Shown here: positions 1-64,000 of the stretch, piece by piece
How the letters are laid out: each line of letters begins with the position of its first letter
How positions within the stretch are numbered: position 1 is the first letter of the stretch
NCBI GenBank assembly: GCA_965649765.1
Contig: OZ287748.1
Location: 16,616,001 to 16,680,000, forward strand
DNA from: Bispira polyomma
Taxonomy: Eukaryota
Length of the DNA stretch: 64,000 bases
Reading direction: 5' to 3'
Position numbers and translations under genes: made by a program
Notes under the pieces: generated by a model
Told to the model about the DNA's origin: nothing
The model's database searches: none
What the model saw: the letters and a program-made list of their open reading frames with translations, nothing else

Positions 1-345
1 AGAATTTAGAAATATATAGTTGTTATTTATAAAATGAATATGTCCAATTATATATAGTAAGCAATCTTACATGAACAATCTTACAATATCAAAGTAAAGG
101 TACAAATAATAACTATTTCCTTTGATGAAATTGTTGATATTATACACAAGGTTTTGTGAATGTCAGTCATTTTAAAAAGTTGGGTTTTTTTTCTGAGTTT
201 GCCAATGTAAACATTTAGTTGGATTTCTAAGCTCATATTTTAACTCTATCTATTGTTACATAACCATATTTTAATGTGATTACATTTTACTTTAAATTCA
301 GCTTTTAAAACTCATTTTTTAAATAAATGTGTATTTCACATATAG

Positions 346-391
346 ATTGAGTTCATGCAGAATGGTATCATGGGCTATCAAGAATCTGGTG
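346..391 (+). CDS. Short linker exon (IEFMQNGIMGYQESG)
   Basis: atatag acceptor, G|GTACGT donor; homologous to 25534-25645 together with its downstream intron. Confidence 0.72.
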
Positions 392-3300
392 GTACGTTTT
401 TGCTAATCCATTACTTCGCTTAATAACTTATATCTTGTTTATTCCTGTGATTGTATGATTAGCATTGCTTAGCACACAAACTGTTCTAATTGTCTGAAGT
501 GAACAATGTTTAGTTCTTAATGAACTATATATGTAATGGCCTAGTGGTTATAAGAATCTGATTAAATATCACCTCTGGATTCAAAATACACTGCTTCCTT
601 CATGTGGAAAAATGTATTTGTCGTAGCTCCATGGTTTCCAATATCAATAACAGAGGTTTTCTGAATCAGGCCGTCACAAATATAACCAAAGATTTTGAAA
701 GTGACGTAAAAACCAAATCAATTAAATTAAGTATTTATTATATTTTAACCCTGTATGATTTGGTTTGGTCTGAAGGACTCCGTTTTGCAATGGTTTGTTT
801 CCTACTTGTCAGACAGGTACCAGTGTATTAAAATTGGTGATATTTTGTCTGACCTACAAGTGCTGAAATTCGGTGTGCCGCAAGGGTCTGTGCTTGGACC
901 ACTCCTATTTTCATTATATACTACACCCCTTAGCAAAATTATTTCCTCCTATTCTTCTCTGAAGTATCACTTCTATGCAGATGATACACAGATTTACGTG
1001 CACCTTACTCCTAACACATCAATCGGTGCCCTGGAAGTCCTTCAGAAATGCTTAGCAGATGTTCAAAATTGGATGGCGCTAAATAAGCTCAAGCTGAATC
1101 CTGCTAAAACTGAATTCATATTGTTTGGGTCGGGCACTCAACATGCTGAACTGTCAAATTCTTTTCCTGCAAGCATTCTTGGAACACTGTTATCCCCAAC
1201 TGATAAAGTGAGGAACCTGGGAGTTTTGTTTGACAGTGATTTTTCATTTTCCAGTCATATCCAATCAGTGTGTAAGTCATGCTTCATGGGTCTCAGAGAC
1301 CTCAGGAGAATCAGGAGGTACCTTCCAAAATCGGTTGCAATAACTGCAGCAAATGCTCTGGTTGGTAGCAGACTGGACTACAGCAATTCACTGTATCGCA
1401 GCTTGACCAAAAAGGATCTAAAGAAATTGCAATGCATCCAGAACTCATTGGCACGTCTAGTCAGTTGTTCTGCTCAGCTTTCAAATGCTTCACCGATTCT
1501 GAAGTCACTCCACTGGCTCCCTGTTAGGTATCGGTGTGTTTTTAAAACTGCTACAATAGTATAGGTTTCTCGATTCAGGTTTGCCTAAATACTTTGAACC
1601 ACACTTGAGTTACTACAAGTGCAATGTCAACACCAGGAGAGCCGCTCCCAAAAATAGGTTCCTTCATGTTCCAAAATATAAGTCCAAAGTACACGGGTCA
1701 AAGGTTCACTTTGATAAAAGTTTTGCAAATGATGCCCCTACCCTATGGAATAGTTTGCCTCAACACATTAGGACAGCTCCGTCCCTGTATTCCTTCCGGC
1801 GCAGTTTAAAGACCTATCTGTTCAATGATGCATTCCCTCCATAGTCTCTTTCCCATTCTCGGTGGACGCATTGATGACGACTTCCTTCTGTCTATCACCT
1901 ATGTTTTTCGACTCTGGCTGTGGTTTTTATGCGCCTTAGAATCCGTTACAACGAAAATAAGCGCTAAAAAAGTCTGATATATTATTATTATTATGATGAA
2001 AAGGTACCTAGTAGATATACCAGTATCAATTAATGCTTAACAATGAACAATGTCAATCATTTACAAGTTACTAAATAAAAAACAACTGTATAACATCCTT
2101 GATGCTGCAACAGATTAAACTGTTAGTATTGGTAGATTCTGTGTATATGGCCGCTTGTATTTTTATTGTATTTTTCACCATTTTACTGGTATCGTCTAAA
2201 GTACCAAAACAATCAATAACACTTTTAAGAACCTTCACAGTGATGATTGAATGAAAGTAAGGGACCTCTTTTCCCCTCTTCCAACATACAGACACAACAT
2301 GTCTCAATAAATCGAGTTTGTATGTCAATAAAACGACTTTGTAAGTCAATATATTGAGTTTGAAAGTCAGAATTTATAAGTCAATAAAACGAGTTGTAAG
2401 TCAATAAAACGAGTTGTAAGTCAATAAAACGAGTTGTAAGTCAATGAAATGACTTTGTAAGTCAATAAAACGACCTTGTAAATCAATAATGGAGTTTGAA
2501 AGTCAATAAATTGAGTTGTAAGTCAATTAATCTAGTTTGAATGTCCACGAATAGGAAAAAACAATTTCTACATGAGGCCCTAATATGCTTCCATACTTTT
2601 CAGACAGCCCGGCCGGTTATGAATCTCACCCTCAAACAGATTGCACTGGTAATGACTTGGATGATACAACCGCCAGTAATGCAGTAGAATGTGCAAAGAA
2701 GTGTGCTTCCTTTCCCAACTGTGTGGCCTTTCAATTCAATGTTCTCAATCAATGTTACCCAAAGTACCAGTGCGACCAGCTGAAGAATAATGCTGACGGC
2801 AATATATACACTGTGATGTATAACGCGGGTTAGTATAGTTGACATTCCTAAAAGCACAGATGCAAATGTCATTTTGCTGTAACTAACAAGTTTGGTAGCT
2901 GTGGCCTAGTGCTGCGAGTGTTTGACTTTCGATTCTCCCTGCATGTCTGGACATTGTAATCTTGGGCAAAGGTACTTCATACAAATTGGTCGCTTTTCCC
3001 CTGGGTATATAAAAATGGTTTTACATAGCCGCAATGGGTGTTCAGTCTTTGCACTGTGTGTGGCAACATGGCTAGTATGCTCCCTTATGGAACTGAAAGT
3101 TCATTTGAGTGTTGGCTTCACAATCACTGGCCTTTCACCAAAGTGGGATCTTTCCATCATGTGGGAAAGTTTGTCAGGTACTTGCCATAGGCCGATGGTT
3201 TAGAGTGTTTTAGCATTCATTACTTCCACCTTTAAATTTAAATATGACCTAAGCTGTTAAAAGTAACGTAAAACCCAATTAAATTCAAATATAATGTACT

Positions 3301-5430
3301 TTTAAAATGCCAAATGATTTGGAATCGCCCTGATCAAATCACCAAAGAGGGTAGTATCTCGTAAGTTTCTGACAGTGGGTCAGTATTTGGCAAGTTGGCC
3401 AAACTTTAACCCCTTAATCCTCCTACTGTTTGTGGGTTCAAATTGTGTTTCTTAAAGATCGACTAAAAGAGTTGTTCGAATTTGGCAGGTTGTGATTATT
3501 AGGTGGTAGTGGGGAACTACAACTATCCGTACCTGTATCCTTTTCCATATATATTTCGGAGTGTAATCATATATTTAATCATACATCTAGCAAACACAAT
3601 CGATTTGCGCTATTCCCACCCGCATCCGTAGAAAAGGCTTCCAAACCCTTTTTCTATGGATTCAGATTCAGGGATGATGTAAATTGGTTAGAGTATAGCC
3701 ATCACCCGTGAATATATATACGGATACGTACACAGGTGTGGGTGAGCACAGATAGGTCTGGTTTCACATTTACACCAGCAATCCGTCAAATGGCCTGTTT
3801 CATTGTAGCAAATCAATCAACTATCAACGAATTCAATGATAGTAAGAAGTAAATATCACCTCACGAATGCACAAATATGACATTGGATGTGACATGCCAT
3901 AGTAGTAAAAGTAGAAAATAGGGATTGTTTTTTTCTGGCAGGGGTGTGACTACGCTGCGTATCCCACTCGACTACGATTGTTAAACAATAATATAAAGTA
4001 AAGTGGGGTACCCCGTCTATAAACTTAAATAATCTTAAATATAAAAAAAACCACAGTAATCACAATAAAATAAGCTTTCTCCTGCCATTTTCAACGTCAA
4101 CATCCGACAAATATTGAGTATATATCGGATGAAAGAAAAGACAGCGTCAGCTGGCATCGGATCGGATACATTTAAATCGGCCAATGTCAATGTCTGCTGA
4201 AAGGAAGCCAGGGCTAATTCTAGTAGCAAGTCCGTACATTTTCTTTGTGTTTATCTAGTTTGAATGTCACTGCAAACCACAATGCATGGAATTTCAGGCG
4301 CAGAAATTTACAACATTACAGTACTTCGATTTATATACAAAGCCACAAACCAATCACATTGTTAATGACAAACCAATCACATAAATTAATTCTGGGGCTA
4401 GTTCCCGCCCCTTCTATTATGTTAGCATTATCAATTTCGAAAGCATCCAGTTAAGAGCAGAAAATGTAGCTCAACCCACCACCCATTAAGTTAGCTTTAA
4501 ACCCTCTGCTAGTCGTTTATGTGCCGCAGATGTCACATAAAATTGAAACAAATATTTTCACATATCAATCCTCTTTCCCTAGTATATATGATTTTAATTT
4601 GCCTCATACTTATAACAGGGTTTTGTTCAAAACCCTTTTTTTATGACTTTGTTACATACGCCTACAGGTATCACCTGCTTAAGTTTATCGAAGTTAAACT
4701 ATATGTCCTATATAGTTGTTGGGGGCCGATGTCGGCGATATTGCTACTATGCATTTTATCATACAAGATTTTATGGGTACTATCTACCCAAACTTAAAGT
4801 TAGTTAGTTAAAGGTCAAACCACATAGATTTTAAAAGGCGACTGTATCATAAGTTTTCAATTTAGTTGCACTGTTTTGGAGAACATATCATTAGTGTATA
4901 ATACAAGTAAAATGACAATTATGGCATCTATGATTAAATTGTACCGGAAAACAAGAAGACAAACACTCCCAAAACTGGGCCTAATAAGCTCGTTGTGTAA
5001 AGCTTTGTCTTCTTTTGTTATATAATACAATACACACCACTCGTGTAGTTTTCCTATAATTTTTGTAAATATAAAACCTAACGGGAGACAATGTTAGGTT
5101 AGAATAATTGTTGCTGGAGCCCTAGCTTGCTATCAACACTATAAACAATGGCTTAAAATCCAAGAAAGCCCTTAATACATTTTTTTTTTTTTTTGTATTA
5201 ATATTATAGATTTTTTTCACTTTTTCATTTATTTAGATGGTTATAACTGTGGCGACAACAATCCCTGCTCTCCTGCAAACACTGCAGCAAACGGTTACTA
5301 CTACCCTGACGTGGATCCCCGTCAATTTGTCCAGTGTGACTATGCTGGGGAATGTTATGAGCTCAGTTGTCCTCCAGGGCTGGTTTACGATGAGGCAGCT
5401 TTCGTTTGTGTGGACAAAAATCAGAAATGA
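346..5430 (+). CDS. Paralogous PAN + CBM14-like protein with a single PAN domain, 5'-partial; exons 346-391, 2604-2828, 5237-5430
   Basis: IEFMQNGIMGYQESG | DSPAGYESHPQTDCTGNDL...YTVMYNA | DGYNCGDNNPCSPANTAANGYYYPDVDPRQFVQCDYAGECYELSCPPGLVYDEAAFVCVDKNQK*. GT-AG boundaries with the same phases as the minus-strand paralogue; AATAAA at 5512. Confidence 0.87.
760..1991 (+). mobile_element. 5'-truncated L2/CR1-group LINE (RT C-terminal half, one frameshift near 1560)
   Basis: GVPQGSVLGPLLF, YADD, HWLPV, APTLWNSLP motifs; (ATT)n tail; TATGAT on both sides (754-759, 1992-1997). Confidence 0.93.
2306..2540. repeat. Minisatellite, 20-21 bp unit GTCAATAAAACGAGTTGTAA, about 11 copies
   Basis: Directly visible tandem periodicity. 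Confidence 0.9.
2604..2828 (+). CDS. PAN/Apple domain exon
   Basis: 225 nt, phase 1-1, ttttcag acceptor, G|GTTAGT donor, ECAKKC-x5-CVAFQF-x5-CYPK. Confidence 0.88.
5237..5430 (+). CDS. Terminal CBM14-like chitin-binding exon
   Basis: atttag acceptor, CPPGLVYD motif, TGA at 5428-5430; same length (194 nt) as the paralogous exon. Confidence 0.88.
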
Positions 5431-6169
5431 GACGTTTATGTTTTACATAAAATGTCGATATATCTCTGCTTTTGGTTTAAAAATAATATGGTCACTTCTG
5501 TGAATTAAAGCAATAAAATTGCTTTGCAGCAAATATTTGTTTTTATTAGTTCTTGTCATTTTTGGAGCCATTTTGATCACATAACTAAATATAGTCTTAG
5601 GTAGCCATACATAAGGCGATTTAACTTTGGCAAGAATTTGTCTAAGACAAGAAGATCACAAGGCCTCCAGGTTTTCGAGCTGGTCATATCGTTACCTTTT
5701 TGCCTCTATTACAAAATGTCAAATTTCCAAAAACATACTAAGTTAAGACCAAAATGTTTAATAAAATTCATATCTCCATGGTCTATAAATTTTATTATAA
5801 GCTAACCGATTTACTGCCTTAATTATCTCTGAGTATTCTGTACAATTTTTTTTTTTTTTTTTGTGTGTTTTTTAATGCAATTGATTCAGTTCTGATTAAA
5901 TAGTTCAGTTAAATAAAGTCTCAAGCTAGGTTTCTATGCAATAAGTTTGTTGTATCATTTGCTGTATCACAACTTGCATTTTTCATGTGTTATCAGTTTC
6001 CGTAGTCCTTTACTCCCTTTTTGTTGTCCCTATAAAAGCAATGAAATCTGTAATATACTATTATCTGACATAATGCTGTAAAGAATGCTGTGTCAACCTA
6101 AAACTCTAGATCACATGAAATAAGAAACTAAGTCAATTGTGGACATCTTTATACTTCACACCTTTTCCC

Positions 6170-6960
6170 CTTCAGGTATATCTGTATTGGGATGCCTCAA
6201 TCTCCATATATCAAAGTCTCTGCCACATCCGACATTCCCTCTGGGATCATGATTTTTTTTAAAACATCTAAGTACACATTTAGGTCACTCCCTATAATGA
6301 CATTTTGTCCCACATAACTTTCATATGTCATATGTTTAGCAAAAGCAAAGCATTTTTTCTATTGTAGGAGCATACAGATTTCTAAATTATAGCTTTTATC
6401 CCTGTACACAACTCTACTTGGTAAAGTGGTGAAGTAATTTCAACACATCACAATATCAGCCATCACTTTATGCAGATGATACATCTACTGCTCAATTAGC
6501 TCTAAGAAACTGTCCAAAGGGCTTCATCAGCTCTCTAGTTTTCTAACATCAATTGAATAATTTTTAATCATTTAAAACTAACGTTAAACCCAGAGAAAAC
6601 TTTTCCCTTCAAATCTTCTCAATAATAGAACTCTTCTAAGAACTTTGAGTCATTTTTTGACGCTGATTTCTCCTTCCAAAACCATGTTTCAAACATTTAC
6701 TGATCCTGCAAATATAACATTTGTAACTTTGGCAGGATTTGTCATCTTTTAAAGATTTGTTGCAGCTTGCAATTGCCTTGGCTACAAGTCAACTTGACTA
6801 CTGTAATTCACTGTTGTATGGTAACAGACTAGGCCAATAAACAAACAGCAAAACAATCATTGTAGAATTGTATATTGTATATTTAGCTGCTCCACGATCA
6901 GATGTAACCCTCTTTTTTTAAAAAACTGCACTGGCTACAAATTAAATGGAAGAAATAATA
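6170..6960. mobile_element. Old decayed LINE fragments (L2-like RT plus L1-like endonuclease piece), mirrored at about 18290-18830
   Basis: tatgcagatgat (YADD), cttgactactgtaattc (LDYCNS), cactggcta (HWL); inverted homologue downstream of the paralogous gene. Confidence 0.7.
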
Positions 6961-7149
6961 ATTGAAACATTTTTAAAGCACTAAATTGATGAGAACATCA
7001 TCTAAGGCACTGATATCCAAAAAAGTGAAAATCCAGGGGCAAGCAAAAGGTCATTACCAGAGAGTATCCACCAAGGGAAGGGTGACAAGGATAATAAAGT
7101 TTATTAAAGTTATGTTCATATTTTCTTTGTATTATATGTATTATGTGTG

Positions 7150-9745
7150 TATAGCGTTAATTTTTTGTTACATTTACAATTTTCTCCAAATCAGAATTTT
7201 TGATATTTTGTGTCAATGGTGCATTTCTGTGGGGATCTCTGGGAAAGTCTATAAAATTGTACAGGTGAATGCATTGTTCATGGTACTGCAAACAAACTCA
7301 CGTTAGTTGCTATTCTCTTTGGTCAAAACTATGAATATAAATATTGGCAATGTGCTTATTTTGAATATTAAAATTAGTAACTTGGAAGTGAAAATTATTA
7401 ACTTTTATGGACCTAATAAGGACTCCTTAAGCTTTTATCAAAACCTAGCAAGTATTGTTGATACAAGTGTGGAATCGTATGTATTTATCTGTAGCGACTT
7501 AAATGTAGTATACTAGACTGAAAACAAGATCTGAACAATTATGTTCATATCAATAAAAAAAAACATCAAAATTCTAGAAGTATGGTTTAAGAATGATAGA
7601 TGAATGTAACTTGATTGATGTTTACAGAAATCTGCACCCAGATAAGTTGAGATATACATAATGAAAACGGTCATCTCTTCAACAAGCTAGATTAGATTAT
7701 TTACTGGCCTCCCACACCCTTTTAGAATTAATACACAAATGTGATATACTATCCGGATATAGAAGTGACCATTCATTAGTCAGACTTGAAATATGTATAA
7801 ACAAATTTGAACATGGTGTAGTCTTATGGAAATTTAACACTTGAGAAACCAAGATTACTTGAATTTGATCAATAATGCTATAAGCGAAGAGATAATAAGA
7901 TATGCCCTTCCAGTATACAATTTAGATTTCTTTGAGAACAGTGTGCAAGACATTCAGCTTTCAATTAATGAAAATTCGTTCTTAGTATCTCCGCATATCT
8001 TCATCAATAATATCCTATCAAATTTGCTTGTTACTTAAAAAATGTTCAAACGTTTTAAAGAAAAGCAAGGCAAGAAGAAATACATGATATAGAAAAATGT
8101 AGCAATATTTCAGCTGTAATAAATTTACTTGAGTACAAAAAGAATGAGTTGGAAGCACTGAGACAGAAAAAACTAAAAGGTCGCATAATGAGATCTTGCA
8201 TGCAATGGTTGCAAAATGGAGAGAAACCAAGCAAATATTTTTGTTCGTTAAAAAATAAACATTTTACAGAAAAAAACTATTAAGTATATTAGTAAAGAAA
8301 ATGGAAAGGTTATCAATGAACAAGGTAACATTTTGAAAGAAACAAAACTATTTGATGAAACTTTGTTGGACAATCATTCTCATAAAGTAAAGGATTGTTA
8401 AGTTAAAAGTCTTGCTTGACAATATGTAAATCGATAGATTAAATGACGAAAAAGGACAATCTTTAGATGGTCAGCTTACACTACAGGAGCTGAGAAAGCT
8501 AGCAAGAGTATAAAGAATGGTAAATCACCAGGAATTGATGGATTTCCAGCTGGATTCTTTGAAACATTTTGGGGCAAATTAAAGTACTTTATTTACAAAG
8601 AAAAAAAAACTTTTATATCATGTGAAAAAAGGGTGAATAAAGCTGCTTTTTTATATAAATTTTTTTTACAGCTATCTGAAAGGGGAAAATGCCACTATTT
8701 CATGTCTTCCGAAGGGCAACAAAGACTGGTCTTGCTTAAAGAACTGGTGTCCGATCTTGTTACTATCTGTTATATATAAAGTAGCATCACTTCCAATAGC
8801 AAACAGATTAAAACCTATTTAAATCATATAATTGACAAAAATAAAACAGGATTGATTCCTGGCAGATATATAGGTCATTCTACCCATTTAGTATATGACA
8901 TTATGTACTATACTGAAACTTATGAAAAGAAGGTCTGCTAATGCTAATTGATTTGAAAAAGCGTTTGACTCAGTTGTTTGGCATTTTCTTTATAATTTTT
9001 GGAAATATTTGGGCTTTGGTCAAGGATTCATTCAATGGAGCAAAGTTTTTGACAAAAACATCAAGGTATCAGTGATACAATGTTGTGTCCTATCTGAACC
9101 TTTCCAAATTAAACGTGGCTGCCGCCAAGGGAACCCTACATCTCCACATTTATTCATTATCTGTGCTTTTATATTATTTATTCTTTTAATAAAGAATTAG
9201 TGAGAATAAAAATGGGAAGGACATAATTCAGGATCACGCAGTTTGCCGATGACACTACTCTGTTCATTGATGTGTCCCAGAGATCCTTTCGGGCAGCTTT
9301 AAATATTCTGGAAATACTTGGAAGTATGTCTGGCTTGAAAATGAATACAAAATAAAAACAAGCTGATATGGATAGGTGGTATGCTTTAAGTTACAATGGA
9401 GCACCACTGAATTTGTACTGCTAGATATAACATTCAATGTTGTTCTGGATCAAATGATGGAAAAAACTTCAGTAATGCTCTGCAGGAGTCTGTCAACATA
9501 CATTATAATTGGAAAAAAGTGCTACCTGACACCTTTTGAAAAAATAACTGTTATTGAAATATTTAGCATTCCGAAATTTTATCACATACTTATATCCCTA
9601 TGAAATCACTCTCCTAAATGATAAAATATATTATTTTCTGTGGAATGGCAAACCTGACAAAGTAAACCGAAAATTGGTTGCAGAGGCCATTTAGATGGTG
9701 GGCTTAAGATGACTGAAAGTCAAATTCACAAAGTCATTAAAAGCT
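7150..9745 (+). mobile_element. Degenerate L1/Tx1-clade LINE ORF2 (APE endonuclease + RT) with many stops and frameshifts
   Basis: INFYGPNKD, RLDY, SDH, KSPGIDGFP, EKAFD, RGCRQGNP.SP.LF, QFADDT, GGLKM motifs. Confidence 0.9.
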
Positions 9746-9749
9746 ACTG

Positions 9750-11790
9750 TAAAGATCAGCCAGCGGCCAGGCTAGAGGCGGGGCTGCAGAGAGGGAGGAC
9801 ATGGTATCATGCCCCTTTGTCTGCTGGACTGAAGCTGGCCGTTGGGTTGCAATTTTTGGCCACGGGGGACTCAACCAACAGCTTGGCCTTTGACTTCAGG
9901 GTCGGTAGAGCCAGTGTAAAAAAGATGGTGCTTGAAGTCTGTGAGGCCATTTTAGAAGAATACTAGGATGAGTGGCTGACCTGTCCAACCACCGCAGATG
10001 ACTGGAAATAAGTAGACGGCGTCTTCCATACCAGATGGAATGTGCCCTATGCCTTAGGTGCTCTTGATGGCATAAGATGTCCCAGAGGAGGTGGCAGTCA
10101 ATACTTTAACTACAAAGGCTTTCACTCCATTGTAATGCTGGACCTTGTAGATGCCAATTACCGCTTCCTCTGGGTGGATGTTGGGTGCAGTCGGTCGTGG
10201 TCAGACTCCCAGATATTCAACTAATGTGAGCCGAGGGACATGATCGAGGATGGCTCAATTGGATTTACCCCACTGCGACGCATCAGCCCGACCAGACCTG
10301 CAGTGCCATGCCTCATCCTGGACAATGACACGTTTTCACTGAAATCATGGCTGATGAAGCCTTCCTCCCACCGAGGCATGACTCCTGAGCAGAAAATCTC
10401 TAACTACAGGATAAGCTGGGCAGGAGAGTGGTGGGGAATGCCTGGGGATCCTCAACAGATGGGGAGCAACAGATGGAGGGGACTCCTGACCACCATCCAG
10501 CAGGAACCTCATGTGGCGGCAACTGTGACCATGATATGTTGTGTGCTGCACAATATACTCACAATATCGGACCCTGGCAGTGGAAGCATACATGGGGAAC
10601 CTAATGAGCTACAAGGGGATGATCGGGCCCTACCCGGGCCAAACCCCAACAGAGAGGCCAAGAGCCTAGAGAGAGCTGCTGATGCAGTAATTTTACAATG
10701 AAGGAGCAGTGCCTCGACAACAGGGCAGAATCTGAACTTTGACTTCTTCACTTGTACCGAGTGCTAATAATCGGCCTTTTTCAGGGCCACCCTAATTTTC
10801 CAAGAACAATCGATATGCTAGTTTTGCTAAAAAAAGATGAAATAATCCCCTCACTACCATATACCATATACACACAGGACCCACATTTAACCAATCTCTG
10901 TCAGACACATCACAACACATCACCCAAGGTTCATGAAACACAAGGAACTGCATTATTAAAAATAACCTTTGGGTTCAAACACTGTAAGATATTGTTTAAA
11001 CTTTTTGGGGACCAGGGTTCAAACCCTTTAACAATTCTTTAAAACTTGTGGGGAGTTGGGGTTCAAGCTCTTAAATTTTCTTTAAAACATGTGTGTTTGA
11101 GTGAGGTAAGTTTCTTTGTTGGGCCACTAAGTGTTTTGTTCTGATGGTATTTTTGGTATTTTTAAACAACTGCTCCAATAAATGTTCTTGGAATATTTGG
11201 TGGCCCTAATAAGGGCCAATATATTTTAAGTCCTTCCCAGGACATTTGGCAGATCTGCAGCTGTTGGAGGAGGAGTTCAGAGGGCTGGAGAGCTGGTGGA
11301 GGTGCGTCTGTTGGAGGTCTTGGGCGGTGTGTCGGATGTGGCGGTTGCTTTAGCTGTCATGGTCGGTTGGCCGTCATCACCTTCCTCTGTTATTGGCAGA
11401 GGCATATTCAGGGTTGGGTAGTCTCCTGTGGTCCCTCCGAGGTACAGAGACAACCAGGAGGACTGGTTGTGAAAGTCTGAGCTCGCTGATATGATGTTGG
11501 AGAAATGGAAGGGGCTGGCCGCACTCTTCTGTGGTGAAGGTACGTGTATAAGTGTCCCAGTCAGTGTCTGTCCCACCCTATTGTAAGGATTATTTGGGGC
11601 CAACCCCAGCTAATCCTCCTGGCACAATCCTCCTTGGCCCTGGCTAATCTTTAAAATTGAGGTGTCATTGGGGTGCCACCCCGAGTAAACCTAACAATCG
11701 GGGAGGCCACCCCAGTTAATCTTTACAGTCGAGGTGAACAATTGGGGTGCCAGGATGATTAATCAGGAAGCCACCCCAATTAGTCAGGGT
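9750..11790 (+). mobile_element. Degenerate PIF/Harbinger transposon (DDE transposase pseudogene about 9750-10700; GGGGTGCCACCCC-like repeats near 11590-11790)
   Basis: LQFLATGDS, GALDG, YFNYKGFHSIV, VDANYRFLWVDVG, SDSQIF, WLMKP, CCVLHN; right boundary uncertain. Confidence 0.85.
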
Positions 11791-11792
11791 CA

Positions 11793-14590
11793 ATTATTAT
11801 TATTATGAATTTTTAACATGCTTTATTGATGCTAGGCATATTCTAAAGTGTAACACCAGAATTATTGATCCAATCATTAGGTCCATGGACATAGCAAAGT
11901 CGTAAGGAAGGAAGTGGGAGTGTGTACGACTGAAGCTAAGGCGGGTAAGCAAAGTTAAAAAGATAGGTTTTAAGCTTTTTCCTAAAACCGATAAATGTGT
12001 CAACTGATCTGAGGTTGACTGGGAGACTGTTCCATACCAATGAAGCTGCAGTGGAGACCGATCTGGATCTCACGTTCCTGATAAGTCTGACTGAAAAGAC
12101 AGAGAGTCTGTTGCCTCTCTTGCGGTTAGTGAAGGAGAGAAGGGAAGCAAGTTATGGGGCTGTTGAGTGACTACAGCCTAAAAAGTGGTAACATGAATCA
12201 ATATACGAGAATGAATGGGCAGCCAGTGTAATTTTTTGAGGTAACGAGTGAGGTCTGTGTAAGAACCCAGAAGAAAAATAACCCTGTATAGGTGATTTTG
12301 GATGGACTTGAGCTTTTTAATGTGTGACTTGTTTGCTCCATAAAAAAGAGAGTTGCAGAAGTCGAGGCGGCTACTCAGAAGGGCAGTAGCCACAGTTATC
12401 GCTGTGTACATAAACAGGGGGTTTCGGGTTCTTTAGATGTCGCGTATATGGTAATAGCAGGAGTGACAGATATTGGCAATATGAGTGTCGAACGAAAAAG
12501 CTGAATCAAAAGTGATACCCAGGTTTATGGCATTTTCGGAAGGTAGTATGTCTTTTCCCAGCAGGGAGATGGGAAACAAAGATTTTAAGAGTTCATTGTT
12601 TTTCTTGTTTCCTATGAGAATGAATTCTGTTTTATCTGGGTTAAGTTTTAATTTGGAGTAGTTCATCCACACCTGGACAGCGGACAGACAGTCTGCATGT
12701 AGTTCAATATTTATATTTGGGTTTTGTGGATTGAGAGAGAGATAGATTTGAGTGTCATCTGCATACATGTAGTGTTTTATATTATGATAATTGATGACGG
12801 TGTTGAGAGGATGTGTATAAAGGGTGAAAAGTAGAGGGCCAAAGACGGATCCCTGGGGTACTCAATATGGTAGCTTTATGGAAGATGATAGGTGATCATC
12901 TGATTTAATTCTTTGTGCCCTAAGAGTAAGATAGGTTCTGATCCATTTGAGGACACTGCCATTTATACCAACCAGTGCTTGAGAGTGTCGCAGAGCAGGC
13001 CATGATCAATAGTGTCGAATTCAGCTGAGAGATCCAGAAGGGTGAGGGCCACTGTGTCGTTGCAGTCCAGTACAAGATTAATATCATTGCTGATAGAAAA
13101 AAGGGCACTTTCTGTAGAGTGGAATTTTCTGTAAGCAAGGTTTTCGAGGTTTTGTCTATTTAGGTGGTCAGAAATTTGTTGTGCTACAGCTTTCTTGATA
13201 ACTTTTGAGATGAAGCTGAGGTTTGACACCGGTCTGTAGTTTTTGAGCATGGTTTTATCAAGCCTTTTTTTATCAAAGGAGTTGCATTTGCAGTCTTGAA
13301 ACAGGTGGGAATGTTACATATAAGGACATTGTGGTATGTTAAAGCACTCTGCTAGAGTGATCTATTTATAGAATTGTGGAAACCCCTAAGCTTCTGGAAG
13401 CTGGTTCTATTTTGTTTCTGTTGTTATTGAAGTTGTGTTAATATGTATATATATCTCATTCTGGAACGTTCTAGCAATTGTTTACATATTCTAGCAACCT
13501 TCTCTAGCAGTGGTATATATAAGGGTTGACAGCCTGGTCACAGACCAGAGTTTATTGAGTTGGTGTGCTATACGAACTGTTATACTGTGAAACATTTTAT
13601 TTTTTTTCCTGTGGATATAAACTGATTACTATATATGTTTTTGTGGTGAACTCATTGGAGTGAACTAGATGAAAGTTGTGGATCTACCAGAGATTGGATT
13701 TGCTGCATATCGGATATTTTTGCATCCTGGACTGGATAGCTCAGTTGTGCAGACTCTCTGGATACATACATTTTGTGATCGTGGACACTGGACTGATATC
13801 AGGCTACAGGCAATGTGTGTTTGTGGACACCGAACGGATAACAGGATACAGGCATTGTATGGACACCGAGCGAATCTCAAGACAGATTGCTGGATACAGT
13901 GGACAAACTTGTTTAATTGTTATTTACGTGGAAAGGACTGTGGTCAGGCCAGATTGGTTTTATTATTGTATAATTGTATTATTGTACAAACTATTAAGAT
14001 TATCTCAGTTGACTGTAATTCTTTAATTCTGTAATTGTGTTATTGTTGTTTTATTTGTTAAATAAATTTGTTAAGTGAAACTTTTTGTCTTTTCCTGTTA
14101 CAACCTAAAAGCAAGCGGTAATTGCTACCGCGCTTGCTCCCGTGACCGTAACAGGGAAAAACACCATTCCGAAGAGAAAAATGTAATATGTTGGTTATGG
14201 GTGTGACTAGAATGTCAAGGCATTGATTTAGAATAACTGCTGGGATGGGATCCAATTCACAAGATTTAATAGTAGAGAATTTCATGAGTTTTAGAACATC
14301 CTGATCTGACAGTGTTCTAAATAGAAACAGGTCAGAAACCTTATATCCTGGGGTTGGAGGATTAAAGTGATATATCGTTAGAAAACCTTCACAAATGTAA
14401 AAATGTAGGGCAGTGATTTATGGGGAGAACTTTCTTCGATGTTCGATGTAAAATTTTGTTCATGGAAGCCCATAACCTTTTGGGATTGTCCTGGTTTTCA
14501 CTGATGATATAGTCGTAATGTTTCTTTCTGGCACCAGATATTAGCCTGTTAAAAGTATTTGTGGCGATGCGGTAACGGAGACCTTCCACC
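11793..14590 (-). mobile_element. Decayed L2/CR1-group LINE interrupted by a solo LTR; same family as 58252-59988
   Basis: KSCELDPIP, NYRPVSNLSFISK, LLDLSAEFDTIDH, YADD, HWLPI; (AAT)n tail. Confidence 0.92.
13312..14153. mobile_element. Solo LTR, 842 bp
   Basis: TGTTAC...GTAACA termini; 5-bp target duplication GGGAA (13307-13311, 14154-14158); empty site in the sister LINE near 59840. Confidence 0.92.
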
Positions 14591-14899
14591 TTGCGTAAAT
14601 ATGAAGAAATAGGAGGCTGCCAATTTTACAGTAGTAATCAGGTTGTGAGTCTCTAGATATACAGAAAGTTATGACAGGTACATGGCATATCTTAGCTATA
14701 AAATTTACATGGCTTTTAAAATAGAAAACAGGTAACAAAATGTTACCAAAGGTGTTGTTGTAATCAGTTGATATGGAATTTGATAATTGTGTTTTATTGA
14801 CTTTGTGGTGTTTGGTATTGATATGAAAAAGATGGAGAATACGCCTTGGAGGTTAGCAATTTATTATACAAAAGGATACATTTGTGAATATTTTTAAAT

Positions 14900-14902
<3 letters not shown>

Positions 14903-14989
<87 letters not shown>
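14903..14989. repeat. (TA)n microsatellite
   Basis: Directly visible. Confidence 0.98.
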
Positions 14990-14991
<2 letters not shown>

Positions 14992-15820
14992 ATAATATCA
15001 GGAATGAATCAGCAGCAAACATATACATTTGTACACATCTGTATTTTCTATTTATTAATATGCCTCAAATGTTTGATTTGGTATTGTTCTTATAAGTAGC
15101 TCACTTATATATATATTTTTAATTATATGTAATCACATCAAAACATCCTGTCACAGTTATGTTAATTACATTGAAATAGCTAGTGATTTGATCTCCATAA
15201 TGCTTTAAATGCAATACTCGTTGAAGCATACCTTTGCATATCAAAAAAGATGATTTAAAACTTATTTTATTAATTATTCGTTGCTGTTGTCAGCTATAAC
15301 CCTACAATACTAACAGTTGGCTATTCAAATTATATCCACAGAAAACGTCATATAAAAAGGGGTCCAGGATTTCTTTATTTGTCTATATAGCGTTGAGCTG
15401 TACATGCATGTGTTTCCCTGATTTTGCATAATCGTGTACCAATTAAATATTTCTATGTGACACTTACCAAGGTACATTGGGTTTACTCTACTATAATGTT
15501 TTTTGACTTCTCAATTGATAAATTGATTCTGTAGTTGCATTTTAGAAGAAGTTGTCTCACATCAATAAGGCACATTAAAAATGCAAAATACAAAGTTGTA
15601 GTATAATGACTGAATTAAATGGTATAACATGTAGCTAAGGGATGGGAATGTGGCGTGGATGAATTCATTAAATCTTGAAATGAATCCCGGTGGAAGGGTG
15701 GACCAATGACTTCATTTATACTTGTTTGGTTTTGTGGTACCATGTAAGTTTCATTTTGGACCAATATATTTTACAAGTACTTGTGAGTTCCCATTTGTAG
15801 TGGTGAACAGCTTGAATTAA

Positions 15821-16356
15821 GGGGCTAGTACACCTATCCTGTTTTTGCTTCTGTCATCCATCTCCGAAGTCTGTTTACGTCATCCGAAAAATTTGAAATC
15901 AAAGCAATTAGAGAAGTAAAATATACCTGGCCGACAGCACCTCCGAATCGGGAGTCAAATTTTCAAAATCAAACTAAAACCAATTTGTGGGGGATGTCAG
16001 ACGGGAATGTGGCGATTTATTTATCGATTTTCTGAGGTTGGTGGCGTTTTTATGTAGTACACATGTTTAAAATTAATTATCTCAGCCATTTGTCAACGGA
16101 TTTTGATGCAACAAAAAGCATAGTAATTGTAATAAAATAAACTTTGTAACCATATTATTAAGGAATTTTAATCTTTGGTAATTTTTAGAGTTATAAATTG
16201 TACTACAATAATTTCTTTTCAACATTATATATGTATACTAGAAACATCGACCAGTTTTTCGGATGTATTGTATCTGCAAATTCGGATGTCGGCTGACGGA
16301 AACGGACGTCGGATTCGTAATTTCAGAAACAAAATCGTCTAGGTATATTTGCCTCT
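15821..16356. mobile_element. Non-autonomous TIR element with TTAA target (Kolobok-like)
   Basis: TTAA on both sides; imperfect TIRs GGGGCTAGTACACCTA vs AGAGGCAAATATACCTA; purine-purine termini. Confidence 0.65.
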
Positions 16357-19173
16357 TTAAATGTCTTTTTAGGTTTCTATGTACACCCTAAACTCTGTCT
16401 AAAAAAACACCGTGATTTTAGAGAAATGTAGGGGTTGGCCATGGGCTGCAAAGATTATATGGTTTTCTGTTCAAAAGATTGACTATATTTAAACAAAAAA
16501 CTGGGGATAAGCTACTATGAAAGAATAGGCTATACATATATAAACTTGTTGGAATAAGACCATTCTATTTAGTATGTTGTACGAAGTGTAACATAATTAT
16601 CCTTTCCTAAGCCATAAGAGTGACTTCCCAAAGTGACCTGGATTCTTTTGAGTCAGGATTCCTCTGTAAACTTAAATTACCACACGTAAAAGTAATAATC
16701 AGTTTTAGTGTGTGATGTTGTGAGCAATAACATAATATCTATATATCTCACGGAATATGGTATTGTAATATATATTTTATTTCTTATCATATGAAAAATT
16801 TTAAAAAACTCAATGATTCATTAAACTGACAGGGCTAACCTTTACCATTTCATACACAAGTTTGAATATATGGAAGCCCAATAGTTTGATTAGAAAACAC
16901 ATTGCCCCATTAGCATTATTAATGCATTGAAATCTCTCAGTAGTAAACACACACACTGCTGTAATAGCTGAAATATTAGCCAGAGAATATTTTAAAATTT
17001 TGTTTTTAAAGTCACTTGTTTGTTTTGTATTTATGGACAATTTGTTTTTTTTTATGGTATTCATTCAACAACTGACTTCATACTGCTTCTAATTTTGCCA
17101 CACTATTAGGTTAGAAAAAAAAGATTGACATGAAAAATGTTTAGCTATAAGAATTCCTACCCGTCTGCTGTGACTTGAATCAGTAGGTGCATAAAAAGAC
17201 TTTCCATCCCAATCTCTTAAGACTGCCTGTGTTATATCACTGGTGCAAAATGTTTCCTAGGGAAGCAATATATCTATTTCTTTATCCTCACACCATTGAA
17301 ACAATGTTAATCGTTTACTTCTATTTCTTAGACCACGAACATTTAATAAGACACAAAACAATTACGTACATTTACAAAAAACTAATCTTCTTATTGCATG
17401 ATACCTAATTGTATTCCCATATCAAAGGGTTTTCTTTTATGCCTGTTACATTAACAAACAATATTATCAATAAAATGGATTTTTTTCTGAAATAACTTGG
17501 AAAGACGTCTCAACTAGACGACATCAGGCCAAAACAAACTGCCTACGGTGGTATTAATCTTAATCTCACCATTCAGTTTCGACATCAAAACACATGGATA
17601 AGTTTTATATTCCACCCGCCCTCCCTACATGGACGTGACACTCTTTTTTCAAAACATCATGGGAAACACCAAGGATTGCTCATGATCACATAATCGGGGC
17701 CTCTTCCCGACCGTTCATGATAGTGGAACAGCACTATTAGATTCACCAGAAAAAAGTAATATCACTCTTTATTCTAACAGTTTTCTTCCTAAACATTCAT
17801 GTCGTTTAAAAAATTATTTTTCACCTATATACATATATCATTCAATAAAGTTAAAAATCAATATATTTACTTGAATGTCAGAGGTTTGAAAGATAAATGT
17901 AAGAGAGTTTTATCTGAGAGTCACATTCTATGCCTGAATCTGAAATTGAATGTGAAAATCAATGAAATGGTAAATCTATATTTTTACATGGTTGCTCTAA
18001 TTTTATTAGTAGATTTGTATTACTTGGCTGTGCCTTAGCAGATGTTAATGTTAACATCAATAGTGCCACAATCGATGCACTGCACATCTCATTTAATATC
18101 CAAAAGAGTAATCTCATACAGATAGGTGTTGAGGTTTTTGTTTCAGTTTTGATCCTGATGGGGATTATCCATTCATATTTCAGAAGGTGCTGCAACGGTG
18201 AAAAGATGATTTCCTCTGGTTAGTTTGCTAAGATATATCATTTTTTATGCTCTGTTATCATACAGATACAGATTTACAATAAACCAAGGCATTTGCAACT
18301 TGCAATAAAATTTTCAAAAGCCAACAAACCCTGCCAAAGTTACAAATGTTATACTTGCAGGATCAGCAGAGGTTTGTGAAGGAGAAATTAGCGTCAAAAG
18401 GTGACTCCTACATTCATGTTGCACCCAGTGTGTTTTGAATGATTAAAAACGATTTAATTGATTTTAGATAAACTAAAGAGCTGATGAAGCACTTAGGAAC
18501 AGTTTTTTTAGAGATGATGGAGCAGTAAATGAGTATCATCTGCATAAAATGGTGGCTGATATTGTTATTTGTTGATAATACTTTACCACTTTACCAAGTG
18601 GAGTTGTGCACAAGGATAAAAGCTTTAGTTTAGGTAATCTGTATACCCCTATTTTGATAATATGTAACAGATATGAAAATTATGTGGGAGAAAATATCAT
18701 TATAGGGGGTGACCTGAATGTATACTTTTATGTTTTTAAACAAAATTGTGATCTCGGAAGGAATCTTGGATATGGCAGAAAACTTTGATATATGGAGATT
18801 GAAGCATCCTAATACAGATAAACCTGAAGTAGAGAAACAGTGTCAGGTATAAAGCTGTCTATAATTTTCTTATTTCATGTGATCTAGAGTTTTAAAAACA
18901 CAAAAAAGATATACTCTTTATAGAATATTTTAACATGTAATTAAGGCAGTAAATAGTTTAGCTAATAATACAACTGGACAAAACTTCATAAAAGCCAGAA
19001 ACAAAGTGTAATAAGAACCCCAAAAGGTAAAGATATGACAAGCTTGACATCCTGGAGGCCTTATGATGTTCTTGTCTTAGATAAATTGTTAAAAAGATTG
19101 ACCACAAAACAATTTTATTGCTTTAATTCACAATGCAGAGATATATCCACATTTTGTTTAAATGATAAAAGAT

Positions 19174-19367
19174 TTATTTTTGAATGTTGCGCACACAAAG
19201 GTGAAGTGCCTTATCAAACACCAGCCCTGGAGGACAACTGAGATCAAAGCATCCACCAGCATCGTCACACTCGATATATTTACGGGGATCCCTGGCAGGG
19301 TAGTAGTAACCGTGTACTGCAATGTTTGATGGAGAGCAGGGATTGTTGCCTTGGCAGTTATAGCCAT
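19174..19367 (-). CDS. Terminal CBM14/peritrophin-A-like exon (DGYNCQGNNPCSPSNIAVHGYYYPARDPRKYIECDDAGGCFDLSCPPGLVFDKALHLCVRNIQK*)
   Basis: TAG acceptor, phase 1, CPxGLxF/Y motif; AATAAA on the minus strand near 19113-19118. Confidence 0.88.
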
Positions 19368-22300
19368 CTAGATAAATGAAAAAGTTGAAAAATATCTACA
19401 TAATAATCATACAAAAATGTATTTAAGGGGCTTCAGGCAGTAAAGGCCATTGTTTCTAGTGTTGATAGAAAGCATGGGCTCCAGAAACAATGATTCAAAC
19501 ATTATTCGCAATAGTCGCAATATAACTATAGCTGTTGAAAGCGATGCAAAACCAAAATAAATTCAAATTCAATTGAAAAGTAGTAAAAATCAAGGTTTAT
19601 ATTCCATTATGTTCTTTAATGTTAATTTGTATATCTAAACCTGATACATTTTGCTCGATTTCTCTTTAAAACAACAAGTCAGATAGACAATGAAACCCTT
19701 GAAAATCCTGCAAATACAACATTTTTAAAGGCGCAGTGTTACATAAAACAATTTATACAACATTCTGTATACCATCATAGTAGAGTGGGCGATGCAGCAC
19801 AGTTTGTAATAGAAACCTCTTTTTCACAAAACATAAGCTATGACATGTCACATCCAATATCATATTTGTAAAAATATGGCAGAAAACTTGCCAAATACTG
19901 ACCCCCTGTCAGAAACTCCCCTCTTTGGTGATTTGATCAAGGGCATTCTTAATCATTTGGCAATTTATAAGTAAATTGTATTCCCGCCATGTTGCCACAT
20001 ACAGTGCAAAGACGGACCACCCATTGGTGGGTAGGTAAAACCAGTCATATACCTGGGTTGAAAGGGACATCTTTGTCTGAATTACCTTGCCCAAAAGTAC
20101 AATCTCTAGGTTTGTAGTGACGAAGGAAAGTAAAATATTCTCACCACAAGGCTACAGAGACAACACTTGTAAATAACAGCAAGATGACATTGCATTTGTG
20201 CTTTTAGGAATGTCAACTACTCACCCGAGTTATACATCACTGTGTACATACTGCTATATACAGTAGCCTCCGGCAGGTCACACTGGTGGTACATAGGGGA
20301 ACATATATTTTCAACAGTAAACACAAAGGCAACACAGTTGGTAAAGGAAGCACACTTCTTTGCACATTCTGCTGCGTTATAAGCGTATATTTTCTCTAAG
20401 TTAGGTACATCGCAAAATGTTTGTAGGTGAAATTCATAACCAGCAGGTCTGTCTGAAAAGGTTATAAAAATGTGATTTATTTCGTACAATAAACGGTACA
20501 AGTACAATGGTTAAATATAAAAATACAAACATGAATGAACAGAAATATACACATACTCTGACAATTATGACAGTTTAATCTATTGAAGCATAACTGGGGA
20601 TGTTACACAATTCATTTTTAGTAAATTGTAAATTATTGGCCTTGTTCCTTTTTAAGTAATAATCGATGATTGTATATCTAATACCACGGCTACATACAAG
20701 TACCCAGAACAGCTCTTTCTGAGCTTGGAGTTAGATTTCCTCTCTGGGTAATCAATCTGTTAGTCTGTGTGTATTAAAATAACATTAACACTGCATCCCT
20801 GTGATCCATGTGGTAATGAAATATAAACATTTGTAAATGTGCCAAGAGACCGTATTTACAAAAGACCTTTACTAAGTCTCAATCTTAACTTCTATGTCTA
20901 AAATATTTAGGACTGCCTTCTGTTTGTCTTTGTGTTAAGTCCCAAGTTAACAGTAACCAAAGATATTTTCTCACTGTCACTGGGACTAAGGCCAAAATCT
21001 TAACCTTTTCCACCAAAATAATGGCCTAAAATCTTAAGACTAAGTTAAGACTGTGACCTTTTGGTGAATATGACCCAGCTTTTCTCACTTATACATCTAG
21101 TCTTAACTTTTTTCTAGCACAGTTACAAAGTTTTATGTATGTTTTATTTGTGTGACTCCATTGAAGTACAGAGCAACCATTTTGATCCAAACAACTAAGG
21201 AGTGTGATAATTCATTCGGATAATAAAAGGTTAATAAAACCGAAAAGCCAGTTAGTATAAAACAGGTATGAGTGAAAGGAGTATTAACCTTTCTTACCAC
21301 TAAACCACAGAGACCACACTTGTAAGTAACAGCAAAATGACATTACATCTAGGTTTTTAGGAATGTCAACTACTCACCCAAGTTATACAGCATAATGTAC
21401 ACATTGCCATCAGCATTATTCTCCAGCTGGTCGCATTGGTACTTTAGGTAACAATTATTGCGAATATCGAACTGAAAAGCTACACAGCTGGCAGAGGAAG
21501 CACACTTCTTTGCACACTCTCCTGCATTACTAACGGCTGTTATCTCTAAATTATATCCCCTGCAATCTGTTTGTGGGTGAAATTGATATCCAGTCGGTCT
21601 GTCTATAAAAGTTGTAAAAGTATTATTGATATATTTCATACAATAAACGATACACGTACAATGGTTAAAAAAAATACAAACATGAATGAACAGAAATATA
21701 CACATAATTTACCAATACTGACAGTTTAATCTATTGCAATATAACTGATGATGTTACACAGTTCATTTTTGGTAAATTGTAAATTACTGGCCTTGTTCAT
21801 TGTTAAGAAATAATTGATGATTGTATATCTATTACCACGGCTATGTACAAGTGTCTAAAACAGCTCTTTTTAAGTTTGGAGTTAGATTTCCTTATGTCCT
21901 CTCTGGGTAATCAAGGTGTCAGTTAGTTTGTATTAAAATAGCATTAACATTGCATCCCTGTGATCCATGTGGTAATGAAATATAAACATTTGTAAATGTG
22001 CCAAGAGACCGTATTTACAAAAGACCTTTACTAAGTCTCAATCTTAACTTCTATGTCTAAAATATTTAGGACTGCCTTCTGTTTGTCTTTGTGTTAAGTC
22101 CCAAGTTAACAGTAACCAAAGATATTTTCTCACTGTCACTGGGACTAAGGCCAAAATCTTAACCTTTTCCACCAAAATAATGGCCTAAAATCTTAAGACT
22201 AAGTTAAGACTGTGACCTTTTGGTGAATATGACCCAGCTTTTCTCACTTATACATCTAGTCTTAACTTTTTTCTAGCACAGTTACAAAGTTTTATGTGTG

Positions 22301-25300
22301 TTTTATTTGTGTGCCTCCATTGAAGTACAGTACATTTGGATAATATAAGGTTAATAAAATAGAAAAGGTAGTTAGTATAAAACAGGTATGAGTGAGAGGA
22401 GAACTAACCTCTCTTTCCACTAAACCATAAAGACCACACTTGTAAGTAACAGTAGAATGACATTACATCTTTTCTTTTTGGAATATCAACTACTCACCCA
22501 AGTTATACAGCCTAATGTACACATTGAAATTATAATTTTCCTTCATTTGGTCGCACTGGTAATTTAGCCAACAATGCCAGTAATAACTGAACTGAAAAGC
22601 CACACAGTTGGTATATGAAGCACACACTTTTGCACATGCTGCTGGATTTGAAGTTTCAACCATTATGCTATTTCCAATGCAACTTCTATATGGGTGAAGT
22701 TCATATCCAGCCGGTCTGTCTATAAAAGTTGTAAAAGTTTTATTGATATATTTCATACAAAAAACGATACAAATACAATGATTAAAAAAAAATACACACA
22801 CGAATCAACAGAAATATACACATACTCTAAAAATCATGACAGTTTCATCTATTGCAGTATAACTGATGATGTTACACAGTTCATTTTAAGTAAATTGTAT
22901 ACTATTGGCCCTGTTCATTGTTAAGAAATAATTGATGATTGTATATTTATTGCCACTGCTTCATACAAGTGCCCAAAACAACTTTCTGAACTTAGAGTTA
23001 GATTTCCTTATGTCCTTTCTAGGTATTCAATCTGTTAGTCACTGTGTATTAAAATAACATTATCACTCGGCATCCCTGTGATCCATGTGGCAATGAAATA
23101 TAAACATCTGTAAATGTGTCCAATGGACAGTATTTACAAAAGGTTTTTACTTAGTGTTAAGCTAAATTTCTATGTCTGAAATATTTAAGACTGCCTTTTG
23201 TTAGCTTATGTGTTAAGGGGCTATGAACGTAAACACATAAACTGATCGCCCACAACCTTGTTACATGTGTTTGAGCTTCTCACAAAGTGCACAACTTTTA
23301 TTTTGTTGCCTTAAACTTGATTTATGGATATCATATTTACATTTTCGAGTAGAAATAATAAAGAATGACATATATTTTAATTATATGCTAATTTATATAT
23401 TTTATGTGTCATTTAAATAGATATATTGGGACATAAAATGCTTATGGCAGTGTGTAATATTTTAAATAAAATGGTTAATATTTTTTAAAGACATTCACAA
23501 ACCTGACACATAACACACAAGAAGGAAACAATATTGAAATTTTATACATCACTAACAAAAGGAATATTTCAGCGTCATTTTGAATGATTTCGTTTTTTAA
23601 TTACAACACACCAACACAGCTAATTTAAGAAAACCATTTAATTTACTTTTTTGCAAACATAAACGTTTCTTGTATTTTTCGTTTTCATAAAATAAGAAAA
23701 TATATTCGTAAAAAAGTAAATCACTCAAAATAATATACATGTTTTTTCAAGTTGTTTAGCGTATATAATATTTTCATATGTGTTGGATCAATACTCATAA
23801 TGTGTCACAATAGAAAGGTTTTTTCCTGAGAATTGTTTACAAATATGACATTCTACATAGATTTTTAAATTGTGTGACGTCACAATATAATAATCGTTAT
23901 ATGGGTTTTTTTATTGTTTTATAGCAAAGTATTAAACTTTAAATTTGTCTAGATATATAATAATAGTAAAAACCTTACTAAAGTATACTTTTAAAGTCAT
24001 CATAGTTGTTATACAGAGTAGAAATGGGCATTCCTAAAGCATCATACTTTATCGCTGGCATGGTTTTGTGTTTACGTTATGCCGTGGTCACACTGGCCTT
24101 ACGTTTGGATTACGCACAAAAAAGGGCTAACGTAAGCTAAAACGTTGTGAAAGTAAGTAAATGTAAGTAAAACATGGTACCTTAAGTTTAGTTATCTCCT
24201 GTTTTTAAAAAACCTCTTAATTTTCAGAATGCTCGGAAGTAAAGCGAACTATGCAAACAAATAATATTATTAAACAAGGAAAAAAAGAATGAAACGGGTT
24301 TACAAATGTTAAAATCAAGGAGAACGAGACAAAACGGGTTTCTAAAATGTGGCTAACGAGGCTAACATATTATTAAAACATGGCTAAAGAGTTAAACATA
24401 ATTGAAATGACTATTAAAATGTATGAAATGCATGTACAAACGTGTACATGTGCCTACTGAACGGACTATACATAGAGTTTTGCTACGTTTCCCAATTTTT
24501 CCATGGTTTTTCATTCCGTTTTCTCCCATTTACGAAAAAAACGTAACACAAACGTACTCAGTGTGACCACGGCATTAATAACCGCTTAAGTGCAAATTAC
24601 CCTAACCTCTTTTATCCAAACAACTGAGAATTTATTCAGATAATAGAATGTTAATAAAAAAAGAAAAGGCAGTTAGTATAAAACAGGTATGAGTGAGAGG
24701 AGTAATTATTATGCCACAGAGACCACACTAGTAAGTAACAGCTGAATGACATTACATCTGGGCTTTTACGAATGTCAACTACTCACCTGGGTTATTCATC
24801 ACAGTGTACACATTGCCATCAATATTATTCTCCAGCTGGTCACATTTGTACTTAGGGATACAATAATTGTTAACATTGAACTGAAAGGCCACACATATGA
24901 TAAGTATAGCACACCTCTTTGCACATGCTGCCGCATTATTAACAAGTGTCTTCTCTAAATCATGTCCCTTGCAATCTGTTTGTGGGTAAAATTCATAAGC
25001 AGCAGGTCTGTCTGAAAAGGTTATAAAAAGTTTATTGATTTATTTTATACAATAAACGGTACAAGTACAATGGTTAAAAAAATACAAACATGAATGAACA
25101 GAAATATACACATAATCTAACAATACTGACAGTTTAATCAGTTGCAGCATAACTGATGATGTTACACTTTTCATTTTTAGTAAATTGTAAATTATTGACC
25201 TTATTCCTTGTAAAGAAATAATTGATGATTGCATATCTACTAAGTACCTTTTCACCATACAGGTTTTAAATTTGTTAAGTATCTAATTTGATTGATTTGT

Positions 25301-26522
25301 ATTTTACATCACTTTCAAAATCTTTGGTTATATTTGTGACGGCCAAATTCAGAATCCTCTCTTATTCGTATTGGAAATCATGGAGCTACGGCAAATACCG
25401 TTTCCCACATGAAGGAAGCAGTGGTTCACAGATTATTAGAGCAGTTTGTCTGCTAAGCAAGGATAATCATACACCTACAGGAATAAACAATACAAACGCT
25501 TTAAAGAGAAGTACCGGATTTGCAAAAAATTACCACCAGATTCCTGATTGTTGTTACCATTCTGCATGTCATTCTTCAAATCATTGCGCATGTTGTCGTT
25601 CTGCAGGACGTCATCGCGCATTTTAACATTTTGCATGACGTTATTCTATAAAGGATAGTATTTGTAAATGTAAATGTATGGATTCTCAAACGTTAACTAT
25701 AACTCCTACTGTAAATGTATTGATTCTCAAACGTTAACTATAACTCCTACTGTAAATGTATTGATTCTCAAACGTTAACTATAACTCCTACTGTAAATGT
25801 ATTGATTCTCAAACGTTAACTATAACTCCTACTGTAAATGTATTGATTCTCAACCGTTAACTATAACTCCTACTGTAAATGTATTGATTTTCAAACGTCA
25901 ACTAGGGGGCGGCGGTGGCCTAGTGGTTAGCAAGCATTGCGATTCACAATCACTGGTCTCTGACTGGTTACAGTCAACATCAATGATTTCAGATTTGTAC
26001 AAGTGAGAAATGGCTGATTCAGTTGAACATACATTTAAGAAAGATTTACACACTAAATTACAGCAAACTGAGAAAAACTTTTTCCTAAAAGATTAATATT
26101 TTTTAATGATTGTGCTATAAAGTCATTTGAGTTTTGTACATGTAAAAGATGGCTCAATAAGTTGAAGATAGTTTCAAGAAAAATGTATACACTAAATTAC
26201 AGGAAATCAAGAAAAAACATTACCAACAATTTATACATGTACATAGTTGCTGTAATAATCTAAATACTTAATTGGTATTATCAGAGTTGAACATACCACA
26301 TGACGTGTAATGTATAAGAAAATGTCTCTGATATGAGCAAACCCATTTGATACATCATTATGGATGAAAAAGATTTAAATGTGACTAGTTAATCATTACT
26401 TGAAGAAAAATAAAAGAATTCAGTAAGTATGCGAACTTACTGGACCTAAAACCAGTAAATACACGTATTTACTAAAAATTTAGGGATTTAGGGAATACTT
26501 ATATATATATATATTAGGGATA

Positions 26523-26568
<46 letters not shown>

Positions 26569-26857
26569 AAAAGATATAAGTCCATAGAGATGTCAAGATC
26601 TTCCATGCTGTATCTTTGAGAAGAAGACATGTATTTAAAATATGACTACATATATAAGCATATATTTAAAATATGACTACATATATATATATATATATAT
26701 ATCAAGTATATTTTTATATCTTTTAGATTCACAATGTGAACAAGCTATTTTCACCACTAAAAGAGGTAATCAGTGTTATTACCTGGTGGAACAAACTCTG
26801 GCCAAGAAGACAGTTTGCCAAAACAACAAGTAATGCCACACACAAGTGATGCTTCAT
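19174..26857 (-). CDS. Secreted protein: signal peptide + N/D/M/Q-rich linker + 4 PAN/Apple domains + CBM14-like chitin-binding domain, 426 aa; exons 26857-26783, 25645-25534, 25011-24787, 22719-22498, 21602-21378, 20452-20225, 19367-19174
   Basis: Seven GT-AG exons in compatible phase (0,1,1,1,1,1) give a 1281-nt open frame. N-terminus MKHHLCVALLVVLANCLLGQS is hydrophobic. PAN pattern C-x-G...CAKxC-x5-CVAFxF-x5-C. C-terminal PC...YYYP..DPRKYIEC...CPPGLVFD....C. Confidence 0.88.
20225..20452 (-). CDS. PAN/Apple exon 4 of 4 (DRPAGYEFHLQTFCDVPNL...YTVMYNS)
   Basis: 228 nt, phase 1-1, CAG acceptor, GTGAGT donor. Confidence 0.88.
21378..21602 (-). CDS. PAN/Apple exon 3 of 4 (DRPTGYQFHPQTDCRGYNL...YIMLYNL)
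   Basis: 225 nt, phase 1-1, TAG acceptor, GTGAGT donor. Confidence 0.88.
22498..22719 (-). CDS. PAN/Apple exon 2 of 4 (DRPAGYELHPYRSCIGNS...YIRLYNL)
   Basis: 222 nt, phase 1-1, TAG acceptor, GTGAGT donor. Confidence 0.88.
23217..24585. mobile_element. Non-autonomous TIR element with TTAA target (Kolobok-like), with a nested MITE inside its right TIR
   Basis: TTAA|GGGGCTATGAACGTAAACAC ... GTGTTTACGTTA[insert]ATAACCGC|TTAA. Confidence 0.78.
24080..24574. mobile_element. PIF/Harbinger-type MITE
   Basis: Perfect 16-bp TIR TGCCGTGGTCACACTG, 3-bp TTA target duplication. Confidence 0.88.
24787..25011 (-). CDS. PAN/Apple exon 1 of 4 (DRPAAYEFYPQTDCKGHDL...YTVMNNP)
   Basis: 225 nt, phase 1-1, open frame translated by hand (not in the ORF track), 6 Cys. 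Confidence 0.88.
25534..25645 (-). CDS. Low-complexity linker exon (NNVMQNVKMRDDVLQNDNMRNDLKNDMQNGNNNQESG)
   Basis: tttatag acceptor, G|GTAAT donor; 3' end homologous to exon 346-391 of the paralogue. Confidence 0.8.
25663..25903. repeat. Minisatellite, 41-bp unit, about 6 near-identical copies
   Basis: TGTAAATGTATTGATTCTCAAACGTTAACTATAACTCCTAC repeated with period 41. Confidence 0.95.
26500..26702. repeat. (TA)n microsatellite cluster
   Basis: Three TA runs. Confidence 0.9.
26783..26857 (-). CDS. Signal-peptide exon of PAN4-CBM14 gene (MKHHLCVALLVVLANCLLGQSLFHQ)
   Basis: ATG, basic n-region then hydrophobic h-region; CAG|GTAAT phase-0 donor matches the next exon. Confidence 0.8.
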
Positions 26858-29800
26858 CTTGGAAAATAAGAGTATAAGATATAACTACTGAAGTATATTG
26901 TTTAAAGCATTGAGTGCAATGGCAAGTAAAATTTAAAAATTAACCTAACAATAAGCCAGTACAATACATTATTCAGATGGCTGTGCACTTTGATTGAAAT
27001 ATACTAAATACCTGTTTCACACATTAAGCGAGAAATAATTGACATTCCATGTGTTAAACAGTGAAAAATAGGCTGATATCACGTGCAAATATACAAGACA
27101 GAAACAGATTTATTATAGTTTAAATAAACAATAAGTCCTGTTATTACAGATCATGACCAAAGGAGTTCAGAAATAATTGTTATTTATAAGCACATGGCAT
27201 GCTGTATAACTTCAAATTTTAAATAGAAATTAATTTCAACTTTATCAGCTAATGCAGCCACACAGTAAAAATTTATTCCTGGGTTAATATTTTAACTAAA
27301 AATAGCCAATAGTGAAAATGAATTCCAGCAAACTTCCTAAACATTATAAATTATTCAGGGTTTAATTCATTTTAATCTAATTTCTTCCAAGAATTTGAAA
27401 TTCTGTTGCTGCTGATACAATAATAAATATTTCTCAAACAAAATTTGGTAAAACACTTCAGACCAAAAAAAAATACGGAAAATCTGAAATTTAAGGAGAT
27501 ATTTTTCTCAAGGAGGTTTGGGGAAACTTGTCGCTTTAAATAAGGAGTGTTTGATAAATACGACCTAAAATTGCTAACTACTACATTTAAACTTTTAAGT
27601 TTTTGTTAAATTGCGGAATAAATATTGGGCTTTTTTTGGTTATGGAAATGTTGTGTAAAGATGTAATAACACTGAAATTTTATTTACTAAACATGAACTG
27701 TTGTATTTGAAGTACTCGTTTTAATTGTTTAGGTTTAAGTACATGAATAAACAATCACGGTATAATTTAATTTTACTAAATCATTTTTCCATGTAACCTA
27801 AAGGCACTCAGAATAATAGTGATGTATTTGCAACATTGTAACATGACAATGTTACCAATTGGTGATAATGTATGGTTGAGAACAAAAATTTTCAAACATT
27901 TCTAAACATAAAAAAACTTCAGAAAAAGAAAAAAAAAACATGTAACATTTGTCAAAAAACACTTTCCTGACCAATAGTGACAAAATGTACATGTAACATG
28001 CCAGAAAAATATTTTCTTGTGTAAAAATATATTTGAATACAAACATTTTTTCATATATATATGATATCATTTGGGTAAATTTAGTTCTTGCTTCAAGGTA
28101 CCAATATAACATACCAAATTCAAAAATTTGTCATTTGTGAAAAAAAACTTAATCATTTTAGTGCTTATTAAACAGCAATTGAAGACACATGTCTCTAAAT
28201 TATGTTAAGTCGGAAAATGCTGACGATGTTTAAATGCTACACAGAAATATCCATTATAGAATGACACTCACATTTTAATAGATTTTATCTTTTTATGTCT
28301 TCAAAGATCACATACATTTGTCAGTTTTGTCAAGAAATTTTTTTATACTATTCACAATCAGATCAGTTAATATTAAAATGCATTTTCTCATGACAGTATC
28401 AACATCTCAACCAACAAACAACGTTATCTCCTTTACATTGGGAAATGAAGTCTTGTTGATGTGAAGTTAATATGAAGTCCAGACAGTAGTAGACCATATG
28501 TATGTGTAAAAGAGCCACGTGTATGTGGAAGTAGATCTTGTCACGTGGTTTACACGAGTTGACCTAGATTGTAAAATCATGTTACATAATATGAGCCACA
28601 AAAATAGATATGTAAAACACCTCACATGATAAGGTTGGCGGGTATGGTGTTAAAAAAAATGGGGGTTTTATCTGGTTTATCGTTTACAACTGGTGAACAC
28701 ATAAACTAATGTATAATAAGACATAAGATTTTATTTATTATATTGACATGTAACAGTATTTATAAACAACACATAATTCCATACATTATCTCAGCGCGTG
28801 TGGGCATATAAGGCCATTTTAAACAAAAATATATTCACAGAGTGTACATGTAGCTATAGTAACCTATATTTTAACTATACAAGGTGTCTTTCCTTCATTG
28901 CCAAGTAGGCCACGATTACATTTACTAATTTTCTTGTAGGATTTCTTTGTATTACAATAAGTTTTTCCTCGTGTGTTAACTGCTTAAAATCAGAGTGTAT
29001 TTCTGAATATTGTGCATACAAATCTTCTCTAAAAGTTGTTATAAAGAGAACGTCTATACAAGAAATGTAGCTCATATTCTAAAAAAATTCAAAGAATATC
29101 TTTGACAAATTCTTGCCTCAGTTTTAATATTTATAAGGAACACATAATATAATACATATTACGCACACAATACACATTGATCATCGTGGAGTAATTCCGA
29201 AAGTGGTATTTTCGAACAAGTTCAAAATTGTGTTGCACCGTGGTCTAGTGGTTAGGGTGTTATTAGTGGAATAACATCCTTGGGCAAGATGTGAACACAA
29301 TTTTAAAACGGCGGTTCTCTGTCATAGTGTACTATCTTCAGCGGCAGATTAGACATCCTTGGGGACATTGATAAATGGTCATCCTCAAGCAAGCCTTGGC
29401 ACCCATAGTGGCAGCCCATGAGGCGCATATGATGTGTTCTGTAAGTGCGCTATAGCAGATGTCCTATTTCATTTCATGTCATTTTTATTTCAAAACAAAA
29501 GCAAAAAAAACACTTAATTTTAAGTATTTTCTTGATTTTTCACTTACTTAGATCAAAGTGATACTAACAGTATAAACTATAGGAACTATGTTTTATATAT
29601 CTCGAAATTTTTAAACGATTGATGGATTAATTTGTTGACTATGGCAATATTAAAACAACCCTATGACTTTTTTTATATAAACTATTGTATATGGAAAAAT
29701 AAAGTATATTATACATACAAAAAAAACGCCACTTAATTGTCTCGATTTATGAAGATATTATCTTGACAATTTTAAAAAAAAGTTGATCCTTATACTCTTT

Positions 29801-30449
29801 TGTAAGCAGCCTTTATTTTGTCCGTTTCCTAAATAAATACAACATGTAGCTAAACACTTCCCTCGACCACATCTCCTTGGATTGCTGACTTGTTTGTTTC
29901 TTCCAATTTTTGTACTTATTATTTTAGTTCCAATTTTAAGGCATTTAAACATGGCTGACTAGACCACACGGCACACCAGTACTATTCACATCAAACACGA
30001 CACAACACTACATAATTCATATAATAAAATACACATTAAGAATAGCCGTATATTTAAACATCATGTGGATACTGTACAATTAACGCAACGACACAACGTT
30101 ATTTTTACAAGTTAAATTGTTGTGTCATGTCGAGAGCAGTCTATAAAATATTCTGATTTTTTTTTTGTCGTCACGTGCTGTATAGTCACTCGTGTATAAA
30201 AGTGTAAAAGTGTTTGGTGTTATTGTCCAGTTGATGAAGTCCGTCAGTGTTGGCACCCCATTTAATCTGGAAAAAAGGGTTCAAATGTTCATATTTTAAC
30301 TTGCATCAAACTATTTCCAGTGCATGGTTGCACATCCCAAACTGGTAAAACCTTAAGGTATAGAGTGAGGATTCTAAAATTTGCCATCTATAAATTGAGA
30401 TTTTTATTGACTGTTTGCCTTATCTACCTAAATTCCAATCATTTTTCAC

Positions 30450-32650
30450 CAGTTGTCTTTGATTTTGCGTAAAATTTTTGGGGTCGTGAATTTCAGATAC
30501 AGTGACAAATTTTAAATTTCTTCCTCTTTTCCAGGCATATCATTATTAACACATCATTTAACAATGAACCAGGGGGTTCAAAAGCAATTGGCCCATGTTT
30601 TCAATTATGATTTCATATCTCTGGAAGGGAATTGTCGGAAAAAATCTTATACAGCCGAAGCCACTTTCATGCAATAGATAGGAGAAGCTAGCCATGCCGT
30701 CCTCTTATGTAGGATGGAACAATGTGTGGTTGCCGACTGGCGCCAAGTAGATAAAATTGACAGAATCAGGTGAGCTAATGCCCAAAAGCATGTGTAGGGC
30801 ATGTCTAATATTAAAAAATTTCAAAGTAACAAAACAGTCAGGACAGTTTTAAAGAAATGGAACTGCACTTGGTCATAATAACCTACTGGTGGACTAAAAA
30901 CTAAAAGTGTTAGTGACTTTCCAAATACAGGGGCACAAATATTCCGCAGCCTAACCCTCTAAAATACATCATTCTTATGAGTTTTTAATATCACTTTTGG
31001 AGGATCAGGTCTATCCATAAATGACAAAAAGTTAGTTTCCCCAAGTACCACAGTGGTCTGTCTGGGTAATCTAATTGACACCAATAAGCGTATTTTGTCA
31101 GTTCCTGGTGAAAAAATTTAGTTACAAACTCAAATTATAAAACTACATGTACTAAGTGACAATTGTAGTCACTTCTTAGTTTATAATTATTATATGTTAC
31201 TAAATATGAACATTACGCTTGTTAATTTCTGAGCCTTATGTTGCAATTACTCAGGGATTCCTACAACAGAAAGGTCATTAGATTAACCTCAGAATTTGCA
31301 ATGGACCTTTGCTGGTTCAAACCTTCCTTAAAACTTATAATGTAGTCACTTATTATGACAATAGAAAAAATTAAAGCGGTTATACAACTAGACGCGTCAT
31401 TTACTGGCTTGTAAGCAAGATATGATAATGCACTGTATACATTGCCTTTTCCTAAAGGCTTCAAGGGATACAAAATTGCTCAATTATAAATCATCAATAT
31501 TGTAGTTGCACTTAAAGTGTGGAAGGCCCAGTGGGCTAACAAGAAGGTGTTAATAAAGTGTGACAATCTGGCAGTGGTCAATGCGTTGCTTTTTGGGAAA
31601 GCAAAAGATGAAGTTCTGACCACATGTGCAAGGGATACATGGTTATTATCTGCATTTTGTAATATACATGTGTTGTTTCAATATATTTATGGCCTCCACA
31701 ACAGAGTGGCTGACTGATTATCCAGGTGGACATGTGAACAGAAATCTAAAGAATCTTTACAGAAGCTGATAGATAATCCGCAGTGGGTTCGTGCCCATAT
31801 TGACCTTACATTTTTAAATTATGATATCTAAAAACTATATAATGTATCTTAGTTTTATAGACCTGTTAAAGGGTGCAGTCGAACTGGCTACCTTTCATTT
31901 GAACTTGCTACCAGAATTGATTACAAGCGAATATTCTCAGAATTTGTGACCTTCCTGGTTGTCAGGTTGTCCTTTATAGAGTATTTGAATATCAATGGCG
32001 TCAAAAGTTCAGCTATTATTGCAAATCTTCTAGCAGCAGTGCGTGCTTTCCTTTATTTTGTATGGTTTACCTACCTCTACTTTTCAGGACCACAGCCGGC
32101 AATACTATGTTAAATCATTGAAAATCAACAGACCCTTGTGTCCAAAGCTTAAACACATTTTTTATATACATACATTGAAAGGATATTGCAGGTGTGTGAC
32201 TTATTAAACAGTATTAGATTGTAAAAGTCATTATACCTGTTGGTATTCTTTTCTTTTCTCAGAATGTTAAACTGGTTACCATAATCTGGTGCCACTTTTG
32301 ATCCCACCAGGCAGTTGGCCAGGGCTGATGTCCATTTTGCTAACCCTGGGACTACAATAGTGGTCAATTTTGGAACCATGCAAACCTGTGATGACATCAA
32401 ATTAATAACCATACCCAGCTAAGGTTCCTCTCCACTTTGCCTTGTAACTGCTATAAAGCAACTACTCAAAGTCACACTGGGTTCCAACACCTTTTACAGA
32501 TTCCATGGCTCATAAGAACTTGAAAAAAAGTTTTCATTGTCTTAGACTTAGACCGCAAAGTTTACATGTTTCATACTTTTAGGGGCACTTAATATAGTAC
32601 ATGCTAGCCACTCTTTGGCTCTCTCTTTTTAGAATCTACTGTATTCCTAG
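30450..32650 (+). mobile_element. Degenerate tyrosine-recombinase retrotransposon (DIRS/Ngaro group): RT, RNase H and YR remnants
   Basis: PSTTVVCLG (RT); QLDAS, VLIKCDNLAVV, HNRVAD.LSRW (RNase H); FFSFLR, FDPTRQLARADV, FHTFR (YR); boundaries approximate. Confidence 0.85.
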
Positions 32651-34317
32651 TTGGGTGCTTCCTTGTCACCTCGCAATGGGACAGTTCATTACTGATTAAT
32701 GAAATTCCTTTTTCGCAAAGGAATAGACAGCTACGATTTTTTTTGCAATGACTTGGATACCAAGGACGCTTCCTATTGTAATAGACCTTTTCAATTTTGC
32801 AAGCAGCAGAGCAACATCAAATAATATTAGCTCCACACCCTATTTCCCACCCTTATGGCATGTACACATGGGGTATATATGCACCTATGACTTGTAGCTA
32901 ATAGTATGTGTAGTTTCAGATTAATATCATCACAGCAACAGCAAGGTTTAGTCAGATGTCGTCTGCTGATATTATATTATCATTCCTTCTGCACGGCTGG
33001 TTGGGCCAGGGTCGCAAGCTATGAAGAAAGGTCTTGATCTTGACTAGTACATTGGAGCTATAACTAACTTTATGCTTCTAGGGCCCCTGCTCTGTGCCGT
33101 GATGGGGGCTTAGTATATCAAATTTATTTCAATTATGCAGTACCTCTTTATCATCATGTCCAGCTATGATGTTGATAAGAGCGTGTGTAATGTTCATAGG
33201 ACTGATACATAATTTGTAATTTAGAGGTTTGTTCCCTTTACACTGAGGTGTTTCTATAATGTTTAAGTTGTCGTATTAAGTGCAGGGACTAATAGAAATT
33301 CAGCTGGATGTGTGTAAGGGAATGTGTTAGATCAGCATAAATAGTATATCGGGTTATTATTAGAGCCAGTACAGGCTAATGTGTATCTTTGCTTACCAAA
33401 TTTTATGTTACCTTTCCCAGCTTTATCACCAGCTTTTTCAGTTTAAATTGGAAATCTGGAGTGAATAATAACATGAACTGAGATTGAATGGTCACGTTAT
33501 AACTTATAGCCTATTAAGCATGCCCAAGGACATATAAATTAATAACAGTACAACAGCTCTCTGTTGAGCCAAGTGTGATTACTACTACATTTATTGCATA
33601 ATATGTGTTATATACTATAGTTATTGCAAAATATGTGTTATATACAACAAACTCTTAGCGGTAGTAATGAAATTATTTTATCCTATTGTTGTTCCCTAAT
33701 TCTGTCTTGTTGGGGGAATGTAATATATTAAGTGTGTATCTTTAAAAAGTAACAGGGTTTATTGAATTTTATTGCAAAAGTAAATGATACCAAAAAAAAA
33801 TGCTGGACTCTTTATCTGGTGGTGTGCAATATGGTAGTATTGATTATTTCTTTATAGGTGTAATGTGTTGAGTTTGTGTCTAGTGTACTAGGATAAATAT
33901 TCATATTTTTCTTACAATTTGAAGCTTCTTTTATGTATTCTTTTTTGCTGATAAATTGTTAAAACAAATCTTACAACCTATAAAATTTATCTTCAATTGT
34001 TATTTAATTCCTCCTTTATCATTTTCACTTGATAAGTTTTTAAAAGTGACTTTGAGGTCTTATTCATAACAAAAGTAGTGTAAATTTAAGACAGTTTTTC
34101 TTTCATAACGTGGTTAAGCGGGGATCATGAAAAAGTAAATCATACAAAATAATGCTAATCTCTTTGTTTACCTTGTGGTGTGCAATATGGTAGTATTGAC
34201 TATTTCTTTTTATGTCCAATGTGTCACAAAAAAAATAACAACCAGAATTCAACGGTAGATCCAATAAAATATTAACCAGATTTTAACGTTGGATGGTTAA
34301 ATTAATGATCTAACTAG

Positions 34318-37300
34318 AAATCGGTTTTTGATAACAAAAACGAAGCGTCCCTAAAGTTAAAATAATAATGAAATTGTTTAGTGTACAAGGTTTGATATTG
34401 TTTAAAAGTTGACATATAAGCAGAAGCACTTTTGGTCAAATATAAGCTTGAAATCGCTCTATATAGCACCATTTCCAAGATAACATACATTTTCGAAAAA
34501 GACGCAGAAATTCAAGATGGCCACCAAAATCGAACTTTTTTTAAAAGTATAAATATAGGCAAAAATAACCCTGAGGGTCGAAAATGAGCTTGAAATTGCT
34601 CTATCTAGCACCGTTTTCGAGATAACGGACATTTTCAAAAAAAGCGCAGAAATTCAAGATGGCCGCCAAAATTAAAACTTTTTTTGAAAGTTTACATATA
34701 AGCAAAATCAACCCTGTGGGTCAAAAATGAGCTTGAAATCGCTCTTTTTCCGTTTCTGAGATAAAGGACATTTTCGAAAAAGACACAGAAATTCAAGATG
34801 GCCGCCCAAATTGAACATTCTTTTAAAGTTTACATATAAGCAAAATCAACCCTGTGGGTCGAAAATAAGCTCGAAATCGCTCCATCTAGCACCATTTCCG
34901 AGTTAACGGACATTTTCGAAAAAGACGCAGAAATTCAAGATGGCCGCCAAAATTGAAAATTTTTTGAAAGTTGACATTTAAGCAAAATCAACCCTGTAGA
35001 TCGAAAATGAGCTCAAAACGCTCTATCTAGCACCGTTTCCGAGATAACGAACATTTTCGAAAAAGACGCAGAAATTCAAGATGATTGCCAAAATTGAAAA
35101 TTTTTCGAAAGTTTACTTATAAGCAAAATCAACCCTGGGTTCGAAAACGAGCTCGAAATCGCTCTATCTAGCACCGTTTCCGAGATATTTTACATTTTCG
35201 AAAAAAACACAGAAATTCAAGATGGCCGCCCAAATTGAACATTCTTTTAAAGTTTACATATAAGCAAAATCAACCCTGTGGGTCGAAAATAAGCTCGACA
35301 TCGCTCTATCTAGCACCGTTTCCGAGATAATAGACATTTTCGAAAAAGACGCAGAAATTCAAGATGGCCGCCAAAATTGAAAATTTTTTGAAAGTTGACA
35401 TATAAGCAAAATCAACCCTGTAGATCGAAAATGAGCTCGAAATTGCTCTATCTAGCACCGTTTCCGAGATATTGGACATTTTCGAAAAAGACCCAGAAAT
35501 TCAAGATGGCCGCCAAAATTGGACATTTTTTCAAAAGTTTACATATAAGCAAAATCAACCCTGTGAGTCGAAAATGAGCTTGAAATCGCTCTATCTAGCA
35601 CCGTTTCCGAGATAACGGACATTTTCGAAAAAGACGCAGAAATTCAAGATGATTGCCAAAATTGAAAATTTTTTGAAAGTTTACTTATAAGCAAAATCAA
35701 CCCTGGGTTCGAAAACGAGCTCGAAATCGCTCTATCTAGCACCGTTTCTGAGATATTTGACATTTTCGAAAAAGACGCAGAAATTCAAGATGGCCACCAA
35801 AATTAAAATTTTGTTTGAAACTTTGCATATAAGCAAAATCAACCCTGTGGGTCGAAAATGAGCTCGACATCGCTCTATCTAGCACCGTTTCCGAGATAAT
35901 AGACATTTTCGAAAAAGACGCAGAAATTCAAGATGGCCGCCAAAATTGAAAATTTTTTTGAAAGTTTGCATATAAGCAAAATCAACCCTGTGGGTCGAAA
36001 ATGAGCTCGACATCGCTCTATCTAGCACCGTTTCCGAGATATTGGACATTTTCGAAAAAGACGCAGAAATTCAAGATGGCCACCAAAATTAAAATTTTGT
36101 TTGAAACTTTGCTTATAAGCAAAATCAACCCTGTGGGTCGAAAATGAGCTCGAAATCGCTCTATCTAGCACCTTTTCCGAGATAACAGACATTTTCGAAA
36201 AAGACGCAGAAATTCAAGATGGTCGCCAAAATTGAAAATTTTTTTGAAAGTTTGCATATAAGCAAAATCAACCCTGTAGATCGAAAATGAGCTCGAAATC
36301 GCTCTATCTAGCACCGTTTCCGAGATAACGAACATTTTCGAAAAAGACGCAGAAATTCAAGATGATTGCCAAAATTGAAAATTTTTTGAAAGTTTACTTA
36401 TAAGCAAAATCAACCCTGGGTTCGAAAACGAGCTCGAAATCGCTCTATCTAGCACCGTTTCCGAGATATTTTACATTTTCGAAAAAGACACAGAAATTCA
36501 AGATGGCCGCCAAAATTGAACATTCTTTTAAAGTTTACATATGAGCAAAATCAACCCTGTGGGCCGAAAATGAGCTTGAAATAGCTCTATCTAGCACCGT
36601 TTCCGAGATAACAGACATTTTCGAAAAAGACGCAGAAATTCAAGATGGCCGCCAAAATTTTAATTTTTTTTTGAAAGTTTACATATGAGCAAAATCAACC
36701 CGATGGGTCGAAAATGAGCTCGAAATCGCTCTATCTAGCACCGTTTCCGAGATATTGGACATTTTCGAAAAAGACGCAGAAATTGAAGACGGCCGCCAAA
36801 ATTAAAATTTTTTTGGAAAGTTTGCATATAAGCAAAATCAACTCTGTGGGTCGAAAATGAGCTCGACATCGTTCTATCTAGCACCGTTTCCGAGATATTT
36901 GACATTTTCGAAAAAGACGCAGAAATTCAAGATGGCCACCAAAATTAAAATTTTTTTGGAAAGTTTGCATATAAGCAAAATCAACCCTGTGGGTTGAAAA
37001 CAAGCTCGAAATCGCTCTATCTAGCACTGTTTCCGAGATAACGGACATTTTCAAAAAAGACGCAGAAATTCAAGATGGCCGCCAAAATTGAAAAATTTTT
37101 GAAAGTTTACATATGAGCAAAATCAACCATGTGGGTCGAAAATGAGCTCGAAATCGCTCTATCTAGCAACCTTTCCGAGATATTGGACATTTTCGAAAAA
37201 GACGCAGAAATACAAGATGGCCGCCAAAATTGAAATTTCGTGAAAGTTTCCATATAAGCAAAATCAACCCTGTGGGTCGAAAATGAGCTCGAAATCGCTC

Positions 37301-38251
37301 TATCTAGCACCGTTTCCGAGATAATGGACGCTTTAAAAAAAACCTTAATTTTTAAAATGTTTGAAATTGAAATCGTTTTATCTCAGTAACGATCGCATAT
37401 TTTTGGATGGGGTAAAAAATAAATAAAAATTCAGGCTATTCTTTAAAAGTTAAGCGCTGGATGTACTGATCTAAAATTAAAAATAAAAAAAATCCTCACA
37501 CGCTCAAAAAAGCACCCATCAACACATTTTTTTCCCCATTCTGTATGATTGATCGACCCTGTCAATCCGTCAATTATCACCAGATTGATCTAAAAATTCA
37601 CGGACATCTATGCTTTGGTATTTGCAACGTGCATGCTAAATCTCATTGAACTATGACAAGTACTTCAAAAGAAAAGTTGATAAAAGTGCAAGATAGAGCA
37701 ACATAGAGCAAACTACTCATTTGAAGTACTCAGTACTCATTGAGTACTGGACTTAGAACTGAGATTTTTACATCATACATAAAATCAAAAAGTAGATGAA
37801 TAACTTATACCAAGAAAAAGCTGAAATCCCAATAGTTTCTGAGATAGCAAAAAAGTACTGATTTTTTGCATTTCAATAAAAATCAATCGGTTGGCAATCG
37901 GTCAATTATCATCCGATTAATCTCATCAGCGTCTCCCGTCCTGAAAATTGCCTTACCAAGGTACATACCAAATTTCATTGAGCTATGATGAATACTTTCT
38001 GAGAAAACCTAGTGACAAGCACTTTTACACCCCCAGGGTCACCTGACATTTAAGTAGGCCAAAGTTCAAAGCCAAGAATATGAAAAAAATTTCCCACTCC
38101 TGGTTAAGAGAACTGCCAAAAATAATTTTGATGCAGATAATATTGAAGGAGATATTCAAGGAAGACCATGCGGCGGCGGCGGCGGCGGCACAGGCAGCGA
38201 GGAAACCAGGGGTGAAACCAAATAAGCGCCCTTTTCAAGGGACGCTTAATT
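34318..38251 (-). mobile_element. Non-autonomous Helentron-type element (HINE/DINE-1-like) with an internal satellite array
   Basis: Subterminal inverted repeat AAGCGTCCCT (about 34343) / AGGGACGCTT (about 38238); palindrome TAAGCGCCC..GGGACGCTTA at one end; stem-loop TCGGTTTTTG-ATAA-CAAAAACGA at the other; (GGC)n at 38171-38189; central tandem repeats. Confidence 0.78.
34414..37330. repeat. Tandem satellite, about 142-bp unit, about 20 copies
   Basis: GCAGAAATTCAAGATGGCCGCCAAAATT...GCTCTATCTAGCACCGTTTCCGAGATA recurs every 139-143 bp. Confidence 0.97.
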
Positions 38252-38539
38252 AGTACATAAAATAAGTTTAAATGTCCATAATGTGGGTACCATACAAAAG
38301 AAGGTTCCGGTTTCTATACCGGGTACCAGTTGCTAATTGCATTGGTGGGATAACATCCTTGGGCAAGATGTGTACACACATTTGCCTAGTAGCTCGGATG
38401 ATCACTTAAATGGTGGTCCTCTGGCACTGGGTCCTATCCCTAGTGGCAGGCTAAAGATCATTAGGGACATTGATAAATGGCCATCCTCACGCCTCTTTCT
38501 TAAGTTCGGGGAATGACGGTAACTGAGGCAGTTGACTGT

Positions 38540-39682
38540 TGAAGTCAGGAAAGGGTTAATTAGCACTCTGAACAGGGAGGTCGTTCACATCCAGCAGAGC
38601 AGTGATCTTGTTCTTTTTGCTATTATCTATGGCAGCTAACCATTGGTCATTAGGATTTTCATCCACTGCATGTATTTTCTTTTCGGCTTTGCAAGCCGTT
38701 TCATAATGTCCTTGCTTTTTACAGAAGTTGCATGTACGCTTTGCTGCAAAACAATCTTCACGCGTGTTTTTGTGAATAGCACCAAAATACATAGTTATCA
38801 TACCATTTCGGCAAGCTTGTCATTGGTCGGGTGTCTGACTTTCAGCTCAGTCTTTTAAATTTGTACACTTTATCTATGTTTTTTTCATTTCTTTGGAACT
38901 CTTTAAAGATTGTTCATATGCTAGACCTATTTTAACGGCTTTCACTAGGTTCAGATATTTTCCCAATAATAGCAGTTCGTAGTAATTTTCTTCTATACTA
39001 AACACAATTTTGTCCCTCAACATTCATGCTTTTTCTCTGTATTCTTAGATTTTCTTTAACACCACTGCTGGTTTTTTTCCGTACTGCTTCTTCTGTAAAT
39101 TCCATGCACTGGAAGCTTATATTACTCGACTGCCGGCACAATCGAGAATAATAGCTGTGCTGTGCTTCTTTGGTACTGGCACCACTTGCCAGTAAGTAGA
39201 CATTATTTCCCTGCGCCTACATGTGCTAAGCGAAAATTGCAGTCACTTCTTGGATCAGAATTATATGTCCAGATATGTTCCCCATCATGTAACTGGAATA
39301 GGTTTGGCATACAAAGTCCAGAGGCCATTTTACTGTTAAAATACAAGTCAGTGTCTTTTCAGAAATATTGTCCATATAACAGTAACTCTATAGTATACTC
39401 TTTTAACCGCTGCTTCCATGTTAACAATGTATGATATAGTTAGGACATAAAACAAAACACAGACGCACAGGTACTTGTAGGACTTTTATTAAGAAGATAG
39501 TGGTTTTATTCATTAATGTACACAAAGTGCTATCATTTCATTCATTAATGTACACAAAGTGCTACTGTTCCCTAAAAACCGAAAACAACCAAAAACCGTC
39601 AAAACCGAAACTGTCCAGACAGACCCAAGTACTGTAAACAAACAGCTCTACACGGACATCGTTAATTGTATTACTGTATACA
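38540..39682 (-). mobile_element. Truncated Gypsy-like LTR retrotransposon: probable 5' LTR (about 39682-39419), PBS, decayed gag with zinc knuckle
   Basis: CNFCKKQGHYETAC (CX2CX4HX4C); TAACA|TGGAAGCAGCGG resembles a tRNA-Leu primer site; LTR start approximate. Confidence 0.72.
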
Positions 39683-41691
39683 TGTAGCTTCCAGTGAAAT
39701 TGTAACTCAGGAATATATGTGCAGTAAAAAACATCAAATTATTACAGGTTGGAACAACCACTAATAAGATAAGTCACTCGGCAGCCCATAAAGCTTTCAT
39801 GCTCCAGAAAAGTTATGGTTGTCCTAGCTCAGGAAGTAGTGCCCTTCTTAAGCAGCGCTTACACGCAATATACATATATGCGCTACGCAGGTGTAAGAAA
39901 CAGTAACTTTTGTATATAGAGCTAATCCTATGCTTTCTGGAAACAGGTAAAAAGGAGGCTTTTAGCAAGATATTCTGCATATAATGTCTACTGCTACATA
40001 TTCCAGAAAACTGACAGTCAGTTATTTGGTAAAACTTGAAGGGGTACATTGCAAGTCTGTACGTTTCTAATTGTTCAGCCAGCCGTAAGTCACTGGGCTT
40101 ATGTCTGGCGACAAGAACTTGAAAGCTGACACCCCAAAAATTATTGTATTTTCCTTTAATTCCTCGCAATAGTTATTTGTTAGTACGGCAAACTCCATTG
40201 TTAAAAATATATAAACACAAGGCCATTATCGAATGCCGGAAGTCGACTGTGGTGCGTTTTAATGACTCCATCTATCTGTAACCCATCACTGAAGAGTTTT
40301 CTTTAGTTCCCCGCAATAGTTTTCTCTTGGGGTCAAAAGGGCTAATGACTGTGGTATAATATAATAAAACAATTTCTAATAGTATGGAACTTTATTGTGA
40401 AAATACAGATACAAGCATTGTTCCAGTGCAACACGTGGCCACAATTACAACACTGAAGTAAATTTAATAACTGTTGGGCAGTTGAATTTGATGAAGATCT
40501 GTAAAAGGATTGTCGGTTTGTCACATATCTATTCTGTGAATATTGCCATCCTCCAATTCTGCACAATATTTATGTAGGGCTGTTTCTGGCAATGTTTTAC
40601 ATGGGTATCTGTAATATCTTAGATGAAGTAATAACAACTCCTGTGCTGTGTTATTTAAGTACTTAACAGTGACCAATTATTACGGAAACTAGCTTTAAAT
40701 TAATGAATATTAATTAAAGTCCATACATATATCAGTCGACACAAGCAATATTATGTTACTTTCCTTGAGTGCCATGCACTTGCAATGGATTGAGTACTGC
40801 AGATTTCTTTGGTTATAATATTCTACACGAGGCCACATTAGGGCACAATGAAATGGCGGAAGTCAGCTGTGGGGTTGTTTTAGTGCATCTGGCTATCTTC
40901 AACCCAATACCTAGTAATTTAGTTTTAGTATAGAGAAATACTGCTACATTGGTTACAAAGAGGTTAAGATTGTAAGAGGATATAAAGTTATCCCACATTT
41001 TACGTCAGTTTCCAAATACCCCCGTTTTACAGTTCACATAATATTGAGGCTATATTATTCAAGCTAAGAATATTGTGTTGGTACTACCCAACTAGCCTTA
41101 CTTTTTACTAAACACACAAATAAAATCCTGTCATTATCTGAACAAATTATCATCCCCCATGTTCAGATAAGATACAGATTCAACTAGATTTTTTAATACA
41201 ATTCATTTTTTACACAGCTTTCCAAATCTTTACTATTTCAACAAGATATTAGAAACAAACCCATACCACCCAAAAACGACAAAGGAAAAAATTAATTAAA
41301 GTTTTACAGGTACAAATAGTTTGTGAAATAAATAATATCCATTATGACATAAACAAATACATCAAATTTCTTACTCAAGTAATTCTGTTTTTAAAAATTT
41401 TTTACTCAAGTAATTCTGTTTTTAATTATTTCTAAGTATTTCTCATGATTTTACTATAAGTACTATGTGTCCTTTAACAGCTATCACTTTCAACCATTAT
41501 TGAATTTTCTAGATTTACAAGTACCAAAAACTGATTGATTTTTTTAATACTTCGGTTCATTATAATTATACTTGAACATTTTGTTTCATTATTGTGGATT
41601 GTACATGTATATAATTTTAAGAAGCTATATATTAGAAATCAGACAAAAAAAATTAATGGCAAATATTTACTCAATGCTGGTGTGTATTTAA

Positions 41692-42131
41692 CCCTGTTCC
41701 ACTATGCCGATCATAGCCCCGACCATTACCATTATGCTTTCGGGGCATGCTCTCTCTTTTGCTCCAATGACATTTGATAAAAGACTCATCTTTTCCATCC
41801 AACAACTTATCTTTTTGAATCGGCCACTCCAAGGACCAAAATCGCAGGAAAAACTGACAAAAATTTACCTCAAACAGCAGGAGTCATCACTCGGGAGGGC
41901 TGGCAGACTTATCTTTGTGGCGTTGTGATGGGGTTAAGACTAATCTTTTTAAGGTTAAGACTTATCTTTTTAAGGTTAAGACTTATCCTTTGGGCCCTCC
42001 CGACTTATCCTTTCAATCTTTGCATTCAAATTTATGCTAAATTCTCCAACCTTTTGTCAAAAATTCCTCCCGAGTGACCAAGATAATACAATCGGCCCCA
42101 CTCCCCGATCAGTCTTGATAGTGGAACAGGG
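41692..42131. mobile_element. MITE with 14-bp TIR CCCTGTTCCACTAT, about 140 bp downstream of the TUSC3 stop
   Basis: Perfect TIR; a related terminus at about 17690-17731. Confidence 0.75.
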
Positions 42132-42269
42132 GCATATCTAAACAATCACAGCAATTTCTCACACCTGACACAACATTATTTATACACAAATTGCACTACT
42201 TTAAAAACTGTAGAATTATTTCATATACTGGAGCTCTCTTCTGTGAGTATCCTTCTTGTTTTCACACTT

Positions 42270-42285
42270 CTATTTGAATAAAAAG
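42270..42285 (-). CDS. TUSC3: TUSC3/MAGT1 terminal coding segment (S-FLFK*)
   Basis: tttattttcag|C TTT TTA TTC AAA TAG completes a YPYSFL-type C-terminus in the correct phase. Confidence 0.85.
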
Positions 42286-45200
42286 CTGAAAATAAACAAA
42301 ACACAAATAGTTTCCACACTTGCTTAGGAAGGCAGAGGACCTGGGTTCAATCCCATTCTGGAGCTCCTATTTACAATACTGACACATTAGTGGCTTGGAC
42401 GACCACTTAAAATGATAAGTATCCTCATACCATGGGGTCCTATCCCCAGTGGCAGGTTAAAGAACCTCTAGGACGTTAATAAATGTTCTCATCCTCAAGC
42501 CTCTGTCTTCAGTTAGGCGGAATGGCAGTTACTGGTGCTGGTTGGCCATACTATGTTGGTAGTCAAGAAAAGGTTAACCAGCCCTTTATATACCAGACAA
42601 AGGTAGAGATAAACGTAAAAATTTGTGTAGGAGTATGAATCCAAATAAACAAAATACAAAAGATGGGACAGAATATACACGAATGATGACACTTTCATGA
42701 GACCCCACCCCCACTTCTTCTACTAAAGTTTCAGTTCATAGTCCATGGGCTTGATAGAATTTGAATTTCGTTGGTTTTTACGTTGCTTTTAACAACTTAG
42801 GTCACACCACGATGGCAAGATTTAATGGTGGAAGAAACCCGTGCAAAAGCCACTGTAAACCACCGACCTGCGGCAAGTACCTGGCAAACTTTGCCACGTG
42901 AAGGAATGAACGGGGATTCAAACCCCACATTGGTAAGAGGCCACTGATTATTAGCTAGCTCTTTTAACCACTAGACCACAGCGGCCTCTTTATAGAGTTC
43001 ATAAAGAGAGCTTAAGGTAACACTCAAAGCTAGTTTATGAATGTAGAAAGCAGTAAAAAAAGGTTTGCAATATTTTTTTAGTACATAAAATGTTCTAAGA
43101 TGTGTACATGAGCTTTAATCCTTTATAAAACATTGTTACATTTTGCCTCTAACCTAATATCTTTGATTAACTTTTTAATATACTGTCTAGACATTCATTA
43201 TGTTGTGGAAAAAACAATCATGGACTTTCCGTCAAAATAAAAGAAATTGTTCAGCCATTACATACTTTATCCGACTAGTTCATACTTAACTAGAACCGAA
43301 TGGAGTGGCCCTGGGGGCCACAGCATCAGTTGTGCTGACAGTGTGTTTGAAATGTTAATGGGTAGTGGTGTGATGTGTTGTTTGATTTGTTTGAAGATGT
43401 GTAATGAGTAGTTCAAGAGTGTAGTAAAGGCGTTAGCAAGGTATTATGATCAGAGAATGAACAGAAGATGGAAGAGAATATAAAACAAAAGACAAGTGTA
43501 GTTACACTAATCCCTGCAGAAATTCAAAGCCAAAGCCTTTGTAGCTGCTGACAATCCCTCTCTTCACACACACCCACCACACAATTTTATGATCCCCCCA
43601 AAAAAAAATGCAAAAAAAATTTATGACCCCCAAAAAATTTTATAACTATAAAAAAAATTTTATGACTATAAAAAAATTTTATGACTATAAAAAAAATTTT
43701 AAAAAAACTTTATGACACCCCAAAATTATATAACAAATAAAAATTTATGACCCACAAAAAAGTTACAAATATTTTATCACCCCCAAAAAAAGATAAGAAT
43801 TTTTTATGACCCCCACCCCCTACAAAAACATTTTATTCCCTCCATAATAAAGTATATTATATATTATGCCAAGGAAAAACAAATGAACAACACACACTAG
43901 CTGCCCACACACACTTAGACAAAGAAAAAGAAGGAAAACCAATTAAAGAGAAAAACATCAAAAAGAAAAACAACTAGCAACACACACAGGCTTGCCTGGA
44001 AGAAACACTACCATTGGCACACTCCTACTGTAAGGGCCGCCCCCACCATAAGACACAAAAAACAGTTTGTGGCTGTCAATCATTTTCAAACTTAAATCTG
44101 ATTTCTTAACATCCTTCCACACTTTATATCGCGGCAACGAATACATATTTCAACTCAAAAAATATTTTGGACCATCTACACATATATATGTACACATATA
44201 CCAAAAGTCAGACCTCAGCTCTGGCTACGAGCGGACATTACCCTGCAGACATCCGGTAACCATGCTATCGCAAAGGAGTCAGGCTATCCATGGTATAATA
44301 ACATTGTCTGCCTTTGGCAGACACATGGCAACTGACGTAATTCGACAGACACATGGCAACTGACGTAAAAACTCATTTCCACTGTCAGAAACTGATATTT
44401 TCCTGTTGGTTTTTAACTGAAATGCCTCTTCTATGTCATGAACTTTCTATTGTTCGAACATATTCTACCTCTCCCAAGGTGTCCAGATAATAATGGTTCT
44501 TCAGTGGTTACAAAGTTAGATCTTCCTTCATACTGTCCTTATATTATAAGACAATAGGAATTTATCAATTTGGAAAAGTTAAACAGAGTTTAATTTTCCC
44601 TTTTTACATACCAGGGTCTTAGAGGATGTTCTCATCAATTTGGCACTATACAAATGTTTCAATTATTATATAGTTCATCAAAATTGAATATAGAGAAGAT
44701 AATTTTGGGTAAGATGTTCTACTGTCTACTTTACATACAGGTGAGCATACCTGTAGGGGTAACCTTGGTACTTGGCTCTGAACACAGATAGCAGAAGACT
44801 AAAGAATAAGGCCACAGCCCCAAGTCCGCCCAGGGCCATAACTGAAATACAATGCACAGTAAACAGTAAACTTATAGACAATAGTGCCTAGCCCTCTCAC
44901 AGACATATCTGAAATACAACGAACAGTAAACAGTAAATATTTAGACAATAGTGCCCATCCCTCCTGAGGCCATACCTGAAGAACAACACATAGTAAACTG
45001 GAAACATATAGCACAATAGCAGCCAGTCCTCCCACGGCCATAACTGAAATGAAACGCAGATATTTCAACTGCAAATATCTAGGTAATAGCGTCCAGCCAT
45101 CCCAGGGCTATATACAGATATACAAACATATAATAACTTAATCATTTGACAAACTTTTGAAATACTATTTTTACTGGATTAGTTTTCTTTTTACTCTAGT

Positions 45201-48200
45201 TTTTAATTATTTTTTTTACATCTTTTCCTCTTCTTTTTTTCAATTACTGTGGATTTTAAATACTTGAATTCAAATTATTATGATATTAAGAGTACGAATA
45301 AAGTTTTACATATATACATATGTTACTAAGGGCAATACACTGAAACCTCTATTATCTGAACACGTTGGGAGAACAAAAATTGGTTCACATAATGGAAGGT
45401 TTATAATATAGAAAAGCATTTTAGTATACAAATTTAAATTTAGTTAGCCAGATTCAAAGGTAAAAGAATCCAGCACTAAAGCACTGTAAACCATCAACTG
45501 CATGGCAACAACCTGACAAACCTTCCCAGCTGAAGGAACAAATAGGATTCAAACCAGTGGGGCCAGTGATTGTGAAGCAGGCGCTTCTAACCCACTAGGC
45601 CACCACGGCATTTTAGTGTAAAACACCAGGAAAACATATATTTTGGAGAGTGAAACTGTGTTTATAAAACTGCAATGTTCAGATAATAGAATTTCTGCTG
45701 TATCAAGACATACTTCTCTTTTTGCCACCATCCCCCTTGATGAGATTAGCTTCATTCAGTAAAATCATCCCTAGTGTGACTGCAGCATCTGAACAAAACG
45801 GTTAAGGAACTCTGGAGCAATTACAACGTTTTGCAAAGAACACGCGGTTGTATCTGCCAATTCAGTCTGCTGAAGACTTGCTAATGATTAAACTTGCCTT
45901 TTACTCAACTCGCCAGTAGTTAAACCCAAATTGAATATGTTTTTGTAACACGAGGAGAAATGGCTGTAACTATGTATATGTATTGGTAGTGCTGGAACGA
46001 TTGTCGGCAAACATCGATGTGTCGGTCGAGATAGCTTATAATATCAAACATCAATCCCACCACGTCATTCATCGATTAATCACCAAATGCTGTTCCTAAC
46101 TTCAACTAATACATATTTTGACGTTTACATGTGATTTAAGATAGTTTTTAACCCCAATAAAGCAATTTTTGTCACTCTTATATTTGTTTTCGTTCACCAT
46201 AATGTTTACCGGAAGTCATATAGGTAAGCGGTAGATACTTAAAGTCAAATGTTTGAATTTGACCTCATTCTTAACAGATCACAATATATTCAGCCTGGCT
46301 AGAATAACTAACTTAATACTTTATTACAATATAATTATGTGAATAATCGATTTTAGGTTGATCATCAGTCGGAAAATTAAGCAATTAATTGACCTGCAAA
46401 GTCAAACCAATTCCCAACACTATGTATTGGAACAGTAGTTTTTACCCTAATTCTAAAATAAAGTACACTACGACACGAACTGGCTTTGTTTAAACAGCTT
46501 AGTTTTTAGTAATAAAGCAGACAACAGAAGATATAACATAATGACAGGGTTTGTATAATAAATTATATACTAATGGACAAGTATATCAAATATTTTACAC
46601 TGAAGTCATTTAAATGAGCACTTTGGACTCGGGGCGTTTGAAGAATGCAGAGTGAAACTCGAGTAGACACAGTAACTGTAGCAAATACAGTGACAGAGAA
46701 TGTTTCAGTGATGGAACTGCCATACTATAGAACAGTGGTAGTCGTAGTACAGCTATATTATTATTAGCCAATTATCTATACAGTGAACCTATATATTGCC
46801 TGGTGTACATTGATTTTGCCACAGTTTTTACTGGGCCATTTATTTTAATATAGGGAAGCATTGAAATGTAGAGGTTAAAACTTTTTTTTAAATTTTAAAT
46901 GAATACATTATGGAGACTAATTTGACCTAAAGTTGTTACATTTCCTTTGATGGAGATCTAATAAAAGATGCTCCATAATAATAAAAACCAATACAATAAT
47001 GTCTCTTATGGAAAAGCGATAGATGTATAAACTACATTTTACCTTTGATGCCTTTCAATAATCAAAACCAATAGACAATAGATATTGCCTCAGCTGTCAT
47101 ATATCGATCAGATATGTCACGCAGGAACCAGGGGATGCGTTTATCAAAGGTCTTTTAATTTAAAACTCCTGCTTGAAGTCTCAAATCCAACATATAGAAA
47201 TGGAAATAACCCAGACATGACGAATACAAATAGAAATGGAAATAACCTAGGCATGATGAATACTAAACCTACGAGTCACAGTATGCATGTTATTTTTTCC
47301 ATTTGATTATCGTCCACACAGACTGGATGCATTAGTCGATGCATGGAAAAAAAAAAAATCTGCTAAAGAAACATACTCAAACTGTTTTCCACAGTGTAAG
47401 AGTATCAGAGTAGAAGTGATATATTGATCTCTTAACTCGTCGTTGCGGCTTTAGATGTTACTACTCCTTTTAATAGAGCTTTTAGCAAGAAACTAAATAA
47501 GTCATCAGATTTTAGACATTGTTATTGTACACAAAGACACAAGAGACCATATTAGTTTGGATAATCAAGCTTATCTACCCTTGTAAAACACATTAGCTGG
47601 TAGATTTTGTTTTTACCTTTTCACAAAAAAGGGATTCCATGTACAAAAAGATACTTAACAAGATGACGAGGTATGACTCCACAATAAACTGTGTGTCAAA
47701 ATCTGGGTACACAAAGTTCTAGAAGGAAGAAAAAACACACAGAAAGAAAAATAGTCAATGAGATAGGACGTGAACAAACAAAAGGTCAAAGGTCATCAAA
47801 GGACACAACTCAAATGGGGGGGCAACTAGTTTGGGGGGAGAGAGGGGGGTGGGGGATTACTCAATCACACCACAATATAACCAACCACCCAGAACACCCA
47901 AGAGAACTCTGAAAGAGTCGAAGGTGGCCCCTATTAAGAGACAGTCTTTATATAAGAGGTAGAATATTATTAACATTAGTCTTCAGAAAATGTAACTGTG
48001 GGTTTTTATGCAGTGGTGAGTCTCTGCAAAGATGTGGTCCATCAAGCAGGTTTGACTGTATGATCTTTAACAGAGGTAAATACAGACAGCCCACCTCTGT
48101 ATAACGACCACAGTTCTTAATTCCTAAGTCTAATATTTAACCTCTATTAATGATCCAACCTCTATATGAAGATCATCTGTCAATAAAGACCACTTTGAGG

Positions 48201-51200
48201 GCCCCCTTGGCTGGGCTTTATATACAAGTTTTATTGTATTCATTGTACTCGTGTGTCATAACACTCCCACAAATATGGAGTAACTCCACCCCCAACCCCC
48301 CTGTTATTTCCCACCAAAACAAATGTAAACCTTCAACCACCCCACCCCCACCCCCCCCACCCCCCCTCTCTCTAATCATGCAACAAAACATAAAACATCA
48401 AGAACTAAGAGCCCAAAACTGTCAAACAAGTTAGAAAGGAACAAAAAAGGTTAACACAAACATGGTAAGAAGGGTGGTGGGAGTATATAGGCGTATTTGT
48501 TCAGGGAGGGATATGGGGAGGGGGGCAAGTATAATTTATCAGCAACACACAACCATGCTATTCACTGGGAAAATTGGTATTACATCACCACCTTTCTGAA
48601 ATACACATTAAAGTATCAAAGGACACAACCTCAGTATTATTTGTGAGCTACATCACCACTGCTTTATCTTTATCCAAAAACAACACAATTTTTAAAAGCC
48701 CAGAAGTAGGTTGCAAAGGGTTTTTTTTTTCTAGAATAAAGTCAGAGAAACAAGACAAACCAAAGCAAGAAAAGAAATTACTGCAACAGAAGTTACGAAA
48801 ACACTCGCTACTGGTTCATCTAAGATTACGCGGTGGTCAAAGGGACATGGTGAATATAATACCCATAAGGTCAAGGGTCAGACCAATTCACGGAGGTCAA
48901 ACCTTTCAAGGTCAATAGCATAACTGCAAGGTCAAAGGTTAGACACAAGTCACGGAGGTTAAAGGGTAACATTTTAAGGTCAAAATAATAACCCTACCAT
49001 CTAAGTTTATACATAATTCACAGAGGTGAAAGGGTAACCTTTCAAGGCCAACATAATAACCAAAAGGTCAGTGTTTAGACATATGGTAGAATCTCGATTT
49101 TTTTTTTTTGCAATCCAGTCGCCACCGATACCAACAGGTTACCAAGTAAATCTCAAATTCCACACCAAAAGAGTTAAAATAGCAATAGAAAACCTTAACA
49201 AATTCTGCATTCAACATAAAATTCCTAGATAATGGAAGAAAGGATTCATTTTAACCAAACCCATGAGCTTTATTAGAATACATTTCAAATAGCCACACAC
49301 ATGCCCTAAATAAATTGACTTTCCCTCAATTTTCTGAATATTACAGTATTTCATCACACAAACAACTCATTAATATATCCCTATCCTAATCAGTCACTGT
49401 TTATTCTGCTGTCAGTCACTTTCTGTTTCAGCACATTCCAATAATATAACGTAAAACCTTTGAGTAAGGTCACTTCCTGATAGCCTTAAAATAAAAGTGT
49501 GAGAACATACAAGATATTTGTCAGCAACAGAATCAGAAAAGAAACAATGGATGCAGTCTAAACACTGAATAAATTAAATATTACTCATTGTTACAGTTTG
49601 TTAACTCTAATCCAATATCAAGGATTCTGATTTTTGTACTGCATAAGCTTTTTGCTAAAACTCATCTTATTTTGAAACTCCCTTTTATTTTTTTGCAAAT
49701 GTAATACTGGAATGTATGATTCAACTAAATATTGCAATACATCACAATACGATTTTCCCGCCCAATACTCACCCCCATTTAAGAAAGGTAGATAACTCCC
49801 TATCTCAAGTTACGACTTCCAAAGCTTCAGACTTACACTGAGAACCTCTACCCACTACTAGTGTGCTTAACGGTGTAACCTGGTATCATGCCGCATTTTG
49901 AATAAATCTGGCGATCACATCTGAGGCGTTTATAACCTAGTAATTTTAGTATTAGTTTTCAGGCCGAGAAAATCATGCGAAGAATTAACCAGGCAGGGGG
50001 AGGGAAATGGACCAGTTCCCATTATTACCACATATATACAGAAATATGATATATGGCACTATGGATGTTAATGTGGGTTTTTTATTAGGCTCAGCCTGAT
50101 AATGTTTTCACTTTGAAAAAGGCGTAGACTAATATTTCTCGCATTGTGCGCCTGTGTCTTTTTTAAAAGACACCTCTTGTTTTTTGTATTTGTTTCAGCA
50201 GCCAGTGTGTACACCAATTAAGGATACTGAGAAAGATGACAATGTAGGTCTCCACTATAAACTGCCCCTGGCTGCTACCATGGACATACATCTGAAAAGC
50301 AAAATAATGCAACACCCTAATACCACAAAACAGATCAAAACCTCTGCCTGTACACATTCTCACATGCTACCAGCTCCTAGTGCATAGAGTTCGAACAACA
50401 TTCGCAAATTCACTGGACAAGGCACGGACATGTTGGATTTTGGGCGTATGATTTGTAAATATTTGATATTTAGAGAATAATGTTGCTTTAAACGCATTGT
50501 ACAGGTCTTATCACAACAGACAGGCTCAGTGCTTAAGGAAACCAGTGCATACTAGTTGGTCAAGATTCTACACTGGAAACCAGCGATTATTGGCAAGTAA
50601 CTGCCAACTTACCCACTTAAAGCCCCAGCTGAGATTTGAACCATAGAGGTGAAAGGCGAGTTTGTTAGCACTGTGCCACCGAGGCCCCAATTTTGGCTTA
50701 TGAATACAAAAATTCACTGATGCAACCTTCTACCCACATCCTCTCAAAAATTTAACGGATTCTTACTTGGTCAGTGTCGCATTTCTCAATCGAATTCCAT
50801 ATAAATCAGTTCAGTGCGAAAACAATGTTCAAAGTTCTATCAACATAAAAGTTCAATAAAAGACAATTTGCAAAGAATACTTAGATAAGTAAGATCCAGT
50901 CCAAAAACTGGCATTTGTGGGTACCAGTTTCATTTAATATAATACAGAAACAACAAAAATAATTCTCTCATGCAATTAGTAAATTGTAAATAATACATCT
51001 GTTAGTATCCATTTCAAACAGATTACTTAAAGGAAACACGCACATAAACAAATAAGACCCCACTCTATATAACAGATGGCATTGTAGCAAATCGGTCAAA
51101 TTAATACTTCTAAATTAAAGATGTATTTATATTTGACTGAATACTTTATAAACAACCCAAAGCTTTAATGCAATCTAAATTTAATGTATGATATATATTT

Positions 51201-54200
51201 AATCAATGTGGTTGAAGAAAAACAAAAACTACTGATTATTACAAGTCTACATGGGCTGACATATTTCTATGCTAAAATCATAATTTCAAGGTTAAAGTTA
51301 AACTAAGGTCAATTGAGGATGGTGTAAATGTTAAAATTATATTTGTACTTAACTATGAATTCCTCTCACACTGGGTTTCTCAGATATATCAGTACATCCT
51401 GATATTTAAGGTCAAGGTTAAAGTTAAACTAAGGTCAATTGACGATGGTGTAAATGTTAAAATGATTATTTGTTTTAAAAATTAATTTATTTTAACGGTT
51501 TGCTCAGATAACAGACTGGACAAAGGTTATAAGGGTCAAGGACATAACTCTTGGAGGCCAAAGTAAAACAGGTCAAGACTGTCACAATGCATATACAGAA
51601 CCTAATCATCATTGGGTCAGCCACTGGTAAATACTGTATCATGAATGGGAGTTTCTACCATTACATTGGTGTATAGCATCATTTTAGCAGGAGAAAATCC
51701 CACCAGTCCTTGTGCATCACAATATCATTATATCATCAAAAAGATAGTTAAAACTGTCAAATATTTAGGCCTATTCAGCTTTTTTTTTAGATAGTTGCTG
51801 AAGTTCGCCGACTTCATTATTATGGCATTTTTGTTTAGTGATGGCATCCCATAGATCCAAGTAACCCACACACATACACACAATTTCTGTTTGGCGAGGA
51901 CATTCCCATGTCCAAGTAAGAGTATTTTCATTTTTTAAAACATCTCATATTTGTGATATAAAAATACACATCGGACAAACTCTGTACTTCTTACAGAACA
52001 TAAATTTACTTACCACTTGTCCTGTGTTTGGGTTTTTATGCATGAATGGCGGCCCCCTGATATGGTTCCACATTTGTCCTGACGTCATGGCAAAGATGAT
52101 ACACTGCAATATGAAAGGGTGTTTCACCGTTTCAATTAATACAGTAGAACCTTTATTTTTCCAAAGGCAGAGCAAGAATTTTTTTTTGAATAATGGAATG
52201 TTGATAAAATAAACATATATATCAACACGAAAACAGCATCAGAGATGCACAAACGCCACAGCCTTTGAGTTAAATCAAACCATGACATTGCAAAACTACA
52301 CCAACTAAGGAGTCTTCGTACTAAATATGAAATTCCTCTGCCTCACAGTTTGCAACAACTAGCATGGACAAACTTCGACATTTTGCCCACCGCCCGCCTG
52401 CCTAATTGTCCACCGCCCAATTGCCCACCAAAGCCTGTTTACAGCCTGTTGGGCAAAAAAATATATTTGGGAAAGTGATAATTAGTTTTCAAAATCAAAT
52501 ATTTAGATAATATAAGTTTTGATAAAAAGTTCTACTGTACAACAGGTTTTTTTTTCTATAAATGAAATGTTAACATTCATTTAAATATGGCTTTGAGTGA
52601 GCAACTTGATAATATTATCAGATATTGGGAGCTTAACTGCAAAAAAATATAGGACTGCTTGTAAATTGAGGACAGTACAACCGACATTTAAATATGCTGG
52701 GCTATTGTTTTTCCTCTTTGGTGTCTTTTTTTAACATTCCTTATTTATGCCAGGTATTTTCTACAGCATAACATCCGAATCTATTAGCCATTAATCATGA
52801 TCCTAATACATAGTTAATTGGTTCCTCTCTTGCCTCGGATGTTGTCTCCTAATGACGATTACAGAGTCACCAGGAGTGAAAATAGGAAATCTCAAAACAA
52901 CAGGCCAACGCCCAGCTAGGAGTCGAACCAGGGACTTTCTGATCACCAAACCAACTGCCTAACCATTGGGCCATGGGAAGCCAAAATAATTCTATTTATT
53001 CTAAAGAGGTATGTGCTTACTAACACTGTTTACTTACTAAAGCTGTATAATTATTGATAGCGGGTACTTACTAAAGCTGTATATTTATTGATAGTGGGTA
53101 CTTACTAGAGCTGTATATTTATTGATAGCGGGTAATTACTAATGCTGTATATTTATTGATAGTGGGTACTTTCTAAAGCTGTATATTTATTGATAGTGGG
53201 TACTTACTAAAGCTGTATATTTATTGATTGTAGAAACTTACTAAAGCTGTATATTTACTGATAGTGGGTGCTTTCTAAAACTGTATATTTATTGATAGTG
53301 GGTACTTACTAAAGCTATACATTTATTGATAGTGGGTCCTAACTAAAGCTGTGTATTTATAGATAGTGGGTACTTACTAAAGCTGTATATTTATTGATAG
53401 TGGGTACTTTCCAAAGCTGTATATTTATTGATAGTGGGTATTTACTAAAGCTGTATATTCATTGATAGTGGGCACTTACTATACTGTATATTTCTTGATA
53501 GTGGGTACTTAGTAAAGCTGCATATTTATTGATTGTAGGTACTTACTAAAGCTATATATTTATTAATAGTGGGTACTTACTAAAGCTGTATATTCAATGA
53601 TAGTAGGTACTTACTATACTGTATATTTCTTGATAGTGGGTACTTACTAAAGCCGCATATTTATTGATTGTAGGTACTTACTAAAGCTATATATTTATTG
53701 ATAGTGAGTACTTACTAAAGCTGTATATTTATTGATAGTGGATACTTGCTAAAGCTGTATATTCATTGATAAGAGGTACTTACTAAAGCTGTCATTTTTT
53801 GACAGCGGGTACTTACTAAAGCTGCTATCCCCCAAGACGTCTTGTTATACAGGAACTCCAGGTTGTTTCTCCTCAAGTAGAGCAGCCCAGCAATTACAGA
53901 AAAGAGTAGAGCCAGTGCCAGGGTACCCGAGTAGTTAGGGGGGCGGAAAATACGCACCTGAAATAGATATCACAATAGTATGCACTAGCTATTGTATCAA
54001 ATTGGTATTTTTCTGTATCGATATTTCTATATTTTTTCCGACGTTTACTCAAAATTTACAATACCAGAACCTGGTATGCACCTGAAATATTAGCTAGTGT
54101 AGAAGAGGTCAAACAAGAGAGCCATATTTTGTCATTTATTTTTTTAACTAAAATGTTGCATCAGAAATCAAACTTGGGCCTCTAAATTAAGAAGTACAGT

Positions 54201-57200
54201 GGAAGTAAAAATGTGTTCATAAAATTAAATATTTGGAAAAATAAAGGTTGTACAGTAATTTGAAACTTTGGTGCTCTTAAATCGTCAAATTTTTGATCAA
54301 TCCTGCACTCTAGAAATACTACAAATGATAATAATAATGACATGTCAATTTATACTTCTCATTATTTTTATAGAGCAACTGTGGCTTCAGCTATACTGTT
54401 TTAATTAAGGTTTTATTTAATTAATGGTGTTTTTCTGTATATACTCACATTGATGTCTGTCCTTTCCATGATCCACCTCTGTATTTGTTCAGCTGCAAAT
54501 CCAATTCTAAAAATACAACCAAATGGCAGCCATTTTATATAGAGATGGGGCGGTACCTAGAATTTGTGTCCGGGATATCGCTTAACCTTGTCAAGTGAAG
54601 TTTTTATGATCTACATGCAACCCTAAACTACTGGAAAATCTCAAATCAGGTGTATTTGTATGATAAGCATGGACCACTACCTAGTTAAACTACCTAATCT
54701 TCCGCTGTGGCCTAGTGGGTAACACACTTGGTCAAGAACAGAGGACCTGAGTTTAATCCCAGCCTGGGAGTGACCAGGTATAGGCAGGTACAAGCATTTG
54801 AATACGAAACAATAAGTTTACATTAACTGCACTACTGGTTAAATGCTACATAGCAGATAGAGTATTACGTATTTTGTCATAAATGGTGATAAATCTGCTT
54901 TTTAATCTACCAACGAGAAACCAAGATATGATCAAATTTGTCATATTTGCAATATTAAGTATATTTTGTACCTAAAAAATTTTCTCTTGCTTATCTATCT
55001 TAATTCTCTCCCGGACACACCCCACGTCCTTCCTTATGACTTGGATATGTTTATAGACAACACGATTGGTTAACTGATTCTATTGTTGCACTTTAAAAGA
55101 TCTTTAGCACCAATAAAGCATGTTAAAAATGCATAATAATAACTCTCTGCAAGGTAAAAACCTGCGACAATTTGACATATTTTAGTGTGGACCTGGGATT
55201 GACATTAAAGCCGAAGAGCCAGTTGTACATGGTGTCTCCCTTTCTTACCTGTGAATGTCCATGGTGTCTCCCTTTCTTACCTGTGAACGTCCATGGTGTC
55301 TCCCTTTCTTACCTGTGAATGTCCATGGTGTCTCCCTTTCTTACCTGTGAATGTCCATGGTGTCTCCCTTTCTTACCTGTGAATGTCCATGGTGTCTCCC
55401 TTCTTGGGTTTACCCTTTGGCGGGAAGTGCATGACCACTGGTGCAGAGTTGATTTTTAACTGTTGAAAACAAAACAAAACCAGTGTAAAACCAAAACCTC
55501 CATTATCCATACATGTCTGAGGGAGCAAGCTTTTGTTTAGATCATCAAATGGAAGGGAAATTTTATATTAAAAATTTCACAGTCGAATTACGTTCATAAA
55601 ATTTAATATTCAGATAATTTGGATTCATTTGGGTTTTTACATCGCTTTCAACAGCTTAAGTCATATAGCAACAGCCCCAGATTCAATAGTGGAAGAAACC
55701 GATGCTGAAACACTGTAAACCACTGACCTAGGTCAAGTACCTTACTAAATTTCCCACATGACAGAATAAACAGGATTCGAAAGCGTATTGGTGAGAATTT
55801 AGTTTTCCATCGCTTTTAACACTTTAGGTCATATCACTATGGCCAGTTTCAATGGTGGAAGAAACCAGTGGTGAAGCCACAGTATAAAGCACAGTCCTAA
55901 GGCAAGTACCTGACAAACTTTCCTACACCCACATTGCTGAGAGGCTTGTGCTTGAGAAACACAGGCTAATAACCAGTAGGTTACCTTGGCCCCTAAATCT
56001 TGAGAAATTGGAATCTATTATAACATAAGAGTATCTATCGCCCATCCACTTTTTGCCTGTTTGTTTGTTACTAGGATTAGACAAAAACTACTGAATACAT
56101 TAACATGAAATTTGGAGCATGTGGAAAAACTCGTAAAATTGAATTTTTAAATCAATTTTACTTGTAACTTGTTAACAATTTAGCTTCACGTTTTGTTTGA
56201 GCATACTATTATATTTTTTCTCGATGCCCCGATATTGAAAGGATTTAACCTCTGATATTGATCTTGTAAAACATAAACGACTCACCCACTATCCTGCAGA
56301 CATTTATTTATCAGACAAAGAACTTACCGAGTTGAACACATCGGGTCCTTCATCGTAATCAACCATGGCAAAGAAGAGTTTGTTTGAGAACTGGCCACTG
56401 TACCGCCAAGAGTTGGCCACTATCTGGAATTCTTCATTAGCTTGTCTGAAATATACAGTTTAGATGCATTCCAGGCTCTTACTTTCATCAACTGTATGTG
56501 ATATCACGACAGATAATTTATTTGGTTGGGAGGAAAAGCAGAGGAACAGGGTAATTTCTAGTTGGTTGTTGATTTTAGTAAACCACCAACAGCCCTTCAG
56601 CAAGTCTACTGCCAACTTGCCCAGGTACATTACATGACCAAGATTTGGAGCCATTAATGCTGACGTGGGAGGCAACAGTGTTACCTCAACACCACTGTGT
56701 CCAGAAAAAGAATGGATTCACTTTCATCACAACATTTTTTGTAAGGGATCACTTATGTTACCACCATCCTTGTAAGGGTCACTTTTTGTAACAATTTTTA
56801 TTTTTTTGTATTTTAAATATTTTGTACAAGATACAGAAGTATACAGGTTTTGATTTTTGTTATTACTTTTGAGAAAAAGTAGTTCTGTTCATCAGTTTCA
56901 TTTAACATAACGATTTTATTTACGTTTAGCATAACGCAGTAGATAATACTAGATATATTTATTGAAACATTCATGAACAGGCTATAAAAAATTACCATAT
57001 ACTTTTGTCTTGATTTCTATGATGCTTTAGAAGATGCCTCCCATCGAGTAGGTGTAAGGCTGCCGCAAATAGCCGAATAATAATCCACTTCCCAAAAGTA
57101 AAAAAATGTTTGAATGAGAAATATGCAATTTGATAATCGAAAGTAGCCTGCTACAAGTCAATTAACCACATATATATAAAGAAAAGAAAATTACACCAAA

Positions 57201-57795
57201 ACATTAAAATGTATCCAAACGTATAACAGCCTTCTCAAAATAACCTGTTTATGATGTACACTGTTGATGCCAGGTTTTCATGCTGATGTCCTGAATATAT
57301 GTGCTTTAACAGTATAGCCTCGTTTTGAGTTTGGAGATATCCTGGTACTAAGATAATTGACGGTAACCAATACTCATTCTTATGAAATATAACAATTTCA
57401 AACTAGTGTATACTCGCTGATTTTTCATGTACATGTATATGTATATATTTGGCTAAATACAGAAAGACATTAGGTTCTAGTGATAGAATTATGTATTTTT
57501 CAATTACGATTTTTTAAAACGAATATGTAATACCAAATAGATTATCCGCAAACAAAGCGTTGAATGCAAAGCTGTATGCAGCCTTAATTTGGGCATGTTA
57601 AACATCTATATAAAAGCTTACTTACTTGCAGACAGAACACTGTCTCTGTGGCTGTAAGGCTGTTAACATAACTATAATGGAGTAGTTCCGCGGCGACGTC
57701 TTCAGATACTGTTTGAACTTGTCCCCGTTCAAACGTATCACAGATTTCTTGTGGCTCCATTCTACCAACTGCTCGACTTTCTGTGAAAGCTGTTG
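42270..57795 (-). CDS. TUSC3: TUSC3/MAGT1-like oligosaccharyltransferase subunit (OST3/OST6 family), spliced, 5'-partial; coding exons 57795-57626, 56445-56328, 55459-55377, 54506-54449, 53957-53817, 52103-52014, 50291-50228, 45788-45714, 44841-44751, 42285-42270
   Basis: Ten exons with GT-AG boundaries and compatible phases join into a 906-nt open frame. It contains the thioredoxin-like CSVC motif and family motifs [47 protein letters not shown] and [14 protein letters not shown]. The signal-peptide exon was not found. One invertebrate gene corresponds to both vertebrate TUSC3 and MAGT1. Confidence 0.96.
42760..42987 (-). mobile_element. tRNA-derived SINE (relatives at about 3110-3290, 45480-45610, 55620-55990)
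   Basis: A-box TGGTCTAGTGG, B-box-like GGTTTGAATCC, shared body GGTGGAAGAAACC...GGCAAGTACCTG...AACTTT. Confidence 0.75.
43585..43830. repeat. Degenerate ~20-bp minisatellite (TTTATGACCCCCAAAAAAAT)
   Basis: Visible periodicity. Confidence 0.8.
44751..44841 (-). CDS. TUSC3: TUSC3/MAGT1 exon, 91 nt ([31 protein letters not shown])
   Basis: tttcag acceptor, AG|GTATGC donor, last TM helix plus YPY motif. Confidence 0.95.
44817..45120 (-). repeat. Diverged 67-68 bp tandem repeat containing the acceptor junction of TUSC3 exon 44841-44751
   Basis: CTGAA (minus TTCAG) at 44842, 44909, 44976, 45044 with similar flanks. Confidence 0.85.
45714..45788 (-). CDS. TUSC3: TUSC3/MAGT1 exon, 75 nt ([25 protein letters not shown])
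   Basis: Preceded by U12 branch site TTCCTTAAC and CAG; GTATGT donor. Confidence 0.95.
45789..50227 (-). other. U12-type (minor spliceosome) GT-AG intron
   Basis: 5' site GTATCCTTA; branch site TTCCTTAAC (45809-45801) ending 12 nt before the exon; no long polypyrimidine tract. Confidence 0.93.
45987..46422. mobile_element. hAT-type MITE (second copy at about 60950-61395)
   Basis: TIR TAGTG(C/T)TGG; 8-bp target duplication TGTATTGG. Confidence 0.88.
50228..50291 (-). CDS. TUSC3: TUSC3/MAGT1 exon, 64 nt ([21 protein letters not shown])
   Basis: ttttcag acceptor, U12-type donor GTATCCTT. Confidence 0.95.
52014..52103 (-). CDS. TUSC3: TUSC3/MAGT1 exon, 90 nt ([30 protein letters not shown])
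   Basis: ttgcag acceptor, GTAAGT donor, hallmark [12 protein letters not shown] motif. Confidence 0.96.
53016..53824 (-). repeat. 33-34 bp minisatellite, about 24 copies, containing the donor junction of TUSC3 exon 53957-53817
   Basis: Minus-strand unit CAGCTTTA|GTAAGTACCCACTATCAATAAATATA. Confidence 0.96.
53817..53957 (-). CDS. TUSC3: TUSC3/MAGT1 exon, 141 nt ([11 protein letters not shown]...SWGIAAL), first TM helix
   Basis: tttcag acceptor, GTAAGT donor. Confidence 0.95.
54449..54506 (-). CDS. TUSC3: TUSC3/MAGT1 exon, 58 nt ([19 protein letters not shown])
   Basis: ttttag acceptor, GTGAGT donor, GFxAEQ..W..RTD motif. Confidence 0.93.
55228..55402 (-). repeat. 32-bp minisatellite, about 5.5 copies, containing the donor junction of TUSC3 exon 55459-55377
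   Basis: Minus-strand unit AAGGGAGACACCATGGACATTCACAG|GTAAGA. Confidence 0.97.
55377..55459 (-). CDS. TUSC3: TUSC3/MAGT1 exon, 83 nt ([28 protein letters not shown])
   Basis: caacag acceptor, AG|GTAAGA donor, NSAP cis-Pro loop motif. Confidence 0.93.
56328..56445 (-). CDS. TUSC3: TUSC3/MAGT1 exon, 118 nt ([39 protein letters not shown])
   Basis: tttcag acceptor, GTAAGT donor, phase continues from the previous exon. Confidence 0.95.
57626..57795 (-). CDS. TUSC3: TUSC3/MAGT1 exon, 170 nt ([10 protein letters not shown]...PQRQCSVCK)
   Basis: tttccag acceptor, AA|GTAAGT donor, CxxC motif. Confidence 0.93.
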
Positions 57796-58251
57796 CTGGA
57801 AAGACATAATCACTATTATTTTCAAAAAAACAATGCTGATATGTGGGGTATTAAATAGTGTTAAAAATTATAAGAATAAGTATAAAATATCAGGATACTT
57901 AACACATAGCTCAATGAATTTTACCAGGCTCATCCGCGTCATCATTCAAGTATCTAATACATGTCACTATTTTAACATTACAAACTCCGTCTGAATGCAA
58001 GATATTCCCAAGTTCCAACTTTAGTGAAATATTGGTATTTAGTGATCTCGAGAATCTCTTAAAGGTTGGGGGGGATAATTAAAGAGGGGGCCTTTATTAC
58101 ACAGAAAACGGTATTTATGGACCTTAAGTACGCCACACACAATACAATTTCCCATCAGCAACAATTTCTCTAAGACAAAAAGCTGCAAGACTTTTCATTT
58201 GTCTTCTCTTTAGTTTATATTTTATCGATGGATAAGTGATCTAAAGAAGAA

Positions 58252-59988
58252 ATATTATTATTATTATTATAGATTTTTAACGCGCTTTATTGATGCTAGG
58301 CATCTTCTAAAGCGCAACAGCAGAATCATTAGTCCAATCATTAAGTCCATGGAAATTGCAGAGTCGTAAGGAAGGAAGTGGGAGCGTGCACGAGGAAAGC
58401 TAAGGTGGGTAGGCAAGATTAAAAAGATAGGTTTTAAGCTTTTTCCTAAAACCGATGTGTGTCAACTGATCTGAGGTCAACTGGGAGACTGTTCCATAAC
58501 CGTGGAGCTGCGGTGGAGAACGCTCTGAAACCCGCCTTTCTGATTGGTCTGACCGAAGTGACAGAGAGTCTGTTGCCTCTCTTGCGGTTACTAAAGGAAA
58601 GAAGGGAGGCAAGGTAAGGTGGCTGTTGAGTGATTACAGCCTTAAAAGTGGTAACGTGAATTTTAAACAAAATTCGAAATTTAATGGGCAACCAGTGTAA
58701 TTTTTTGAGGTAAGGAGTAACGTCTGTGTGACAACCCAGGCGAAAAATGACCCTACATAGGTAGTTTTGGATGGACTGGAGCTTTTTAATGTTTGACTTA
58801 TTTGCTTCGTACAAGAGAGAATTGCAGTAGTCGAGGCGGCTACTTACAAGGGCATTTGCCACAATTATCGCTGTGTCCATGGACAAGTGGTTTCTGATTC
58901 TTTTGATGTCGCGTATGTGGTAATAGCAGGAGCGACAGATGTTGGCAACACGAGTATTGAACGAAAAAGCTGAATCAAAAGTGACACCCAGGTTTTTAGC
59001 ATTTTCGGAAGGTAGTATGTCTTTTCCCAGCAGGGAGATGGGAAACAAAGATTTTAGGAGTTCACTGTTTTTCTTGTTTCCTATGAGGATGAATTCTGCT
59101 TTGTCAGGGTTAAGCTTTAGTTTGGAGTAGTTCATCCACGCCTGGACATCAGACAGACAGTCTGCAAGTAGGTCTATGTTAGTCTCTGCGTTTTGTGGAT
59201 TGAGGGAGAAATAGACTTGAGTGTCGTCTGCATACATGTGGTGTTTTATATTGTGTTTATTGATGACAGTGCTGAGAGGATGTGTATAAAGGGTGAAAAG
59301 TAGAGGACCAAGGACGGATCCCTGGGGTACTCCATATGGAAGTTTTATGGAAGATGATAGGTGATCATCTAGTTTAATTCTTTGTGCCCTAAGAGTAAGG
59401 TAGGATCTGATCCATTTAAGGACACTGCCATTTATACCGAACCACTGCTTGAGAGGATCTGATCCATTTAAGGACACTGCCATTTATACCGAACCACTGC
59501 TTGAGAGTTTCGCAGAGCAGGACATGATCAATAGTGTCGAATGCAGCTGAGAGATCCAGAAGGGTGAGGGCCACTGTGTCATTGCGGTCCAGTGCAAGAT
59601 TGATATCATTGCTGATGGAACAAAGGGCACTTTCTGTAGAGTGAAATTTTCTATAAGCAGACTGGTGGCGATTTTCAATGTTTTGTCTATTAAGGTGGTC
59701 AGAAATTTGTTTAGCTACAGCTTTCTCGATGACTTTTGAGACGAAGCTAAGGTTTGACACCGGTCTGTAGTTTTTGAGATGGTTTTTATCAAGCCCTTGG
59801 TTTTTAATCAAGGGAGTTACATTTGCTGTCTTGAAACAGGTGGGAAAAACACCATCCCGAAGAGAAAAATTTAATATATTTGTTATGGGTGTGACAAGAA
59901 TGTCAAGACATTGACTCAGAATAACTGCTGGGATGGGATCTAAGTCACAAGATTTAATAGTAGAGGATTTGATGAGTTTCAGAACTTC
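58252..59988 (-). mobile_element. Relatively young 5'-truncated L2/CR1-group LINE in the TUSC3 upstream intron; RT broken by a 52-bp tandem duplication
   Basis: 345-aa ORF with GVPQGSVLGPLLF, YADD, HWLPI; upstream NYRPVSNL and LLDLSAAFDTIDH; (AAT)n tail. Confidence 0.94.
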
Positions 59989-60299
59989 AAAAAAAGTTGA
60001 TTGTTTGACAAATTTTGTGGTAATATTTTGAGAGATTATTCAGTTTAATTATTTTCGGGGCCAGTAGTTTTCACTTTTCCTATAGCAGACAATGACTCAG
60101 CTAGTTGTGACTTTACATCTGACAGTGATGGCTCGACTCACATTGCCCATTCTGATGACTTCCATGAGGAGGACTCTGATCACACTCCAGGTGACTCTCA
60201 ACTATCAAATAATGAGATCCATTCACCCAAGTGATATTTCTTTTAAAGTTCCTCAGTCTGTAGAAGATTATGTGGCAGATGAACAGCCTGATGCCTCTA

Positions 60300-62030
60300 T
60301 CCACCACCAAGGAGATGTTACTAATGAGCTGGTTGAGAAATCATCGCAGACTGGTAAGAGGTTGAAAGATAAATTAATAGACAGTTCAGGGCTTCTCACA
60401 TAATGTGAAACGGAAAAGGGGAAGCTGTACTTACTGGCAGTGCACACAGTACGCAGCAGTGCACAGTATGCAACAAAGTCATCAACTGTAAAGTCTGTAA
60501 AGGCAACTGTCTTTGAAAGAGGGGGTTGTTAAAAGACAGTATTGCACTCGCACTTTCTATCTTGTCAACCACGAACAACAACATATCACAAAATTCAAAA
60601 TGATGTAAAGAAACAGGCAGCTGTACACCATTTCAAATCTGCTGCAGCTATTGCAGAAGTCCTTTCCACACAAGCTGGAGATCAGCCAATGCCCACCTTT
60701 CTAAGTGTGGAGAATTTGCACTTGTTTGGCAATAGATCGCAGGGGGAAAATGCGCCCACCATAGCCTAAGGACCTTTCATTCTACATAAATGAAAGCCAC
60801 ATCCCTACTGATTTCTACAGACAAAATTTTAAAGTGAATGGCAGATGTCACCTTATTTTTGCCACTGATCACCAGCTTAAGACTTTTAGCCTCATCAAAG
60901 ATATATTCTTCGGCCTAATAGTTAGTGTGGCAGACTTTGCATCTTAGGTTATTGAGTGGACGATTCGACGAACGTCTAAGCGTTCATTGGTCTATTGACC
61001 CATAGACGTCGATCGGTAAAAATCATCAGAAAATCTATCTTTACTACCAAAAACACAGCAAAGTTATTAACTTCAACTAACATATATTTTTACGTTTTCA
61101 TGTGATGTAAGATAGTTTTCAAGTCAAATAAAGCAATTTTTGTCGCTTTTATATTTGTTATCGTTTATCGCCATGTTTACTGGAAGTCATTTTTGTTAGC
61201 GGTTAATACTAAATGTCGAACATTTAACCAAATTCTTAACGGATATCAATATATATTTACCCAGGGATGGCAGGATAGGTAACTTAACAATAAAAAAATA
61301 TATACTTATGTGAATAATCGATTACAGGTCGATCATCAGTCGGACAATTAAGCACTTAATCGACCTGCAAAAGACAGACCAATTCCACTCCCTATCTCTG
61401 GTATCTGGAGAGCCATGGTTTGATCCTCGCCTTCAGGCCTGGAGATTGTACCTTTGGACAAGGTGCTTTACACAAAGTTGTGCCTCTCTACCCAGGTGTA
61501 TAAATGGGTACCTGGCCACTAATGGGTGTTAGTCTTTGTGCACTGCAGGTGGCAGCACAGCTAGTATGCTCCCTGAGGTAGCTAAGACTGAGCAATTAGT
61601 TGACAAGTGAAAGAACCCAGGCTGGGGTAATAATGTCAAAGTGCATTTGATAACAGTGATGTTGGAAGTGCGCTATATTAAATTGAACAATTATTTAATT
61701 GAACAATTATTATGTTGATGCCACCTTCAATGTGGTGAAACAGCCTTTCACACAACTATTTTCTGTGCACTCCTTTATCAAAAAAGATGGTAAGCTTAAG
61801 CAGGTGCCTCTTCTTTTTGGCCTTGTGTCAGGAAAAAGAAAGGCAGACTATAAAAAGGTCATGAAGAAAATCAGACGCTTGTTACCTTTAGCTCCCCAGT
61901 TGTGAAACTGGTGACGGAGATTGAGGCTGCTATTTAGAAAGATGTCCTACGGAGGTTTTCCGACCATAAAAATCAAGGACCGTCTATTCCACTGAAATCA
62001 GGCATTTAATAAAAAAATTAGATAGCTTAG
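60300..62030 (+). mobile_element. Degenerate Mutator/MULE transposase (FLYWCH-like + DDE) interrupted by a SINE that itself carries a hAT MITE
   Basis: YVDATFNVVKQPFTQLFSVH...QVPLLF..SGKRKADY; TYWQC; HLIFATD; SINE body TTGGACAAGG...ACCCAGGTGTATAAATGGGTACC at about 61450-61520. Confidence 0.8.
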
Positions 62031-62954
62031 ACTTCTACCACATTAACTTTGTATGTATTTTACAATGAATATATTTTTATTAAGTACGCCGAAAACCCCA
62101 AACGATCATCATACATTATCGTTGTTTTATGGAACTTTGACGCACATACAATTAGACACAAATCACCTTTAGCAACATTCAAAGTTCACTATTTCAAATT
62201 ATTACTTTTTCAATACACAAATAATCAGTCAACAATAAATCTCTCAACAATAAAGTTTTTGAATTGTCGATATTATTGCATAAACCTGGAAATACACCTC
62301 TCAGTAAAAACCCATCAGTGTCAGATATCGTACGAGATATCGTATACGTGGTTGAAAATACACCTCTCAGTGATTTTTTGATCCTGTCAGATATCGTGTC
62401 AGATATTACATGGAAGAAAGTGCAAGATAATAAAAATACATATATTGAATACAATCTACTTACTTGGCAAATATTGTAGAGATCCTTATTGTTATCTTTT
62501 TATGTTATCAAATGCCTGTACATTCAGACAGACAGATATTGCTCTAGAGAGGAAAGTGCTTTAATACCAGGAAAGTGAGTTTTATTGAATAGAAACCTAT
62601 AATATTATTTTAAAGAATTAAATAGTCTCTCTAAATAGGACTATAGTATCTAAAAGTTCAGTATTTTAATTTGTTCTTACTTGAATGTATCTTATTATGT
62701 GTAAACATAATATTAACCACAAACTAAAACTAGTTCTTGTGATAATTAAGATTAATTAAGATTACATACAATGTGTCTACATTATCTAACGGTGGGAAAG
62801 ATAATACAGATGAACCCATTTAGTATAAATCTGTCATGATTTTTCTGTTAAGTAGAAGTGAATTTGAAGTAGTCCTTTAATTACAATACATAAAATTTAT
62901 AATGAAAGATGTGTAAATTTGGAGATTACTAAACCATATTATTTTCTTATGTTA

Positions 62955-63271
62955 ATGAAGATGTCAGATTCTGAAGATGATTTTCTGGAAGATATGGTTG
63001 TGGCCTTGTGGTTTACGGGTCAGAAGGTACAGAAACCTAGGAAAAGGAGAAAATGGATGCATAATGTCTATGAAAGAAGAGAAAAGGCAGGGGAGTACTA
63101 CCACCTGGTGAAGGAATTACAGTTAGATGGGGAGATGTTTAAGTCCTATTTTAGAGTATCCAGGGAGCAGTTTAGACAACTACTATGTCTGGTAGAGTGT
63201 GATATAGCAAAGCAATCAACTCACATGAGGGAATGCATCAGTCCAAGGCAACGTTTGGTCATTACTCTAAG
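62955..63271 (+). mobile_element. N-terminal exon-like fragment of a PIF/Harbinger transposase
   Basis: RRKWMH..Y..R...GEYYHLVKEL..D...FKSYFRVSREQF..LL....I......R..ISP.QRL.ITLR followed by AG|GT; catalytic part not found in the window. Confidence 0.8.
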
Positions 63272-64000
63272 GTTAATATATTGTTTTAATAAAGTAAAAA
63301 TACTTATATGTACCCATCAAAATTTTGTACACCAAAGAAATCTTTTGCCAAGCAAACAGTGTTCACCATAAAAAGTGCTGACCACCACTTGTAGTTATAT
63401 ACACAAATTAGGTTGTACTATAGCTTATTTACCTTGTGTTTATCTATTCCTTTTTATAAATGTAAAATAATTAGTCCATACAAAGAAAAAAAAGGTTGAA
63501 AGGGATTAACTATGTTTTTATTTAGTCCTGTACCAGAAGAATTCAAAACTAACTTTTATTTCAACAAAGAAACACTTTCCTGCAATACATAAAACTACTT
63601 GTACAACACTCCACGAAATCCTAAATTATATAAAGTTGTCTGCCAATTCAGTCTTACTGCCTAAAGCTTTTCATATTAGGCATTATATTTTATGCTATAA
63701 AAATTTAACAGTGCCAAGACTAAAGTATTTTCAAAATATATAGATGACCTTTAATGATTTTTAAATTGCTCTTCGCACTGTTTTCAGGACATTTTTCATA
63801 TTTATAAAAAAATGCAAACATTCAAGATGGCCGTAAGAAACTTTCAATCTGGAAATTCAGGATAAACCAGTACACCCTACAGTGCTAAAAAGTAATTATT
63901 CTTTTATGATGTGACATTTGCGAGAAATCACAAATTTTGTACTCATGGATCCAATTCGGCCTTGAAGAATTGATCAGAGGTCAAATTTAACTTTCTTTTC

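Follow-up and report, generated by a model that had tools for sequence, protein, structure and literature searches.

Diversified recognition proteins of invertebrates are known on immunoglobulin (Ig), fibrinogen, F-lectin and C-lectin scaffolds, and exons that evolve faster than their introns are also known from abalone. In the “accelerated exon” genes of conotoxins and snake PLA2, which form multigene venom families, a fixed cysteine scaffold goes together with coding exons of 2-3x the divergence of the flanking introns (bioRxiv 10.1101/107672). The VCBPs of amphioxus and Ciona are secreted proteins from a small gene cluster, in which a terminal chitin-binding-type domain closes a tandem series of variable recognition domains (PMC2632668, PMC6414549). 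Pacific oyster bindin, a sperm-specific protein of the F-lectin fold, consists of tandem lectin-type repeats that vary in number between genes and each contain an intron, and it shows selection near the sugar pocket, exchange via introns, and both splicing and allelic diversity (PMC5712786). Tandem apple domains of the PAN/apple fold are found in two parasite adhesins, MIC4 of Toxoplasma and SML-2 of Sarcocystis, and the CBM14 fold occurs in secreted EHEP of Aplysia (PDB 8IN3), which has three such domains and no PAN domain, and binds polyphenols rather than chitin (PMC10619976).

Here we compare these systems with a locus of Bispira polyomma contained in a 64,000-nucleotide stretch of contig OZ287748.1 (“the window”). 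Its gene A has four PAN repeats of one exon each, in contrast to the Ig V domains of VCBPs and the F-type lectin repeats of oyster bindin, and its CBM domain is without the equivalent of chitotriosidase Trp465. Its variation is known between repeats, not between alleles, and unlike in the venom families the paralogues are repeats within a single gene, with no sign of toxicity. The analogy to VCBPs drawn in the preliminary description stands for the layout (signal peptide and C-terminal chitin-binding-type domain) but not for the variable part, where PAN replaces two Ig V-type domains. Judging from sequence, we give a probability of about 0.5 to the reading that gene A codes for a multivalent, lectin-like secreted protein whose targets are changing foreign surfaces, either in mucus or in the lumen of the gut, and which is probably not tethered to chitin. 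A role in recognition is likely because the copied PAN exons outpace their introns and carry a signature of selection at the likely binding face. PAN-based diversified recognition in an animal, if true, would add one scaffold to those named above. As a natural experiment the locus is compact: a slow one-domain paralogue that retains consensus ligand-face residues sits beside four diverged repeats, all five of them 8-kDa domains, and comparing these could show how duplication of an exon leads on to a re-tuned binding site.

Gene A and its paralogue

Gene A is an intact minus-strand model of 426 aa that comprises, in this order, a signal peptide, an Asn-rich linker, four PAN domains, and a CBM14 domain:

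26783..26857, minus strand: first coding exon, 25 codons long with a phase-0 donor; carries the ATG and a predicted signal peptide
25534..25645, minus strand: exon 2 (phase 0 to 1), encoding a linker rich in Asn, Asp, Gln, and Met; its homologue in the paralogue is exon 346-391
24787..25011, minus strand: PAN exon E1, 225 nt; branch omega 0.92
22498..22719, minus strand: PAN exon E2, 222 nt; the fastest copy, branch omega 3.19
21378..21602, minus strand: PAN exon E3, 225 nt; branch omega 1.12
20225..20452, minus strand: PAN exon E4, 228 nt; branch omega 1.59, one-codon insertion
19174..19367, minus strand: terminal exon with CBM14 (peritrophin-A) domain and stop codon
19114..19119, minus strand: hexamer AATAAA, resembling a poly(A) signal; it and its surroundings are conserved in the paralogue 3' UTR

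The frame is open throughout with canonical splice sites, and E1 to E4 are all of phase 1-1 with AG acceptors, G/GTGAGT donors, and no stop or frameshift. A pseudogene reading is ruled out by the open frame, the intact splice sites, and neutral simulations, which retained all 24 cysteines without a stop in 0 of 3000 cases. The signal peptide was judged by a hydrophobicity scan, and an upstream 5' UTR exon is likely because an acceptor-like AG directly precedes the ATG. The linker is made of degenerate 15-nt repeats, as read by eye. N-glycosylation sequons are absent where 3.5 would be expected (p 0.02), a post hoc observation that we do not use as evidence.

About 14 kb from gene A lies gene B, an inverted paralogue of 179 aa with one PAN domain:

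346..391, plus strand: exon 2
2604..2828, plus strand: single PAN exon; branch omega about 0.55
5237..5430, plus strand: terminal CBM14 exon, with Asp at the Trp465 position

In gene B, the homologue of the first coding exon of gene A is located just left of the window, and both genes have a common exon layout and 3' UTR signal. A one-PAN ancestor gave rise to the inverted pair, and the PAN exon of gene A was duplicated three times together with its flanking intron. No further PAN or CBM exons were found in the 50 kb left of the window. Genome searches, which give lower bounds, found at least five close PAN exons but no expanded cluster, with only two genes among the matches listed. DNA contigs from three runs of one study, possibly of the source animal itself, match the exons without differences among the rows listed.

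Searches for orthologues with a word index, using E3 and the CBM exon, gave no match among longer proteins, which is weak evidence, and a profile search matched 382 PAN proteins, none of them close. CBM_14 was detected at E 1e-5 in none of the 105 PAN matches of up to 600 aa, and the 45 matches longer than 600 aa contained no credible match to a CBM profile made of two sequences. The combination of PAN and CBM14 was thus found neither among 105 homologues nor in the literature searched, and the atlas clusters reached via one homologue were generic PAN only.

Identity and fold of the PAN domains

Pfam assigns PAN to all four exons that had been described as tandem PAN exons: E1, E3, and the paralogue domain pass the PAN_1 cut-off, and E2 and E4 match PAN_4 at E about 1e-5, below the cut-off. 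All six cysteines and the CAKxC and CVAFxF motifs are indeed kept in every PAN exon, and the variable pentamers (KGHDL/IGNSI/RGYNL/DVPNL and NVNNY/SYYWH/DIRNN/TVENI) came out the same on re-reading; identity between E2 and E3, earlier put at about 39/75 aa, was recounted as 38/73. AlphaFold predicts a PAN fold for E3 (pLDDT 94.8) and E2 (pLDDT 93.0), with the five-stranded sheet, single helix, and conserved cysteines that define PAN/apple domains. The predicted fold aligns to plasminogen PAN with Z 12.8 (rmsd 1.9, 74 aligned); the leech anti-platelet protein has the same fold, but at Z 8.2 is a weaker match than plasminogen, HGF, or SML-2. The family Lys at column 53 is missing from both E4 and E2; the latter, still predicted to fold as PAN, has an aromatic-rich hairpin.

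Exons diverge more than their flanking introns

Base differences between pairs of E1 to E4 amount to 23–36% in exons and 11–16% in flanking introns (51/222 to 78/219 versus 31/293 to 48/291), a contrast that is significant in 6/6 pairs (Fisher p 2e-4 to 4e-7) and absent in 4/4 comparisons with the paralogue. Modules of ~1.1-1.2 kb, as previously described, apply to two spacings only (introns of 895 and 925 nt), since repeat insertions have brought the intron between E1 and E2 to 2067 nt. The close alignment of the introns was correctly noted but partly reflects what is probably recent conversion:

24080..24574, no strand assigned: inserted element in intron E1-E2, bounded by terminal inverted repeats and flanked by TTA
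23213-24079, no strand assigned: further high-copy repeat adjoining this element, intron E1-E2
21951..22297, no strand assigned: 347-bp tract in intron E2-E3 that matches 20792-21138 without a difference and contains a high-copy repeat element
20792..21138, no strand assigned: partner tract in intron E3-E4, identical to 21951-22297

Independent transposon insertion as the source of the 347-bp identity is ruled out, because the identity extends into the flanks and intron E1-E2 has an older, interrupted copy of the element; the tract would instead result from recent gene conversion. The exon/intron contrast hence overstates the acceleration of the exons, and such contrasts in tandem arrays need care where, as here, intron conversion makes part of them. 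In another homogenized tandem array of the same genome, the exons are equally homogenized (0-4 of 300 nt). For gene A, conversion may hold parts of the introns alike while being selected against within exons.

A statistical signature of positive selection on the PAN exons

Codon site models favor positive selection on the PAN exons (2ΔlnL 14.4–15.6, p 1e-4 to 7e-4): with five exons and two frequency models, 2ΔlnL was 14.6 and 15.3 for M1a/M2a and 14.4 and 15.1 for M8a/M8, and the four gene A exons without the paralogue gave 17.0. Dropping E1, E2, or E4 left p at 0.004-0.02, two alternative topologies gave 2ΔlnL of about 14.3-14.9, and a model of multi-nucleotide changes gave p 0.003. A value of 14.6 was reached in 0/27 plain and 0/27 conversion-mosaic null simulations, and an intron-calibrated test with free synonymous rate yielded p 4e-5. 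Since the signal persists in each check, there is no support for multi-nucleotide changes, topology, or conversion as its artefactual source, and the diversifying selection proposed earlier is borne out by both model comparisons. Nor is dN/dS well below 1 with synonymous divergence matching the introns, since omega is 1.38 for the four exons and the synonymous rate is 1.7–1.9× the intron rate (p 0.01-0.04).

Gene-wide omega of the PAN array (1.41) does not significantly exceed either 1 (p 0.15) or the value of the paralogue branch (p 0.08), and about 70% of sites in the five-exon model fit omega = 1, so that relaxation has a large share in the pattern. In pairwise comparisons dN never exceeds dS significantly (lowest p 0.058). 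Eleven unsaturated pairs formed by other PAN paralogues of this genome have omega 0.19-0.78. The fits show statistically that 10-15% of sites (five exons) to 40% (four exons) evolve at omega 4-7 while the cysteines and core are kept.

It is quite unlikely that relaxed constraint on redundant repeats would suffice, with near-neutral drift of exons in a disulfide scaffold and conversion resetting the introns. The majority of sites at omega = 1, the identical intron tract, the raised synonymous rate, and the lack of exon/intron contrast against the paralogue all agree with such drift, and the CBM and signal exons are likewise fast between genes A and B. Against it, the selection test is independent of introns and remains significant with multi-nucleotide changes and conversion-mosaic nulls, the E2 branch has omega 3.2, and the other homogenized array has its exons homogenized too.

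The putative ligand face

The selected sites are 22, 47, 49, and 51, of which only 22 and 47 exceed a posterior of 0.95 in both frequency models; these identities are soft because they come from empirical-Bayes posteriors on five sequences. All four are within or beside predicted strands that likely form the ligand face of the modeled domain, and strand alternation suggests that they cluster in space. What had been called hypervariable loops are variable as described, but 3/5 of the best-supported sites (22, 49, 51) lie in predicted strands rather than loops.

In the alignment to MIC4 apple 5, the hairpin and strand that carry sites 47, 49, and 51 come to lie beside its Lys, and the strand-3/strand-4 motif of the paralogue PAN aligns to the same domain residue for residue as far as this Lys. 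By construct numbering, Lys60 of PDB 2LL3 should be MIC4 K469. The K469M mutation of MIC4 abolishes sugar binding (PMC6608980). The equivalent position is Lys in E1, E3, and the paralogue, Asn in E2, and Met or Tyr in E4. MIC4 and SML-2 (PDB 2LL3, 2YIL) share the fold at Z 10.2-10.7 but only 13-19% identity, and this Lys, gone from E2 and E4, is kept in 28/30 other PAN exons of the genome; as a general PAN consensus residue, it does not make the likeness to MIC4 a demonstration of galactose binding. The changed residues may alter the specificity of a glycan-type site resembling the one in MIC4 apple 5, such that each repeat would bind a different ligand.

Gamete recognition, in which sexual conflict would have diversified the tandem repeats, seems very unlikely. 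In its favor, the 1-5 tandem lectin repeats of oyster bindin come with sugar-pocket selection, intronic recombination, and exon skipping (PMC5712786), and gene A has symmetric exons, exchange through introns, and a paralogue with a single repeat. Against it, the domains of gene A are PAN and not F-lectin, and its CBM14 tail derives from mucin-like genes.

The CBM14 tail

The six-cysteine profile of CBM14 (PF01607) matches genes A and B with 29.3 and 29.9 bits (cut-off 22.1), and the domain retains three residues of the chitotriosidase pocket (Pro, Gly, and Leu). At the position of Trp465, the residue whose replacement affected chitotriosidase most strongly (PMC5459812), gene A has Arg and gene B has Asp, whereas the two nearest relatives have Tyr and Trp. 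Omega of the domain is 1.26, compared to 0.15 in related domains of the same genome, and it is thus released from the constraint seen in these relatives. The chitin anchoring assumed in the preliminary description is doubtful on both counts.

Rather unlikely, too, is a VCBP-like sensor along the lines of the preliminary description, whose CBM14 would bind chitin of the host or of fungi and so tether the four variable PAN domains to a cuticle or to a chitinous matrix in the gut. Signal peptide, variable domains, and a terminal CBM14 above the Pfam cut-off fit this layout. The lost Trp alone is not decisive against it, because chitin-binding residues are reported not to be conserved among chitin-binding CBM14s (PMC10619976). 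The same source names CBM14s, EHEP among them, that do not bind chitin, and EHEP is the best PDB sequence match of the tail (E 2.7e-4); together with the Arg/Asp replacement and the raised omega, this speaks against the sensor. We consider unlikely a more far-reaching version, a VCBP-like diversified system evolved independently on the PAN fold, in which four skippable in-frame exons with different ligand faces, reshuffled between haplotypes via homogenized introns, would create individual- and isoform-specific repertoires and the CBM14 would be a fifth variable binding module instead of an anchor.

The match to EHEP, a polyphenol decoy, and the fold shared with the salivary leech anti-platelet protein would also suit a salivary or gut-fluid binder of prey or dietary molecules, as would exon divergence of 2-3x the flanks, which resembles conotoxin mature exons (2.9x; bioRxiv 10.1101/107672). 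Such a feeding or digestive secretion is nonetheless improbable given two genes without an expanded cluster among the matches listed and the comparatively weak leech match. A structural matrix protein of shell, cuticle, or radula is the most remote of these alternatives: CBM14 and PAN both occur in lophotrochozoan biomineral proteomes (PMC13425148), but this leaves site-specific positive selection and the loss of the chitin-contact Trp unexplained.

For the lectin-like protein that we favor, the mucosal location is suggested by relatives of this one domain: the closest CBM14 relatives in the genome lie among EGF, trefoil-like, and Thr-rich mucin exons, and the tail may come from this mucin-associated family with its chitin specificity lost or changed.

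Four intact PAN exons and a single-exon paralogue

All four tandem PAN exons of the preliminary description (E1 to E4) were recovered in the window, each of them open, in phase 1-1 and bordered by AG and G/GTGAGT. They belong to a predicted gene, gene A, whose exons join into an open frame of 426 aa. Pfam and two AlphaFold models agree on their PAN identity, and the best fold matches of the modelled domains are the apple domains of plasminogen, HGF, SML-2 and kallikrein. An inverted paralogue with one PAN exon, gene B, lies around 14 kb away, encodes a predicted product of 179 aa in total and has upstream non-coding blocks and the 3' AATAAA context in common with gene A.

Exons of gene A and gene B (gene models predicted from DNA, gene B revealed by self-comparison), in window positions
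26857-26783, minus, signal-peptide exon, gene A
25645-25534, minus, Asn-rich exon of 112 nt, gene A
25011-24787, minus, PAN exon E1, gene A
22719-22498, minus, PAN exon E2, gene A
21602-21378, minus, PAN exon E3, gene A
20452-20225, minus, PAN exon E4, gene A
19367-19174, minus, terminal CBM14 exon, gene A
just left of window, plus, first exon, gene B
346-391, plus, second exon, gene B
2604-2828, plus, sole PAN exon, gene B
5237-5430, plus, CBM14 exon, gene B

Close PAN exons in the 1.035-Gb genome number at least 5 (E1 to E4 and that of gene B). At least 38 others are less closely related (25-41% identity) and sit on different contigs or at a great distance from the window, and six-Cys PAN exon matches in the genome total at least 43. 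Contigs C4 and C5 of this genome each carry an older array of four PAN exons whose introns cannot be aligned (G000:C4:93126668-93130126 and G000:C5:43381054-43385554). N-glycosylation sequons are absent from both the gene A and the gene B protein, even with 47 Asn among the 406 residues of gene A (3.5 sequons expected, p ~0.02, post hoc).

Exons diverge faster than introns that are probably in part homogenised

Pairs of E1 to E4 share 31-44 of 73-74 amino-acid residues and 64-77% of nucleotides, whereas identity over the 270 nt that precede each exon is 81-87%. Exon divergence exceeded flank divergence in 6/6 pairs (p 2e-4 to 4e-7) in a trimmed flank alignment, which is biased towards conservation because only alignable parts were compared. 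Introns E2-E3 and E3-E4 align end to end (87.5% over 913 columns). Recent duplication explains much of this likeness: when the intron flanks are fitted on the exon topology, terminal branches within the array are short (0.03-0.10) and that of the paralogue is long (0.24). Two observations point to intron homogenisation besides recent duplication: A 347-bp tract is identical between introns E2-E3 and E3-E4 while its flanks differ by ~13% (chance ~1e-21), and in a joint exon and intron model synonymous sites of the exons evolve faster than the introns by a factor of 1.74-1.94 (p 0.04 and 0.01). The faster divergence of exons claimed earlier is thus genuine, but its size is inflated by homogenisation; the selection test within the joint model still gave p 4e-5.

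Probable positive selection on the exon array

Counting estimates of pairwise dN/dS among E1 to E4 ranged from 0.87 to 1.82, with no single pair significant. Purpose-written codon models (MG94/F1x4 and GY94/F3x4, with empirical-Bayes posteriors) rejected neutrality for the five exons E1 to E4 and paralogue, with 2dlnL of 14.6 and 15.3 (M1a/M2a), 14.5 and 15.6 (M7/M8) and 14.4 and 15.1 (M8a/M8), placing 10-16% of sites at omega 4.4-6.9, 16-20% as conserved and about 70% near 1. E1 to E4 alone gave 2dlnL 17.0 and 40% of sites at omega 4. The proposed diversifying selection withstood removal of E1, E2 or E4 (p 0.004-0.02, E3 kept throughout), two alternative topologies and the admission of double and triple substitutions (2dlnL 11.6, p 0.003), and 14.6 was reached in 0/27 plain null simulations (maximum 7.0) and 0/27 conversion-mosaic ones (maximum 7.3). 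By branch, omega was 3.19 for E2, 1.59 for E4, 1.12 for E3, 0.92 for E1 and 0.56 for the paralogue; neither the higher omega of the array relative to the paralogue (1.41 vs 0.53, p 0.08) nor an array omega above 1 (p 0.15) was significant.

Of 14 other PAN paralogue pairs of the same genome, three had dS above 5 and were left aside, and the 11 unsaturated pairs had omega 0.19-0.78; the pair at 0.78 (L020:646-873 / L016:2544-2771, two DNA pieces from C4) has 79% exon identity, below its flank identity of 84-86%. In a control CBM-EGF tandem array on C5 (1.2-kb unit), exons differ at 0-4 of 300 positions vs 1-20 of 888 for introns and are homogeneous to the same degree. We consider E1 to E4 an intact, young exon array with site-specific positive selection over relaxed constraint and intron conversion (probability roughly 0.8).

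Selected sites and a candidate ligand face

Posteriors exceeded 0.95 in both frequency models at alignment columns 22 and 47 and were 0.88-0.97 at columns 14, 49 and 51. In the E3 AlphaFold model, column 22 ends strand 17-22, column 47 lies within a hairpin and columns 49 and 51 within strand 49-53. Given the disulfide arrangement common in PAN domains, Cys50 should point towards the helix, so the columns that alternate with it (49, 51 and 53) probably lie on the open face of the sheet.

In gene B, the stretch that runs from strand 41-45 to Lys53 aligns (E 0.16) with Toxoplasma MIC4 apple 5 up to Lys60, and the fold match has Z 10.2. This Lys60 is presumably K469, and we assume that the adjacent Asn and Tyr line the sugar site. 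K469M abolished MIC4 sugar binding in the cited excerpt of PMC6608980. Across 30 other PAN exons of the genome (4 incomplete matches of 34 left out), 28 have Lys at column 53 and 26 an aromatic residue or His at column 51; this Lys belongs to the PAN consensus at large and indicates no particular ligand. The Lys is lost in E2 and E4 and the aromatic or His in E1 and E4, and 14/74 residues of E2 are aromatic. These features are compatible with a re-tuned putative ligand site.

The CBM14 tail and known systems

Of the suggested chitin anchor, the CBM14 domain itself stands, above the Pfam cut-off in gene A. Anchoring by it appears doubtful, because the position of chitotriosidase Trp465 is substituted (Arg in gene A, Asp in gene B; Tyr and Trp in the two nearest relatives), omega is 1.26 on the gene A and B branches vs 0.15 elsewhere (2dlnL 18), and Aplysia EHEP ranks first among PDB matches. 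In the portion of PMC5459812 cited here, chitin binding suffered most from substitution of Trp465; sections of PMC10619976 state that the CBM14 domains of EHEP do not bind chitin, with the caution that chitin-binding residues differ among chitin-binding CBM14s. The nearest CBM14 relatives in the genome belong to mucin-like genes, where they neighbour EGF, trefoil-like and Thr-rich exons (domain types by eye), the closest in a gene with CBM14+EGF and trefoil-like exons (G000:C1:77540001-77562605).

The analogy drawn to VCBPs holds for layout, as sketched in parts of PMC2632668 and PMC6414549, but gene A is not a VCBP because it has no Ig domains. Its dynamics are similar to those of oyster bindin (extracts of PMC5712786), and exons outrunning introns are known, from a portion of bioRxiv 10.1101/107672, in conotoxins, snake PLA2 and abalone fertilisation genes. 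CBM_14 was found on 0/105 shorter PAN homologues, and searches of largely open-access literature yielded no description of a PAN+CBM14 architecture, although supplementary tables of shell or mucus proteomes could list one; PAN and CBM14 are entered separately in lophotrochozoan biomineral proteomes in the section cited of PMC13425148. The most likely functional reading, at about even odds, is a putative secreted multivalent recogniser of foreign surfaces.

Other features of the genome and window

A mucin-like gene at G000:C5:60655817-60671551 (L031, L034-L037, L073) carries at least 13 near-identical 1.2-kb modules, in each of which a single exon encodes CBM14 and EGF domains, with exons and introns both homogenised; it is the control array on C5 described above. 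Another (G000:C9:41485001-41525000; L065-L068) has many EGF exons, Thr/Lys/Ala/Pro repeats, CBM14 exons and one PAN exon; it may combine PAN and CBM14 in a second, unrelated architecture because these exons share orientation.

In the window, a degenerate LINE-like reverse-transcriptase fragment (749-1990) lies within intron 2 of gene B, with comparable elements around 11800-14400 and 58250-60040, and ORF fragments resembling a Harbinger-type transposase by eye (9658-11600) lie between genes A and B. TUSC3/MAGT1 (OST3/6) exons occupy 53766-57867 (minus strand), and one TUSC3 exon has its closest matches in Pinctada, Littorina and other molluscs. Tandem arrays occupy 34391-37341 (period ~142 nt) and 52999-53825 (period ~34 nt). 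A 41-nt minisatellite (25669-25904) adjoins a very high-copy short element (25904-25964, extreme contig depth), several copies of which occur in the 50 kb left of the window.
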